Positions 1 through 64,000 of a DNA stretch of 64,000 nucleotides are shown in pieces. The DNA comes from Bilabrum cf. latius. Taxonomy: Eukaryota. Numbering within the stretch: the stretch's first letter is position 1; the number at the start of each line of letters is the position of its first letter. Below the pieces are notes generated by a model. That model was not told the DNA's origin, did not search any database, and saw only the letters and a list, made by a program, of their open reading frames with translations. The stretch is from positions 310,001 to 374,000 of the forward strand of contig OZ237747.1 of assembly GCA_965178125.1 (NCBI GenBank), given 5' to 3'. The translations under genes were made by a program, and so were the position numbers.

Positions 1-2600
1 GATGAGGAGGATGCGGATAGTGGTGACGAGGATGCATCGCGCTGTAGCTGCGATGCAGCTGCTCGAGTCACCGATTCGACGGCACATTGGGATGCGCAGT
101 GGAGCAGCAAGACACGCTCCACATCGCTCAGGCTCGCAGTGGCAGCCACCTCCTCGGCAATCTGTGCGCACCAAACCTGAGAATAGACCATTGGATCGCA
201 CTAAACAGTACCGCTAATGCTATCATATGCCTGCTGTGCCATTTCCCGAAGGACGCAGGGAATGGCTTGCAGAGACACTCCCGCATTGGCCTGGCCGACC
301 AAACTTGTGCGGTTCAGAGCCACGCCTGCGACGCTCCATGGCAGCAAGTCTCCTACTGATGCTGCAAAGTCGACACACTGCGCGGTTTGCATTTGATCTA
401 ATGCGAGAGCTGCATAACGGACAAACAGCTTCGGGCCGACCTAGCACAGACTTCGATTCAACTTGCTGCCCCCCTGTTTCTGGCTCATCTCCAAAACGTT
501 GCTTCCTAGCAAGGAACCAAACGACACTGCAACTAGACTCACTGCAAGGCTCGCAATGTCATTGTCGTGGGAGTGCTCACTTGGGACTAGGTCCAGCGCC
601 AGGACTTCTCGAGCGGAAGCGGAAATCGCGCCTCGATCCGCGCTTGTGGCGTCAGGCCTCCTTGCGAGCACTTGCGCCAGAATCATCCATGATAGCCTAG
701 CTAGTAGTGCGCGCCGATGCGGCAATCCGTCATAGGCGGCTGTTGCGCCAAGGCAGACACGTCGGCACAGGCTGACCAGTCCTTGCCCAGTCTCCTAGAG
801 GTGGCCATGCAGGGCCACGTCGACGACAGTCTGCACCATGGAACGACCCAATCGCGTGCAAAGCAGCTCCATTCCGCTAGTAGAGTCTGCGTACACACAA
901 ATTTCTCCGGCAACTAGTTCTAGAGCTCGCACACCTCGTTCATTTGCCAGCATCTCGTTGGTCTGCTCCTGAATGAAGCCACTCACCGCAAGACAGCACG
1001 CGCTGACTACCGCGGCCCTCACCTCGTCTCGAGGGAGCTGGCTGCACATTCTGCCCCTCTGGTGGGCTACTACAGATGCTACGAGGGCGAGCTCGGGGAG
1101 AGATGTGGCTTCGAGCCCAAGAAAAAGCCCGAGTATTTCGCGCACCTGCTCGAACTGCTTCCAGGTGTGGCTCGAAGTGGATCGAAGCTCGCTCTGAAAC
1201 CGCCTCGACTGAACCAGTAGGGTCGCGCTTGCACTACTTGTCTCGAAATCACCCTTGCCTTGCAGCATGACTGCCTTGGGTCTCTGCTAAAGGATCGCAA
1301 GGAACATCAAGGCCGCCTCCCGCAGGTCGTCCACCTCTGTGGTTGACAGCCGCTCGGCAGACTTCAGGCATTTCAATGACAACCGCAAGATGTCCGTCAC
1401 GAGGAGGAGCTGTGATTGCGTCCAAAGAAGCCTTGGCAACGCCAAGCATCCCATTAGATGCTTGAGGGAGCCAGCAGCAATGCGAGACATGGTGGAGCTC
1501 CACACTGCACCAGTTGCTCTGTCATCGTGCTCACCTAGGGACACCAGCATGACTCGAAGCAGCTTTCTCCCCCGTACCATCGATTGCCGAACAACGGTCT
1601 CTTTGTCGTGAATGGGCTAAAGATCATGCGCTGTTTGTGCAGCAGCACCCTGCCGTGAGCTGCTGGTGAACGCTAGCCCAATGCTGGCTGCCTGTAGCGA
1701 CATTCCCACGTCCTTTACAGCCCTAGCACAGCCTTGGCTAGGACTTCTTGCGAAGTGCTCTATCAGTAAATGTAGTATTTGCTCATTGTCGTGGTCGAGC
1801 CGATTGGCACACGCCCTCCCGCGCCATGGGTGCCAGCCCAATGCAGTGCTGTCGTCCACACTGAGACTCCCAGGCGCAGAAGCATCCCAGCGCTCCTGCA
1901 AGGGCCAGCTTGACTCTGCAGCCCCTCCAATTGATAAATGTAAAGCAGCCATTGCGGTTCTGGTCTTAAGTGCTTGGCTCGTGGTGTCCGTGACGGACTG
2001 TCCGCTACAGAGCTCCAGAATGATGGCCGGTGCCCGGCGGAGAAGCTCACCGACTGTCCTTCTACATGCAGAGTCCCGCGAGCACAGAGCATGCACAAGT
2101 TGGTTAATAAACTGCGCCGCACTAGTAGCTGTCGAAGAAGTGCTGGATTCCCACAACAAGTCTATCAATAGGCTGCACACCATAGAACGCGGTAGTGCTT
2201 GCCAGAACAGGACCTTTGCGCACGCAGCAGGTAGATCATGCGGCACTGTAGTTGAAGACGAAGAAGTAGAAACAGTTAGTACGGACAAGCCGATTAAGGC
2301 TGCCCATTCAGAGCTACTCGGCTCTGTGGTCCACATGGATTTGTCGAGCGGGTCTTCGAAGCTGCACGCAGCCAGTCCTTGCATGCAATGCGGGAGCAAT
2401 CTCTTTTTCGTACTCTCATCACATTTTGTGTGCACCAAGCAAAGCACTCGAAGCGCTTCAACCAGAGTCGTACGCTTGTCTCGTCGTAACTGAGCAACAG
2501 ACCGAGCAATATCTCTTTCTCGCACTTCGAGGTGCTGTCGCAAAGGAGGAAATGATGCCGCAGCAACACGCCACCGATTAGTTGCATCGAATGTGTCCAT
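1..2600 (-). CDS. Hypothetical helical protein, 3'-partial (runs off the window), read with TAG as sense
   Basis: Track ORFs 1617-2600, 1287-1580, 795-1268, 441-725 and 201-392 share one frame and each ends at TAG (1617, 1287, 795, 441, 201). The gaps I translated have no TAA/TGA and the frame appears open to the window edge. No family recognised. Confidence 0.7.
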
Positions 2601-2753
2601 TCTAATGTTGTTTTATTCGGTGCCCTGGCTAGAACGCCGCGAAATTAGAAATCGTGCTCGCTCCTTTCTGCGGTCGCAACCGGCGGCGCTGGTGGCGGCG
2701 GTCGCAAGCTTGATGCGAATAAATGCGAAACTGATAGGCTACTTGCCCTCGCC

Positions 2754-5700
2754 ATGTTCAACAAGGCGACTTCCTGTATCGATGGACACGCAGTATTCTC
2801 CCAACCGGCACCACTAATAGCGATTTGTGTCATCTTGCTCACTTGTCTCTGCGTGTCGGTGGCGTGCAGACAATCGAGGCGACTGTATAATCCAAGCTGC
2901 CCAGACGGCTCCATACAAGTTGGTTTTGTCGTTTTTGTTATAGGGGGGGTGACAATTTCACTAAGTCTATATATTGGCGCTACATGGGTACACCTGTTTG
3001 CCGGGGTTACGCTAGCATGTTGCGCTGTAGCAATATTGATGTCGGCTTGCTGTCACAAGTCTGCCTATTGCGGCCAATGGAGATCCGAGCTAACCTTTTT
3101 AACTGCGATGGCAGTCATTCCATCTGCCGCTTTGCTGCAGACCGGCATTGCGCAGGCAGTGTACGGTAGCAGTGCTCTTGAGGCTACTCGGGACTGCGGG
3201 CTGGCTGCCCTGTCAATCGCTGCGCTGGTTTGGGTCGGAACCCGCGCCTGCCATGACCATGTACGGGTAGATCGCATCCAGAATCTTCGATTGCTAGGAG
3301 CCGCACATGCCAGTAACGTGCCTCTCGCCACGCAGCCTTGCAGCGGCCTGGAGGGGGACGCTGCTTCCCGGCAGCACAGAGCGAGCGATTTGGACCTGGT
3401 TCTCCTCGCCGAAAAGCGCAATCAGCGAATGCCAACTGGTTCAGTGCGGCAGCAACTCCCATAGCATGCGGTCGTGCCTACGGACCGGGCGCGGGCCTCG
3501 ACCGCAACCGATGCAAGGGTAGGAGCCGATCCCCGCCTGTTGCGCACTGCAGACGACCAGGGAGTGGGGGGGGGGGCTCGCTCGGGCTCTGGCAGGGGTG
3601 CTTCCCCCGGTCGGGGCAGCTTGGGCGATGCCCTTGCCCTTGCCCACCCCAGCTTAGCGCTGGGTGGCAGCTTGGGTCCCCAGCGAGGGGGCAGGGGCTC
3701 CTTCGCCGAGCGACTGCAGCAATCCATGGCGGATGATGGGCTTGCGGTGGAGGGTTAGAGCACGGGCAATCCTGGTGGGGAGCCACCACTTGGTGCAGGA
3801 CGATTTGTCAATGGAGCAGGGGAGGCAAAGAGCAGCTTCCGTGGGGTGCACAGAGCAGATGGTGGCCGCAGGAGCACAACAAGGCCGCCCTCCAGACTCG
3901 CCCTGTCTGCTGCTGGGAGCCAGGCCGGCAGGTCGACAGTAGGTAGGTCGGCAGGGGGTTCGGGCAGCAGCAGCGCGGGGAACAGCGGCTTTGCCTTGGC
4001 AGGTTCGCGTGGCACCCCCCCGCCGATCGGCGTTACTGATAGCGGGTCGCGCAGCGCGGCTGCTGGCTCCCAGCACAGCCTCCGCCCAGCCGATCTGGAC
4101 CCCTGGTCTAGGCGCGGTGATGCAGCATCACCCATGGGAGGGCGGCCCACCGCTGGGTCCATCAACTCAACGGGCACCGGCACCACTGAAGGCGGTGGAC
4201 GCACCGGCACTGAAGCTGACCTCGGCTGGATGGACGGGTATTTAGACGGAGTCGTGGATGGGAGGCGTGCGCAAGACTCTGAGCATTCGTAGTCGAGCGA
4301 CTACCGGAGAGATTCAGCGAGCAGGAGGGATTCCCGCAGGAGTTTGTACAGCGCGGCAGGTGCCGACGCGGGAGAGGTGAATGTGGGCATGTACCGCAAG
4401 CCGCTGCTAGAGGACTACGACGGCGGGATGGGCTAGGGAGCGGGCGCCGAAGGTGGCTCAGTCTCCAGCGGTAGCACTGGCAGGGTGAGGACGGGGAGCG
4501 ATGCCAGCAGCGTGTGGCGGTGTGGAGGCCAGGCCGTGGAGTGGTACGACAGTGACATGTTCGAAGCTGGTCCGACGATGTCTGAAAGCGGTAGTGCTGC
4601 GGGCGAGTCGGGCGGCGCCATGTACAGGCCTCCGTCCCGTCTGCTTGTGCTGCCATCATCGGGTGCACAGCACCACTCAGTCGACATATCGACCCCCCCG
4701 CGGTAGAAAGGGAGGGGTGGCTAGCCTCAATCGAAGGAACTTTCCATGCAGAAACTAGCAGTCACAGGCTCTGGCGACCGGCGCAGCGCTGGCGCTCAAG
4801 GCAGGCTGAATAGGGCAGCCTCGTGGATCGATGCAAGTGCCAGCCCGCACAGCCCTCTGGTAGGATCCATGAGCCCTATTGCACCACCGGGAGACGGATT
4901 AGAAACGGGTCTGCATCAAGACGGTCTGAACGGCCCGATAGCAGAGAAGCAAATGAAAGGTAGCAGCGGGTGGCGACCTTGGGAGAGGTTCGCGCACGCC
5001 TCGACGATGGACTCGGCCGACTGGCTGTCCGTCCTGTCTTTTAGCTGGATGGACCCGCTGTTTTTCATCGGAGAGCAGATCCAGCTTGGACCTAGCGATT
5101 TGCACCACTTGCCGCGCGCGGATACCACCGGGCGCAGTGCAGAAGCGTGCCACACTGCGTTTAGATAGAGTCAGAATGTCGAGCAGCGTGGCCGCGATCA
5201 TCTGCTGGTAGCTAGTCGCGACTTGCTTGCCGGAACCAACATGGATTCGGACGATATGCACCCTTTGTTACTGCCCGCTGCATCCGACCCTGATTCGAAC
5301 TCGGGAGATCCAAGCGCTGTGCCCGAGGAGAAAAAGATCGCTAGCAAAAATGATCCGGCTGGTGACGGACAGCCGAGTAGGGGCGATTTGTCGCTGGTCT
5401 AGTACCTCTGGAGTGCCTTTGGGTGGTCATGGGTCGGGGTCGGCGCGCTGCAAATGGCAAACGTGGCCGTGTCCTTTGCAAACCCGCTTCTGCTGAAAGA
5501 GTTGCTGGCATGGCTCGCGCTGCCCGACCCTGAACCTTGGGAGGGCGTGGGATGGGCAGGCTGCATGGTTGCAGCAGCTATGCTCAGCATGGCGCTGGGC
5601 ACGCAGTTCTCGTTCCAGATCATGCGACTGCAAACCAGAGTGAGGGCGGGTCTGCTGGCGCAGGTATTCCGACGGGCGCTGCTGGTGCGTCCTGCGGATG

Positions 5701-8700
5701 TTGCGGCATTTTCCCCGGGCGAGGTCACAAACTACCTTTCAGTCGACGTGCAGAAAGTCATGGACGTAATGTCCTCCCTGCACCAGCTGTGGGCTGTGCC
5801 CGTGCAATTGGGCGTGACTCTGTACCTGCTGTACCTCCAGGTTCGGTGGGCCTTCTTTGCTGGCCTCGTGGTGGTGCTCGTCATGCTGCCGCTCAACATG
5901 GCAATCACGAGCTAGATTGGCATGCTGACGGAACGGATGATGCGCCACAGGGACGAGCGCGTGCGCCTGCAGAGCGAGATGATCCGCGGCGTGGGAGAGA
6001 TCAAGCTGGCTTCATGGGAGGTGCCTCTGCTCGTCAAAGTGCGAGAGGCCAGGGAAGCAGAGCTGGATGCACTGGCCAAGCGGAAATACCTGGATGCTAT
6101 GTGCGTTTACCTGTGGGCAGCCACCCCTGTCCTTGTGTCTCTGGCGACGTTTGCGACCGCGGTGCTCATCGACCCTTCCGCAGGTGATGCGGGCGCCGGC
6201 GGCAAGCACGCGAACGGTGCGCTGTCTGCTGCCACCGTGTTCTCTGCGATTGCTTTGCTAAACATGCTCGTGTTTCCCATGAATGCAGCTCCGTGGATCC
6301 TGGCCGGGTGCCTGGAGGCTGCAGTATCCATCCGTCGGCTGGGCCGGTTCCTGCTAGCCACCGAGGAGGGCTACGGTCTGGGTCCCTCGGCTCTTGCGAG
6401 CTCTCGGGGCCTGATGCCCTCCTCGCCGTCAAGGCAGCCGCCTGCTGCCGTCAGAGTGCAGGGTTCCTTTACCTGGCCCGCGATCGTGCGGCTGGCGCAG
6501 AGCCGAGGCCTTGCCGCCAGCAAGTCACGGGGTGGGACTTTGCCCATAGCAGGGCCGGGAGGCCGTGTCAGCGTGCTGCCCGTGTACGCGCCAACGGACT
6601 TCTTGCTGCGAGACATTCATCTGACTATTCCTAGAGGGGCTGTTGTGGTTGTTGTGGGCAAGGTGGGAAGTGGCAAGACAGCTTTGCTCAACTGCCTGCT
6701 TGGCGAAATGGCAGGAGTGGACACCAGCTCCTCGGACCGGCTCTCGAGCCCGCACCGAGCACCTCCCGGTGGCAGCAGCTCGGTGTCATGGTCCGATCGC
6801 ATCGCCCTTGGCGATGGCAAGCGGCCGCGCTGCGCTCTCGTCACGCAGACTCCATGGGTGAGGGAGGGCACCATCCGCGAGAACATCACGATGCTGCCGG
6901 CCAGCACGCCCAGGCAGCTGGACCACCTCGCCAAGGTGCTGCACGACGCCAGACTCAGCAACGACTCAGACGTCGAGGTGCCTGTTTTTGATGAGAAACG
7001 GTACCGGTACGCACTGTGGGCCTCTTGTCTGCAGGAGGACCTGGTTTACATGCCAAGGGGCGACAAGACTCACGTGGGATCGAGGGGAATCCGCCTGTCG
7101 GGCGGACAGAAAGCCCGGGTTGCGATCGCGAGGGCGCTGTACTCCCGAGCCCCTCTTCTCGTCATCGACGACGCCCTGCGCGCACTCGATGCGAATGTGG
7201 CAAGTCGCGTGCGAGAAAGGGCCTTTGCTGTCCGACAGCACCAGCAAGGCCTCAGTCCGTCGGAGGATGACCATCCTCTTGGCTTGAGTTCCGTGGAGGG
7301 CGGGCCGTCCATGGTGGCCCAGCTGGGCCGGACTGTGGTCCTTTCAACCAACGACTCGAGCTGCGTGACGTCAAGGTTCTGCTCCCGTGTGATTGCGCTG
7401 GATCGCGGAAGGATCATTTACGACGGAGAGCCGGATGAAATGCCTGGGGACGTTGTAGAGGCGGCTGGGCTGCTCAATCGTCGGGATGCGGGCCGTGTGG
7501 CTGGACAAGACCGATCTGCTAGTCCTGTGGACCTCACTGAGGCTGCAGGCAGCCCCTCCAGCGTGCGCGACATCGCCGCGAGCAGCGATTAGAAGAAAAC
7601 AGGCAAGGAAGAGCAATCGGATGCTTACGAGCAGCAGGAGGGCGCCGTCGAGGAAGAGAAACGTGAAGCTGGCACGGTCAAGATCGGGGTGCTTTTTACC
7701 TACTGCAGTGCAGTCGGCCACGTGATAGTTGTACTGACCCTGCTCTCGCTCGTCTGCATGCAGCTGAGTCGGAATGGCTCCGACTGGTGGCTCGCACAGT
7801 GGTCAGCAGCCGTGGAATATGATAGCAGCGCGAGCTCGACACGAGCACGGGCAAGTCACGCTGCAGCGCGTGAGCCTGGGCTTGATAGCGCTGGCCCGAA
7901 CGCAGGCCCCGGCACGTCCGCTCTCTAGAGAGACCTGTCCACGTGGCACTCCAAGGACTTCCTGATCGTGTTTGGCTCCATCGCTGCCTTCAACAGCGTC
8001 GCCACCATCGCGCGGGCGTTCTTGTTCGCGTATGGAGGCTTGGTAGGGGCGAGGTGGATGCACGAGCGGCTGGTGGCATCCGTGTTCGCGGCTCCCATGA
8101 GCTTCTTCTGGGGCACGCCGGCCGGGCGACTCACCAACCGCTTCAGTAGCGACTAGTATTCGACCGATGAGACGCTGCCGTTCGAGCTCAACATATTTTT
8201 GGCGCAATCGTTTGGGCTCGCCGGCACAGTCGCGGTGCTGGCATACTCCACCTCGGGCCTGTTCCTGGCTTCTCTTCCCGTGCTCCTGGCAGTGTACTTT
8301 GCGGTGCAGCGGAGGTACAGAGAGACATCGCGTGAGCTAAAGCGGTGCGACACCGTCACCCGCTCTCCTCTCTTTTCCCATTTCGAGGAGTGCGTCGCTG
8401 GGGAGGGCAGGCAAGTCCTGCGGGCTGAGGGTGGGCAGAGCCTCACGCGAGAGCTGGTCAAGTGCCTGGCTCTTCTAGAAGCGAACCAGCGCGCCACCTA
8501 TGCGTCTGGGGCAGCTGGTCAGTGGTTAGGGGTCAGACTTTAGAGCATTGGGATACTGGTGCTGGCGTTTGTTGCCTTCCTGTCAGTTGGCGGCCGACTG
8601 TACTCGATTGGAGTCGACGAGTGCAACGCTGCGAGCACTCAGTCCGCTGAGCAAGGTGATAAAGCCGATGAAACCGCAGCACAGGGCCTTTTAATTGACC

Positions 8701-9866
8701 CTTCAGCTGCTGCTGTTCTGGCATTCGCTTCACTGTCCCTTGCTGCTGTCTCTAGTAGCCCAGGGAGGCCCCGAGCAGGCGGGACTCTCGGCGGGCACAC
8801 GTCAGCCACCGGAGTGGGCACAGCCGGGCTGGCAGGCCTGGGGCTTTCGTACGCCCTGCCCATCGTTGGTTCGCTGCAGGGACTCATAGGCTCTTTCACT
8901 GAAACGGAAAAGGAGTTTGTATCGATCGAGAGGCAGTCCGAGTACGTCGATGTGGCCGAGGAGGACGAGATGCTCAAGCTCGCGGTCGTGAGTGCCAGCA
9001 CAAGCGGCAGTGGCGGGTTAGCGGCGAGCCATGTGCCAGGCGGCGGGACGGTCCTCCCTGGCATCGGAATCTGGCCTTCCAGAGGCGAGCTCGTGTTCCA
9101 GCAAGTGACTGCGAGGTACCCCGGAGCTAGTCTTCCCGCTGTGCGAGGCGTGTAGTTTAGGGTGGGTGCCGGGTAGAGGCTGGGAATCTGCGGCCGCACG
9201 GGCTCGGGCAAGTCTTCCCTGGTTCGTTGCCTAATGCGGATGATGAGCATCGATGGCGGGCAGGTGCTGGTGGACGGCGTAGATGTGCGGAGGGTTCCAG
9301 TGGCACTCGTGCGGCGCGCTGTCACGGTCGTTTCGCAGGATCCACTTCTGTTCAGTGGCACAGTTCGATTCAATCTCGACCCCACAGGCCAAGCATCGGA
9401 CGAGCAGCTGCACGCTGCGCTGCGAAGCGCTGGCCTGATGGGCGGATAGGACGGTGGTGTGCGCAGTGGTGCGGGCGGGGCTGTCAGCGATACTCACCGT
9501 GGCTCTGGGCGCAGCTGCCAGCTGTCTGACGCGGTTGAGGATGGGGGTAGCAACTGGAGTCAAGGGGAGAAGCAGCTGCTTGCGCTTGCAAGGGCTCTCG
9601 TTTGGCGTCAGCAGACCAGGCTGGTGATCATCGACGAGGGGACCAGCAGCGTGGATGAGCAGGCAGACCGCGCGATCCAGCGCGTGCTGGCCTCGTAGCT
9701 TGGGCATGCGACGACGATCATGATCGCGCACCGGGTGTCCAGTCTCATGCATTGCAATGAGGTGCTCGTGATGGGTGGTGGTAGGGTGCTGGAAAGGGGT
9801 GCCCCCGCGGCACTTCTATAGGACGGGTCGTCCAATTTTGCTGGGCTTCTCCGTGACAGTCGATGA
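2754..9866 (+). CDS. ABCC/MRP-family ABC transporter (ABCC10/MRP7-like), about 2370 aa, intronless, 18 in-frame TAG by manual count
   Basis: One frame from ATG 2754 to TGA 9864-9866. It has N-terminal TM segments, an L0-like LSFSWMDPL, TMD1, NBD1 (GKVGSGKT, LSGGQKARVAIARALY), the EEKREAGTV linker, TMD2 (GRLTNRFSSD, TRSPLFSHFEE, WLGVRL) and NBD2 (GRTGSGKSS, SQGEKQLLALARAL, IIDEGTSSVD, IAHR). Confidence 0.92.
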
Positions 9867-9955
9867 TAACATATAAGTGCTTTTGAAGGTGTGGTAAATT
9901 ATTTAAAAGAAACTATTTTGTCGAGACTTACAGTGTTCAGCGATTGGATTTGGGG

Positions 9956-12900
9956 TCACCAAAAGCTCTCTTTCATCATGTCCCAAACGATTCTGGTCCT
10001 CTGCAGGCTAGCTGCGGCAGGACCGGAGGTACCTGTCCGCAAGGCCTGCGCCCGAACCAGCCTTCCGCAGCACATGTCAATGCAGCCCCAGCTATCAAGG
10101 TACCTGGCAAGGTCACCACCACCGCACACATCGGGCTGCAAGCCGTCCTCGATGCGACCCAGCGCGTTGGCTCTCTCGCATGCCTTGCTTGCTGCATGGG
10201 CAAGTTGCATCGGCCCGCACACGAAGACAGCGCACCGCAAGGCTCCGTCCATGAGCTAGAACCCTACCTACCGACGGTGCTGCGACTCCTACATCGCCTG
10301 TATGTGCCGCAGCTGTTGCTCAAGCACTTCGAACGTGGCTGGCACGTCAGGGCGCCTCTGCCTGAGGTCCACAACCCCCCGGCGACCGAACTCTGCCACA
10401 GACGAGATGCGATCCCTGGCTGGGGCGATCCCGCCCGTCACCCCTCCGATCATGGCGGCCAACGCATCATCCATTTTAGAGGTCGAGGCCGGCCCCAACT
10501 CCCGCATGCTGGCGTGTCTGCTCACCGATAACCGGCTGAAGGCCATGTCACCGCGACCGCCAGGCAATACAGACGCAGCCGCCCCGGCACTCGTGTCTGC
10601 AGGAGGCTCCGCCGTTGCCATGGCACCGTGCGCAGCCAGCAGCATGGTGCTGGCCCTATCCATGCGAGCCTGTCGCCCGCCACTCTCCTTGCGATTCGCG
10701 CCGACTGCACCGGCGGCAACGTCAGCTTCCCCAACCCTGCGAGACCGCGCCCGAGGGCAGCTGCCGGCACCCTCTTGCTCAAGCCCGGCGCTCGGGGTGA
10801 CTGCTTCTAGGTCAGCGTCGAGCGCGCGGTGGAACGTGATGCTCGCAGGCACGTCCTTTTCCCTCGTCACGTGCACCACGACCTTGATCCGGTGCTGCAG
10901 GATCGGATCCAGCACAACCGAACGCACTGCGCCGAGGCCCCAGGAGCAAGCAGCCACCGTGGGCACTGTCCAAACCAGTAGGACAGCGCTTGGGAATGGT
11001 AACTCGTCTGAGAACGGGTCCAGCGCCAGCTGCGGTCGCTCCTTGCGGAGCACCGCGCTCAGCGCTGCCCACTGCCGCAGCAACGCCATCAGAGGCGTGG
11101 CGCCGACCCCCGCGGCAAGCAGCAGTACCCCGCCCTGAAAATAGCGGGGGGCAGCTGCCAGGCCCGTAGCCGTGGGGAAGGGCCCGTCGATATTGACCCT
11201 TGGAAGACGAATTGGACCAGCCTCATCAAAGCTCTCGTTGGACCCAGGCTATAGCTGGTTGCGACGGGAAGGCGACCGCCCGCCCGCTTGCTATTGCTCT
11301 TCATCTCTGGCCAGAGCCGCCAAGTCGTCCGCGGTGACAATCTTCCTGATGGAGCGGAGCGACTTGCTGCGCAGGGTGAACAGTTTCCTGCGCTCCACGC
11401 CCGTTAGCGAGGGCGAGGCAGCCACCGGTGCGGCCTCAGCGGGGGCGGCATCGGTCGGTTCCGTGTCCGAGTCCGTTTCGGGCGCAGGTACGTTGAGATC
11501 AACGTCGATCAGGTCCTTTGATTCAACCCCGCGCCGACTATGTGACGCAGCGCCGCGCGGGCCTTTCCTTCTGCCAGAGGGCGCGGTGTCGACGACCAAA
11601 TCAATGTGCTCCTCATCATCGCGCACCCGAATCACATCCTCAGAGCTCCAAGCGTCCGCTTCCGACTCCTCGCTGTCACTCAATGCTGCCGTGCGCGGCG
11701 GGATCGCTCCAACCGGCGGTCTCTTTGATGCGGGTTGGCCCCTGCGTGCATCTGCTGCACCCGCCTGCATCTTTGGCGGTTTCGCGCCGGGAGGAAGGCG
11801 TAGAGGGCGCATCGCACTGCGCTGCACGTCCATCTCCAACGGACAAGCATCCAATCCGTTGTTTGTCGGTGTCACGACAGAACGGCCCACTTCTACGCGT
11901 TGCGACGCCGACTACTGCGGGAGCTATTGCAGCGGGTTCGTCGTAGTCTCACCCACAGAGGAGGCTATAGATGGCTGTTCATCCCTGGCAGTCGCAACCT
12001 CACCTACGGGTTCTTGCGCCGAGGACGCTGCCGACGAATCGTCGCGCCCCTTATCAGCTGTGCGCCTCAGCGGGTTTAGGGTTCTTTGGAGCGGGTTCTG
12101 CATCACGCGGTCGTCGCCGCTGCCGCCGCTGCTGCTGCTACTGCTGGACGTCTTGGTGCCAACCTGGGACTATCTTTGGCTATGAGATGACGTAGATGCC
12201 AGACCTGCGCTACTATGAGACGCGTGGGCAGGGCTTGTGTCGTTCCCCTCATCCGCAGCACAGCAGCCACAGCACAACCCGACGCGGAGCAGAGACCACC
12301 ATGACTGTTCCACGTGCACCTTCTTGTCATCAATAGCCCCGCCGTGTTCGGCCCCTGCTGCATCAGCATCATCCGCCCATCTGCTGTCGGCCACATCTGT
12401 GTAAAGTCTCTTAGTCCAGTCACCGAGCGGGCGCGCGAAGAGCACCAGCGTCCGCACTCCGTTTCGTTGCCTCGCTTCGTCGCTGCGGGCGGCCTCTGCA
12501 ATGCACCAGCAGCACAGCCAGGCGGCCATTTCCTGTCCCACAAAGCTGCAAGCATCCGCACGGTCGCTCTTCAGCCCATCCGGGGATGTCAGGGATGCCA
12601 CTGAGAAGGCGTGCCACTCGGCACCCGACAGACTTGCTATCCTAAGGTTTACCCAATCCCCAGCACGTGCCCGAAACCAGTTCGGGACCTCAACTTCGAG
12701 TCGGCAAACGCGAGACTCGTCTACCACGCACGTCTGCAGGCGAAAGGTGACGCTACCTCTCCAGATCCACCGCCTCGCGATCGGGACGGCAGCCAGCACG
12801 GCGGCAGGCAGCAGCCACGCAGGCGCGCGCCAGGCGTCGAGCCATGCAGCCGACCCGTGGGCGGACAGCGCCACAACGAATGCCACGAACGCAATCTGGT

Positions 12901-13744
12901 GGGAGATGGCAAAAAAACCGTGGCAGGCCTTCCTGCAGGGCTGCAGGGCTGGCAGCACCAGAAGGGCCAGTGCAGCGGTGCACACGTGACCTGTGAGGCC
13001 AGGCACGGTGCGAAGCAGCAGCGTGGCGAGAGACCAGGGGGAGGAAATAGAGCGTGCTTCCGCCCTTGAAGTGTTCGCTGGAAGCACGCCGAGGTCCCCA
13101 CCCCAACATACTGCGTGCACACCCTGCCCTCCGAGCAGCGGCGCGGCAGCAGCGGCTCCCGCGTTGTAGACCGCAGCGAAATTGGCGTAGTGAGCCAGCA
13201 CATGGAGTGCCACCAGGAACACAGTAAACCATGCCAAGTGACGATGGTGTTTGCGGTACTGCTCTACAGGCCAGGCGCTGGCTAAACGCCAAAGGGGCCA
13301 ACAAAAGGCCGACCAAACACAGGAGCTTGGGTCACTTGCACCGCGCAGGACACATGCAGACAGAGGCCATCGTGCCACCGCAAGGAGAAGCAACATGATT
13401 GGAAGACCCATTAAAGCAGCCGATACACGACTGACGACGAGGCCTATTCCAATGGCTTCCCGGGCAGTTCTGTAGCCAGGCCCCAAGTAGCGGTGCAATG
13501 CCCATATCAAAATGGACACCTCAACCGCAAAGAACCCTATGACTGCAGCATGCTTTCTACCAGCACCATTTCTTGGTTCACACGCGCAGCAAGTGTGCTC
13601 AAACTTGCAGAAAGGAGAACTCAGGCAAGACAAGCTTGCTTTCGTCGATACGAGACGAGTCTTTGCGGCTTCCCTGGTGTTCTAGTCGGAAATCTTCGCG
13701 CCACGGTCCACATGGAGAGTATGCTATGATAATGAACGGCGCAT
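9956..13744 (-). CDS. NADPH oxidase / ferric reductase (NOX-like, no EF-hands seen), about 1260 aa with large low-complexity insertions
   Basis: Track ORFs 12170-13633, 11924-12106, 11291-11890, 10289-11089 and 9956-10252 are in frame and joined through TAG. Motifs: heme His pairs (KHHRHLAW..LHVLAH; SHQ..SAHG), FAD motifs (EWHAFSV, GDWTKRLY), NADPH motifs (NIDGPF, AAGVGATP, VFVCGP) and C-terminal KESFW-TGA. The start is uncertain (in-frame ATG at 13744 or 13915). Confidence 0.88.
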
Positions 13745-13923
13745 TGACAGCTCGCAGCCAGAGCAAATCGATTTGCTCAGCGCAGAGCGGCCAATGTAGT
13801 TGCTGTTGACAGACCGATGATTGGTTCCGCTGCCAGTGGCGCAGCGGTGTGGTGCCCAAGTTGGTCGCGGGACGCAAGAACGGCCAATTACACTAGTCTA
13901 GTGAAATGCATACATCCGGGAGA

Positions 13924-16900
13924 TTACTCTTCACCATCACGTTGGATCTGCCCATTTTGTCCCGGCATCGCATCGGGCTACCGCCTCCTGACGTGGACGC
14001 GGCCTTTGGCACACGGTGCGACGCAAAGGTAAGCCACACGCACGCAGAGCGGTGGAGATCCGCCCTGTTGAATGCCGGGCCCATGACCGCCATCTCTCGC
14101 TAGCTGATCGGGCGCTGCCGCCAAGGGTACTAGGAAGCACACGAGTGCAAGAGAAGCCGCCAGCGCCGCCAGCGCCGCCCTCACAGCAAGCGCAAACACT
14201 CTCCAGTCGCCTGCCAGCAGCGGAAACGGACCTACGAATCGATAGGGGAAGCTCACGATACCGCCAGCATCAGCATCACGTTCATTTTCTATTCTACCCA
14301 AATTGGAAGCTCCTTTGCTATCGTCGTCAGCCTCTTCTGCGCCAGTCTGCGCACCACTCTCACCGCCGCCGTCAACCCCATCGGGCTGCATCTGCCCTCT
14401 GTCCCCACCGCTCGCGCCCCCCTGGCCCCGCCCAGCAGCCGCCCCTCTTCCTTGCCCCTGTCCCTGTGCCTGCATCATTGCCTGGTACTCCTCCATCTGC
14501 CTCCTCTCGTGCTCCATCCTCTCCTCTGCATCCTGGAAGACCTCGGGAGCTGCGTCTCCCCAGAACCAGTGAGACCTCTCGTTCCTCCACGCTCGCAGCT
14601 CCTCGTCTGTCAGTGCAGGGAGCGGTGACAGCACGGCACTCACAAAGTCAACGGACATATCGATCATGCCTGCCGTGTGCCGCCACCGCCACGGCTCTAG
14701 TTCCTCTTCCGTTGCGTTCACGGCAGCAGGGAGCTCCGCGTGCGCCCCTGCAGCCAGCACCGTCGTGCGCCCGCCCCCCGCAGCCAAGCTGGCAAGTGCC
14801 CATTTTGCAATGAGCTGCACCCTTCGCACCGCCACAGGCCACCACCCCAGATAGTCCCGCTGCAGGCAGTCGTCCAGGGACAGCCACGCCTCGGAGAAGT
14901 TGCGCGGGACGGGAGCCTGTGCGGGAGCGGTGGGGAGAATTGGAGGCTCATCGGTACTTGGCGTGCCATGAGGTGCCGGTAGCTCGGCCATGAGAGTCGC
15001 CAGAGACACGGCCGCATGGCCGTCCAGGAGGGCCACCGCTCGCTGATACCATTGCACGGCCGTCGTCAAGTTCTTCTCGCAGTCTCCGGGCCAGCCCTCT
15101 AGGTGGCAGTCGCCCATCCTCCGGGCTGCGCGGGCCGTGCCCATCTTGTGCGACCACTCGTACAGGTGAAAGGCGGTGTAATTTGACACCCATGCGTTCC
15201 ACACCGCATCGCTGCTCGATGCAGCCACCCAGGCACCTGCCAGCGCGATGTGTTTGCGCTGTGATGACGTCGGAGGCGCGGGGATGACTGGCAGTCGTAA
15301 ACGGCGCGCTTTTCCGGGAGCGGGCAACCGACTCGCGCTGTCTTGGTCGTCGTCGCTTTCCTATTCCCTGCCTAGTGCTTCCAGCAGGATGGAGCCGGCA
15401 ACTGGTGCGATCGAATGATTCTCTCCATCTTCCGCTCGCGCTCCACGGCCTGCTTCAAGAAACGCTCGACTGCGCATGGACCAGGTATTCGCTACTACGC
15501 TGTCGACACAGCCCACGAGCAGGGAAGGCTGGCTAGAGACGTGACCGGCCGTCCTTGCGATCAGCTCGCGGTCTGCCGCGTCTTGCTCTTCTATTCCCAC
15601 GACCAAGCCTTGCCAGTCCTGCACTGCCAGTCTTCTCTTCTGCACGCACGATCGGAGCACCTTGGCTGCCTCGAATCGGTGCTGATACGAGGGCTCTTGC
15701 TCGTGCAAGAAAAAACCCAGCGTCTGATCGATGGGAACTGACGCGCCTGCCCGCTCCCACGGTGCTCCCACCGGAGCGGTGCCAGCAAGCGCGACGTCAG
15801 CCACGAGAGCGGCACCTGCGCGGCCCAGTCCATCCCTCAGCACGTGCGCCACCTTGATCGGGTCTAGCTCGGTGCTGAGGGCGCGAAGCTAGGGATAGCT
15901 GGCTGTGTCGTCGGCCCCCTGGCAACCTGATGCGGTCTCATTGGCGAAGCATGCCCTTGGAGGCGTTGAAAGACGAATCGAGCCGTTCATCAGGTGAGCA
16001 GTGCTGGGGGCAGTACCATGCTAACTCCAGGCGCTGGCAAGGGAGATGGCCACGGCACGGCAGTCCGGCATGCTGCCAGACGAGCAGTCGTCCGGCACGA
16101 CCAGAGCCTGAGAAATGCTGCTTCCAGCTCTAGCAACTGCTGCTGGACTTGATTCTTCAGGCGAGTGCTCGAACGGAGTAGTCCCGAATCCCACGGCGCC
16201 GCCAATCACAGTGTCCTTCCCAACCAGGCTTCTACCCAGCTCGGTCCACTCGTTTTGGGGGCCATTACTAGAGTCAACCGATCGCAGTATGCCTTGCCTC
16301 GGCACCTCATGCGAGGCAAACTCACTGAGTATCCGCATCGACCCGTAAGCGAAGGGAGGTCCAAGGAAGGGCCGCCCGTGCCCTCGCTCCAGCAAGAAGC
16401 CCAGGTTGTCTGCGGCCGATTCAATTCCCATCGCACTGAGCATCGCGTAATGCCGGACCGCAGCGTCATAGTCCACAGCAGCGAATTCATCATCGTCCAT
16501 ACTTTCGGACAAAGTGCCGTCTGCCGCAACTTCATCGCCGCTCGCATCCTCCTTGACACGGTCTGGCTACCCTAAGTGCGCCCCAGCCCCAACGGTTTGC
16601 GCCCCGAATGGCATGGCTCCCTCTTGCATGTCCCGCGCCGTGCCAGCCCCAACCGCTGCGCCGCTGCCCCAGCTCTTCGGCTTTGTGGCAGCCGCAAGCG
16701 AGCTCATCAATTGCTGCACGCGAACGAGCGCCTCCGACAGGACACCCTCGACCACTGACTCCTCAGGCATCGATCCGGTGCCAGTCGCAGCCGTGTACGC
16801 GGTGTCCTCCGAGACGAGAGTGTAGAACTTCCACGCGCCCCGCTAGGCCACTGCCTCAAAGTGCTCCGCCGCCGCCGTGCAGTTGCTGTCCACGCCCCAT

Positions 16901-19683
16901 CCGTTGTAGTGCACCAGCCCGAGGTTCGCGGTGGCAGACAAGCTGCCCGACTGCGCCGCCTGCTCCAGGTACTCTTTGGCCTTGGTGTAGTTGCGCGCAG
17001 TGCCCTCCCCGTTCAAGTACATGACTGCAACGTTGGATGCTGACTGGAAGTCACCGGCCTTTGCGCCCTTTAGGAAGTACTTGAAGGCACGCCGCAGGTC
17101 TGGCTCCACACCGGTGCCCTGCAGGTACATGTAACCCAGGCCGGACCAGGCCGCCTGTTCGCCGAGCTCGGCTGATTTGCGGTAGAAGTACAGCGCCGCG
17201 TCCGTGCTGGGCGCTCCTTGAAACCTGTCGATGGCCTCGTCCAGCGACAGATCCAGCAGATCTGACAGCCTGGGATCATCAGGGATTGCTTCGTCGTCGT
17301 CATCCTCGTCGCCATCGTTCTTGCCACGGTTCCCATCCGAACTGCCACGAGTATTGCCGTCTTCGGAATCCTGCTGATGAACACCATCCTCTGCATCTTG
17401 ATCCAAATCTTCGCCTGCAAAAGCACCGACAGACCCTCCAGGACCATTCATTCCGCCCGCCTGCCCCCCACCCCCATCCCCACCGCCGCCGCGACCCATC
17501 CCTTCCTAGTGTCCTGGCCCCAATCCACCCCCACCACCAACATGCCCCCCATGCTGTCCGCCCGCACCTGCATGGTCACCACCAGCTGCAGGTCCAACGT
17601 CGTTGGCCCCTGCACCGACACCTACCCCACCGCCAGCAGCTGCCGCAGCCCCAAGTCCTGCTCCAGCCGCACCGCCAACCCCACCGCCAGCAGCTGCCGG
17701 AGCCCCAAGTCCTGCTCCAGCCGCACCGCCACCCCCACCGCCTTGCAGCCCTCCATCCATGCCAACGTCTGCCTGCGCCCACTCCTACTCACCTCCATCC
17801 ATGAAGCGACCTTGGTTGCCACCGAGCCCATCGCCACCGCCATCGCCATCGCCACCGTCATCTGGCCCAAGGCCGTCCCCTGCACCATCGTCCCAGCCCA
17901 TCCTATTCAGGTGCATCATCGCGAGGTTGTGCATGGCACTGGCACTCTCCTGCTTTGCAGCAAGCTCGAACATCTCCCTCGCCCTGACGTGGTCCTGCTC
18001 CACCCCAGCCGCCGGGTCCCCGTGAAAGTACGTCTCTCCCAGCACCTCGGCCGCCTCTAGATCTCCCGTGTCCTGCAACCGCTCGTACATGGCGATGTTG
18101 TCCGCCCTCGAGTGCTCGCTCACGGCTGTCTGGCTGTCCTCGAACAGCTCCCACAGGAAAGGATGCTGCGCCCGATCGTTCGTCTGCACCTCATCGTCGC
18201 TGGCTGCCTCCATGGCGAGCTCCACGAGGTACTGGACAGCGGCCTCGCAATTGGTCGTCAGTCCGTCGCGGCCATGAAGCTGCCTCTTGCCGTAAGCAAG
18301 CATTGCAACTCTGTGTCGCTTGCGCGCCAGATCACCGAGTATAGCAACCGCCTGCGCGTCGCTCGCCAACAGCGGAGCGTTGGCCCTGGCCAGGTGCAGC
18401 AGCGCCATCGTGAGCAGGCCTTCCTCCAGCGCTTCGATGTCAGAGGCGACTCCGTCCCCCATCAGCACGGCGTCCGGCAGAGCCACGCCCATCGCGGTGC
18501 CCACAAACCCATCGAAGAGGATTTGGTTGTGCTGCAGCCGCTGAACCATGCCCGCCTGCTGCTGCATGGCCTGGTTGGCCATCTTCTAAAGAGTCGAGTG
18601 TGCGAGCCACGCACCAGTGGCGAGTAGGAGGTACGCGTCCTCGGGCCCACGCAGCCGGAGCAAGGGCCGAGACACATTCGCGAGGCAGCTCGACGCACCT
18701 GGTCGAAGAGGTGCCCCAGGACTTGGCAATGGCGTCGCAGTAGCGTCTCCTGCTGACATGTGCGCCTCTCCGGCTGCAGCTTCGGCGTCCTGCAAGTGAC
18801 CGTTGCTGGCCAGTTCATGGTCCTGAGCACCCTCGCTGCTGGACGCAAGATGGTCTGGGTCTTCCTCGCTGTCAATGCCACTAGCATGCTTCAAGTGCTT
18901 TCGTTTCTGCTCAGCGGCTCGATCTGCGGCGACTTTGGCCTAGCACTCGACGTGTGCTGCAAGCATGGTCCGCGCTTGCAGCAGCTGGTCCGCCTCCTCC
19001 CACAGAGCTGCCGGGGCACGTCTACGCGGCGCAAACAAGTACAGGTTCCCGAGAAGCACGCGAGCAGCGGAATGTCCACTGCCGGCACATCGTGCGAGCG
19101 TGCGGACGCCAGCTCGCACTAGGCTATCCTTGTCGGCGTCAGTGAGGCCGCCGCCCTGGGCGGCATCAGCCTCCTGGTCGCTTCTTTTGCCACTCGTGTT
19201 GGAATCAACATTCTCGCTGCTTTGATGAAACGACTACTACGAAACCCTTCTACTTCCTCGCCCACTCAAGTCTCGAAGGGTTTGGAGGTCGTCCTGGCCT
19301 GGATCCTGCTCGCCAGGTGGCGCAGTGGTCGTTCGATGCTCGATTTTACCGAGGCTAGTCTTCCACATGGAGTTTCCACGCCGCCCCCGAACGCCCGGAC
19401 GTGACGATCTGCCAGACTCATCCGAATCGTACCCCTCTTCGTCTTCAGGATCAACCATAGCCCAATACTGCTGTCTAACATTCGTTGCAACTTCCAGTCC
19501 TGCCTCATACAACCCAACCTGGGCCGATTGATACGCCTTCTCGCAAAAATGCGCTAGCGGTAATCCTAACTATATCTACCCAGCCTAGTCACTACCCTGT
19601 GAAAAGGCCTGTGGGTCGATTCTACGCTGCGACACAGCTCCAATAGACACGAAAAACGACAGAAAGGCTAATTTTGGCCACAT
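13924..19683 (-). CDS. SEL1-repeat membrane protein (SEL1L/Hrd3-like), about 1919 aa
   Basis: Nine track ORFs are in one frame joined via TAG. ATG 19683 gives a signal-peptide-like start (MWPKLAFLSFFVSIGAVS). SEL1 repeats include LGETYFHG..VEQDHVRAREMFELAA, LGYMYLQGTGVEPDLRRAFKYF, LGLVHYNGWGVDSNCTAA and NLGFLLERG. There is a C-terminal hydrophobic segment, and the frame ends at TAA 13924-13926. Confidence 0.82.
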
Positions 19684-19890
19684 TTTGCCTTTCCACCCGA
19701 GACTTATGGATGCAAGTTCAAATATGAGCAATATAATAATCCTTTACTGCGCAGGACGACTGTGGTAGCCGACTACACGATGTCAAAAGGCCAGTTCGCA
19801 ACCAGCGGTTGCAACCAAAGTAACACGTAACAAAAACTGCTTTGACGAAATGTGGCAGTCAACCTGTACAAGCAAAAGTACGTCTTAATC

Positions 19891-21792
19891 ATGGCGTCCT
19901 CTTCGCTGCATTTGGTAAACCCCAAGGCTGAGGTTATGAAGCGTGCTTAGGCCCTCATGATCAATGTAAACGCCGCGAAGGGAATGTCAGAGGTATTGAA
20001 GACAAACCTTGGTGAGTTTCACTAGCTCTATTTGAGATTCAACACGATTCTATTCGGTTGGGATAGCTACTATGTTAATTGTAGTGTACAAAAATAGCCT
20101 GTCATGCGAGTTGGAGACCGCTCGCTCCCTGGTGATCTTGCCGTGTGACATCTTGAACTATCTGCACTTCGAACCGAATTGTAGCATTCCCCGCCCGCAG
20201 GCCCAAAGGGGACGCTGAAGATGCTGGTAGGGGGAGCGGGAGACATTAGGTTAACAAAGGATGGCAACGTGTTGCTTCATCAGATGCAGATTTAGCATCC
20301 CACGGCTATCATGATTGCTCGGGCAGCCACTGCTCAGGACGATGAGACTGGCGACGGGACAACCTCCACAGTTTTGTTCACAGGAGAGCTTTTGAAGTTT
20401 GCGGAGAGATACATCAGCGATGTGAGCCATATTCTGTTCTTCTAACCCCCCCCCTCAACTGTCCTTCGCTAGCTTCTGCCCTCAGAGCTCGCTGTCGTTC
20501 CACCTGAGCCGCTGCGCGTTTCGCAGGGAGTGCATCCTCGCATTATCGCCGACGGTTTCGACCTTGCTCGCAAGCATTCCATTGCATTCTTGGAGGGCTT
20601 CTAGGTCCCCAAGCCAGAGGCGCACCTGGATCGGGAGCTGCTGTGCTCGGTGGCCCGCACCAGCCTGCGCTCCAAGCTGCTCCCGACAATGGCGGACCAG
20701 CTGACCGAGATCGTGACCGATGCCGTGCTGTCCATCCGCAAGGACGACGAGCCCATCGATCTCCACATGGTGGAGCGCATGCACATGGAGCACCGCAGCG
20801 ACGCCGACTCTAGGCTGGTCAAGGGCCTGGTGCTGGACCACGGCTCGAGACACCCCGACATGCCCAAGCGGCTGGAGAACTGCTACATCCTCACCGCCAA
20901 CATCTCCCTCGAGTACGAGAAGACCGAGATGAAGGGCGGATTCGTGTACAGCACCGCCGCAGAGCGCGAGTCCCTCGTTGCCGCGGAGAGGCGGTGGGTG
21001 GACGAGCGCGTGGAGAAGATCCTCGAGCTCAAGCGCAAGGTGTGCACCAAGGAGAACGGCAAGACCTTCGTGATCATCAACCAGAAGGGGATCGACCCCA
21101 TCTCTCTGCACGCCCTCGCCAAGGAGAACGTGATCGCGCTGCGGAGGGCCAAGCGCAGGAACATGGAGAGGCTGATGCTCGCGTGCGGCGGGTACCAGGT
21201 CAACTCGACGGAGGACCTGACGGAGGACGTGCTGGGGCAGGCTGGCGTGGTCTTCGAGGAGGTGCTGGGAGAGACCAAGTACACCTTCGTGGAGGACGTG
21301 AAGAACCCAGGCAGCGTGACCATTTTGATGAAGGGTCCCAACAAGCACACCATTGCGCAGCTCAAGGACGCAGTGAGGGATGGTCTCAGGGCGGTGAAGA
21401 ACACGCTCGAGGACGCGTCCGTGGTGCCCGGGGCGGGCGCATTCGAGGTGGCGCTGGCGCAGTCCCTCAAGGGGTACGCCAAGGAGGTGGAGGGCAAGCC
21501 CAAGCTGGGCGTGCTGGCCTTCGCGGAGGCCGTCATGGTGGTGCCCAGGATCCTCGCGGAGAACAGCGGGTTCGACGTGAGCGACGTCCTCCTGCGGCTG
21601 GAGGAGGAGCAGGCCAAGACAGGGGTCAAGGCGGGTCTGGACCTCGAGACCGGCAAGCCCATGGTGCCTGAGGAGCTCGGCATCTGGGACAACGCCCGCG
21701 TGAAGAGACAGGTAATCCAGCTCGGCCAGGTGCTCGCGTCGCAGCTGCTGCTCGTGGACGAGGTGCTGCGTGCGGGACGCGGAAGCCGATGA
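19891..21792 (+). CDS. CCT6: T-complex protein 1 subunit zeta (chaperonin CCT6), 535 aa; exons 19891-20011, 20201-20421, 20527-21792
   Basis: Motifs [78 protein letters not shown] and [11 protein letters not shown]. Two GTGAG..CAG introns. Three in-frame TAG (19948, 20293, 20602). TGA stop. Confidence 0.97.
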
Positions 21793-21972
21793 GCTGTCGA
21801 AACAAGGTGCCAGTATCGATTGTGACGCGAGTTGACAGAGCAAGAAACTCTGTTGGTGCATCCGGCTGCCGTACTAAGCTCAAATTCTCTGTTTTGCTGA
21901 CACATCCAAGAGTCGAGGCGACCGAGCTCATGTAGAGCCTATCGCCAGCAACAGGACACGACAAACCGAAAT

Positions 21973-23683
21973 TCATGTCGCCTTCTTGATTGGCTTTCCG
22001 ATGGCGTACACCTCGAAGCCGATGGCTCGAAGGTCGTCATGGGGCAGGATGTTGCGCCCATCGAACACAAAGGCGGGCTTGGGCATCCCGTCGTAGATCC
22101 GCTTGTAGTCGAGAGTCTTGAACTCGTCCCACTCGGTCATGACGCAGATGGCATGCGCCCCCTTGCACGCCTCGTACACGTCGGACACGAGCGGCAGGGA
22201 GTTGTCCAGCCCGCGGTAGTCGTCCTTCGTGACGCCCATGGTGTACTCCATCTCCATGAGCATAGACTCGCGAGACACCTTGGGGTCGTACACGGATACC
22301 TTCGCCCTCTCCTCCAACAGAGACTTTGCCACGTAGGCGGCGGCCGTCTCCCTCGTGTCCCCCGTGTCCTTCTTGAAGGCGAAGCCGAGCATGGCGATGT
22401 TCTTGCCGGTCACGCTGCGGAACATGGTCTCCACCATGTTGTGCGCGAACCTCTCCTTCTGCCAGTCGTTCAGCTTGACCACCTGGTGCCAGTACTCGGC
22501 CACCTCGGTCAGGCCGTACCGCTGGCACAGGTACACGAGGTTGAGCACGTCCTTCTGGAAGCAAGAACCGCCGAAGCCCACGCTGGCCCTCAGGAACTTG
22601 GAGCCCACGCGGGTGTCGGTGCCGACCGCCCGGGAGATCTCGTCCACGTCCGCGCCGGTTGCCTCGCACACGGCAGAGAACGCGTTGATGCTGCTGATCC
22701 TCTGGGCCAGGAAGGCGTTGGCCGCGAGCTTGCTCAGCTCCGAGGACCAGGTGGACGTGGTGAGGATGCGCTCCCGGGGCACCCACTGCGAGTACACCGC
22801 CACCACGGTGGCCAGGGCCTTCTTGCCCGACTCGTCGCTCTCCCCGCCGATGAGCACGCGGTTGGGCTTCATGAGGTCGTCCACCGCGGTGCCCTCGGCG
22901 AGGAACTCGGGGTTGGAGAGGACGTCGAACTTGACGCCCTCCTGAGAGTTGGCGTCCAGGACGCGACGAAGGGTCTCGGCGGTGCGCACGGGCACGGTGC
23001 TCTTCTCGATGACGATCTTGCTCGTCTTTGCCAGGCGTCCGATGGTCCGGGCGCAGCTCTCCAGACGGCCAACATCGGCGGCCTTGCCGGCGCCGATGCC
23101 GTGCGTCTTCGTCGGCGTGTTCACCGATACAAAGATGATGTCGGCCTCTGCTACGTTCTTTTCGACTTCAGATGAGAAGAACAAGTTCTTGCCGCGGCAA
23201 GACTTCACAACCTCATCGAGACCTGGCTCATAGATGGGTAGCGTGTCGCTGTTCCACGCATCGATCCTCTGCAGGAAAGTTAAGAGCAACACTATAAACA
23301 GTAATATTCATATCATGAACCATTCCATTGGGAGTGTCCCTTTTCGCGGGAGATTGTGGCAAAAGCGAGCACCGCAGCCTCTCTCGGGAAAACAAGGCCA
23401 ACGCGCGTATCTGGCTGGCTCACAGCTTTGCTAATGTCAACCACTGTCACGGTCAGCATAGGGCAGTTCTTAGCAATCACAGCCATGGTGGGACCTCCGA
23501 CGTAACCTGCGGGATGAATTGATGCCACAATGGTTGAAAATCAAATGACTGGCGGTTTCGCGGAAAACAACTTCAACGCAACACCTGAGCCTGACCTGCG
23601 CCCATGCAGCAAATCTTGAGGCCCTTCACATCAGGGATTCCAGCTGCTGCTCCACCTGTTGCTGCACCAGAGACGGCTGCCAT
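21973..23683 (-). CDS. UGDH: UDP-glucose 6-dehydrogenase, 488 aa; exons 23683-23596, 23506-23424, 23268-21973
   Basis: [14 protein letters not shown] is assembled across intron 1. Further motifs: [70 protein letters not shown] and FDGRN. No in-frame TAG. TGA stop. Confidence 0.97.
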
Positions 23684-24458
23684 TTCTGTCGCTGCTTGAA
23701 TCGCTGAGATACGGCTCGGCCGTTGTGGCAGCGGCAAGTAATGCCTCACCGGGCGACCGGAGCACCCAGTCCCCAATCTCACCCTGATCAGGTCAAAGCA
23801 TGCGAGCGACCGCCGACCGAGCCTCAGGTCGAGATATCTCTGCGGAACGACCCGATGGCTTGGGTAGCAACATAATAGTACGCCTTGTCTCCGTCCGGCC
23901 GCGCGATCCGTCCTCGGCCGCTCTTGGAGTCGTACATGTAGGTGGCCAGCATGCCGGTCCCCTGCGGCCACGAGGAGGGGGGGCTCACGTCGTCGGGGCT
24001 GCCGGTCCAGTCCACCCACTGCACCTCGTAGTCACCCAGCCCCTCGAAGTGAGCGGCCACCGTCACGGCCCCGTTGGTAGGCTTCGCCACCGCACCGGTT
24101 GAGAGCCCGTTCGCCTTGGTCCGGATGGTTCCCTTGAACACCCCGATTCCTTTGTCCCAGTTGTCCCCTACCCAACAGGCCACAATCACCGTGTCACCAT
24201 CACCGGCACCCGCCGTGAAATCGACGTGGTCCATGTGCAGCGAAATCGACGTGGTCCATGTGCAGCGTCTCGTTGAACCACGCGTTGGCGTCCCCTCGCA
24301 TGGCCACCGCAGTGCTGGCGTTCAGCACGGACTGCCAGCTCGCGCCACCGTCCAGGCTGAGCAAGGTGCCGTTCCTGCTGATCGTGGTAAGGTATACGAG
24401 CCGGGTGACCGTGGATCCTCCCGCCTTTAGCTCCTTGGACCCCACCCGGAAAGCAGCA

Positions 24459-24511
24459 GCACCTGCACCTGCACCTGCACCTGCACCTGCACCTGCACCT
24501 GCACCTGCACC
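24459..24511. repeat. (GCACCT)n microsatellite, about 9 units, encoding poly-(Ala-Gly) on the minus strand
   Basis: Directly visible. Confidence 0.95.
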
Positions 24512-24757
24512 GGCGGAACTCGGCACCTGCCAAGAGTACAGCCCGGTGAAACTGAGGTAGGGCAGCTTGGTCGCGTTGTATGTCCCGTTTTTTAAGGGCA
24601 CAGATGCAGGAGACCCGCGAACTTCATCTTGTCCCCCTTGTTGTCGTTGATGAACACGCACCCCGTCTCTGGTACCACTGCTACGTCGTTGACATAGGCG
24701 TGGGTCAGGTCGTACGTGCTGGTGAAACCGTTCCCGCCCCAAGAAAAATTCCTGCCC

Positions 24758-24875
24758 CCGGTCCCGCGGACCCACTGGGCTTCACCCCGAACGACTGGTT
24801 CTTCACCGGTCCACCTGAATGCGGTATTCATCTGACACTGCGAATGTACACACCACTTTCCCCATGCACCCGACT
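24758..24875. repeat. About 118-bp segment present in inverted orientation at 28368-28485
   Basis: ccggtcccgcgg...cacccgact is the near-identical reverse complement of agtcgggtg...cgcgggaccgg. Confidence 0.9.
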
Positions 24876-25374
24876 CGCCTCTCGTGGTCTTCTGTGGCAA
24901 AGGCTCGCCTCTCCGTTGCCGCCTAGCACCAGCACGTGCGCGGGGAACAGCGTGTGTACCACACTATGTACTCACGGGTCATGCAGGACCACTCAAGGAT
25001 CCTCGATTTTGTCTCGAAGGGATCGAGGAGGGCTGCAGCGAAGGCCAAACGGGCGCTCGCAAGGGCGGTCCGGGAGGACTTTGCCAGCCTGGCTGTAGGG
25101 GCAGCCGAAAACAACAACCTCGCCGTGGCGATCGCCAACGTCAAGGCAGGGTTGGCTCAGAACGGGCAGCAGGGCGGGGTGCCGGCAGCGGGCGCCGGAG
25201 GGAACGTGAACGCTGACGCTCCCCAGGGGGAAATGGGTCCCCAGGGTGGAGCTTAGGTGGTTTAGGCCATTGCAGCTGAAGCGTGAAGTCTGGTAGGTCC
25301 CGGGCCCTCGTTCCAGATGTTTCTTCGTGATAGCGTGCGCTTTTGAGTTGAGTTCACAAAATATCAGATCCCCC

Positions 25375-25772
25375 CACCCGACTGGCCTCGTCGCCACATG
25401 GCTTCCTGTTCCTGTTCCTGTTCCCCACCCTAGGGACCGTGTGCTTTGCTCCCAGCATTGCCACCTTGGCCCTATCCTTTCAGCTTGCACGCGCCGGTCC
25501 TGGCCGACCTGCCGTGCGCCCCATCTGTCCACCCACCTGTTGGCCTTCTGCGTGCTGCTGGCCATGCAGTCCGCTGCCACCCGCGTCTCCCTCGTGCCTT
25601 GCACCTGGAGCCCCCATTCCTCCCGTTGTGTTCTCCCTGTTGACACCGCACTGTCGTCGCCTGTGCCGGTGCCCCCCTCTTCTTCTCCACCTCCTGTCCT
25701 CCTGCGCCCACCTCGTCTTCCGTCTCACCTCTGCTCCCCGTTGCTTCAATCCTGATGTCCGAGTACATATAA
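25375..25772. repeat. Left arm of a roughly 395-bp inverted repeat flanking zinc-finger gene 1
   Basis: Near-identical reverse complement of 27985-28376. The same spurious peptides appear on opposite strands in the ORF track (25480-25749 minus, 28008-28277 plus). Confidence 0.93.
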
Positions 25773-25776
25773 AAAA

Positions 25777-25827
25777 TGTTGCAATTCGTTGATGACGCTG
25801 AGCGGCGCCGCGCAGCCTGGGCAGACT
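25777..25827. repeat. About 50-bp direct repeat, second copy at 35412-35460
   Basis: tgttgcaattcgttgatgacgc(tg)agcggcgccgcgcagcctgg(g/a)cagact occurs at both sites. Confidence 0.88.
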
Positions 25828-25859
25828 CGAGAGGACAATTTATAAAAAGAAAACGGTGG

Positions 25860-26070
25860 GGCTCCGTCCCCGGCGGACGGCCTCGGGTCGGGTCCGCCGC
25901 CGTCCGCCGGGGACGGGAGCCGACGGCCTCCGCGCCCATCCCCGGCGGACGGCTCATGGCCGTCCGCGGCGGACGATTGCGGACGGCCGTTACGGCGTTC
26001 CCGGCGATGGCGTCCGATGGGTCCGCTGCGGACGGGAGCCGACGGCGGCCCTCGCCGGTCCACCGTGACT
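25860..26070. other. GC-rich cluster of palindromes/hairpins built from GCGGACGGC/GCCGTCCGC units
   Basis: A roughly 22-bp stem pairs 25860-25881 with 25899-25921 (one bulge). A second stem, ggccgtccgc..gcggacggcc, lies at about 25958-25988, with further partial copies downstream. Confidence 0.8.
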
Positions 26071-26122
26071 GGAACTTTTTGACGGGCTGAGCTAAGTCCC
26101 CGGAGGTGTCCCTACAACACAA

Positions 26123-27982
26123 CAGACTGCGTGCTGGCAGTGCGCGGAGTCCATGTTCATTGCGGAACCTCGAGGCCAGGAAGGCTTCACTCTTGGCTAT
26201 TCATCGCGCCTATCGAATAGTACGAGAAGCGTCGTCGTGTAAATTCCATCCCTCTCTGTAACGGCTTCTTCAGTTGCCATCACTGTGGCGAGTTGGGTGT
26301 CTCCAGGCAAGGCCCCGAAACCCCTGACCTAGTACTGGAGCAGACTGGAAGCCGTGGTGTAGCTAGACTCGGCTGACATTGGTTTTGAGTCCGATCAACT
26401 TGAAGTGGAAACAAGCTTGTAAGACAGAGCAGGCTTTTCTTGCATCTTGGTGTGTTTTCCATGGCAGGTCCAAATGAGGTGATTGACCTGGTGAGCAGTG
26501 ATAGTGAAGAAGAGTTTGAGGGCAACCCCGGCGGAAGCATGGGGGTTGGTGAACGTGTAGAAGAGGCATCATTTGGACTAGGTGCCGTTGTATCACGGAG
26601 TGGGCGAGCTGGGCGAAGCTGGATGGCATTTGGTCCAGAGTTGTCGTCAGCACCAAGTTCAACAGCTACATTGCCCTTGGCTTCTGGAGTCTAGTCAACT
26701 GAATCGATGTCATCTAGTGCTCCCAGCACAGGTGCGCGCTTGGGGCAGAAGAGAGTCCATGACGACTTGGAGGCTGCCGTAGAAGCTGGCGATGCAGTGG
26801 ACGAGCACGGTGCAAGCAACAACAAGAAGAAGGAGAAGAGGAGGAGAAGGGAGCCGAGTCCAGCGGCAGGGGAACTCACCAGCGATATGAGCAAGGGATA
26901 CGATTGCTCTGTGTGCGGCAAGCGCTTTGGGCAGGCAGGCACTCTCACAAAGCACATGAGGACTGTGCACCTTGGGGAGCGCAATCACGAGTGCTCTGTG
27001 TGCGGCAAGCGCTTTGGGCAGGCAAGCAATCTTACAAAGCACATGAGGACTGTGCACCTTGGGGAGCGCAATCACGAGTGCTCTGTGTGCGGCAAGCGCT
27101 TTGGGCAGGCAGGCAGTCTCACAAAGCACATGAGGACTGTGCACCTTGGGGAGCGCAATCACGAGTGCTCTGTGTGCGGCAAGCGCTTCGGGCGCCCAGA
27201 CAGTCTCACGACGCACATGAGGACTGTGCACCTTGGGGAGCGCAATCACGAGTGCTCTGTGTGCGGCAAGCGCTTTGGGGAGGCAAGCACTCTCACAAAG
27301 CACATGAGGACTGTGCATCTTGGGTAGCGCAATCACGAGTGCTCTGTGTGTGGCAAGCGCTTCGGGCGCCCAGACAGTCTCACGACGCACATGAGGACTG
27401 TGCACCTTGGGGAGCGCAATCACGAGTGCTCTATGTGCGGCAAGCGCTTTGGGGAGGCAAGCAATCTTACAAAGCACATGAGGACTGTGCACCTTGGGGA
27501 GCGCAATCACGAGTGCTCTGTGTGCGGCAAGCGCTTTGGGCAGGCAGGCAGTCTCACAAAGCACATGAGGACTGTGCACCTTGGGGAGCGCAATCACGAG
27601 TGCTCTGTGTGCGGCAAGCGCTTTGGGGTGCCAGGCACTCTCACAAAGCACATGAGGACTGTGCACCTTGGGGAGCGCAATCACGAGTGCTCTGTGTGCG
27701 GCAAGCGCTTCGGGCGCCCAGACAGTCTCACGACGCACATGAGGACTATGCACCTTGGGGAGCGCAATCACGAGTGCTCTGTGTGCGGCAAGCGCTTTGG
27801 GCAGGCAAGCAGTCTTAAGAAGCACATTGTCGTATTGCACTGATAGGTTAGGATACGCTCTGTGCATGGCCTGTACGGGCAACCCATGCCTGCCGGCACC
27901 AGTGGCAAATGTATTCCTGCATTTCTGCTTTATTGTTGGCGCGGTGTTCTCTCTTTCGTGGGTAGAACTGGGGTCAGTATCC
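26123..27982 (+). repeat. Segmental duplication copy 1 (upstream region, ZF gene and 3' flank); copy 2 at 32497-34592
   Basis: Both copies begin cagactgcgtgctggcagtgcgcggagtc and end gggtcagtatcc, with high similarity throughout. Confidence 0.92.
26461..27843 (+). CDS. Tandem C2H2 zinc-finger protein 1 (SIM-like N-terminus, NLS, 11 fingers), 460 aa
   Basis: Starts at ATG 26461 (MAGPNEVIDLVSSDSEEE), reads through TAG 26692 and 27325, has KKKEKRRRR and 11 x 28-aa repeats CSVCGKRFGxxxxLxxHMRTVHLGERNHE, and ends at TGA. Confidence 0.9.
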
Positions 27983-27984
27983 TG

Positions 27985-28485
27985 TTATATGTACTCGGAC
28001 ATCAGGATTGAAGCAACGGGGAGCAGAGGTGAGACGGAAGACGAGGTGTGCGCAGGAGGAGAGGAGGTGGAGAAGAAGAGGGGGGCACCGGCACAGGCGA
28101 CGACAGTGCGGTGTCAACAGGGAGAACACAACGGGAGGAATGGGGGCTCCAGGTGCAAGGCACGAGGGATACGCGGGTGGCAGCGGACTGCATGGCCAGC
28201 AGCACGCAGAAGGCCAACAGGTGGGTGGACAGATGGGGCGCACGGCAGGTCGGCCAGGACCGGCGCGTGCAAGCTGAAAGGATAGGGACAAGGTGGCAAT
28301 GCTGGGAGCAAAGCACACGGTCCCTAGGGCGGGGAACAGGAACAGGAAGCCATGTGGCGACGAGGCCAGTCGGGTGCATGGGGAAAGTGGTGTGTACATT
28401 CGTAGTGTCAGATGAATACCGCATTCAGGTGGACCGGTGAAGAACCAGTCGTTCGGGGTGAAGCCCAGTGGGTCCGCGGGACCGG
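27985..28485. repeat. Right arm of the inverted repeat (27985-28376 matches 25375-25772; 28368-28485 matches 24758-24875)
   Basis: Direct reverse-complement comparison. Confidence 0.92.
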
Positions 28486-31400
28486 AGACATCCCTGGCAG
28501 GTGGAGCTGGTGCGCGTGGGCGTATGTTGATCTATTCCGGATCATGAGCGGCTCGGACTGGGGATCGGATCGTCTGACCACAAGCTGCAGACGAGGAAAT
28601 CTGGGAAGTCACATTTGGACTTGAGCGGCAATCGAATCGCGGTGCTCTTCGATCGCTGAGGGGCCAGCGCCCGCGCGATTTGCGGCTGGCGCTTCCAGAG
28701 GGCACCCCGGCGAGTTCCGGGGCTTCCTCTCCCGCGCGCGGTGCCGTGGGGGACAGCAGCAGCACTAGCGGGGGCATGGGGGCTGTGTCATCTGTCAGGG
28801 GTAGCGCGCAGGGAGGCAGCAGCGGCCCACTGTCGAGCGAGACCTATCCGCAGCTGGAGGCCGCGGCAGCCTCGTTGGCGCACACTTCCCGCCGTTTGGG
28901 CGCCGCCTACGGCGATTCCATGGCGCGGGCCCGGCTCGCCGCCGCCAACGCGCCGGTGCTGCGGTCCATCGCAGGGGCCGTGGCCGGCTGGCTCATCGGC
29001 GGCGGCACCGTGGCGCAGGCGCTGCGCCTGATGGGTGCCGGCGCGGAGACGGCGGGCGGTGCCATGTTGTCCGACGACGCGGTGCGGGCGGTGGCCCCTG
29101 ACCTGGCGCGGTCGGTGCTGCACGCGACCCAGGGAACAAGTGGGGAGCAGGCGGAGGCGCAGGCCAGGGACTGTCGCTCGCAGTACATGCACGCGATGGG
29201 GTCCGCCGTGCGCATCCTGGAGCTGTACGCTGGCCACCTGCTTGCTGGGGGTCAGTGCCAGCGGGCTGTGGATGCTGCCGCGTGCATCGCGCACCTGGCC
29301 AAAGGCGCGGACAGCAGGGCTGCCTCGGCGTGCGGGCGGGGCTCCTGCGGCCCCACGCGCTGGGCGTGCTGACGGCGGCGCTGCAGCGGGCGAGCTGCAA
29401 CGGGGGCGCCCTTGCGTCCACCTTTCTGCACGCAAGGAGGAGCCTCCCTGCCCTGGCCCCGGCCGGTCTGAGGGCCGCAGTGGCCGGGCTGCTGCCGGGA
29501 TGGGAGCGGTCCGTGGAGGATCCAAGCGCGAGGCAGGCGTTGCAGGAGGCTGCTTCCGCGCTTGTGGACGTGGGGGGGTCATCCAGCAAGGGGGGGATCG
29601 GGACGGACCTGCGGTGCGCGGGGTGCCTGCCACCGCCCCCGCCCATGGCACCGGCCGCACTGCGCGTGGGGCTCGGGAGCAGTGCCGGCGCTGCATTCTG
29701 CAGGCGATGGGGACTGGCACCCGGGCTCGCTCGCCAGGTGCACGCCGTGGCCGCGGCGGCGCTTCCCTGCGTGCCTAGCGCGCGAGGTGTGTCTGCCTTC
29801 GTGCCTGACGCGCGTGCCGCTCTGGCTGCCGCCAACGCGCAGTGCAGGCTGCTCATGGTGGAGCACCACCTCAAGGCCATGGGGCTTGCGAGACCAAGCG
29901 AGGGGCCCCGCGACGCGACGGGGACCCCTGTGCCGAGCGGCAGTGTCACGCCCGCGGGGGGTCCTCTGCTGCTGGGAGCGTCTGCTGGAGAGCGGCTGTG
30001 GGGTGCTTCTAGCTTCGGGCGCACGGTCGGAGACAGAGCGGAGCAGGAGCTGGACTCTCTGCTGCACGCGGTGGGGTGCATCGCGGGGGGCGAGTCTGTG
30101 CGGGACGAGAGCGAGGGAGAGGGAGAGGGAGAGGGAGAGGGAGAGGGAGAGGGAGAGGGAGAGGGAGAGGGAGAGGGAGAGGGAGAGGGAGAGGGAGAGG
30201 GAGAGGGAGAGGGAGAGGGAGAGGGAGAGGGAGAGGGAGAGGGAGAGGGAGAGGGAGAGGGAGAGGGAGAGGGAGAGGGAGAGGGAGAGGGAGATGGGGA
30301 GGGGCAGGACAGGGCGAGCGTGCATCGCGACGCGGATGGCGAGGACGGCATGGGAGGGCAAGGGGTTGCACATGGCAACGGGGTGGGCGTTGGGTCCACC
30401 TAGCAGGTGCGTGACTTGGCTCGGGCCGCGGAGCTTTCGCTTGCGGATCTGAGGGAACAGGGTGCCGACGACGAGGGGGAGCTTTCCTACGGCCCGTTCG
30501 CGCCGGTGCGATCGCTCCTCAAGTACGACGAGACCGCTGACGCGATCAGGGAGGCCGCGTGCGGAAGTGGCGCCGCGCATCCGAGCCTTGGCCTGGCGGT
30601 GTCTGAGCACCTGTGCTGGCGGCGGTTGACTCGCGCGCTGCGGGCGTACCGCCGTTGGCAAGCCTCCGTGCAGGAGCCCCTGGAGGGGGCCCCCACTCTG
30701 GTGGGACTGGCGGGGGGGCACTGGCAGGCCGCGCTGGGTCGGTGGAGGGAGGGGGCGAGCGGGAGGTACAGGCGGGCAGAGCTGCTGGCGCTGCGGGCGT
30801 GGGCCATGCTGGCGGAGGCAGTGGCGGGCGCAGGGGCTGGGGCCCGCGGGTGGCTGCAGGCACCCATGGAGGCGGCAGCAGAGGTGGCGGCTGGATGCCG
30901 GTCTGCGCCCGAAGAGACAGGGGCGATCGGCTGGGGGGCAAGGCTCGGCGGGGCTTCGGGTGCTGCAGATGCATCCGGGACCAGCAGCAGCAGCAACAGC
31001 AGCGGTAGGCGAGCGAAGGCCATTCGCACTCGATGGGCAGCGGGGGCCGCTGCTGCCGGAGTGCTGGGCCCCGAGGACGCTGGCTTGGGAGGACTGGTGC
31101 CCGGACGTGCCGACCTGTGCGTGGTGTCCATCCGTTCGCACGCGCAGGTTCCCTCGCGGCCCATCTCACGAGACCAGGAGGAGGGCGATGAGGACGAGCG
31201 GTTGGAGGCACCGGCATCGACAGGGGCAGGAGCAGGGGCAGGGCGAGGCCGTGAGTGCATCAAGTAGGTTCCGGTCTTCGTGGCTTGGCCCCCCGCAAGT
31301 CCTGGTCCGTGCATGCACTGGGACTAGGACTAGGAATCGGACTCGGACTCGCTCGGGGAACACGGCGGCGCCTCCGCCGCGCCCGCGCACCCGTCCGCTG

Positions 31401-32380
31401 GCGGTGCCCGCGAGGTGAGCCAGGCCATGGCGAGCCTGGAGAACGACTGGACCCGGCCCCGCGGAGCCAACTGCGGGCCATGGGACGAGGCCGGCCTGGG
31501 GCTGGACGCGGGGCGGCTGGGCGGCCGGGGACTCGCGCCCGGGTCCGGGCATGGGGGGGACCCGACCCCCCTGTGCTGCCGCGTGCCCGCCGCCGGCTGG
31601 GTGAGACGGGCCGTGGTGCCTCAGCTGGTCTGGATGATGCACGACGTGATGCATCGCGGTGCGGCGTGGGCCATGCCCTTGGTGCGCGGAGAGGCCGTGA
31701 TGGGAGTGCCCCGGGGCGGCGAGGGAACAAGCGCGGAGGCGAGCAGGAAGCAGGTGCTCGAGCGCATGCTCGCTTTGGCTGGGGACCAGGGCTCCAGAGG
31801 GGCTGTCTCGGCGCTGCGCTGTGCCACTGGAGGTGCAGGTGCAGGTGGTGGGTCGTTGGGCGCGAGGTTGAATGCGGTGCGCTGCAGCGACAGGGTGTGC
31901 GTCCTGCTGCGCCTCGCCATGCGGGTGGGATCGGCTGTGGCAGGCCCCGACGGCATCGGCACCGCGAGCGCTGCTTCGTCCTCCTCCTCGGGCAGCCCGA
32001 GTCCAGTGGCTGTGGGCTCCGTTGGAATCGGCTCAGGGTCCAGGAGGAGCAGCAGGAGCAGGAGGAGGCAGGGGGTGTTGAGCCCGGGCTCTGGGGGTGG
32101 GTCTGGCCTGGGCTCGGCGGACGAAGGGGCTGGGTCCGGGAGCGGGGAGGGGGCGGCGATAGTGTTCGGGGGCGGGGAGGGGGTAAGCGTGGGGGACCGT
32201 CAGGGCAAGGGGTGGGTGCTGGGTGTGCCGAGCGCGGGGGTGCGGGGGTGCTTCACGTGGGGGTGTGGTCCCCGAGGGAAGGCGACGGAGAAGAGGGAGG
32301 TGAAGCGGCTGGCCACTGCCGTGGCCGAGTCGGCTCATTTGCTTCTCGAGGTGCCGGGGGGTCTGGAGGGGATGGTGTGA
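28485..32380 (+). pseudogene. 5'-truncated, disrupted nucleoporin Nup107/Nup84-like gene
   Basis: Segments resemble the Nup107 C-terminal half as I recall it: WCAWAYV, ILELYAGHLL..AACIAHL, AAANAQCRLLM, SEHLCWRRLTRALRAYRRW, VRRAVVPQLVWMMHDVMH and EVKRLATAVAESAHLLLE. ORFs 29255-30403, 30407-31267 and 31415-32380 are joined by TAG. There is a frameshift near 29320 and a TGA at 28575 where the paralogous copy has CGA. No start codon or N-terminal half. Confidence 0.62.
30113..30292. repeat. (GAGGGA)30 microsatellite encoding poly-(Glu-Gly) in frame
   Basis: Directly visible perfect hexamer array. Confidence 0.97.
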
Positions 32381-32836
32381 TTGGAACTCGGCTTGGAATG
32401 GTCAGGGGGCTTCGCATGTGGGCGTCATGGGGATGTGTATCCAAGAGTGCTGTTTGAGTGTCAGCCTTGGTATCTGTGCAAATCCTGGATCGACTGCAGA
32501 CTGCGTGCTGGCAGTGCGCGGAGTCTATGTTCATTCCGGAACCTCGAGGCCAGGAAGGCTTCACTCTTGGCTATTGATCGCGCCTATCGAATAGTAGGAG
32601 AAGCGTCATCGTGTAACTTCAATCTCTGTCTGTATAAGCTTCTTCAGTTGGCATCACTGTGGCGAGTTGGGTATCTCCAGGCAAGACCCCGAAATCCCTG
32701 ACCTAGTACTGGAGCAGACTGGAAGCCGGGGTGTATCTCGACTAGGCTGACATTGGTTTTGAGTCTTATCAACTTGAAGTGAAGACAAGCGTGTAAGACA
32801 CTGCTGGCTATTTGTTTGCATCTTGGTGTGTTTTCC

Positions 32837-34453
32837 ATGGCAGGTCCAAATGAGGTGATTGACCTGGTGAGCAGTGATAGTGAAGAAGAGTTTGAGGGCA
32901 ACCCCGGCGAAAGCATGATGGGGTTTGGTGATCGTGCAGAAGAGGCATCATCTGGACTAGGTGCCGTTGAATCACGGAGTGGGCGAGCTGGGCGAAGCAG
33001 GAGGTCATTTGGTCCCCGAAGTTCAACAGTTGCATTGCCCTTGGCTTCTGGAGTCTAGTCAACTGAATCAGTGTCATCTAGTGCTACCAGCATCCGCTTG
33101 GGACAGAAGAGAGTCCATGAAGACTTAAAGGTTGCCGTAGAAGCTGACAGTGCAGTGGACGAGCACGGTGCAAGCAAGAAGAAGAGGAGGAGGAGAAGGG
33201 AGCCGAGTCCAGCGGCAGGGGTACTCACCAGCGATAGGAGCAAGGGATACGATTGCTCTGTGTGCGGCAAGCGCTTTGGGGAGGCAGGCCATCTGACGAC
33301 GCACATGAGGACTGTGCACCTTGGGGAGCGCAATCACGAGTGCTCTGTGTGCGGCAAGCGCTTTGGGGGGCCAGGTACTCTCACTAAGCACATGAGGACT
33401 GTGCACCTTGGGGAGCGCAATCACGAGTGCTCTGTGTGCGGCAAGCGCTTTGGGGAGGCAGGCCATCTGACGACGCACATGAGGACTGTGCACCTTGGGG
33501 AGCGCAATCACGAGTGCTCTGTGTGCGGCAAGCGCTTTGGGGTGGCAGGCAGTCTCAGGACGCACATGAGGACTGTGCACCTTGGGGAGCGCAATCACGA
33601 GTGCTCTGTGTGCGGCAAGCGCTTTGGGGGGCCAGGTACTCTCACTAAGCACATGAGGACTGTGCACCTTGGGGAGCGCAATCACGAGTGCTCTGTGTGC
33701 GGCAAGCGCTTCGGGCAGGCAGGCAATCTCACAACGCACATGAGGACTGTGCACCTTGGGGAGCGCAATCACGAGTGCTCTGTGTGCGGCAAGCGCTTTG
33801 GGCAGGCAGGCAGTCTCACAAAGCACATGAGGACTGTGCACCATGGGGAGCGCAATCACGAGTGCTCTGTGTGCGGCAAGCGCTTTGGGGGGCCAGGCCA
33901 TCTCAAGACGCACATGAAGACTGTGCACCTTGGGGAGCGCAATCACGAGTGCTCTGTGTGCGGCAAGCATTTCGGGCGCCCAGACAGTCTCAAGACGCAC
34001 ATGAGGACTGTGCACCTTGGGGAGCGCAATCACGAGTGCTCTGTGTGCGGCAAGCGCTTCGGGGAGGCAGGCCATCTGATGACGCACATGAGGACTGTGC
34101 ACCTTGGGGAGCGCAATCACGAGTGCTCTGTGTGCGGCAAGCATTTCGGGGAGGCAGGCAGTCTCACAAAGCACATGAGGACTGTGCACCTTGGGGAGCG
34201 CAATCACGAGTGCTCTGTGTGCGGCAAGCGCTTCGGGCAGGCAGGCAGTCTCACGACGCACATGAGGACTGTGCACCTTGGGGAGCGCAATCACGAGTGC
34301 TCTGTGTGCGGCAAGCGCTTCGGGCAGGCAGGCAATCTCACAAAGCACATGAGGACTGTGCACCTTGGGGAGCGCAATCACGAGTGCTCTGTGTGCGGCA
34401 AGCGCTTTGGGGAGGCAAGCAGTCTTAAGAAGCACATTGTCGTATTGCACTGA
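32837..34453 (+). CDS. Tandem C2H2 zinc-finger protein 2 (SIM-like N-terminus, NLS, 14 fingers), 538 aa
   Basis: Paralog of 26461-27843. ATG 32837, TAG at 33056 conserved with the paralog, KKKRRRRR, 14 x 84-bp finger repeats, TGA stop. Confidence 0.92.
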
Positions 34454-34952
34454 TAGGTTAGGATACGCTCTGTGCATGGCCTGTACGGGCAACCCATGCC
34501 TGCCGGCACCAGTGGCAAATGTATTCCTGCATTATTGCTTCATTGTTGGCGCGGTGTTCATTGTTTCGTGGGTAGAACTTGGGTCAGTATCCATATTTAA
34601 CAGTGTTCCGTGGATGTCGGTGCATGAGGCTTGGAGCATGTTGTGCTGAGGCCATCTGCTGCACAGAGTGCTTCACGGAGTAGACAAGACGTAGAAGAAA
34701 TGAAGTGGGAGGGCTGGGAGACGACTGGTCATGTTTGATATGCGGCACTATGCGGATGTACCGGCAGGGCGGCTGGTCCCGGTGACATTCGGATGGAGGT
34801 ATAGTAGCGGACCAGATGGAATGCAGCGATGCTTGGTAGTTTGCAGTCAGCATCATGCAGAGCAAGAAGGGGGAAAGAGGGGGAGGTGCAATGAAGGAGG
34901 TGACCGGCGGGAAGATCTGGTGTGGTTGATATGGGGGATGGATAGCCAAGCT

Positions 34953-35319
34953 GAGACGTCCCTGGCAGGTGGAGCTGGTGCGCGTGGGTGGGTGGTGATC
35001 TGTTCCGGATCATGAGCGGCGCGGACTGGAGATCGAATATCCCGACCACATGTTGCAGACTAGGAATTCTGGGAAGTCGAATCGGGACTTGAACGGCAAT
35101 CGAGTCGCGGTGCTCTTCGAGCGCTGAGGGGCCAGCGCCGGCGCGATTTGCGGCTGGCGCTTCCAGAGGGCACCCCGGCGAGTTCCGGGGCTTTCTTGCC
35201 CGCGCGCGGTGCTGTGGGGGACAGCAGTGGCACTAGCGGGGGCATGGGGTCGTGTAGTCTGTCAGGGGCAGCGCGCAGGGAGGCAGCAGCGGCCCACTGT
35301 TGAGCGAGACCTATCCGCA
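34953..35319 (+). pseudogene. Second short diverged copy of the Nup107-like fragment (matches 28485-28852)
   Basis: gagac(g/a)tccctggcaggtggagc...gagacctatccgca is shared; homology then stops abruptly. Confidence 0.7.
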
Positions 35320-35506
35320 AAGAAAAGCGAGGCATATAGATCTAGCGCAAAACTATTAGTAAGTATTTTCATGGTTTGAGGGCGCGCTGCGACCCAACTT
35401 TAATTGGATTTTGTTGCAATTCGTTGATGACGCAGCGGCGCCGCGCAGCCTGGACAGACTTGATGAGCGGAACTCTCAATTCGTGGCCAAAGTCACTCCT
35501 CTAACA

Positions 35507-38500
35507 TCATTCCAAAGACAAAGCTAGGCTGACATCTCCTAGAACAGTAGATGAGCAAAGAGGCTGGCACGCACCACCCGCGGCAGGGGCCAACACCCCG
35601 TTGGCATCGTCCCGGTCGGACCGGTGGTCAAACGGCAACTTGCAGCTAGCACCGGCATTCCATGACCCAGACCACGGGTACCCATCACCTAGAAACGCCC
35701 ACACATCGTCTGTGCCCAGCGGCATTGGAACAGTCGCCATGCCATGGCTGGACGATGAGCCATGCCCCCGTCCATTGGCACCACCTGAAGACAAACCTGA
35801 AGGCGCAAACGATACGCTCGCATGCGTGCGATTCGCCATGATCGACACCACCCCCTCGCACAGCACTCCGCCGCCAGGTACTATTCCCTGCATACCCCCA
35901 CCACACACACCCAGCGCAACCTCGCTGCCGTGCTCCTGCGTGCCAGCCATGGCAAACACGAGAGAAGATGTCCCGTTCACCTGCACCCCGATCCTGACCG
36001 GAGCGCCACCATCCCCAACGGTCGCCACAGTGGCACGAGAACAAGCCAGGCCCGTGCCCGTGCCCCCGCCAAACACGCTCACATTGAAAGGCAATGTGAG
36101 CTCCACCCGACCGCTGGGACCCCTTAGTGCCCACGAGGGCACCTCCAGCCCGATCGACCCGTTGCCACAGACCGTTCCGACTTGCGCCATGGGCAGCTGT
36201 GGGATCGGAGCCGCTGCAGTGGGCCCCGTGGCGTTGGATACGACTGCAACGGCCGCAGGTGGGGGGAACTCATACAGGGCCTTGGTGCCAGCTGGGTCGC
36301 TGGCGTTGAGCCACATAGCTCGGGTGGCCGGTGCTGGCGGCGAGGCCGTGGCAGGCGACACTTTCGGAAGGCCTAGAGACGAAGCAAAGGAATTGGCCGC
36401 TCCGGTGTGAAGCACGAACTGGTCCGCATCTCCTGGTGCTCGCCACGCGAGCAGTGCATGCACGTTGCCGACCAGGCCTGGCACTGTGCTCGCGGGAATC
36501 GCCTTGCCGCCCACGCGAGCCACGCCCGTCGGGGCAGACAAGTTTGCCGCTCGCGGTGGGAAGGACACATTCAAGGCAAGCATTGAGGTCAGTCCAGTCC
36601 GCACGAACGCGGCGACTCCCCTCTCTGGCCAGAGCGACACTCCAACGTACTGCCACGGCGGCCTGCCATGCACCGAGCTGTTGCGGTATGCGCTACTGTT
36701 GGCACACAGCGGGCTGCCCTCGGGCACTTCCACGTTAAGGCCATCCTTCGCGCCGTGCACGTACACGGTTGGACATCCCTTTGGCGTCATCGCAAACACC
36801 ATGCCGCTGGTTGTGCCCGGTGCTGCATTTCTGGTGTCCAGAAACGTGCCTGTCGCCAGAGGCTTGTAGCCAAGCGGTGAGATCCACGCGCCGATCGACA
36901 CGCCGTGGCTGCTCTCCGCATCGAATGCTCCCCGCAGGCCCAGCTCCTGCGTGCCATGGAACTGCAGGGCATGCACCGGCGGGGTCGGTGGCTTGGCTTC
37001 AACGAGGGCAGGCGCTCGATTCATTGGTGTGTTTTCCCGGGGATGTGCCAGCAGTGGCGTGTCATTGGAGGCTGCAGAGTCGTCCTATTGTTGGGACCCG
37101 ACGAGGGGAAGGCCCTGGATCACGGCAACTCGTATGCTCCGTGGGCTTGCACCGCTCGAGTAGCTCACCACCAGAGTCCGAGGACGGGCCGAGGAGTCTG
37201 AGGAGGACGACTACAAGTTCATCGCATTGGTTGGTACGGTGCCCCAGGCCATCTGGGGGTACATTGCTAGCTCGCCCAGTTCTGTAAAGGTGATCCCAGG
37301 TGCAAACCCGAGTGGAGCCACGCGCCTACCTGTCATAACAGAATGTTTCAAGTGTTCCGTGCCGTCCAAAGGCGATCGAGGCAGCGCTGCCGACGGTGCC
37401 GACGGTAATGGCCCGTCCTACGCAACCATGGTAAACACCGCTGCGCTAAGTCGCCCCGACACGTGGGACTCGGCGTAGTCGTTGTGCACCATGGGTATCC
37501 GGTGCACCGGAGAATCACCGATCGCATCGCGGACGGGGACGGCCCGCGTGCTGCGATGCATGCCTGGCTATGGTGGCCGGAGGACGTGCGGCCGAGACAC
37601 AGTCGTGTCGATCCCCACAGGCTACAAGTCGCTCCAGGAGCCGCCCCCGTCGATGCTGGTGCTCCAAAGGAGCCTCTCCCACGGCATCGGGCCCCCATCG
37701 CTCGGTGCTCTGAAATCGTTGTTGCGGCAGAGCATCACCAGGCCCCACTAGCCACCCACTTCCGATGCCCCATGCCCACGATTGGACGGATTGTCGCCAA
37801 CAGTTGGTCTGGATGGGTACATCGTCGCCCCGGCACTGCTGCTGCCTCTGCTGCTGCTGATGGGGTCCTGCAGCCAGGCCTCGTAGACGGTCGGCTCCCA
37901 CTGCGCCCAGGACTTTCCCGGCTGGATCGTTCCCTCAGAGAAATTCCAGGTGGTCCCCGCGTCGTCTGAAAGCATGACGCTGCACCTATGGCCAATCGAA
38001 AAGAACCCTGAAACGTTCGCTGGCGCATCGGGCGCTCGGCCACTCCCTGTCGCGTTCGTGAGAACCACTGGTGCCACAATCCGGCCGCTGAAGCGGGTAT
38101 CGCGGCTCACTTGAATGGGATCCTGGCTTGGAAATATTTTCCAACGAGTGCCGTTGAAGACTGGGTTTGGTGAACCTCCGAACGTGACAAATCGGGACTG
38201 GAATCGCTGCTCGGACTTGGAATACTCAGACCAGTACATGCCAAGTTTCGCCGCAGTTGCGCTGCCATCTTGGCTCCACGATGCTCCAAGGTACTCTTCA
38301 TCACTTCCTGGCTTTCGGAAAACCAAAAAGTTTGGCTGCCATTGCAGGCAGCCAACCGGAGGACATGCAACGCCCGGGAACGCGATCTTGTGCGGGCTCC
38401 AAGTGCCTTTGGGACCACCAGTAGAAGGATCATGGTCTGAAACCGACAGATAGTTCAACTAACCAGGTTTTCCTTCTTTCGCGATCTAGTTTCCATTCCA

Positions 38501-38659
38501 AGATACTAGCCATTCCCCGTCGAATTTTATAATGCTCGAATCGTGGTTGTATTGCAAGTCCTCGACAGCTGCGTTTACAACGAACTGCCTCTCGATCTGT
38601 ATGTTCGGGGCATGGTATTGGTAGCCAAGAACCAATGGGATCATGCATAGCCACTTCAT
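35507..38659 (-). CDS. Secreted sialidase-like (BNR/Asp-box beta-propeller) protein with a LamG/ConA-like domain, about 1050 aa
   Basis: ATG 38659 gives a hydrophobic start (MKWLCMIPLVLG). Motifs: YNHDSSII..WLVSWNG..EGKPG*, Asp-boxes SDDAGTTW and SIDGGGSW, WEPTVYE, LVMLCRN and MYPQM, then LamG-like VSIGAWISP..WQYVGV. The frame stays open via TAG to TGA 35507-35509. Confidence 0.75.
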
Positions 38660-38777
38660 CACGTGCGGCTACAGTTGCCGAGCGCGATGTCCGCTGGGAT
38701 CGCGCCCACGAATGACGAGCGAAGCATTCTGCTCTGCAGCGTGGTCATCTTTGGTGCACAGGTGTATCCTGAGTCCA

Positions 38778-40671
38778 ATGAAGGGCGTCAAATCCTTTGC
38801 AATCAAGAAGCGCTCTGCGCCCGGCGACTTTTTGCTAACTCGATTCGACGAGGCTAGGTTGCAAGTGAGGCCATGCGTTGAAGGTTGTTGCATCACCGCA
38901 AAACTATACCCGAGATCAAACCATTTTGACCGTGCATCTTAATACAACTTTTACAGCAAGCGAGTGGACAGCAAGCAACTGTCGTGGTGCGGCCAGAGCT
39001 GGAGAAGTTTCGAGATGGCGTTGTGATGCGTGAAATCGAACGCACTGACCGAAGAATCCAGACTAGAAATGATAAGGGGCAGCGAGAGGCTAGGAAAGAG
39101 CATTTGATTCAAGTTTGTGACGGCTGGTCGATCAAGCATGGGGAAGAGGCCACCCCTCAAGACTTGCAGTTGTACGAGGGAGCCCAGGACGACGAGCAGC
39201 CAGAGTATGCTGTATTTGTGAGGGACACGGACGATTCTGGCAACTTGCTGGATTCTTACACGGCATATGCAGTAGACGAGGCTTGGACATTCCTCAAGCA
39301 GTCCACTGTCAAGCGACAGACAGCCGAGCAGGCCGAGGAGGAGTTCCTGGCTATGCGTGCTGCTGGCCCGGTGAGTGTATTGGCTAATATCTGTGGTAAT
39401 TATCGGACCCCAATAGGGCGCGCGAGAGCGATGCAAAGCATCTGATTCGGCTGCTTCGCCAGCGCACTGGCACCCGCGCCCTCTCCCCGGCAATCTCCTC
39501 GTCGCAGAAAAGAAGCCGGATGGGCAAGTACATCGAACGAATGCAGCAAATGGATAGCGTGTCTGAGCAGCAGGAGGGGCTGGTTCGGACCATGGAAGAC
39601 GAGATGCCCGCGATGAACGACGAATCTCTCGAAACGGGGGCAGGCGACCAGCAGAAATCGATCTCTAGCTCCTCGGCGTCCAAGGCGAGCACGTCCTCCG
39701 GAGCAGCTGCTTCTTCGAGTCAGCCGAGGTACCAGACGGCAAACCGGGAGGGCATCGCCACAGCCGTGCTGCAGACCGGAGAGCTGGGCAGCCAGGCACT
39801 GCGGGATGCGCAGGCGGGGCAGGACCTTGTGGACGACGAGGTAGAGGAGGACAGGAGGGCGCGACAGAACGAGCTGCAGAGGCTGGAGGACGATGGGGAT
39901 ATCGTGGCGGAGACCAGGTTCGGTGCCACAAGTCTCGAGGGGTTCGCGGACGTGGACTTTAGGGAACAATTCGACGACGACGAGGGCGTGGACGCCGACC
40001 TCATGGTAGCCGAGTCGCAGGCTCTGGGGCACGAGGTCGCGAGGGAGGACGAGCTGGCGGTGGGCCGGCGGGTGGTCTCGGGGGGCGCCTCTGGATGGGA
40101 AGACGAGGACAACGACGCGATCCTGGGGGGAGAAGGAGAAGAAATGACGGATGAGGCGGCGGACGCGGCCGAGCGAGCGCGGGCGTTTGGGGCGAGCAGC
40201 AGCAGCCGGTACCAGGGCAAGTCCCAGGTGGAAATGTCCGCGCTTGGAGCCGTGGCGAGCAGCAGCAGCAATAACAGCTCAAGCACAGCAGGAGTTCCCG
40301 GGGGGGATTCGGCACAGGCTAGCGGTAGGAAGCGGGGCGCCCCTGATTCGGACGGCACCGCCGGGGCTGGCCGAGGAGATGCGCCGACCGCGAAGCGAGC
40401 ACGCTCCGAAGCAGGTGCTCCTGCCGCCGGCGAAGGCAGCAGCCAGCCAGCGGCAAGCACAGCAGGCATTTTGCGGACAGCGATCTTGGACCTGCTAGAG
40501 CGCAGCGGCGGCAGGGTGAGCAAGCGTAATCTCACGAGGCTGCTGCGGAGGCTGCAGCGCAAGCACGGCGACAACATCAAGATCCCGTTCCCGAGGGTGC
40601 TTAGCACGCTTGCCAAGCGAGAGGCATCGGGAACTGACGTGTTCTATGTACAGATTAAGAAACGCGTTTAA
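38778..40671 (+). CDS. Transcription factor IIF large subunit (RAP74/TFG1-like), 554 aa; exons 38778-38864, 38957-39370, 39508-40671
   Basis: YAVF..YAVDEAWTF..TAEQAEEEF resembles the RAP74 N-terminal motif. It is followed by acidic DVDFREQFDDDEG and a C-terminal winged-helix-like segment. Two phase-0 GTGAG..CAG introns. Ends at TAA. Confidence 0.75.
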
Positions 40672-40840
40672 AGTTTGCACGTCTTATTTTTGTGCAAGTC
40701 ATTTGCGACCAACGTCCCTGCAAGATGGTTCCCTCGTTGCGACGACACCGGCAGAATGCGAACCTTTCGGCGCTCGGCTCCGAATGTAGACTCCTTCCGT
40801 GATCACAAGCTTTCCGTCACATCAAAAAAGCAAAGGAATC

Positions 40841-41041
40841 ATGCCAGGAAAGTCTGCAAAGAAGGGAATGTCGGCAAAGGGCAAGGCTGCGGCAGGAGAT
40901 GCTGCTGCTGCTGCTTCCGCTCCCGCTCGAGGACCAGCGAAGGGCCGGAATGGCAAGGGGAAGGCAAAGAGCAAGGCAGGCGCCACTGGGCCCGCGAAGA
41001 GTGCGGGCGGCGTTAAGGCATCGGGCAAGTCGCGCAAGTGA
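40841..41041 (+). CDS. Small Lys/Ala/Gly-rich basic protein (66 aa), histone-H1-tail-like
   Basis: MPGKSAKKGMSAKGK...KASGKSRK-TGA. Called on composition only; it overlaps the 3' end of the opposite-strand USP frame. Confidence 0.5.
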   Translation: MPGKSAKKGMSAKGKAAAGDAAAAASAPARGPAKGRNGKGKAKSKAGATGPAKSAGGVKASGKSRK

Positions 41042-42335
41042 TCTGACGAATGCAATGCTCGCTCCAAAAGAGCTCTGCAAGCGTGCTACTGCCATCAGTG
41101 GTGCGAGCGAGCACGAGCGGGGAGAGGCCACCAGATTGAAGCCGCGGCAGAGCCTAGGCTAGAAGGGTTGGCTCATATGATTGACCCGTGCTGGGTAAGG
41201 TCCCACGGTTCACGCACAGTCGACCGCGATCCAGGCTGCGGAACACGGCGCCAATCGCTCCGGGAGGCCGATCCTTTGGCGGCTCTGGGATCTGCTTCCC
41301 GGGCATGAACAGCCGCGCCCCGTCGTGCAGATCAGAAGGGTGAAGACGGCCCGAGGCCTTGAGGGCAACTAGGCGAAACGCGTGCCTGACGCAGAATTTT
41401 GCAAACGGCTCGCAATGCATCAGGCACTGCAGCGTGCTATTCATGAAACACGTATTCCCCAAGTTGTCCAGCCCACCACCGATGCCTGCACGCAGCCTAC
41501 CAGTGCCGAAGCAAGCGTACTAGAACCCCACCTTCATTGATTTGATATCTCCCGCCTTTGCCTCGACTACCTGAACCATCGCTTCGGTCAGCCCACGGCC
41601 CCAGCCCTCGCCGAGCTCCTCGCTGACACCAATCATCTCGGGACGCTCCGGGGCCGTACCCCGGGCCACGGCTGCCGACGATGCAGGAAGCGCACTGGCA
41701 GGGACACCCAGAGCAATGGCAGACTTGGTGGTGGGCGGCACGACTGGTTGGCCGAAACTGGCAGCTGCCTCGCTGGTGCGTCCCGGTGGTGATGGCCAAT
41801 GCCCGTCGGAAGTTTTTGTCTCCAGCGGTCCCATGCGAGCAGTTCCTGGGGGAACCGACGCGGGCACCAACTCACCGGTACTCATGGTTCTTTTACTCTG
41901 GGTAGAGCTGGCAACAGTGCTCTGAGATGGCACTGGGCTGTTCGCAGCCCGGGAAATCCGCGCACTCTCGTCTGAGCGGAACTTTACCACGCCTAGCAGC
42001 CTCCATCGCTCGCCATAAGACACCCTAGCCGAGTCTGTTCGCTACTAGGTCTGCGACTTGATGGCCAACTTATCTGAAGATGACGTCGAGCGCCTAGGGT
42101 TGTGGCGCTTGGCACCCTGCAGCCCCTCGCATTCGACCTCCATCCCTGCAATTGTCTCGCGCCTCGGGCGTTTTTGTCCGATACTAGCATCCGGAAATTG
42201 ATGGGCTGATACTGAATCAGCTTCGTGCCGATTTTTCAAAGCTCTACCTGCTGCCTTGCCAGTCATCATGCGGCTTGCTTCCTCAGATTCCATCCCGACA
42301 GCCCGATGAGAGCCCTCCTTGAATCTATTACTCAT
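41013..42335 (-). CDS. Ubiquitin-specific protease-like (USP36/42-type Cys box), apparently truncated, about 440 aa
   Basis: Three track ORFs are joined by TAG. Cys box GGGLDNLGNTCFMNSTLQCL. The frame ends at TAA 41013-41015 after RQITCATC. No QED/His box is visible. Confidence 0.6.
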
Positions 42336-42633
42336 GACAAAGGTCGCACAAAGATGCAATAAACACAAACGGCGAGTAGGCTTTCGAATAGGCAGCAGAG
42401 AATGGCTGTCGACGATTGCAGTTCAAAATCAGCTCAAATAAGACATCTCATTTTATCTGCACGCAACCCAATGCGGCGCTCGTTGTGCTGCTACAGCTGC
42501 GAGTTACTGCCCATTTCCCCCTCATTTCTCTCACGTTTTCGTGAAGATGATGTGTCTAATCTAGGGGTTGCTGCTTACAAGTGAGCTGAAGTGCCTGTGG
42601 ACTTGTACAACACCTGCGTGACACATGTGTCAA

Positions 42634-43980
42634 ACCTGTCAGGGGAGGGACCTGTCAGGGATCAGAGGGACCTGTCGGTGTCAGGGGAGGGACCTGTCAG
42701 GGATCAGAGGGACCTGTCGGTGTCAGGGGAGGGACCTGTCAGGGATCAGAGGGACCTGTCGGTGTCAGGGGAGGGACCTGTCGGTGTCAGGGGGGGGACC
42801 TGTCGGTGTCAGGGGAGGGACCTGTCGGTGACAGGGGAGGGACCTGTCAGGGATCAGAGGGACCTGTCGGTGACAGGGGAGGGACCTGTCAGGGATCAGA
42901 GGGACCTGTCAGGGATCAGAGGGACCTGTCAGGGATCAGAGGCACCTGTCAGGGATCAGAGGGACCTGTCGGTGACAGGGGAGGGACCTGTCAGGGATCA
43001 GAGGGACCTGTCGGTGACAGGCGAGGGACCTGTCAGGGATCAGAGGCACCTGTCGGTGACAGGGGAGGGACCTGTCAGGGATCAGAGGCACCTGTCGGTG
43101 ACAGGGGAGGGACCTGTCAGGGATCAGAGGGACCTGTCGGTGACAGGGGATGGACCTGTCAGGGATCAGAGGGACCTGTCGGTGACAGGGGAGGGACCTG
43201 TCAGGGATCAGAGGCACCTGTCAGGGATCAGAGGGACCTGTCGGTGACAGGGGATGGACCTGTCGGGGATCAGAGGGACCTGTCGGTGTCAGGGGAGGGA
43301 CCTGTCAGGGATCAGAGGGACCTGTCGGTGACAGGGGAGGGACCTGTCAGGGATCAGAGGGACCTGTCGGTGACAGGGGAGGGACCTGTCAGGGATCAGA
43401 GGGACCTGTCGGTGACAGGGGAGGGACCTGTCAGGGATCAGAGGGACCTGTCAGGGATCAGAGGGACCTGTCGGTGACAGGGGAGGGACCTGTCAGGGAT
43501 CAGAGGGACCTGTCAGGGATCACAGGGACCTGTCGGTGACAGGGGAGGGACCTGTCAGGGATCAGAGGGACCTGTCAGGGATCAGAGGGACCTGTCGGTG
43601 ACAGGGGAGGGACCTGTCAGGGATCAGAGGGACCTGTCAGGGATCAGAGGGACCTGTCGGTGACAGGGGAGGGACCTGTCAGGGATCAGAGGCACCTGTC
43701 GGTGACAGGGGAGGGACCTGTCAGGGATCAGAGGGACCTGTCGGTGACAGGGGAGGGACCTGTCAGGGATCAGAGGGACCTGTCAGGGATCAGAGGGACC
43801 TGTCGGTGACAGGGGAGGGACCTGTCAGGGATCAGAGGGACCTGTCAGGGATCAGAGGGACCTGTCGGTGACAGGGGAGGGACCTGTCAGGGATCGGACC
43901 TGTATCGGACCTGTATCGGACCTGTAAGGGGGGGGGTGGGGACCTGTATCAGACCTGTATCAGACCTGTATCGGACCTAT
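42634..43980. repeat. G-rich minisatellite made of 20-bp (gggacctgtcagggatcaga) and 22-bp (gggacctgtcggtgacagggga) subunits forming a 42-bp period, ending in gacctgtatc-type units
   Basis: Directly visible; subunit order varies (AB, AAB, BB). Confidence 0.97.
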
Positions 43981-44102
43981 TGAAGGAATTTGCTTCGAAC
44001 TTGCACCAGTCCCGTGGGGGTGGGGGTGGACCAGTCGGGAGAAAAGCACTTTAACTCAGTATCCTTTTTGGTACAATCAGCCCGTTGTGAATCAAAAGGA
44101 AC

Positions 44103-45417
44103 TCAGTACCCGTCCAGCAGGCCCCGCTCGGCCTCGCTGCTTGACAAACCCTCGCCAGGGATCTGGGCCGAAGCCTGGCTGCTCGGCGCGGAGCCACCGC
44201 GTGGCGCGTCCTCGACCATTGGCTGGCTTGGCACCGCCGATCCGATGTCACGGACCGCCGGGTCCTCCTCCTCTGCTTGGCCCGACTCGGCACGACCTCG
44301 GGGTATCCGATCGGGGGGAGCGAGTTGCCCGAAGAGGGTCTGCATCTCACGGACAATCCTCGCCCGCCAGAGCTCGACGTGCCTCGCGTCGAACAGCGTG
44401 CCGGCCACGATCGCAGTGTGTCGGAGCCGGTCCCTGATCACGCGAACCGATACGTGCGGATGCAGCGCCCACTGGATCCACACGTGGACGAAGACGCCCA
44501 CATGCGCGCCGCTGTCGATCGGGTCACGCTGCCGTCCGCAGCCGCGCGGCCCGCGTCGAAGTTCCACCACGGGGAACCGCTGCGGGTCCAGGATATGCCG
44601 CCCCGTTCCGGGGCCGTGCTTCTGTTCGTAGGCTCGCTGGCAGTGCCCGCGGATCTGCGAACCAACCGCGCTGGGGTCAAAGTGCCCCTGTCCGGGGGCG
44701 GGGTTGAACAGCAGGATGCAGGGGGCGGCTGCCTCCTTGGCGCTCTGTCTCGTACTGTAGGCACCGACTCTTTCGCCTCTTCTCCGCCGCGGTCATGGTG
44801 TCCCAGTAATCAATGACGTCTTCCGCGGTCGCGGCTGGAGACAGTTCGGCATTGTCCCGGTCCCAGTAGTCGATTGCCAGGGTACCGTTCCGGCCGGCCG
44901 ACCCCTCGAGTGCCAATGCACCGGCGCGAGCCTCTTGCGCCGCGGCTTTCAGTGCCACCGACTTCCCGAGGTCGCGTGAAACAGAAATCTAAGCATCACG
45001 CAGCACGGCCAGGTCGCGCGTGACGGCCTCTAGCTGAGGGGACAGCTCCGAGCGCGAGAATTGCTCCAGCAGGTCCGCAAGACCCGCGGGAGGCTCGGGT
45101 CGTTCGCCTCTGCCTTTGGCACCACTTGCAACCCTCCGGCGCTTTGCTTCTGGCTCGGGGGCCTGCTCGGTCGCCGGTCGCCGCGGACTCTGGCTCTGCG
45201 GCTCTTCCGAGTCGGATACCTCCCCACTGGTGGCAGCGCCTGTGCCGCCAACTGGTGGCTGCATCGGCTCCCTGGCCTCGGCCGCACACGCCTTGAGCAA
45301 ACGAGCCTGTTCAGTGAGGTCAGTGAGCACGGCCCGGCAGTCGGCGATGAGCGCTCCCAGGCTCGCCACAAGCCGCTCCGCCCTCCTCTGTCGAGCTCCT
45401 CCTTGTTTCGTGCATGT
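44103..45417 (-). pseudogene. Degenerate coding remnant with a Ulp1/SENP (C48)-like C-terminal segment
   Basis: 44677-45417 is open via one TAG but lacks an ATG. After a frameshift near 44770 the second frame reads PCILLFNPAPG..IRGHCQRAYEQKH..FPVV..RQRDPIDSGAHVGVFV, which resembles the C48 pattern PCIL.FDSL..PQQ.N..DCG. Confidence 0.35.
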
Positions 45418-45466
45418 TTACACACAAGTAATGTCTAAAATTGAAACTCCAAGCATTGTTCTTGCA

Positions 45467-48400
45467 TCATGTTTCTTCCGTCCTATCTCCATGCCTCGGA
45501 CTTCTCTGCCTGATCGAATTAGCGCTACCCCCCCCCTGCGTAACATCCTGCCCACCGTCTACATCATCCACGTCCACCCAGCCGGTCGCAAACGTGGGGG
45601 GCGAGGCAGACGTCGCCCTGCCGGCGCCTGCACCTGCTGACGCGTCCGACCGCTCGCTACGCGCGACTTCGCCTGCCGCTCGTTCCGAGTCGGCCGAGCG
45701 GTAGGCCGAGCTGTTGGCGGAGGAATGCAGCTGCCGCTTCCGGGATGCTGCGATGGCCCGAAGGCGGGGCGAAACTCTGCCACCACCGCCGCCGCCGCCG
45801 CCGCCGCCCGTCTTGGACCCGCTGCTCGTGGACCCGGGAGTCACGCTCCCTCCCCCCTGCAGGGCGCCTCCAGACGGCCCGCTCACACCACCACGTAGAC
45901 CAATGGACGTCCCGTGATCGGTGGGGTGTGCCGCTCGAGGCAGCACAGAGAGCTGCCCAGAGCCTGCCGTCGGTGTCGAGAGCTCCCGGCTGCCTCGAGG
46001 GGACGCAGAGTCGCCCTGCGAATTCGACTCCGAATCCACACGGAGCCTGGAGAGCCCGGGGATGTTCCCCGACCCGCTGCCGTTCCCGTGACCGCTGCTC
46101 CGCTTGCCCCCGCGCAGCGGCTTCACGACCCTTCCTCCGTGCGTGCCGATGCCCTGCCCCGGCCCCAGCCCCACGCTCCCTCCCGCCGCCGCGCGCCCGC
46201 CCTGCCCGTCATCTCCTCGTCGATACCCGCCCCCTCCCCCTCCCATCACCATGAGGTCCCCAGGCCTGCCACTCAAGATCCTCGCGCGCGCCTGTGCACG
46301 CAGCGACGCGATCGAGTCGTGCAGCTTGGCGTTCTCCCTCTGCATCCGGGCCAGCCTCTCGTCCCTGGCCGCCAGCGCCTCCCCCCTCTGGGAGCACTCC
46401 ACATCCACCACCGCGTACTTCCGCAGCAGCTGGCGGTGGGTCGTCATGATCGCGTCCAGCCGCTCGTTCGCCACCCGCACCGCGATGGACTGCTCCAGCA
46501 CGACCCGCTCTAGCCCCGCCGCTCTCCTAGCGGGGTCTTTCCCAACGCTGGGCAGCGTGCGAGGCACGACCTCCCGGATGAGGGCGGCGGCTGCCGTCGC
46601 GTTGATCTTCGCGGCAGCGCTGGGCCCGCCCCTCTGACTGTTGTATGCGTCTCCTGCGCGGGGCGTGGATGCGCCCGAATCTCCAGCGCTGCTGCTGTCT
46701 CCCGAACCGCCCTCCCCAGCCGATGGGGACGGATCGTCGAGGGCAAGCAGCGGTGCGGCCACTCTCATGCGGGCCAGCTCCGTCTGATGCTGCGAAATAG
46801 CCGTCTCGTGGGTGGCTCTGAGCTCCTCCAGCTCGGTGCGGAGGGCCTGCACCCTCGAGCGAGCGGAAGTTGCCTCCCGCCTCGCCTCCGAGGCCTCCGC
46901 TGCGGCCTGTTCCATCGCCTGCCGCACGTCTTCGATGGTGCGAGGCACCGCGCTGGAACTTGGGGCGCGCTTCGGCCGTCTGCTCCCACGCAGCTGCACC
47001 CACGGCTACGGCATGCCCTCAGGAAACGTCTCTCGCAGCAGAGCGCGGACCTGGTCAGCGCTCGGCAGCGGCTTCTCTCTCTCTGCCGGGGCTCGTCTGC
47101 GGCTGGCGGACCCGGGGCGGCTGCTGGATCCAACGCTCGCACCGGATGCCTCTCTCGCCGCCCTGCTGCCGTCGGACGGCTTGGCCGCGGCCGCCGACCG
47201 CTCGGCCGCTTTCAAGGCCACGAGTGTGTCCTCCGCGATCTGCAGGCACCGCTTCAGCTCCGCATTCTCCATTCGCAGCCTGAGGTTCTCCGCGTTCTTC
47301 TGGCCCAGCTCCTTGGCCAGCGATCCTATCTCGTCCCTGCTCTGCCGAAGGTCGTCATTGAGCTGCGCGTTGGCGGACATGAGCTGCTCCATTCTGGACT
47401 TGGTCTCGGCCAGCTCTAGCACCGCCCCGCCTCGGCCGTGGATTCCAGACACGCCGGACATGACCGAGCTTGTGTCGTCCGAGGCCCCGCCCATGCGCCC
47501 GTGCTCAGACATGGCAGTGGTGCTGGGAGACCGGGCGGCCTCGGAGCCCGGGCTCCCCTAGGCCAGGCCGCTCACCGACCTGGCCATCATCGCGTGCTTG
47601 GTCTGCGGCCTAGATTGCTGCTGCTGCTGGGCTTTCTGCTTCTTGGATCTTGCGATGAGCTTCAGGAGCTGGGCCCTCAACTGCTTGATCAGTGATGCCT
47701 GGATCTCGATGGCCTCCTCCGCCTTCCACAGCTGCTGCTGCATCTCGTCGGCGGTGCGCACGCGATTCACGATGGCCCGGTTCTGCACCCGCTGCGCCCG
47801 CGTGCCGAACCGAAGCGTGGAGGTAGTCTCGCGGGCGTCCTGCAAGGCAGGGGAGCAGCAGATCACCAGGCTGGTCCTGCTGTTGCCGCCCAGCGAGTCC
47901 TGCAGGAGCCGAGTGAGCTTGGAATCGCGGTACGGGATGTGCGTGGTTTTGGGCCCCAAGCCATCGCCCTTGGAAGCAAGCGCGTTGATGACATTTCCCA
48001 GCGCGCTCAGGGAACTGTTGATGACCTTGGCCTCGTCCAGGTTGAGCCCGGTTGCGTGGGTCCTCCTGACTTGCTCGCTTCCGGCGAGGTCCACCACGCA
48101 GAGCTTGGCGAACTTCATCGACCCCGTCTCGCCGTCTCTCGTCTCCACGGTGACCGTGGTGACTTGGTGGCTGCGACTGCTGTTTTCGTTCATCCCGGTG
48201 GCGGCGACGGCGCGGTTCGCGGCTGCCTGCGCCACGAGAGCGAGCATCTCGTCGGCGCTGGCGACGTACTCCTCCCTCACACCCACCACGTGGATGCCGC
48301 GCTCTGGGTGCTGCCGGATCTGCAGCGACTGGCTCTCCATGTTTAAGAGGTCTCTGATCCTCTCCATGTATATCTCCACGCAGGATATTCGCACGGTGAA

Positions 48401-49162
48401 GCTCATGCTCTCGGGTGCCTCCTCAACTCCGCGGAAGATGGATCGGATCGCACGAGGCAGCACGCCGGCGTTCGCATCGTCGGTGATGTCTGGGCCAAGC
48501 ATCGTGTGAGTCTTGCCAGAACCGCTCTGACTGCAAACAATAGGGAGGGGTGCCAGTGAACCGAGCAAGACTGCGCGGCGGCGGAGATGTTGGTGTGGTG
48601 TGCAACGCTAGCAGTCTCACCCATAGGCAAACACGGTTCCATTAAAGCCCTCTAGGACACCATTGACGACTGGCAGTGCTATTCGCTCGAAGACATCTTC
48701 CTATGTGCTGTTTGGCCCAAGCACGCCGTCAAACACATAGTCTTTAGTCTTGGTGAGCGTAGACTCCCCGCCAGATGTCTTTCCATACCCTTCACTTGTG
48801 GTTACACTTGTGCTATCTAATCGAATGAACTCGCCCTAATCCCCAGATTGTGCCTCACTCCGCAGCAGTGGACGAACTCGGCAATAGCAACGGACGCTCG
48901 AATCGGCAGGAGGCTATCCATCGCCACCAGCACCGCTTGCAGGGATGCTTCCGCTACGAATCGATGAAGCACTTGATGATACCTTTTCAGCGCTGTCGCT
49001 GCCTGCCTATAGCTCGCGCGATTCCATTGGTGGCTGTGTGGGTGCCGCTTGGGCTGCAGTGGCTGAAACCTTGGTAATTGGGGACGCAGCTCGAGATGAA
49101 TCAGCACTGTGCCCTCCGCCGCCCAGAGATTTAAGCAGCTAAGCGGCCTTGGAAGATGCCAT
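45467..49162 (-). CDS. Kinesin (kinesin-1 heavy-chain-like motor plus coiled coils), about 1200 aa; exons 49162-48621, 48530-45467
   Basis: Motifs CRVRP, YVFDGVLGPNST*EDVF, GFNGTVFAYG|QSGSGKTHTM (P-loop across a 90-bp intron), [50 protein letters not shown] and TLRFGTRA. The tail has RVVKPLRGG. TGA stop. Confidence 0.95.
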
Positions 49163-49322
49163 AGCGCCCAAGGCCGCGCCAAAAGTCTCCAAAATGTACA
49201 AAAAAGTCGTGCTTGGTTTCGGGCGTACTGTGCTCGTCACATCGTCCCGAGACGGAGCTGAAGCGGGGCCGGCTCTCCCGTGAGAATTACGATATTTGGA
49301 TCAACGTACGAGAGTGGATATA

Positions 49323-51284
49323 TTACTCGGGGGGGTTCTTCAACAGCACATCGCGCAAACTCAAGGCTGACGGCCGCAACGCCGGATCTGGATGCATCGC
49401 CAGCGCCAGGCCGTCCCGAGCTGGCTGCAGCCAGCCGGGCAGCACTCTTCGGAGGAAGTCCACCATCGCGCCATGCCGCCTGAGCGGGTGGTTCCTGCAA
49501 GCTCCCCCCCTCATCTTCCCCACGCCAGGGGGCCTCCGGGGGTCGAAGGGGGCGTAGCCCAGGCCCGCGTGCAGCGCCGCTGCCACCACGCTGAAGACAT
49601 CGCTGGCTCTCGTCAGGCACACCTCACCCTCCCTCAGCCCCGCACTCGCACCAGCACTAGCAGCACCTGATCTGCAGGGAAACTGCTCCGGCGGCATGGC
49701 GCTCCACAGCCCCCCGCGCGCTGGCCCTAAGTACCTCGCGTCACTATCACTGGAGCCGGCAGCAGTACAGCGCCCACCGGCAGGGCCCTTCGAGTCTCTG
49801 CAGTTGAGTGCCCCCGGACCTCTCCCTGGTGCGATAGGTGCAATTGATTCCGGTACTGCGAGTCTCTGCGCAGATCCTAGATCGATGATGACGGTGGGCA
49901 TCGTGACCAGTGCTTGCTACGGCGCAGTGGCGGGGGATGACGACCGTGCTGACGGTCCTGCCAAGTGGCCGGATCCATCTAGTCGCGGTGGTATAGCAGA
50001 CTCTTTCACGGTAGCACCAGTCTACTTTGCCCTGTATGCAGACTATACCCCGCATTGACGAGTCAACCCCCCCGCCTCCCCACCCTGCATACCCCCCCCG
50101 CTCCAAGGGTCGCACAGGTTGTCGGCATGCAGGTCGCAGTGCAGCCACCCTGCCGCATGCAGTCGCTCGATAGCCTCTAGGGCACCGCACAGTCGAGGAA
50201 TGACGTGGTCCCACGCTAGCTTGTTCTCTGGAGATGACTTGGCGAGCGCGAGCCAGGAGGGACCCACTCGTTGAAGGACCTGCACCGAAAAGGCTGGCGA
50301 GGTGCTGCTCGAGGACTTGGTGCTGGAGCTAGTGCTAGTGCTAGTGCTCGCACCAGCACCACCTATTGCTGCTTGGCTGTGCCCATCTTTCTACGACGCA
50401 TCGGCCCTAGGTATTGTTCGTGCGATGATCACGTGGCACCGCATCTGCATGACCCCATCCACCCCCCGTGTACCCCTCAGTGCCTCCACCTCCTGCTGCA
50501 CCCGGCCGTCCATGGGCTGCACTTTGAGCGCGTGGGCGCTGGCACTCGATGCATCCGGTGATTCTGTATCGATTGTTCCCCGACCAGATGCGGCGCGCTA
50601 TGGTACGGTATGAGGCACCGCAAGGACACGAGATCTTCTGCCGCGGCCTATTTCTCGGTACTTCGAAAGGGCTCGCAGCCCTGCCTCGGACATGCCTCCA
50701 CTCGGCCCAGATGCGAGCACCAATGCCCGGACCACCGAACGATGAAGTAGAGGCTAATGCGAAATTTGAGTCGGAAGCGAGGGCTGGTCGGTTCTTGGGC
50801 GCTTAACTGGAGCTACAGGAGCCTCCATGTTCATATCTCGGCCGGCGAGCCAATCCCACAATCCACTACCATCGTCTGGGACTACCGACACTTCCACGAC
50901 TTCATCCTTGGTTTCGCTATCAGATCCGGAAGTTGCCCGGACTTGTTGGATGATCGCTTGCCCGGGCACATGTTCTACCATTTGAAATCGCTGGCCATCG
51001 GTCTGAGATTGCAACTGGAGGTTGAACTACTCTCGTGGTTCCTTAGGCGGGGCAGCGATGACTTCAACGGCTCGACCATTCACATGAATAGTCTATGATA
51101 CCCCTGCAGTCGGTGCAGCGCTTTCTTTCGAAGCCAGAGGTGCATGTTGACGCGACCTCTTCATTCCTGCATCATCTGTCACATCACCTTGCGCGTTCGG
51201 ATCAGTCCATCTGCTCTCGCCAGTCGACTCATTGAACCAATAAGGAATATTCCGTTTCTTTGAAATTAACTTTTGCCATGGCAT
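49323..51284 (-). CDS. WW-domain + divergent Ser/Thr protein kinase, about 653 aa
   Basis: ATG 51284 opens a WW domain (PWQKLISKKRNIPYWFNESTGESRWTDP). The same frame via TAGs gives IGRGRRSRV, ALKV, QQEVEAL, LHCDLHADNL, IIDLGSA, MPPEQF, SDVFS and PDPALRPSA. Ends at TAA 49323-49325. Confidence 0.82.
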
Positions 51285-51438
51285 GTCAACGTGGTCGATA
51301 TGAGAGGCAACCGCACTTCGATTCGGAATGCAATTAGCGTGCGGCAGCCAAGTCAATTGCTTCCGCTTTGTTGCGCTTCCATTAAAGCCGCAATTCTGTG
51401 CTATCAAGCTAAGTATACGGCAATGGTAATCCGTTGAT

Positions 51439-54400
51439 ATGATTACGAGCCGCTCGCGACTACAGCTAGCTGCCGATTAGAGTCAGTTTGATGTGAGGTC
51501 GAATGGAAACGAGGGCTTGAATCGCGACTTGCTAGGCAAGGGCAAGGACCTTCACACGCTTCATTTTAACTCCCGTGCGCGCAGCAAACATTCGATATTC
51601 GTGTTCTCATTATTGATGATGTAGAGGTTGCTTCTGTGGATGAAGCAACGCTGCATGCAGGGAGACGCCGAATCCCAGGCATTCGTCTCACAGGTCCTGC
51701 GATCTCTTTGGGAGGATCAGCTACTGCTCATGTGCAAGGCGCTTTACCTTACCTCTTTTTCATCGTCCCAGACGAGCTGCTGGTCGCAGCTTGCGTGGAT
51801 CAGGGCATGTCTCCAGGGTTGCTGCTGCAAGCACTCGCCGAGGACCTTGACAAAGCCATCCAGGACGAGCGCACCAAGAGATTCAGCACGCAACGAAGGA
51901 ATAGCGGTATGGCCTCACGATCCTCGAGCAGCTCCCAAGAGCCCGTCGTGGCTCTTCTCTAGCTGTGCCGGGGCACCCCGATGTACGGACTGCACTCGGC
52001 CAGGCGTCTCGGCGATCTGCAAGCAAAGGCGGCACAGGACGCTACGGGCACCAGGAGGACAAAGCAAACTGCACGATAGAAAGCAAGCTCTCAATCACCT
52101 TATGATTAGCACCAGCGCTCGCACCGGTACCGGCACGACAGCAGCACGATGGACTCGTCTGGCATAGGCGATGAAATTCCAGGTCTGGACACAGCGCCCG
52201 CTCTCGGCCGCGAGCAGGACACGGGAGGGGTCGAGCTAGGACGAGGACGAGGACGAGAACTAGGTCTCGACGGGTAGTCTGACTCGCAGGAAGGAGCCCC
52301 TCCATCCCACCTGCTGTGTGCAGTGCATCTGTTCGAGGTGCGTGCCCAGGAGCAGGCAGCCGAGGCGATCCGCGGAGGCATATCGGACCGGATCCGGGGG
52401 ATGCTCTCCAGCGGTGCAGGGCATTTGAAACGGTTGCGAACTTGCGGCGGGGTGCAAGGCAGCGTGCCTGGCGGGCTTTAGCAATAGCTCGGCGGTGTTC
52501 GGTCTCATCTGGGTCGGCTCAGCGGAGGCCTCATTCCTCTCGAGAGTCACGTGGGGTTTCTGATGCGGGTGCTGGCAGACGCACAGGTCGCGTCTGCTGG
52601 TCCTTGCCGCTTGCATGGGGCCAGTCTTGTGTGCGGCAAACTTGGCAGCTACACTGCACCTCGTGTCGTTTCTTCTGCTGATGATCCAGCCCGCGATGCG
52701 GAGAGGCAGCATCCCGGTGCTCAGCATGCTACCACCACAATGCTGTCACTGCCGCCGCGGGCTGTTCAACTGGACGTGACCGACTCACAGCAGTCGGCTG
52801 CTAGCAGCAGCTCTCCTTCATCTCATGTTAGACAATCGATTGGGAGCGATAGCTAGACCGCTGCAAGGTTTGCAATGTGCTTGCCGAGGGGGGCCAAGTG
52901 CGTGCCATCCGACCGCGTGCAGCTGGGTGAGGACGGGGATACCTTGGATGAGTACCCTCTGTTTGCCCGTTCACGCGCCCTATCCTCGTTCCATGGGTTT
53001 CGTGATTCCACTCCACCTTTGCACGATGGAGATTCCATCCCGAGACCGCGGGCTTATTGGAAAGCCCACCGCTAGCGGTTGCTAGGACGGGCTTGCGCCT
53101 CAGAGTTGGTCGACGCCAGCGGTAAGCTAGGCGCAGCCTCCAAGCAGATTTTGCAATAGCTTAATGGAACAGGTAGAGATGAAGCGACTTTAGATGCGTA
53201 CAGGAGTATTGAGCTATCGGCGCACGCGTCGTGGCTGCATCGTAACCCCCACCGCGTTGGACTGCCACCACTGCCGTGGGATAGGGAGACCAACGAGCTT
53301 CACTGTCCTGGGTATTCGTCAGACGGTATGTACGGCAGCAGTGGTAAGAGCACAGTGCTAGGTCAAGTGCTTGTTCCAGCCGGTCGTCGCGTATGCGTGT
53401 TGCCGTGGCCATCATCGAGGCATGTCTAGTAGACGACGTCAGATTGGGAGCTGCAGGTCACGCTCGGAGGGGGATTCTCTGCCGTGGCACTCGATTTTAG
53501 CGACCATTATGAGCAGAGTGGGCCCATCCTGCCGGTCGAAGCGTGCGAGCTCGCTATTGGGGATGCAAGAGGGGGCCTCGAATGCCCGGGGCAGCCCCGC
53601 CCGGCAGCGTAGTTGGGCACCCAAGCAGCACAGGGGCTTGGTACCCTCGGGTCCCAGAGGGCATTCGCTGGCCTGCGGTGGGTGCCCACTCTCCGCGCAC
53701 TGTGGGACGAAGAGTCCCAATTCCGGCTGCAGCATGGTCTTCCCCCGGTTATCCCACCGAGGTCGCCGCCAGCATCTCAGACGCAGGGCGCGGCTGCTTC
53801 AAGGGCCAACACCCAGACCAGGGCGGCCAGAGGGCTTGGGATGGGCGTGTAGCTGACAGGGCTCAGTCCCACCGGTGCTGGCACCAGCACCGCCTCCGCT
53901 CCTGACTCCCCCCTTGGCTGGGAAAGGCGCCTCCGACGGGCCCTTCGAAAGGTCGTCGCCTGGGACCTAAGGCGAGCCAAGGCAGCGGCCCAGTGGATTG
54001 GGCCGGACAGTCACCCCATGCTGCAGGATTTGGAACGACTGAGAAACCGCTTAATGCACGGCGCAAGGGATGTAAGGCGTGTCACCGTTTGGCCCGTGTA
54101 GGGTCGAAAAGAGGGTTCTGTTGAGGCGTCCATTAGAGCAGCTCGAATCTAGTCCGTGGGTATGCAGATTAGCGATTTCGAGGCCGGGCCGTTGTCGATT
54201 CCGTAGCTGCAAGAGCTCGCGGCGGATCGCAAGTGGGCTTGGGAGTGGAGTGTGAAGGCAGCTCAGTCTGAAAGAGGTAGTACGGGCCCGGAAACCCCCT
54301 ACGGGAAACGAGCAGCAGCAGGAAGTGGTGCTAAAGCAGGCTCGTCCGACAACGCAATTGACAGCCGAAGTGCCAAGCTTGGTGGGACAGAAGTAGCCCA

Positions 54401-57400
54401 TGATCGTGCCTCTGATCGAGTGGCGGGTCCGAGGGCGGCTGCAAAGCAGGCGAGCGAGAGCAATGCAGGCCGTGGTGATGACGACAGCGACGCGAGCAGT
54501 GAGCGAAGCGACAACTCCGCTGAGGCTGAAGTTGGGCTATCACAGGTGAACCTAAACGGTGATGTAATTGATGGGCCAGCACCGACCGACATGCGCACCA
54601 CTCAGGGAGGTGATGAGAACACTGCAGCACAGGGGGCTGCCGCGTCGCAGCCAGGGTCCCAGCAGCAGCATGCATCGCAGACCAGCTAGTCTGCAGACAT
54701 GGACGACCTGGAGGAATTGGCTGGACTGTATCTGACGCAACAGTTCGAGCTACCCGAGGACCTCGCTGCGGATCCCAGGTTTCAGGAGGCTCTCGATCGC
54801 GAGCAGGAGGCTATTGCTCCAAGCCAAGCTGCTGCTGGGGGCCTCAGCCCGATAGGACCTGCCAGCGGCAGGGGTGTGAATCGCAATCACAAGGGTCAGG
54901 AGGAGGACCAGGAGGAGAACATGCAGGTTGCTGCTGATATGTCGTTCATGTCTGACCACGGCGATGTGCAGCAACCGATGGACCCAGGTGATGCTGCAGC
55001 TGATGACAGTGGTAAGCACCAAGTCGCTCAGGCAAACATTCCTCAGTTGGATGGGCCTGTTCCGATTCCAAGACGCGGTGCGAGCACGAGGGGCAAGCGG
55101 GGCTTCAAGCGACCTCGTCCTGCTGCGACTGCTAGCAGTGGGGCGGCCTCAGAGTCCGAGCAGGACTCGGAGGAGGCAGGAGCCACCGGAAACTCCGCTG
55201 GCGCCTCAAGCGTAGCCGCTAGTTCCACTGCAGAGCCAGATGGTGTGGGAAGCCATGAGTCTAGGAGCAGGTAGGCTCGGCGATCTCGTCGCAAGCGCAG
55301 AGCTTCGGCGGCGGCTCGGCAGAAGCGAGGTGCTCTGGTGCTTGAAAGCGATCAAGGTGAAGCGGATACCGGGGCAGATGCTGGCATACATTCTCACTTG
55401 ATGAATGATTCAAGAGGCGTGGCTGCCAGGCCAGCCAGCTCAGTTTCATTCGACCGGTCTGTCGAAGTCCACCACCAGCCCAAGCAGAAACGCCGTCGGA
55501 AGGATCGGACACCGTCACTCAAGGTGCAATCGCAGGCAGGAGGAACGAGCAGGTTGCGGCGCAGTCGATCCAATAAGGCTGCTTCAAGCCAGTCAGCCCC
55601 AGTTGACTCCCCAAGGGTCCCGCCACAGCACACCGCGGCCGAGCACGCCGGCGTAGCCGCTGACGAGCCACTGGTTGCACCTGCCCTCAGCCGCACCGCA
55701 TCGGATGCCTCGCTGCTCGACGACAGCGCCCTTGGACCTGCCTAGGACAGCAAACAGTAGCCTGGAGCGACCCCATTGCAGATGCCCGCGACCGGAAAGA
55801 GCGCTGAATTACCAGGTTGTTCTGAAACCGATCGGCAGCACAGCAGCATTATCAGCCAAGACTAGGATGCCGCAGCACAACTTGCTGCCGAGCACGACGT
55901 CGCGTCGGGGGACTTGCCTAGGTCCAACTCCGACGACTTGGGAGGGGAGCTTGTAATCTCACAAGCAGAAAGTCTGGAGCTATCACCGCTTGTTATTGGA
56001 TCTGTGTAGTCCCGAGAAAAGCGCCGCACAGGGTCTGCTGCTGGCTGCGAGTCTGAGAGCGTTCGAAGCTTGTCCCCATCTCTCTCTCCCCAGAACGGGG
56101 CGGCTGCGAACCATGTTCAGCACGGTTCTCACTCTGATGACAACTCAGAAGCGCATAATTCAGCATCCTATCAGACGCAGGCACCTGTAGCGAGTTAGCC
56201 GAGTATGCATGACGACGACAGCATCCAGTAGTCAGCCACTTCAAGCTCGAGGTCTTCCCGTCAAGGCTAGAGTCAGCTTGCGGTATACTTGAAACAGAGT
56301 ATCGCATCTTCAAGCGGCTCAGTGCTCAAAGACCCCGCCAGTGCCGTGCAGGCAGGTCTCCTTGTGCAGCCCCATGGCCGTTGCGAAGGACTTCCGATGC
56401 AGACGCACGTACTGCTCCGACTCGCTGGGTCTTCGTCGGGATTTCCTACTGCCACAGAACTAAAGACACGAGGCACATATCCCTCTAGACTACCGAAAGA
56501 TGTGCGATTTAGCTTGCATGGGTAGTTGCCGGCTAGGAGGAAGCTGGCCCCACTGGACAGGGATGCGCAACGAGTTCTCGGAGATGTCGCCTCGTGGGGA
56601 ACCCCGGAAGAGATCACTGAAGCGTAGCATAGAGATGCTCTGACAGATTCGTCTACCGGCGCAAGCGTGCCGTCATATCTGCGGGCAGGACCGGGAGCCC
56701 AGTTTGCTGAGGCCAGGGTGGCAGGCCGATCGGTCCCGCTGGTTGGGGCAGCCGTGCAGAGCCGGGCAGTCTTTCGACCGACCAACGACGCTCGGACCCG
56801 CCTCGCCAGCGAAAAGCTCGTAAGCATGAACTCTTCATTCGTGGATATGTCCCAAGCCGACGCTAGATACTGTCTGCTGCGTCCAAGAGGTGCATTTCTC
56901 TCAGCTGCGCAGATGTCGGCGTGGTGCAGGGCGTACCCGAAGAAACATGCGCACGTCGGCACAACCAGCCGGGACCAAGCCAGGTTGGGTGGGTCTAGAC
57001 AAGACGGCAACACGGGGAAAATGATGCCTGCAGCATTTGCATGTGACTCCAGTAGTCCAGTCAAGGCTCATGCTGGTACGAGCCGGGCTACACTGGCGGG
57101 AATCGACTCTGCAGGTGAATATAGTATCGATGCAGAGCCGCGGCCGTCCGTAGAAGAGGCTCTTCCGCCGTCCATGGCAGGGTACAGAGGCATGACCGTT
57201 ATGTCGCTCGAGGTCACGTTCGCCACTCGCGGAGATCTCATGCCTGATCCCAAGCAAGACCCCATCGTGGGACTGGCGTGGGCTGTGCAAAGCGATGACG
57301 TGAACTATGCAACAGGGGATGCGCAATCCAACGGTCCTGATTCTGGTCGAGGTGTCCGTCGTGGATTTGTTCTTGTGGATCCGGCGGCAGTGCCTGCGTG

Positions 57401-60400
57401 CCGTGCGCTGGGACAAGCCTCCACTACCTAGGCTGGACTGGACCCGACTGCAGTCGCACAGCACCCCGACGAGATTGCCGAGCAGGTGCGGCGCATCGCG
57501 GGACTGAGCGGCGCAGCAGGGGGCATGCTACCTAGAATTTTACCGCTCCCAAGGCGCTAGGACCCGGCAAAGACAGGCGATTTAAGCGCTGCAGCTTCAA
57601 CTTCAACGGAAGCAGGCATGGCCACAAATGAGGCAGGCCCGGATAGTGCCGGCACGGGTGGGCATTACTAGAACGACGAAAACGCCGCTGTGTCTGAGGT
57701 GCTCTACGCATCTCGAGACTCTTTGTCGGCGTCTCTGAACTGGTGCACAGCCCCTTCGGAATGTGCACCAACCGCAGGGGGTCCGAAACAGAAGCAGCTG
57801 CAGGGTCTCACGGGAGTGGAGCCAGCAGAGCAGCCGGTGTGGCGAGTACCCGATGAAGCCTCTGCACTTGCAGCTATCGCGTGGATCGTTCGTGGATGGG
57901 ACCCAGACATCATGACAGGCTGGGAGCTGGAGCGCGGATCGTGGGGCATCCTTCTGGAGAGATCCTCCTACCTCGGTGTCCCGCTGCACCTGTACCTCGC
58001 GAGGTGTCCGCCGGTGCCCCGGGCGGTCAGGTCCGTGGACCAAGGCAACACGAGAAGCATAGAGGCTCAGAATCATGACCTAGAGTATCCCGCTGGATTG
58101 AGTCCAACTAAGACTAGAACAGTGGTTCGTGATGCTGGTGCCAAGCTGCTAGGACCGGTGCCGGTCTTCTTGAGACGGCACATCCACCCGAGCTCAGTGT
58201 ATGGTCTGGGACCTGCCATCTACACGAAACCGTTTGGCAAGCTTCCGCGGGAGTCGATGGGATGCAGGCCTAGGGCACTTGGGATCGGAGGGGACGATGT
58301 GTTCAGCCGGCGCTGGCTCGGTGGCAGGCTGGTGCTGAACGGCTGGAGGATCGCGCGTGGCGAAGTGAAGCTCTCTCGGTTCATGCTAGAGGACTGTGTT
58401 TGCGCCGTGCTAGGAGTCAGCCTGCCCCGACCTTCCAACAGGGCCGTGACGGAGATGCTGCTGGGCAACGATGGCAAGGTTGCTCCCTCCGGGCCGCTAG
58501 TTGCTGTGCTGTGCCGCCGCAGTGCCGCGGTTCTTCAAGTGCTGAGTCGGATGGACGTGCTGGGCAGGAGCTGCGAGATGGCGCGACTGCTGGGAATCGA
58601 GCTGGAGGCAGTGCTTAGGAGAGGCAGTCAGTACAGAGTCGAAGCAGTCATGCTACGGATTGCTCGCCCCCTCGGGCTCGTGGCACCCTCGCCACACCCA
58701 TCCGAAGTAGCGTAGCAAGCTGCCCTCGAGGTGTAGCCACTCATCGATGAGCCGGACAGTCGTTGGTGGACGCATCCCATGGCAGTGCTGGACTTTGCTT
58801 CGCTGTATCCATCCGTGATCATAGCTCACAACCTATGCTATTCGACGTGCCTAGGGCGCGTGCAGGACTACGACGATCCGAACGAAGCTTAGCCGGAGCG
58901 AAAGTAGCCGTCGCAAAATGCAAACGTAGACGAGCCTGGGTCTTTGCAAGATGTGGGTGCAAGCGGAGACCAGGGTCATTTGCAGGGGCAGCTGGGGCCT
59001 TTCACGTTCACTCCCCACCCTGGGGCACTTGCCTCACTGGTAGAGCACGGCCAGGTGCTCATGTCGCCGAATGGGGCACTCTTTGCTGCGCCAGGTGGCC
59101 GCGCTGGTATTCTGCCGCGCATGCTGCACGGTATCCTGCAGACCCGAGAGATGATCAAGAAGAGCATGAAGGCCGGAAAAGGGGCCATGAGTGCAGCGAG
59201 GCTGCGCCTCATGGACGCGCGGCAGTTCGCCCTCAAGATGGTCGCAAATGTGACGTATGGATACACGAGCGCCTCGTTCAGCGGCCGCATGCCCTGCGTC
59301 GAGCTAGCAGATGCCATCGTTGACACTGGGAAGCGCACTCTTGAGGCCTCCATGCGGGTGGCAGAAGGCACCGTGCGTTTGCAGGGCCGCCCAGCGGCAG
59401 GGCTTCCTCCGTCTAGGCCATCCCCCGCGAGCCCGGGGGCTCCGTCGGGAAGCAGCTGGCTGCCAGCCAGAGTTGTGTACGGAGACACGGACTCCATGTT
59501 TGTCGTACTTCCTGGTGCTGATCTGCAGTCCGCCTTTGATCGAGCCAACGCGCTCGCTACCGCTGTGAACGATAGGTGCCCCGAGCCTGTAAGACTCAAA
59601 ATGGAGAAGATATACTGGCCCGGAGTGCTTGCCAGCAAGAAGCGATACGCAGGATGGTGCTGGGAGAATCCGCCGCCATTGCAGAAGGCGCCTTTCCTGG
59701 AAATCAAGGGACTTGAAGCCATCCGTAGGGACTAGTGTCCACTGACTCAGAAGGCCATGTTTGCCGCCATGTGGGCGCTGGCAGCAGCCAGAGATCTGTC
59801 GCTCGCGCGCCTCATGCTATCGAACGTTTGGTCGCGACTCGAACAGCACGCAGCTGCCCTGGAAGACGTGACATATGCCAAAGAGGTGCGCTGGGGTACG
59901 TACAGGAACGAGTCAAGTCTTCCACCTGCTGCCATCGTTGCGGGCCAGAAGTTTCAGTCAGACCCGATGGGAGAGCCTCTTCGGGGCGAACGGGTATCGT
60001 TTGTCGTGGCCTATGCAGGCCCTGGTTCCTCGCTCAGGGAACAGTGCAGGGACGCGTTACGGATGCTAGGTGACGCGACCACCGTCCATGCAGGTGGCAG
60101 ATACTACCGAGAAAGAGCCACTGCCAAGGCAGTTGATCGGGCGGTAGGTCTCTCCGGGGCACCTGTCGTGCAGTGGTGCGCTGATGATGCCAGCGGGTCT
60201 CGAGTCTCTGGGTGGCGCGGCAAAGGGTGGTGGAAGCCGCCGATGCCACCAAGTATGATAGTATAGTCTAGAGTTAAATCAAGCTCAATGCGGGCCTCCG
60301 ACGCGCTTGTTAGCCGTGCGAGTCAGTGGGCAAGGACCAGCCAGCAGCTTGCAAGGCTCAGGCCTCTGGTCGGTGGTCTTGAGGCGAGGCCAAGCGCAGG

Positions 60401-61307
60401 GCTTGCGTTCGAGTCAGACGACATGCTGGCGGGTGCGAAGCGAATGTGGCGGGTCAACCTGATTGCGCCGTTACGGCCTTGTCGTCCAGAGCTGGAGCAA
60501 CGCGCCCTTCCGTACGTCCGTAGATGTATCCCGCAATCTGTAACGCAGGATTCCCATCGGCCGGATGCCGAGGGGGGTAATTTAGCAGGCGAGGGCCCTG
60601 GGAGCACAAGTATCGTCGTCGAATCGCGCATTTCATCGCCAGCTTCTCGGCGGAGGAAGGTAGAACACGCCACCTCCAGTCCTTTGCGCCCGCCACGAGC
60701 AGCTGGCTTGCCGCCGCAGCGAAGGGGGCGTTCTTCTGCCGCAAGCCACCATCCCTCCTCAAAGCAGACAGTCCTGCAGTCTCATTTTGAGCAGAACGCG
60801 TGCCCTTTGTGTCACAAGTCCAAGATGGGCCGGCACACTGTGCTGTGCGAGATATGCGGCAGCAGTCCCCAGGTGGCTGCAGCGGTGCTTCTGCGTCGAC
60901 GGCACAATGCAGAGAGGGCGCACTCGAAGCTCATGTAGCACTGCTACCGCTGCTGCGGCTCGACGGACCCGCAGGGCATCGCCGCGTCGTGTGAGGCGAT
61001 TGCATGTCCCGTGCTATCTAGGCGCAGGCATGCTTCTCGGCTGCTGGCCAGCGCTACCAGCGACCTGGCCGACTTTGCTGCGGAGGATTCGAGGGCAGCC
61101 GAGGCGCGCAGTCGTAGCACTGAAGGAGAGGAAGGCACAAGTTTAGCCAACAAAGGGGGGAGAGGTGGTAGTTCTGACGTAGTTGACTTGCTGCAGTCTC
61201 AATCCCAGTCACAGCTGGAGGCTAGCTCTGCTTGGGGACTGCAGGAACAACCGGCCGAACCGGCAGTACCCAAAACACTGCAAGACTAGCCCGGTATGCA
61301 ATGGTGA
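51439..61307 (+). CDS. REV3: DNA polymerase zeta catalytic subunit, about 3260 aa; probable exons 51439-51492 and 51585-61307
   Basis: N-terminal REV3-like motifs ([32 protein letters not shown]), then [103 protein letters not shown], and CysA/CysB motifs. One frame interrupted by many TAG, ending MQW-TGA. Exon 1 is inferred. Confidence 0.94.
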
Positions 61308-61467
61308 TGCACAGACAGCGCGGTGATGAGCGAGAGATAGGAATTAAGGGTCGAAGTATCAATAGTGCACATGCAATGGGCTGCAGATCTTGCATCAACT
61401 GCAACCAAACGCCAAGCCAGCAGTGGTCCCAGCTTCCAGCACAATGCGACTCGGCCTCCTCGCACGG

Positions 61468-61563
61468 GTAGGGGTTCATCACGCGAGCTCCGCTATTGCC
61501 CTGTCTCGCTATCAGTAGGGGTTCATCACGCGAGCTCCGCTATTGCCCCGTCTCGCTATCAGT
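61468..61563. repeat. 47-bp tandem duplication (2 copies, 1 mismatch)
   Basis: gtaggggttcatcacgcgagctccgctattgccc(t/c)gtctcgctatca occurs twice. Confidence 0.93.
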
Positions 61564-62412
61564 CACACTTGGTCAAAATTCAGAGTGCTCCACCTCGTTC
61601 TCTTGCCACCTACGGCTGTAGCGCCGTATCCAACTTGGATTGTTACTGCCGATCCTTCCGATGACGGCCTCTAAATGGGGGGATTGAAACCTCTCCTACC
61701 CCCAATCCTAATCCGGAGCCCCTCCGGGCCCCACCGCCCACCTCCACATTCCTGCCCTGTCTGTGCCTCCCGCTTCATCCACCCCGTCCACCTTTCCTCC
61801 ATTCCGCGCACCCCCCTTTTCCTTCACCTCAATCACGCCACACGACTTGTCGACTCGCCCAAGCGCTGCACCCAACGCGCGATCTCAGCTTTAGAGGTGC
61901 AAGCCCCTCACGCACTGTGATCTCACGCTTTAGATCTAAACATGACATCTTGACTCCCATGAAGGCTCTTCGCAGACCCATCCTCATCACATAGACGCAA
62001 GTAGATCTACTTTTATTCGACACTTTGACGAATCAGCCTCTGGCTGCGTTGTACCAGCAACGCCACAGCCGTAGGCGAAAAAGAGTGCAAGGTGGGGGCA
62101 CCTCTCAGTCGCCCTTATCAGTGCTACTGCCAGTGGACTCGACCTGCCTCGCCCCAGCCTTAGAGCCTTTAGGTTCCACGGGCCCTCGCACCGTCAGCAC
62201 CTGCCCTTCGGCACACAGCCCTCCCAGATCCACCGACTGCGATCGGCTGTCCGCCAGCAGACCGTTGAGCACTGGTTCCCCATTGTGAGGTGGCCGCGCA
62301 CCACCCCACAGCAAACCCCCTTCACTCCATTCCTCTCACCCCCCACATCTTCACTCCTCTCACCCACCCCCCCGACGGCGGGGGCCGCAACCGCGCTCCA
62401 GCTTGGAGCACA

Positions 62413-63635
62413 CACACTTTTGGTCAAGAAGTCCGCCTTATTCCAGCCGAATACTCTGCAATTTGATTAGAAACCTTTTTGCATTAGCAGATGCGGGTGC
62501 TTTGTAGCAAGGTAGGCATAGCGCTTGCTATACTATCTGGACTCGCGCGCGGCTCTGCAACCGTGACACGAGTCGACATTGGCACGACTAGCAGTGGAAT
62601 AAGCATGCTGGCTGATACAATTGATACCGTAGGATCTGAGCTCGGTAGTCTGGCTCGCGAGCTAGTTCTCACGGCGTAGCTCGTCCTCGTCATCGATCAG
62701 CCCCTGCTCTGCTCGCAGCTTCCAGAGCATCATCATCACCAATCTGGTTCTCAAAATCACTTCCAATTTCATCTGGGTACATGCTTGGTTCCACTGGAAA
62801 GTCAGCACAACTCGAGAAAGGGCGTCGGAGCTTGTCACACATACCGATCTTCGAAACTGCGATGTAGACTTCGCGGTCACATCGGGCCATTGCCTCAACT
62901 AAAAAGCTTTTTTGGGGTGGTAGCCCCGTCTTCCTGTCGTCACTGCAAGCCTTCAACACCGCGAAGAGCCGCTCCACCTCGGCACGAGAGCGGCAGCATT
63001 AGGATGATCCGAACCATCTTAATCGCCGTCTGCATATTGCTGGCATTCTGCTTTGAGAATCTTCGCCTTACCTTGCCTACTACTCGAACTGGCCCTGCTG
63101 AAGCACTACTTTTTTTTCGAGATGACGCCACGATCACTGCCAACATAAGCCGCTCGGCCTCCAGCCTAAATGGCTCATCCTTGAATTTGTCGGCCTGCAA
63201 ATCTCCCCCTAAGCGACTAGTACACCGATTTAGATTTCTTCTTCTTGGTTTTCTACTGCTTCGGCTCTGCATCGATGGACCCCCTTTGGGCTAGGGGTCC
63301 CCTTTTGTTGATGAGACACCCCCCCGTGCTCAACCCCTTGGCCGGGCGGGGTCCGCCGCCCATTTTCCATTTTCCGTTAGGTCATTTTGGGCACACTTTC
63401 GGTCAAGAAGTCCGCCTTATTCCAGCCGAATACTCTGCAATACTTTTGCATTAGCAGATGCGGGTGCTTTGTAGCAAGGTAGGCATAGCGCTTGCTATAC
63501 TATCTGGACTCGCGCGCGGCTCTGCAACCGTGACACGAGTCGACATTGGCACGACTAGCAGTGGAATAAGCATGCTGGCTGATACAATTGATACCGTAGG
63601 ATCTGAGCTCGGTAGTCTGGCTCGCGAGCTAGTTC
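62413..63635. repeat. About 250-bp near-identical direct repeats (62413-62668 and 63392-63635) separated by about 720 bp
   Basis: cacacttt.ggtcaagaagtccg...ctcgcgagctagttc is present twice; copy 1 has a short insertion near 62462. Confidence 0.93.
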
Positions 63636-64000
63636 GCACTCCTCAGGGAGTATTCTTTGACGCATACAGCACTGCTGGGGGGCGTGAGGTTCACATGGCG
63701 ACGTGTAACGACAGCACAAATGTCCCGGCAGCTCATGTAACCCCTGTAGAGCTAAATCCGGGCTTGTTTGGAGGCATTGCACCCGACATGTCCCCTTCCC
63801 TTGTCGCCTCGCCGTCGCTTCAGCTGATAGCGTACTCTGGTACTCGCAAGGGCAAACGGTGGCCGGCCGTGATCAACACAAGCGACTCGAATTCTGTTGG
63901 CTTTATCGGCGACAATCATTTCGGCGAGGGCGATTTTCCTGCTTCGACGGTTTCGGCCCCCCGTTTCGTTGGACGCAGCTCCAGAGGGTACGCTGCGGAA
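63377..64000 (-). CDS. Possible 3' end of a hypothetical protein (5'-partial)
   Basis: The frame is open for about 207 codons from the window edge with only TAG interruptions and ends ..FGWNKADFLTESVPKMT-TAA. No recognisable motif. Confidence 0.35.

Follow-up and report, generated by a model that had tools for sequence, protein, structure and literature searches.

Two zinc-finger genes with 87-bp repeats

The window (the whole 64,000-nucleotide stretch of DNA that we analysed) contains two paralogous genes on the plus strand, which we call gene A and gene B, with 11 and 14 tandem C2H2 zinc fingers arranged head to tail (Table 1). The initial annotation described both genes and their different finger numbers correctly, and gave the repeat unit as 84 bp. 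The actual period is 87 bp, or 29 residues, and holds for every spacing (10/10 in gene A and 13/13 in gene B). The fingers follow the pattern C-x2-C-x12-H-x4-H (HX4H) and are joined by the linker LGERNHE. A chance origin of the arrays is excluded by their TRF scores (1528 and 1928) and because PF00096 matches every finger (11/11 and 14/14). A predicted model has a hairpin and a helix in each finger (single-sequence pLDDT of about 60-79 there), and the nearest structures in the PDB are DNA-bound ZFP568 (the best match), CTCF, and PRDM9. With C-x2-C-x12-H-x3/4-H spacing, TGEKP-like linkers, and a beta-beta-alpha fold in the model, these fingers conform to the classical C2H2 type.

Table 1. Features of the two-gene locus, in positions of the window.
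Feature	Position	Strand	Description
Interrupted second copy of ~0.61-kb element	24741..25772 (pieces 24741-24881, 25375-25772)	-	Upstream of gene A
Gene A	26461..27843	+	Single frame, 460 aa (TAG = Gln), TGA stop; putative SIM, disordered linker, NLS, 11 C2H2 fingers
SIM-like VIDLV core, then Ser/Asp/Glu tract, gene A	26479..26514	+	Putative; from sequence, family-wide conservation, and the hhXh consensus (PMC8616421)
In-frame TAG, Gln78, gene A	26692..26694	+	GAG in one paralogue
Bipartite basic NLS-like stretch, GQKR...KKKEKRRRR, gene A	26743..26850	+	From sequence; in most family members; presumed function
Array A	26905..27840	+	11 fingers, 87-bp period (TRF, Pfam)
In-frame TAG, Gln289, gene A	27325..27327	+	In the linker 3' of finger 5, in place of the usual GAG
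~0.61-kb dispersed non-coding element	27983..28485	+	Truncated copy, without target duplication, ~140 bp 3' of the gene A stop
Spacer and 5' part of gene B	28483..33239	+	Repeated at 94-98% in an inverted four-gene cluster (G000:C13:258-288 kb)
1092-codon frame between genes A and B	29102-32380	+	Within 28483..33239; no match in Pfam scan
Gene B	32837..34453	+	Single frame, 538 aa (TAG = Gln, codon 74), TGA stop; putative SIM, disordered linker, NLS, 14 fingers
SIM-like VIDLV core and acidic tract, gene B	32855..32890	+	Putative; from sequence
Bipartite basic NLS-like stretch, gene B	33101..33199	+	From sequence; presumed function
Array B	33254..34450	+	14 fingers, 87-bp period (TRF, Pfam)

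The helices that had been listed (QAGTLTK, QASNLTK, RPDSLTT, EAGHLTT, GPGTLTK, VAGSLRT, and VPGTLTK) are all present in the arrays, and variation is indeed concentrated in the helix: among internal fingers, nucleotide identity is 0.750 and 0.743 in the helix versus 0.976 and 0.978 outside it. The framework is therefore nearly invariant, as had been claimed, except that synonymous sites beside the helix do vary (phenylalanine is encoded by TTT in 16 cases and TTC in 9). The claim that variation lies almost only at the contact residues was overstated, as positions -1, +2, +3, and +6 hold 0.62 of the amino-acid diversity of the two arrays, with 0.22 at +1 and +5 and 0.16 in the framework. Counted on four sites, the contact-site share is 0.69 in one array and 0.58 in the other; on three sites it is 0.50 and 0.53. 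These values support the proposed PRDM9-like mode of array evolution (human PRDM9, 0.687; mouse, 0.910; PMC5519329 Table 1). The residue vocabulary is narrow (mostly Q/E/V/R at -1, G/S at +2, and T/K/R at +6), and helices rich in Gly, Val, and Ala may be weak DNA binders. Finger types had also been described as common to, and apparently recombined between, the two paralogs. Genes A and B share no whole 87-mer and just one helix 21-mer (QAGSLTK); recombination of fingers is evident at the level of the subfamily.

TAG is a glutamine codon in the host

The host is a bicosoecid-like stramenopile, a unicellular flagellate of marine type with a compact genome (49 Mb), which bears out the idea of a protist family. 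This genome reads TAG as glutamine, as determined from 15 dynein frames and a CUA tRNA. The profile of the TAG columns correlates with that of CAG at r = 0.97, and the best codon for any other amino acid reaches 0.77. We discarded leucine, glutamate, lysine, and tyrosine because this profile fits glutamine. (Single TAG sites in BiP and PRP8 are indecisive by themselves.) Because TAG encodes glutamine here, the frames of genes A and B are intact; we rejected the possibility that they are pseudogenes, and an intron spanning the TAG that both genes have in common is needless.

TAG as glutamine, with TAA and TGA as stops, is the meaning of NCBI table 15, and the fornicate Iotanema uses the same code. 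The codon assignment is identical in our host, which unlike Iotanema is a bicosoecid-like stramenopile; our literature search found no report of TAG as glutamine in such an organism. Because the lineage reads TAG this way, annotating it with the standard code would break the genes of the family. The initial annotation had overlooked this code, how large the family is, and its conserved N-terminal motif.

A large, dispersed family of arrays

We found at least 66 arrays, with 752 fingers on 16 contigs. Their helix strings are distinct in 66/66 arrays, and 191 signatures occur among 686 fingers; none of 686 spacings is irregular, and TAA and TGA are absent from 680 fingers. Even between recent tandem duplicates (in clusters on C3, C4, C5, and C13), both the helix string and the number of fingers differ. 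(A count of the linker pattern, 246, was not used, as it is lower than the number of fingers already collected.) The family is transcribed, with cover in two RNA runs that are spliced and come from two studies; the records label no run as RNA, and the cover cannot be assigned to gene A or B.

In orthologue searches (120 + 150 best matches), alignments extended only over the fingers, at 28-53% identity. Just 7 of the 270 best matches have mainly 29-residue spacing, and all 7 lack the SIM and, in the fingers printed, show no homogenisation of the framework. Absence of orthologues elsewhere is not established, because animal ZNFs swamp the searches and TAG-broken gene calls are missed. A metagenome scan gave four spurious matches (24-27%), and a viral scan gave no match to the family.

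Homogenised frameworks and diversified contact residues

Framework nucleotide identity, outside the helix, is 0.943 within arrays versus 0.829 between them, and the four-gamete test, applied at the subfamily level, is failed by 171 of 231 pairs of sites. By these sequence patterns, gene conversion and unequal exchange homogenise the arrays, and fingers recombine and change in number.

Having collected the genomic copies, we found contact sites in excess rather than uniform variation, with about 50-70% of diversity at the contact sites (family median, 0.50). pN and pS were compared pairwise; for converting fingers such ratios have no valid tree model (PMC5519329 section 25), which is a caveat on the values that follow. 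At positions -1, +2, +3, and +6, pN exceeds pS in 22/23 subfamilies and in 63/64 arrays, and it exceeds the pS of the helix region in 21/23 subfamilies; framework pN is below pS in 22/23. In the arrays of genes A and B, contact-site pN (0.32) is twice the pS of the same codons (0.15), and the third positions of the variable codons are mostly fixed. As far as these ratios indicate, selection is purifying on the framework and diversifying on the residues that contact bases. Because of homogenisation, finger recombination, and diversifying selection on contacts, each paralogue has a different helix string. We discarded a DGR-like process or local hypermutation since third positions are fixed and pN exceeds local pS.

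Furthermore, Arg at -1 co-occurs with Asp at +2 (odds ratio 14.7), using codons that differ across five subfamilies. This pairing is familiar from Zif268-type DNA-binding fingers.

A putative SIM at the N-terminus

The core of a putative SUMO-interacting motif (SIM) lies 6-11 residues past the initial Met in 61/67 arrays. The strict motif is present in 58/66 arrays, in 0 of 6600 shuffles, and nowhere in 49,237 aa of dynein. SIMs are short and degenerate motifs, and this one fits their consensus, with an hhXh hydrophobic core and an acidic/phosphoserine flank; hhXh SIMs of PIAS, PML, Daxx, and K-bZIP (VIDL) also have a VIDL core followed by Ser/Asp/Glu (PMC8616421). In our family, in contrast, the putative SIM would be the sole conserved effector of poly-finger proteins. 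On the alignments, nothing N-terminal to the NLS is conserved except VIDLV with its Ser/acidic tract; compared with 19 other subfamilies, the gene B linker aligns no better than shuffled sequence. Residues 32-134 are predicted to be disordered, and N-terminal pN/pS is lax (0.65). Because the motif is conserved, the family proteins have a candidate effector, which could also act in activation, turnover, or nuclear-body targeting. As the initial annotation stated, SET and KRAB domains are absent: the Pfam scan found neither, nor SSXRD, nor any nuclease or transposase domain, and the 148-aa N-terminus matches no Pfam family.

Silencing machinery and mobile DNA

We found no Piwi candidate in the genome, and no Argonaute; the same search was positive in two control genomes. 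There were no matches for PAZ or RdRP, nor for Pre-SET (SUV39-type) or zf-MIZ (PIAS), in searches that had no positive control. There are 18 SET matches, 0/18 at a known family locus, and none of the best 6 of the 18 looks SUV39-like. Because of these results for Pre-SET, zf-MIZ, and SET, the H3K9me route of KRAB proteins may be missing. The genome does encode SUMO and E(z).

Young retroelements are present (84 RT matches, with many copies at identical scores), and several family copies are split by element insertions. The ~0.61-kb element that flanks gene A has 15 of its 42 best-scoring copies within 1.5 kb of an array, ground that makes up 0.6-0.9% of the genome. We read 12 of its junctions and 11 are different; fingers are lacking at 16 of the 20 element loci that we fetched. 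(An Rfam search with this element gave one match, which we judged to be due to chance.)

Proposed function and alternatives

We propose, with a probability of roughly 0.5, that these proteins bind DNA in a reprogrammable, SUMO-linked way and keep track of mobile DNA, having converged on the KRAB and FiNZ zinc fingers of animals. Genes A and B would belong to a family restricted to this lineage, whose proteins are nuclear and bind DNA sequence-specifically (SIM, disordered linker, NLS, poly-C2H2). Each array would read a long DNA site, and the SIM would dock on SUMOylated chromatin factors (co-repressors, possibly PRC2) and silence or stabilise the bound DNA. Selection would be driven by mobile or inserted DNA of recent origin, in this genome in which we found no Argonaute. 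The family would act in the manner of the animal KRAB/FiNZ zinc fingers, but with an array of the PRDM9 style, having arisen independently. A bolder version is tentative, and we would not bet on it: an Argonaute-lacking stramenopile has evolved an adaptive, protein-guided genome defence, in which dozens of finger-shuffled arrays detect young retroelements as well as endogenous viral insertions, and one linear motif brings in SUMO-dependent (PRC2-linked) silencing in place of small-RNA guidance.

An unlikely but serious alternative is that ordinary transcription factors have expanded, rewiring host regulation or tracking responses to prey, viruses, or the environment, with mobile DNA not the driver. 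A disordered region, an NLS, and fingers are the architecture of a transcription factor, and the failure to find SUV39 or PIAS (in searches without a positive control) fits as well. Red-algal expansions, which also involve many C2H2 genes outside animals, including in a unicellular species, are taken as regulatory; the passages on them give gene counts and trees, and the text uses none of the words PRDM9, tandem, or positive selection (PMC8304369). However, the divergence of even recent tandem duplicates does not suit this explanation, and the excess of contact-site pN over pS in 22/23 subfamilies suggests that a conflict is still going on, which is not what stable networks would produce.

We consider it improbable that the family is an analogue of PRDM9, whose arrays would mark meiotic recombination sites and erode their own targets, with the SIM linking to the SUMO-rich chromosome axis. 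The genome has two Spo11/TopoVIA-type genes, and the contact-site shares (0.58-0.69 in the window as well as the family median) are inside the PRDM9 range. But the proteins lack SET, SSXRD, and KRAB, no SET match lies at a known family locus, dozens of paralogues coexist where PRDM9 has one to few genes, and sex is not established in the host.

Similarly improbable, and already weakened by the selection analysis, is a neutral minisatellite, in which purifying selection preserves the zinc fold, the helix residues are unconstrained or locally hypermutable, and copies spread by segmental duplication without adaptive diversification. The interrupted copies and the lax N-terminus would suit it, and synonymous diversity also rises at the codons flanking the helix (pS of 0.21 versus 0.10 elsewhere), but contact-site pN exceeds even the helix-region pS in most subfamilies, third positions are mostly fixed, and the Arg/Asp covariation recurs. 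Least probable is a selfish family or segregation conflict (satellite or centromere binders, drivers or suppressors, spread with the aid of the neighbouring mobile element), as the clustering of that element near arrays and its differing junctions are offset by its varying insertion points, by broken arrays, by the many element loci without fingers, and by proteins without a nuclease or transposase domain.

Relation to known systems

Like vertebrate PRDM9, the family has a coding minisatellite with a homogenised framework, variable finger number, and diversity at base contacts. It differs in its 87-bp HX4H unit (PRDM9 has a 28-aa HX3H motif; PMC5519329), in having at least 65 paralogues, and in having an N-terminal SIM and no KRAB, SSXRD, or SET; the sequences resemble each other only via the generic finger. 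Because the family is large and dispersed and has one short effector motif, it is nearer to KRAB-ZNFs (tetrapods) and FiNZ-ZNFs (cyprinid fish) than to single-copy PRDM9. Those are also large clustered families in which a short N-terminal module precedes a tandem C2H2 array; their base-contacting sites are under positive selection and their clusters attract mobile-element insertions, and the best PDB match, ZFP568, is one of this kind. Repression of transposable elements has been demonstrated for FiNZ-ZNFs (PMC10547256). In contrast to their folded KRAB or FiNZ domain, the effector here is a linear putative SIM; fingers of the same gene resemble one another much more closely (nucleotide identity of 0.94 outside the helix), and the host is a unicellular stramenopile. 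Our family proteins may likewise serve in recognition of mobile DNA.

To our knowledge, finger shuffling and diversification like that of PRDM9 and KRAB proteins has been thought confined to animals; the family is a counter-example in a single-celled flagellate. With about 190 natural variants of the helix on a near-constant framework, its 29-residue finger is also a scaffold that could be of use for studying the recognition code.

The zinc-finger family

The two paralogous zinc-finger genes in the window, A and B, share the finger consensus C-x2-C-x12-H-x4-H and an LGERNHE linker. The initial annotation gave the repeat unit as 84 bp. We found instead that every spacing is 87 bp, as is the TRF period (scores of 1528 for array A and 1928 for array B). 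The recognition helices that it cited are present in these genes.

Features of the window, in window coordinates
Feature	Position	Strand	Remarks
Sel1-repeat protein	13924-19743	-	15 TAG codons
CCT chaperonin subunit	19883-21877	+	two GT-AG introns
UDP-glucose dehydrogenase	21973-23307	-	
0.61-kb element, copies flanking gene A	27983-28485 and 24741-25772		also at fetched loci L134, L137, L140, L045
Gene A	26461-27843	+	11 tandem C2H2 fingers
Long GC-rich frame	29102-32380	+	no Pfam match; (GAGGGA)32 run at 30113-30303
Gene B	32837-34453	+	14 tandem C2H2 fingers
1143-codon frame	35507-38938	-	no Pfam match
UCH fragment	41013-42422	-	
Satellite	42645-43895		21/42/62-bp units

The host assembly (G000; 48.6 Mb in 111 contigs, with the window on G000:C13) encodes many relatives of these genes. 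In the stretches that we fetched there are at least 66 arrays with 752 fingers on 16 contigs, and each array has 4-19 fingers (median 11). These counts are a lower bound, as 150 of 1067 PF00096 candidates were scored and some loci lie outside the set; they include two halves of one split gene and leave out three divergent C2H2 genes (C3:330129, C9:909253, and C26:700187) and one two-finger tail. Many family genes lie in tandem clusters (contigs C3, C4, C5, C13, and C24), and 50 kb upstream an inverted cluster of four genes repeats the window's spacer at 94-98%. All 66 helix strings are distinct, and 686 fingers have 191 distinct signatures (the residues at -1/+2/+3/+6).

The six-gene cluster at G000:C4:918-942 kb (L090-L092) was duplicated along with pieces of a kinase-looking coding sequence, presumably a PI3K-like kinase. 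In the C13 and C5 clusters, the GC-rich frame between genes A and B was duplicated together with the zinc-finger gene; RNA cover of this frame is low as far as 30050.

Concerted and diversifying evolution

In the two window arrays, identity among internal fingers falls from 0.976 and 0.978 outside the helix to 0.750 and 0.743 inside it. We take -1, +2, +3, and +6 to be the canonical contacts, with numbering after Zif268-type fingers. These positions hold most of the amino-acid diversity (0.62), but not "almost" all of it, as had been claimed: 0.22 lies at +1/+5 and 0.16 at the remaining positions. Fingers had also been described as shared and shuffled between the paralogues. No whole finger is common to A and B, which share one helix 21-mer, but recombination is seen across their 13-gene subfamily, where the four-gamete test fails for 171/231 site pairs, though recurrent mutation could account for part of this signal. 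Framework identity is 0.943 within arrays versus 0.829 between random arrays, which implies concerted evolution. None of the 686 finger spacings is irregular.

Gene conversion invalidates tree-based dN/dS tests (Baker et al., PMC5519329), so our pN/pS ratios are descriptive. Over 57 arrays, the contacts have a ratio of 2.08 and the other positions 0.36; for the window arrays, the corresponding values are 2.41 and 0.26. Among 23 subfamilies, pN at contacts is higher than pS in 22 and higher than helix-region pS in 21, and framework pN falls short of pS in 22. Counted on four sites, the Baker-type contact-site share is 0.69 and 0.58 for the window arrays; counted on three, it is 0.50 and 0.53. 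The median share across 64 family arrays is 0.50 (range 0.27-0.90; uniform expectation 0.14). For PRDM9, shares of 0.687 in human and 0.910 in mouse are given, on a site set that may differ from ours (PMC5519329). Arg(-1) occurs with Asp(+2) at an odds ratio of 14.7, in codon contexts that differ across subfamilies. Three observations count against a pure contact-site reading: synonymous diversity is raised beside the helix too (0.21 vs 0.10), the helix draws on a narrow residue vocabulary, and pN/pS in the N-terminus is 0.65. Judged from these patterns, the arrays show concerted evolution together with diversifying evolution at the predicted base contacts.

A conserved SIM-like motif

A Pfam search ahead of the fingers found no match, and a single-sequence structure model predicts that residues 32-134 are disordered. 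The N-terminus has two conserved parts: a bipartite basic stretch, and a [VL][IV]DL[VIL] core with a Ser/Asp/Glu tract. The core lies 6-11 residues after the Met in 61 of the 67 arrays examined; of the other six, two have YVDLV, one is clipped at the edge of the fetched stretch, and three are fragments from an insertion split. A strict form of the motif is found in 58/66 arrays and 0/6600 shuffles, and is absent from 49,237 dynein residues. In contrast, alignment scores of the gene B linker against 19 other representatives lie inside the shuffle range.

SUMO-interacting motifs (SIMs) follow the consensus hhXh with acidic residues alongside, and VIDL is among the validated cores (PMC8616421). 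The VIDLV-type core and acidic tract fit this consensus, which makes the motif a SIM-like candidate effector, although the same review cautions that a large number of predicted SIMs are false. The host genome encodes SUMO. Motifs that are SIM-like and NLS-like by sequence are conserved across the family.

Possible function

Judging by their domains, these are classical C2H2 proteins, distinct from both PRDM9 and the KRAB/FiNZ families. As the initial annotation stated, they have no SET or KRAB: we looked for the defining domains of PRDM9 and of KRAB/FiNZ families, and these are absent. The likeness to PRDM9 is in how the arrays evolve, and the likeness to KRAB/FiNZ families is in family organisation. 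In homologue searches, generic fingers alone match (28-53% identity).

We give a probability of about 0.5 to a joint reading in which the arrays would bind long DNA sites sequence-specifically, the SIM would recruit repressive chromatin factors in a SUMO-dependent manner, and conflict with mobile or inserted DNA would drive the diversification. Targeting of transposable elements by zinc-finger proteins has been considered a likely metazoan innovation (Wells et al., PMC10547256). Non-metazoan C2H2 repertoires are described as limited and slowly evolving (Najafabadi et al., PMC5588721); an expansion in red algae is reported by counts (Petroll et al., PMC8304369), and in the passages covered, two algal genome papers on bioRxiv give C2H2 family sizes alone (10.1101/2025.02.11.637652, 10.1101/2024.02.19.579948). 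Among the other readings of the family, an expansion that serves host gene regulation seems rather unlikely. PRDM9-like marking of recombination hotspots is improbable: the genome has Spo11-type genes, but the family proteins lack SET. Neutral minisatellite drift, in which the contact-site changes would confer no advantage, is about as improbable, and segregation conflict as the driver is slightly more so. Our literature search, with most subscription papers outside its reach, found no report of such a family.

A dispersed element and silencing machinery

The 0.61-kb non-coding element has 162 candidates genome-wide. It ends in TG...CA and has a fixed start, a variable end past a GC hairpin, and tandem copies; none of the 15 full-length copies examined shows a target duplication. 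It is a candidate for a Helitron-like or tyrosine-recombinase-type element. Of the 42 best-scoring full copies (ranked by similarity to the window copy), 15 are no more than 1.5 kb from an array, although such ground is 0.6-0.9% of the genome. Element-array junctions were distinct in 11 of 12 cases examined, three of them inside arrays. At 16 of 20 element loci fetched there are no fingers. With this enrichment and these varied junctions, the clusters are insertion sinks.

A Piwi/Argonaute search of the assembly gave no candidate, while two control genomes gave matches. Searches for PAZ, RdRP, Pre-SET, and PIAS zf-MIZ, run without a positive control, found no match. RNase III had one match, with a single domain in the frame examined. 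Six of 18 SET matches were examined, and an E(z)-type SET with CXC lies at G000:C30:43202-45550. Many of the 84 RT matches fall in identical-score sets.

Chromodomain matches over many contigs include two sets of about 14-17 with identical scores, which suggests young chromodomain-bearing elements. Five near-identical segments (G000:C5:275-282 kb, C7:1154-1162 kb, C9:698-705 kb, C3:1126-1133 kb, and C25:316-323 kb) each bear matches to a C5 DNA methyltransferase and, over a short length, to SET, along with a tRNA-Met. Their appearance is that of a mobile or virus-like insertion present in multiple copies.

Genetic code, transcription, and host

TAG codons lie in frame in gene A (codons 78 and 289) and gene B (codon 74), and the first 60 arrays gathered (680 fingers) contain 38 in-frame TAG, 0 TAA, and 0 TGA. 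PRP8 lies in a 2791-codon frame with four internal TAG and a TGA end, BiP has one internal TAG, and HSP70 genes terminate at TAA and TGA. TAG is the sole stop-type codon listed inside 24 dynein matches, and 15 fetched regions have 202 TAG inside dynein frames of 2587-3333 codons. When 169 TAG columns were scored, the paralogue residues at these columns gave a profile that correlates with that of CAG (r = 0.97) and CAA (0.94), and Gln is found in 24/38 conserved TAG columns. There is a nuclear tRNA with anticodon CUA (69.8 bits; G000:C23:907607-907679, L060). In the host nuclear code, then, TAG is Gln and TAA and TGA are stops; genes A (460 aa) and B (538 aa) are therefore whole. We found no report of this code in bicosoecids in the literature searched, which excluded most subscription papers.

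Two runs from two studies, X5 and X6, are labelled possible RNA only. They contain GT-AG joints of a neighbouring gene that are missing from a DNA run (X1), and at that neighbour they have 0 differences from the window, with no cover at 23798-24535. In the region of gene A, cover in both runs comes from many short contigs with paralogue-type differences. The zinc-finger family is intact and transcribed; this cover is at the family level and not assignable to gene A.

We take the host to be a stramenopile, bicosoecid-like and with no close relative among named organisms: the named matches of an enzyme encoded in the window are ochrophytes (65-67%), and for mitochondrial atp1 the nearest named matches come from Cafeteria roenbergensis, at 66%, and Cafileria marina, at 58%. 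An SSU rRNA gene at G000:C95:6099-7900 (L057) differs from the tandem rDNA on C12 and probably comes from another eukaryote whose DNA is in the assembly. Contigs C81, C86, and C91 carry methylase matches that may likewise be foreign.
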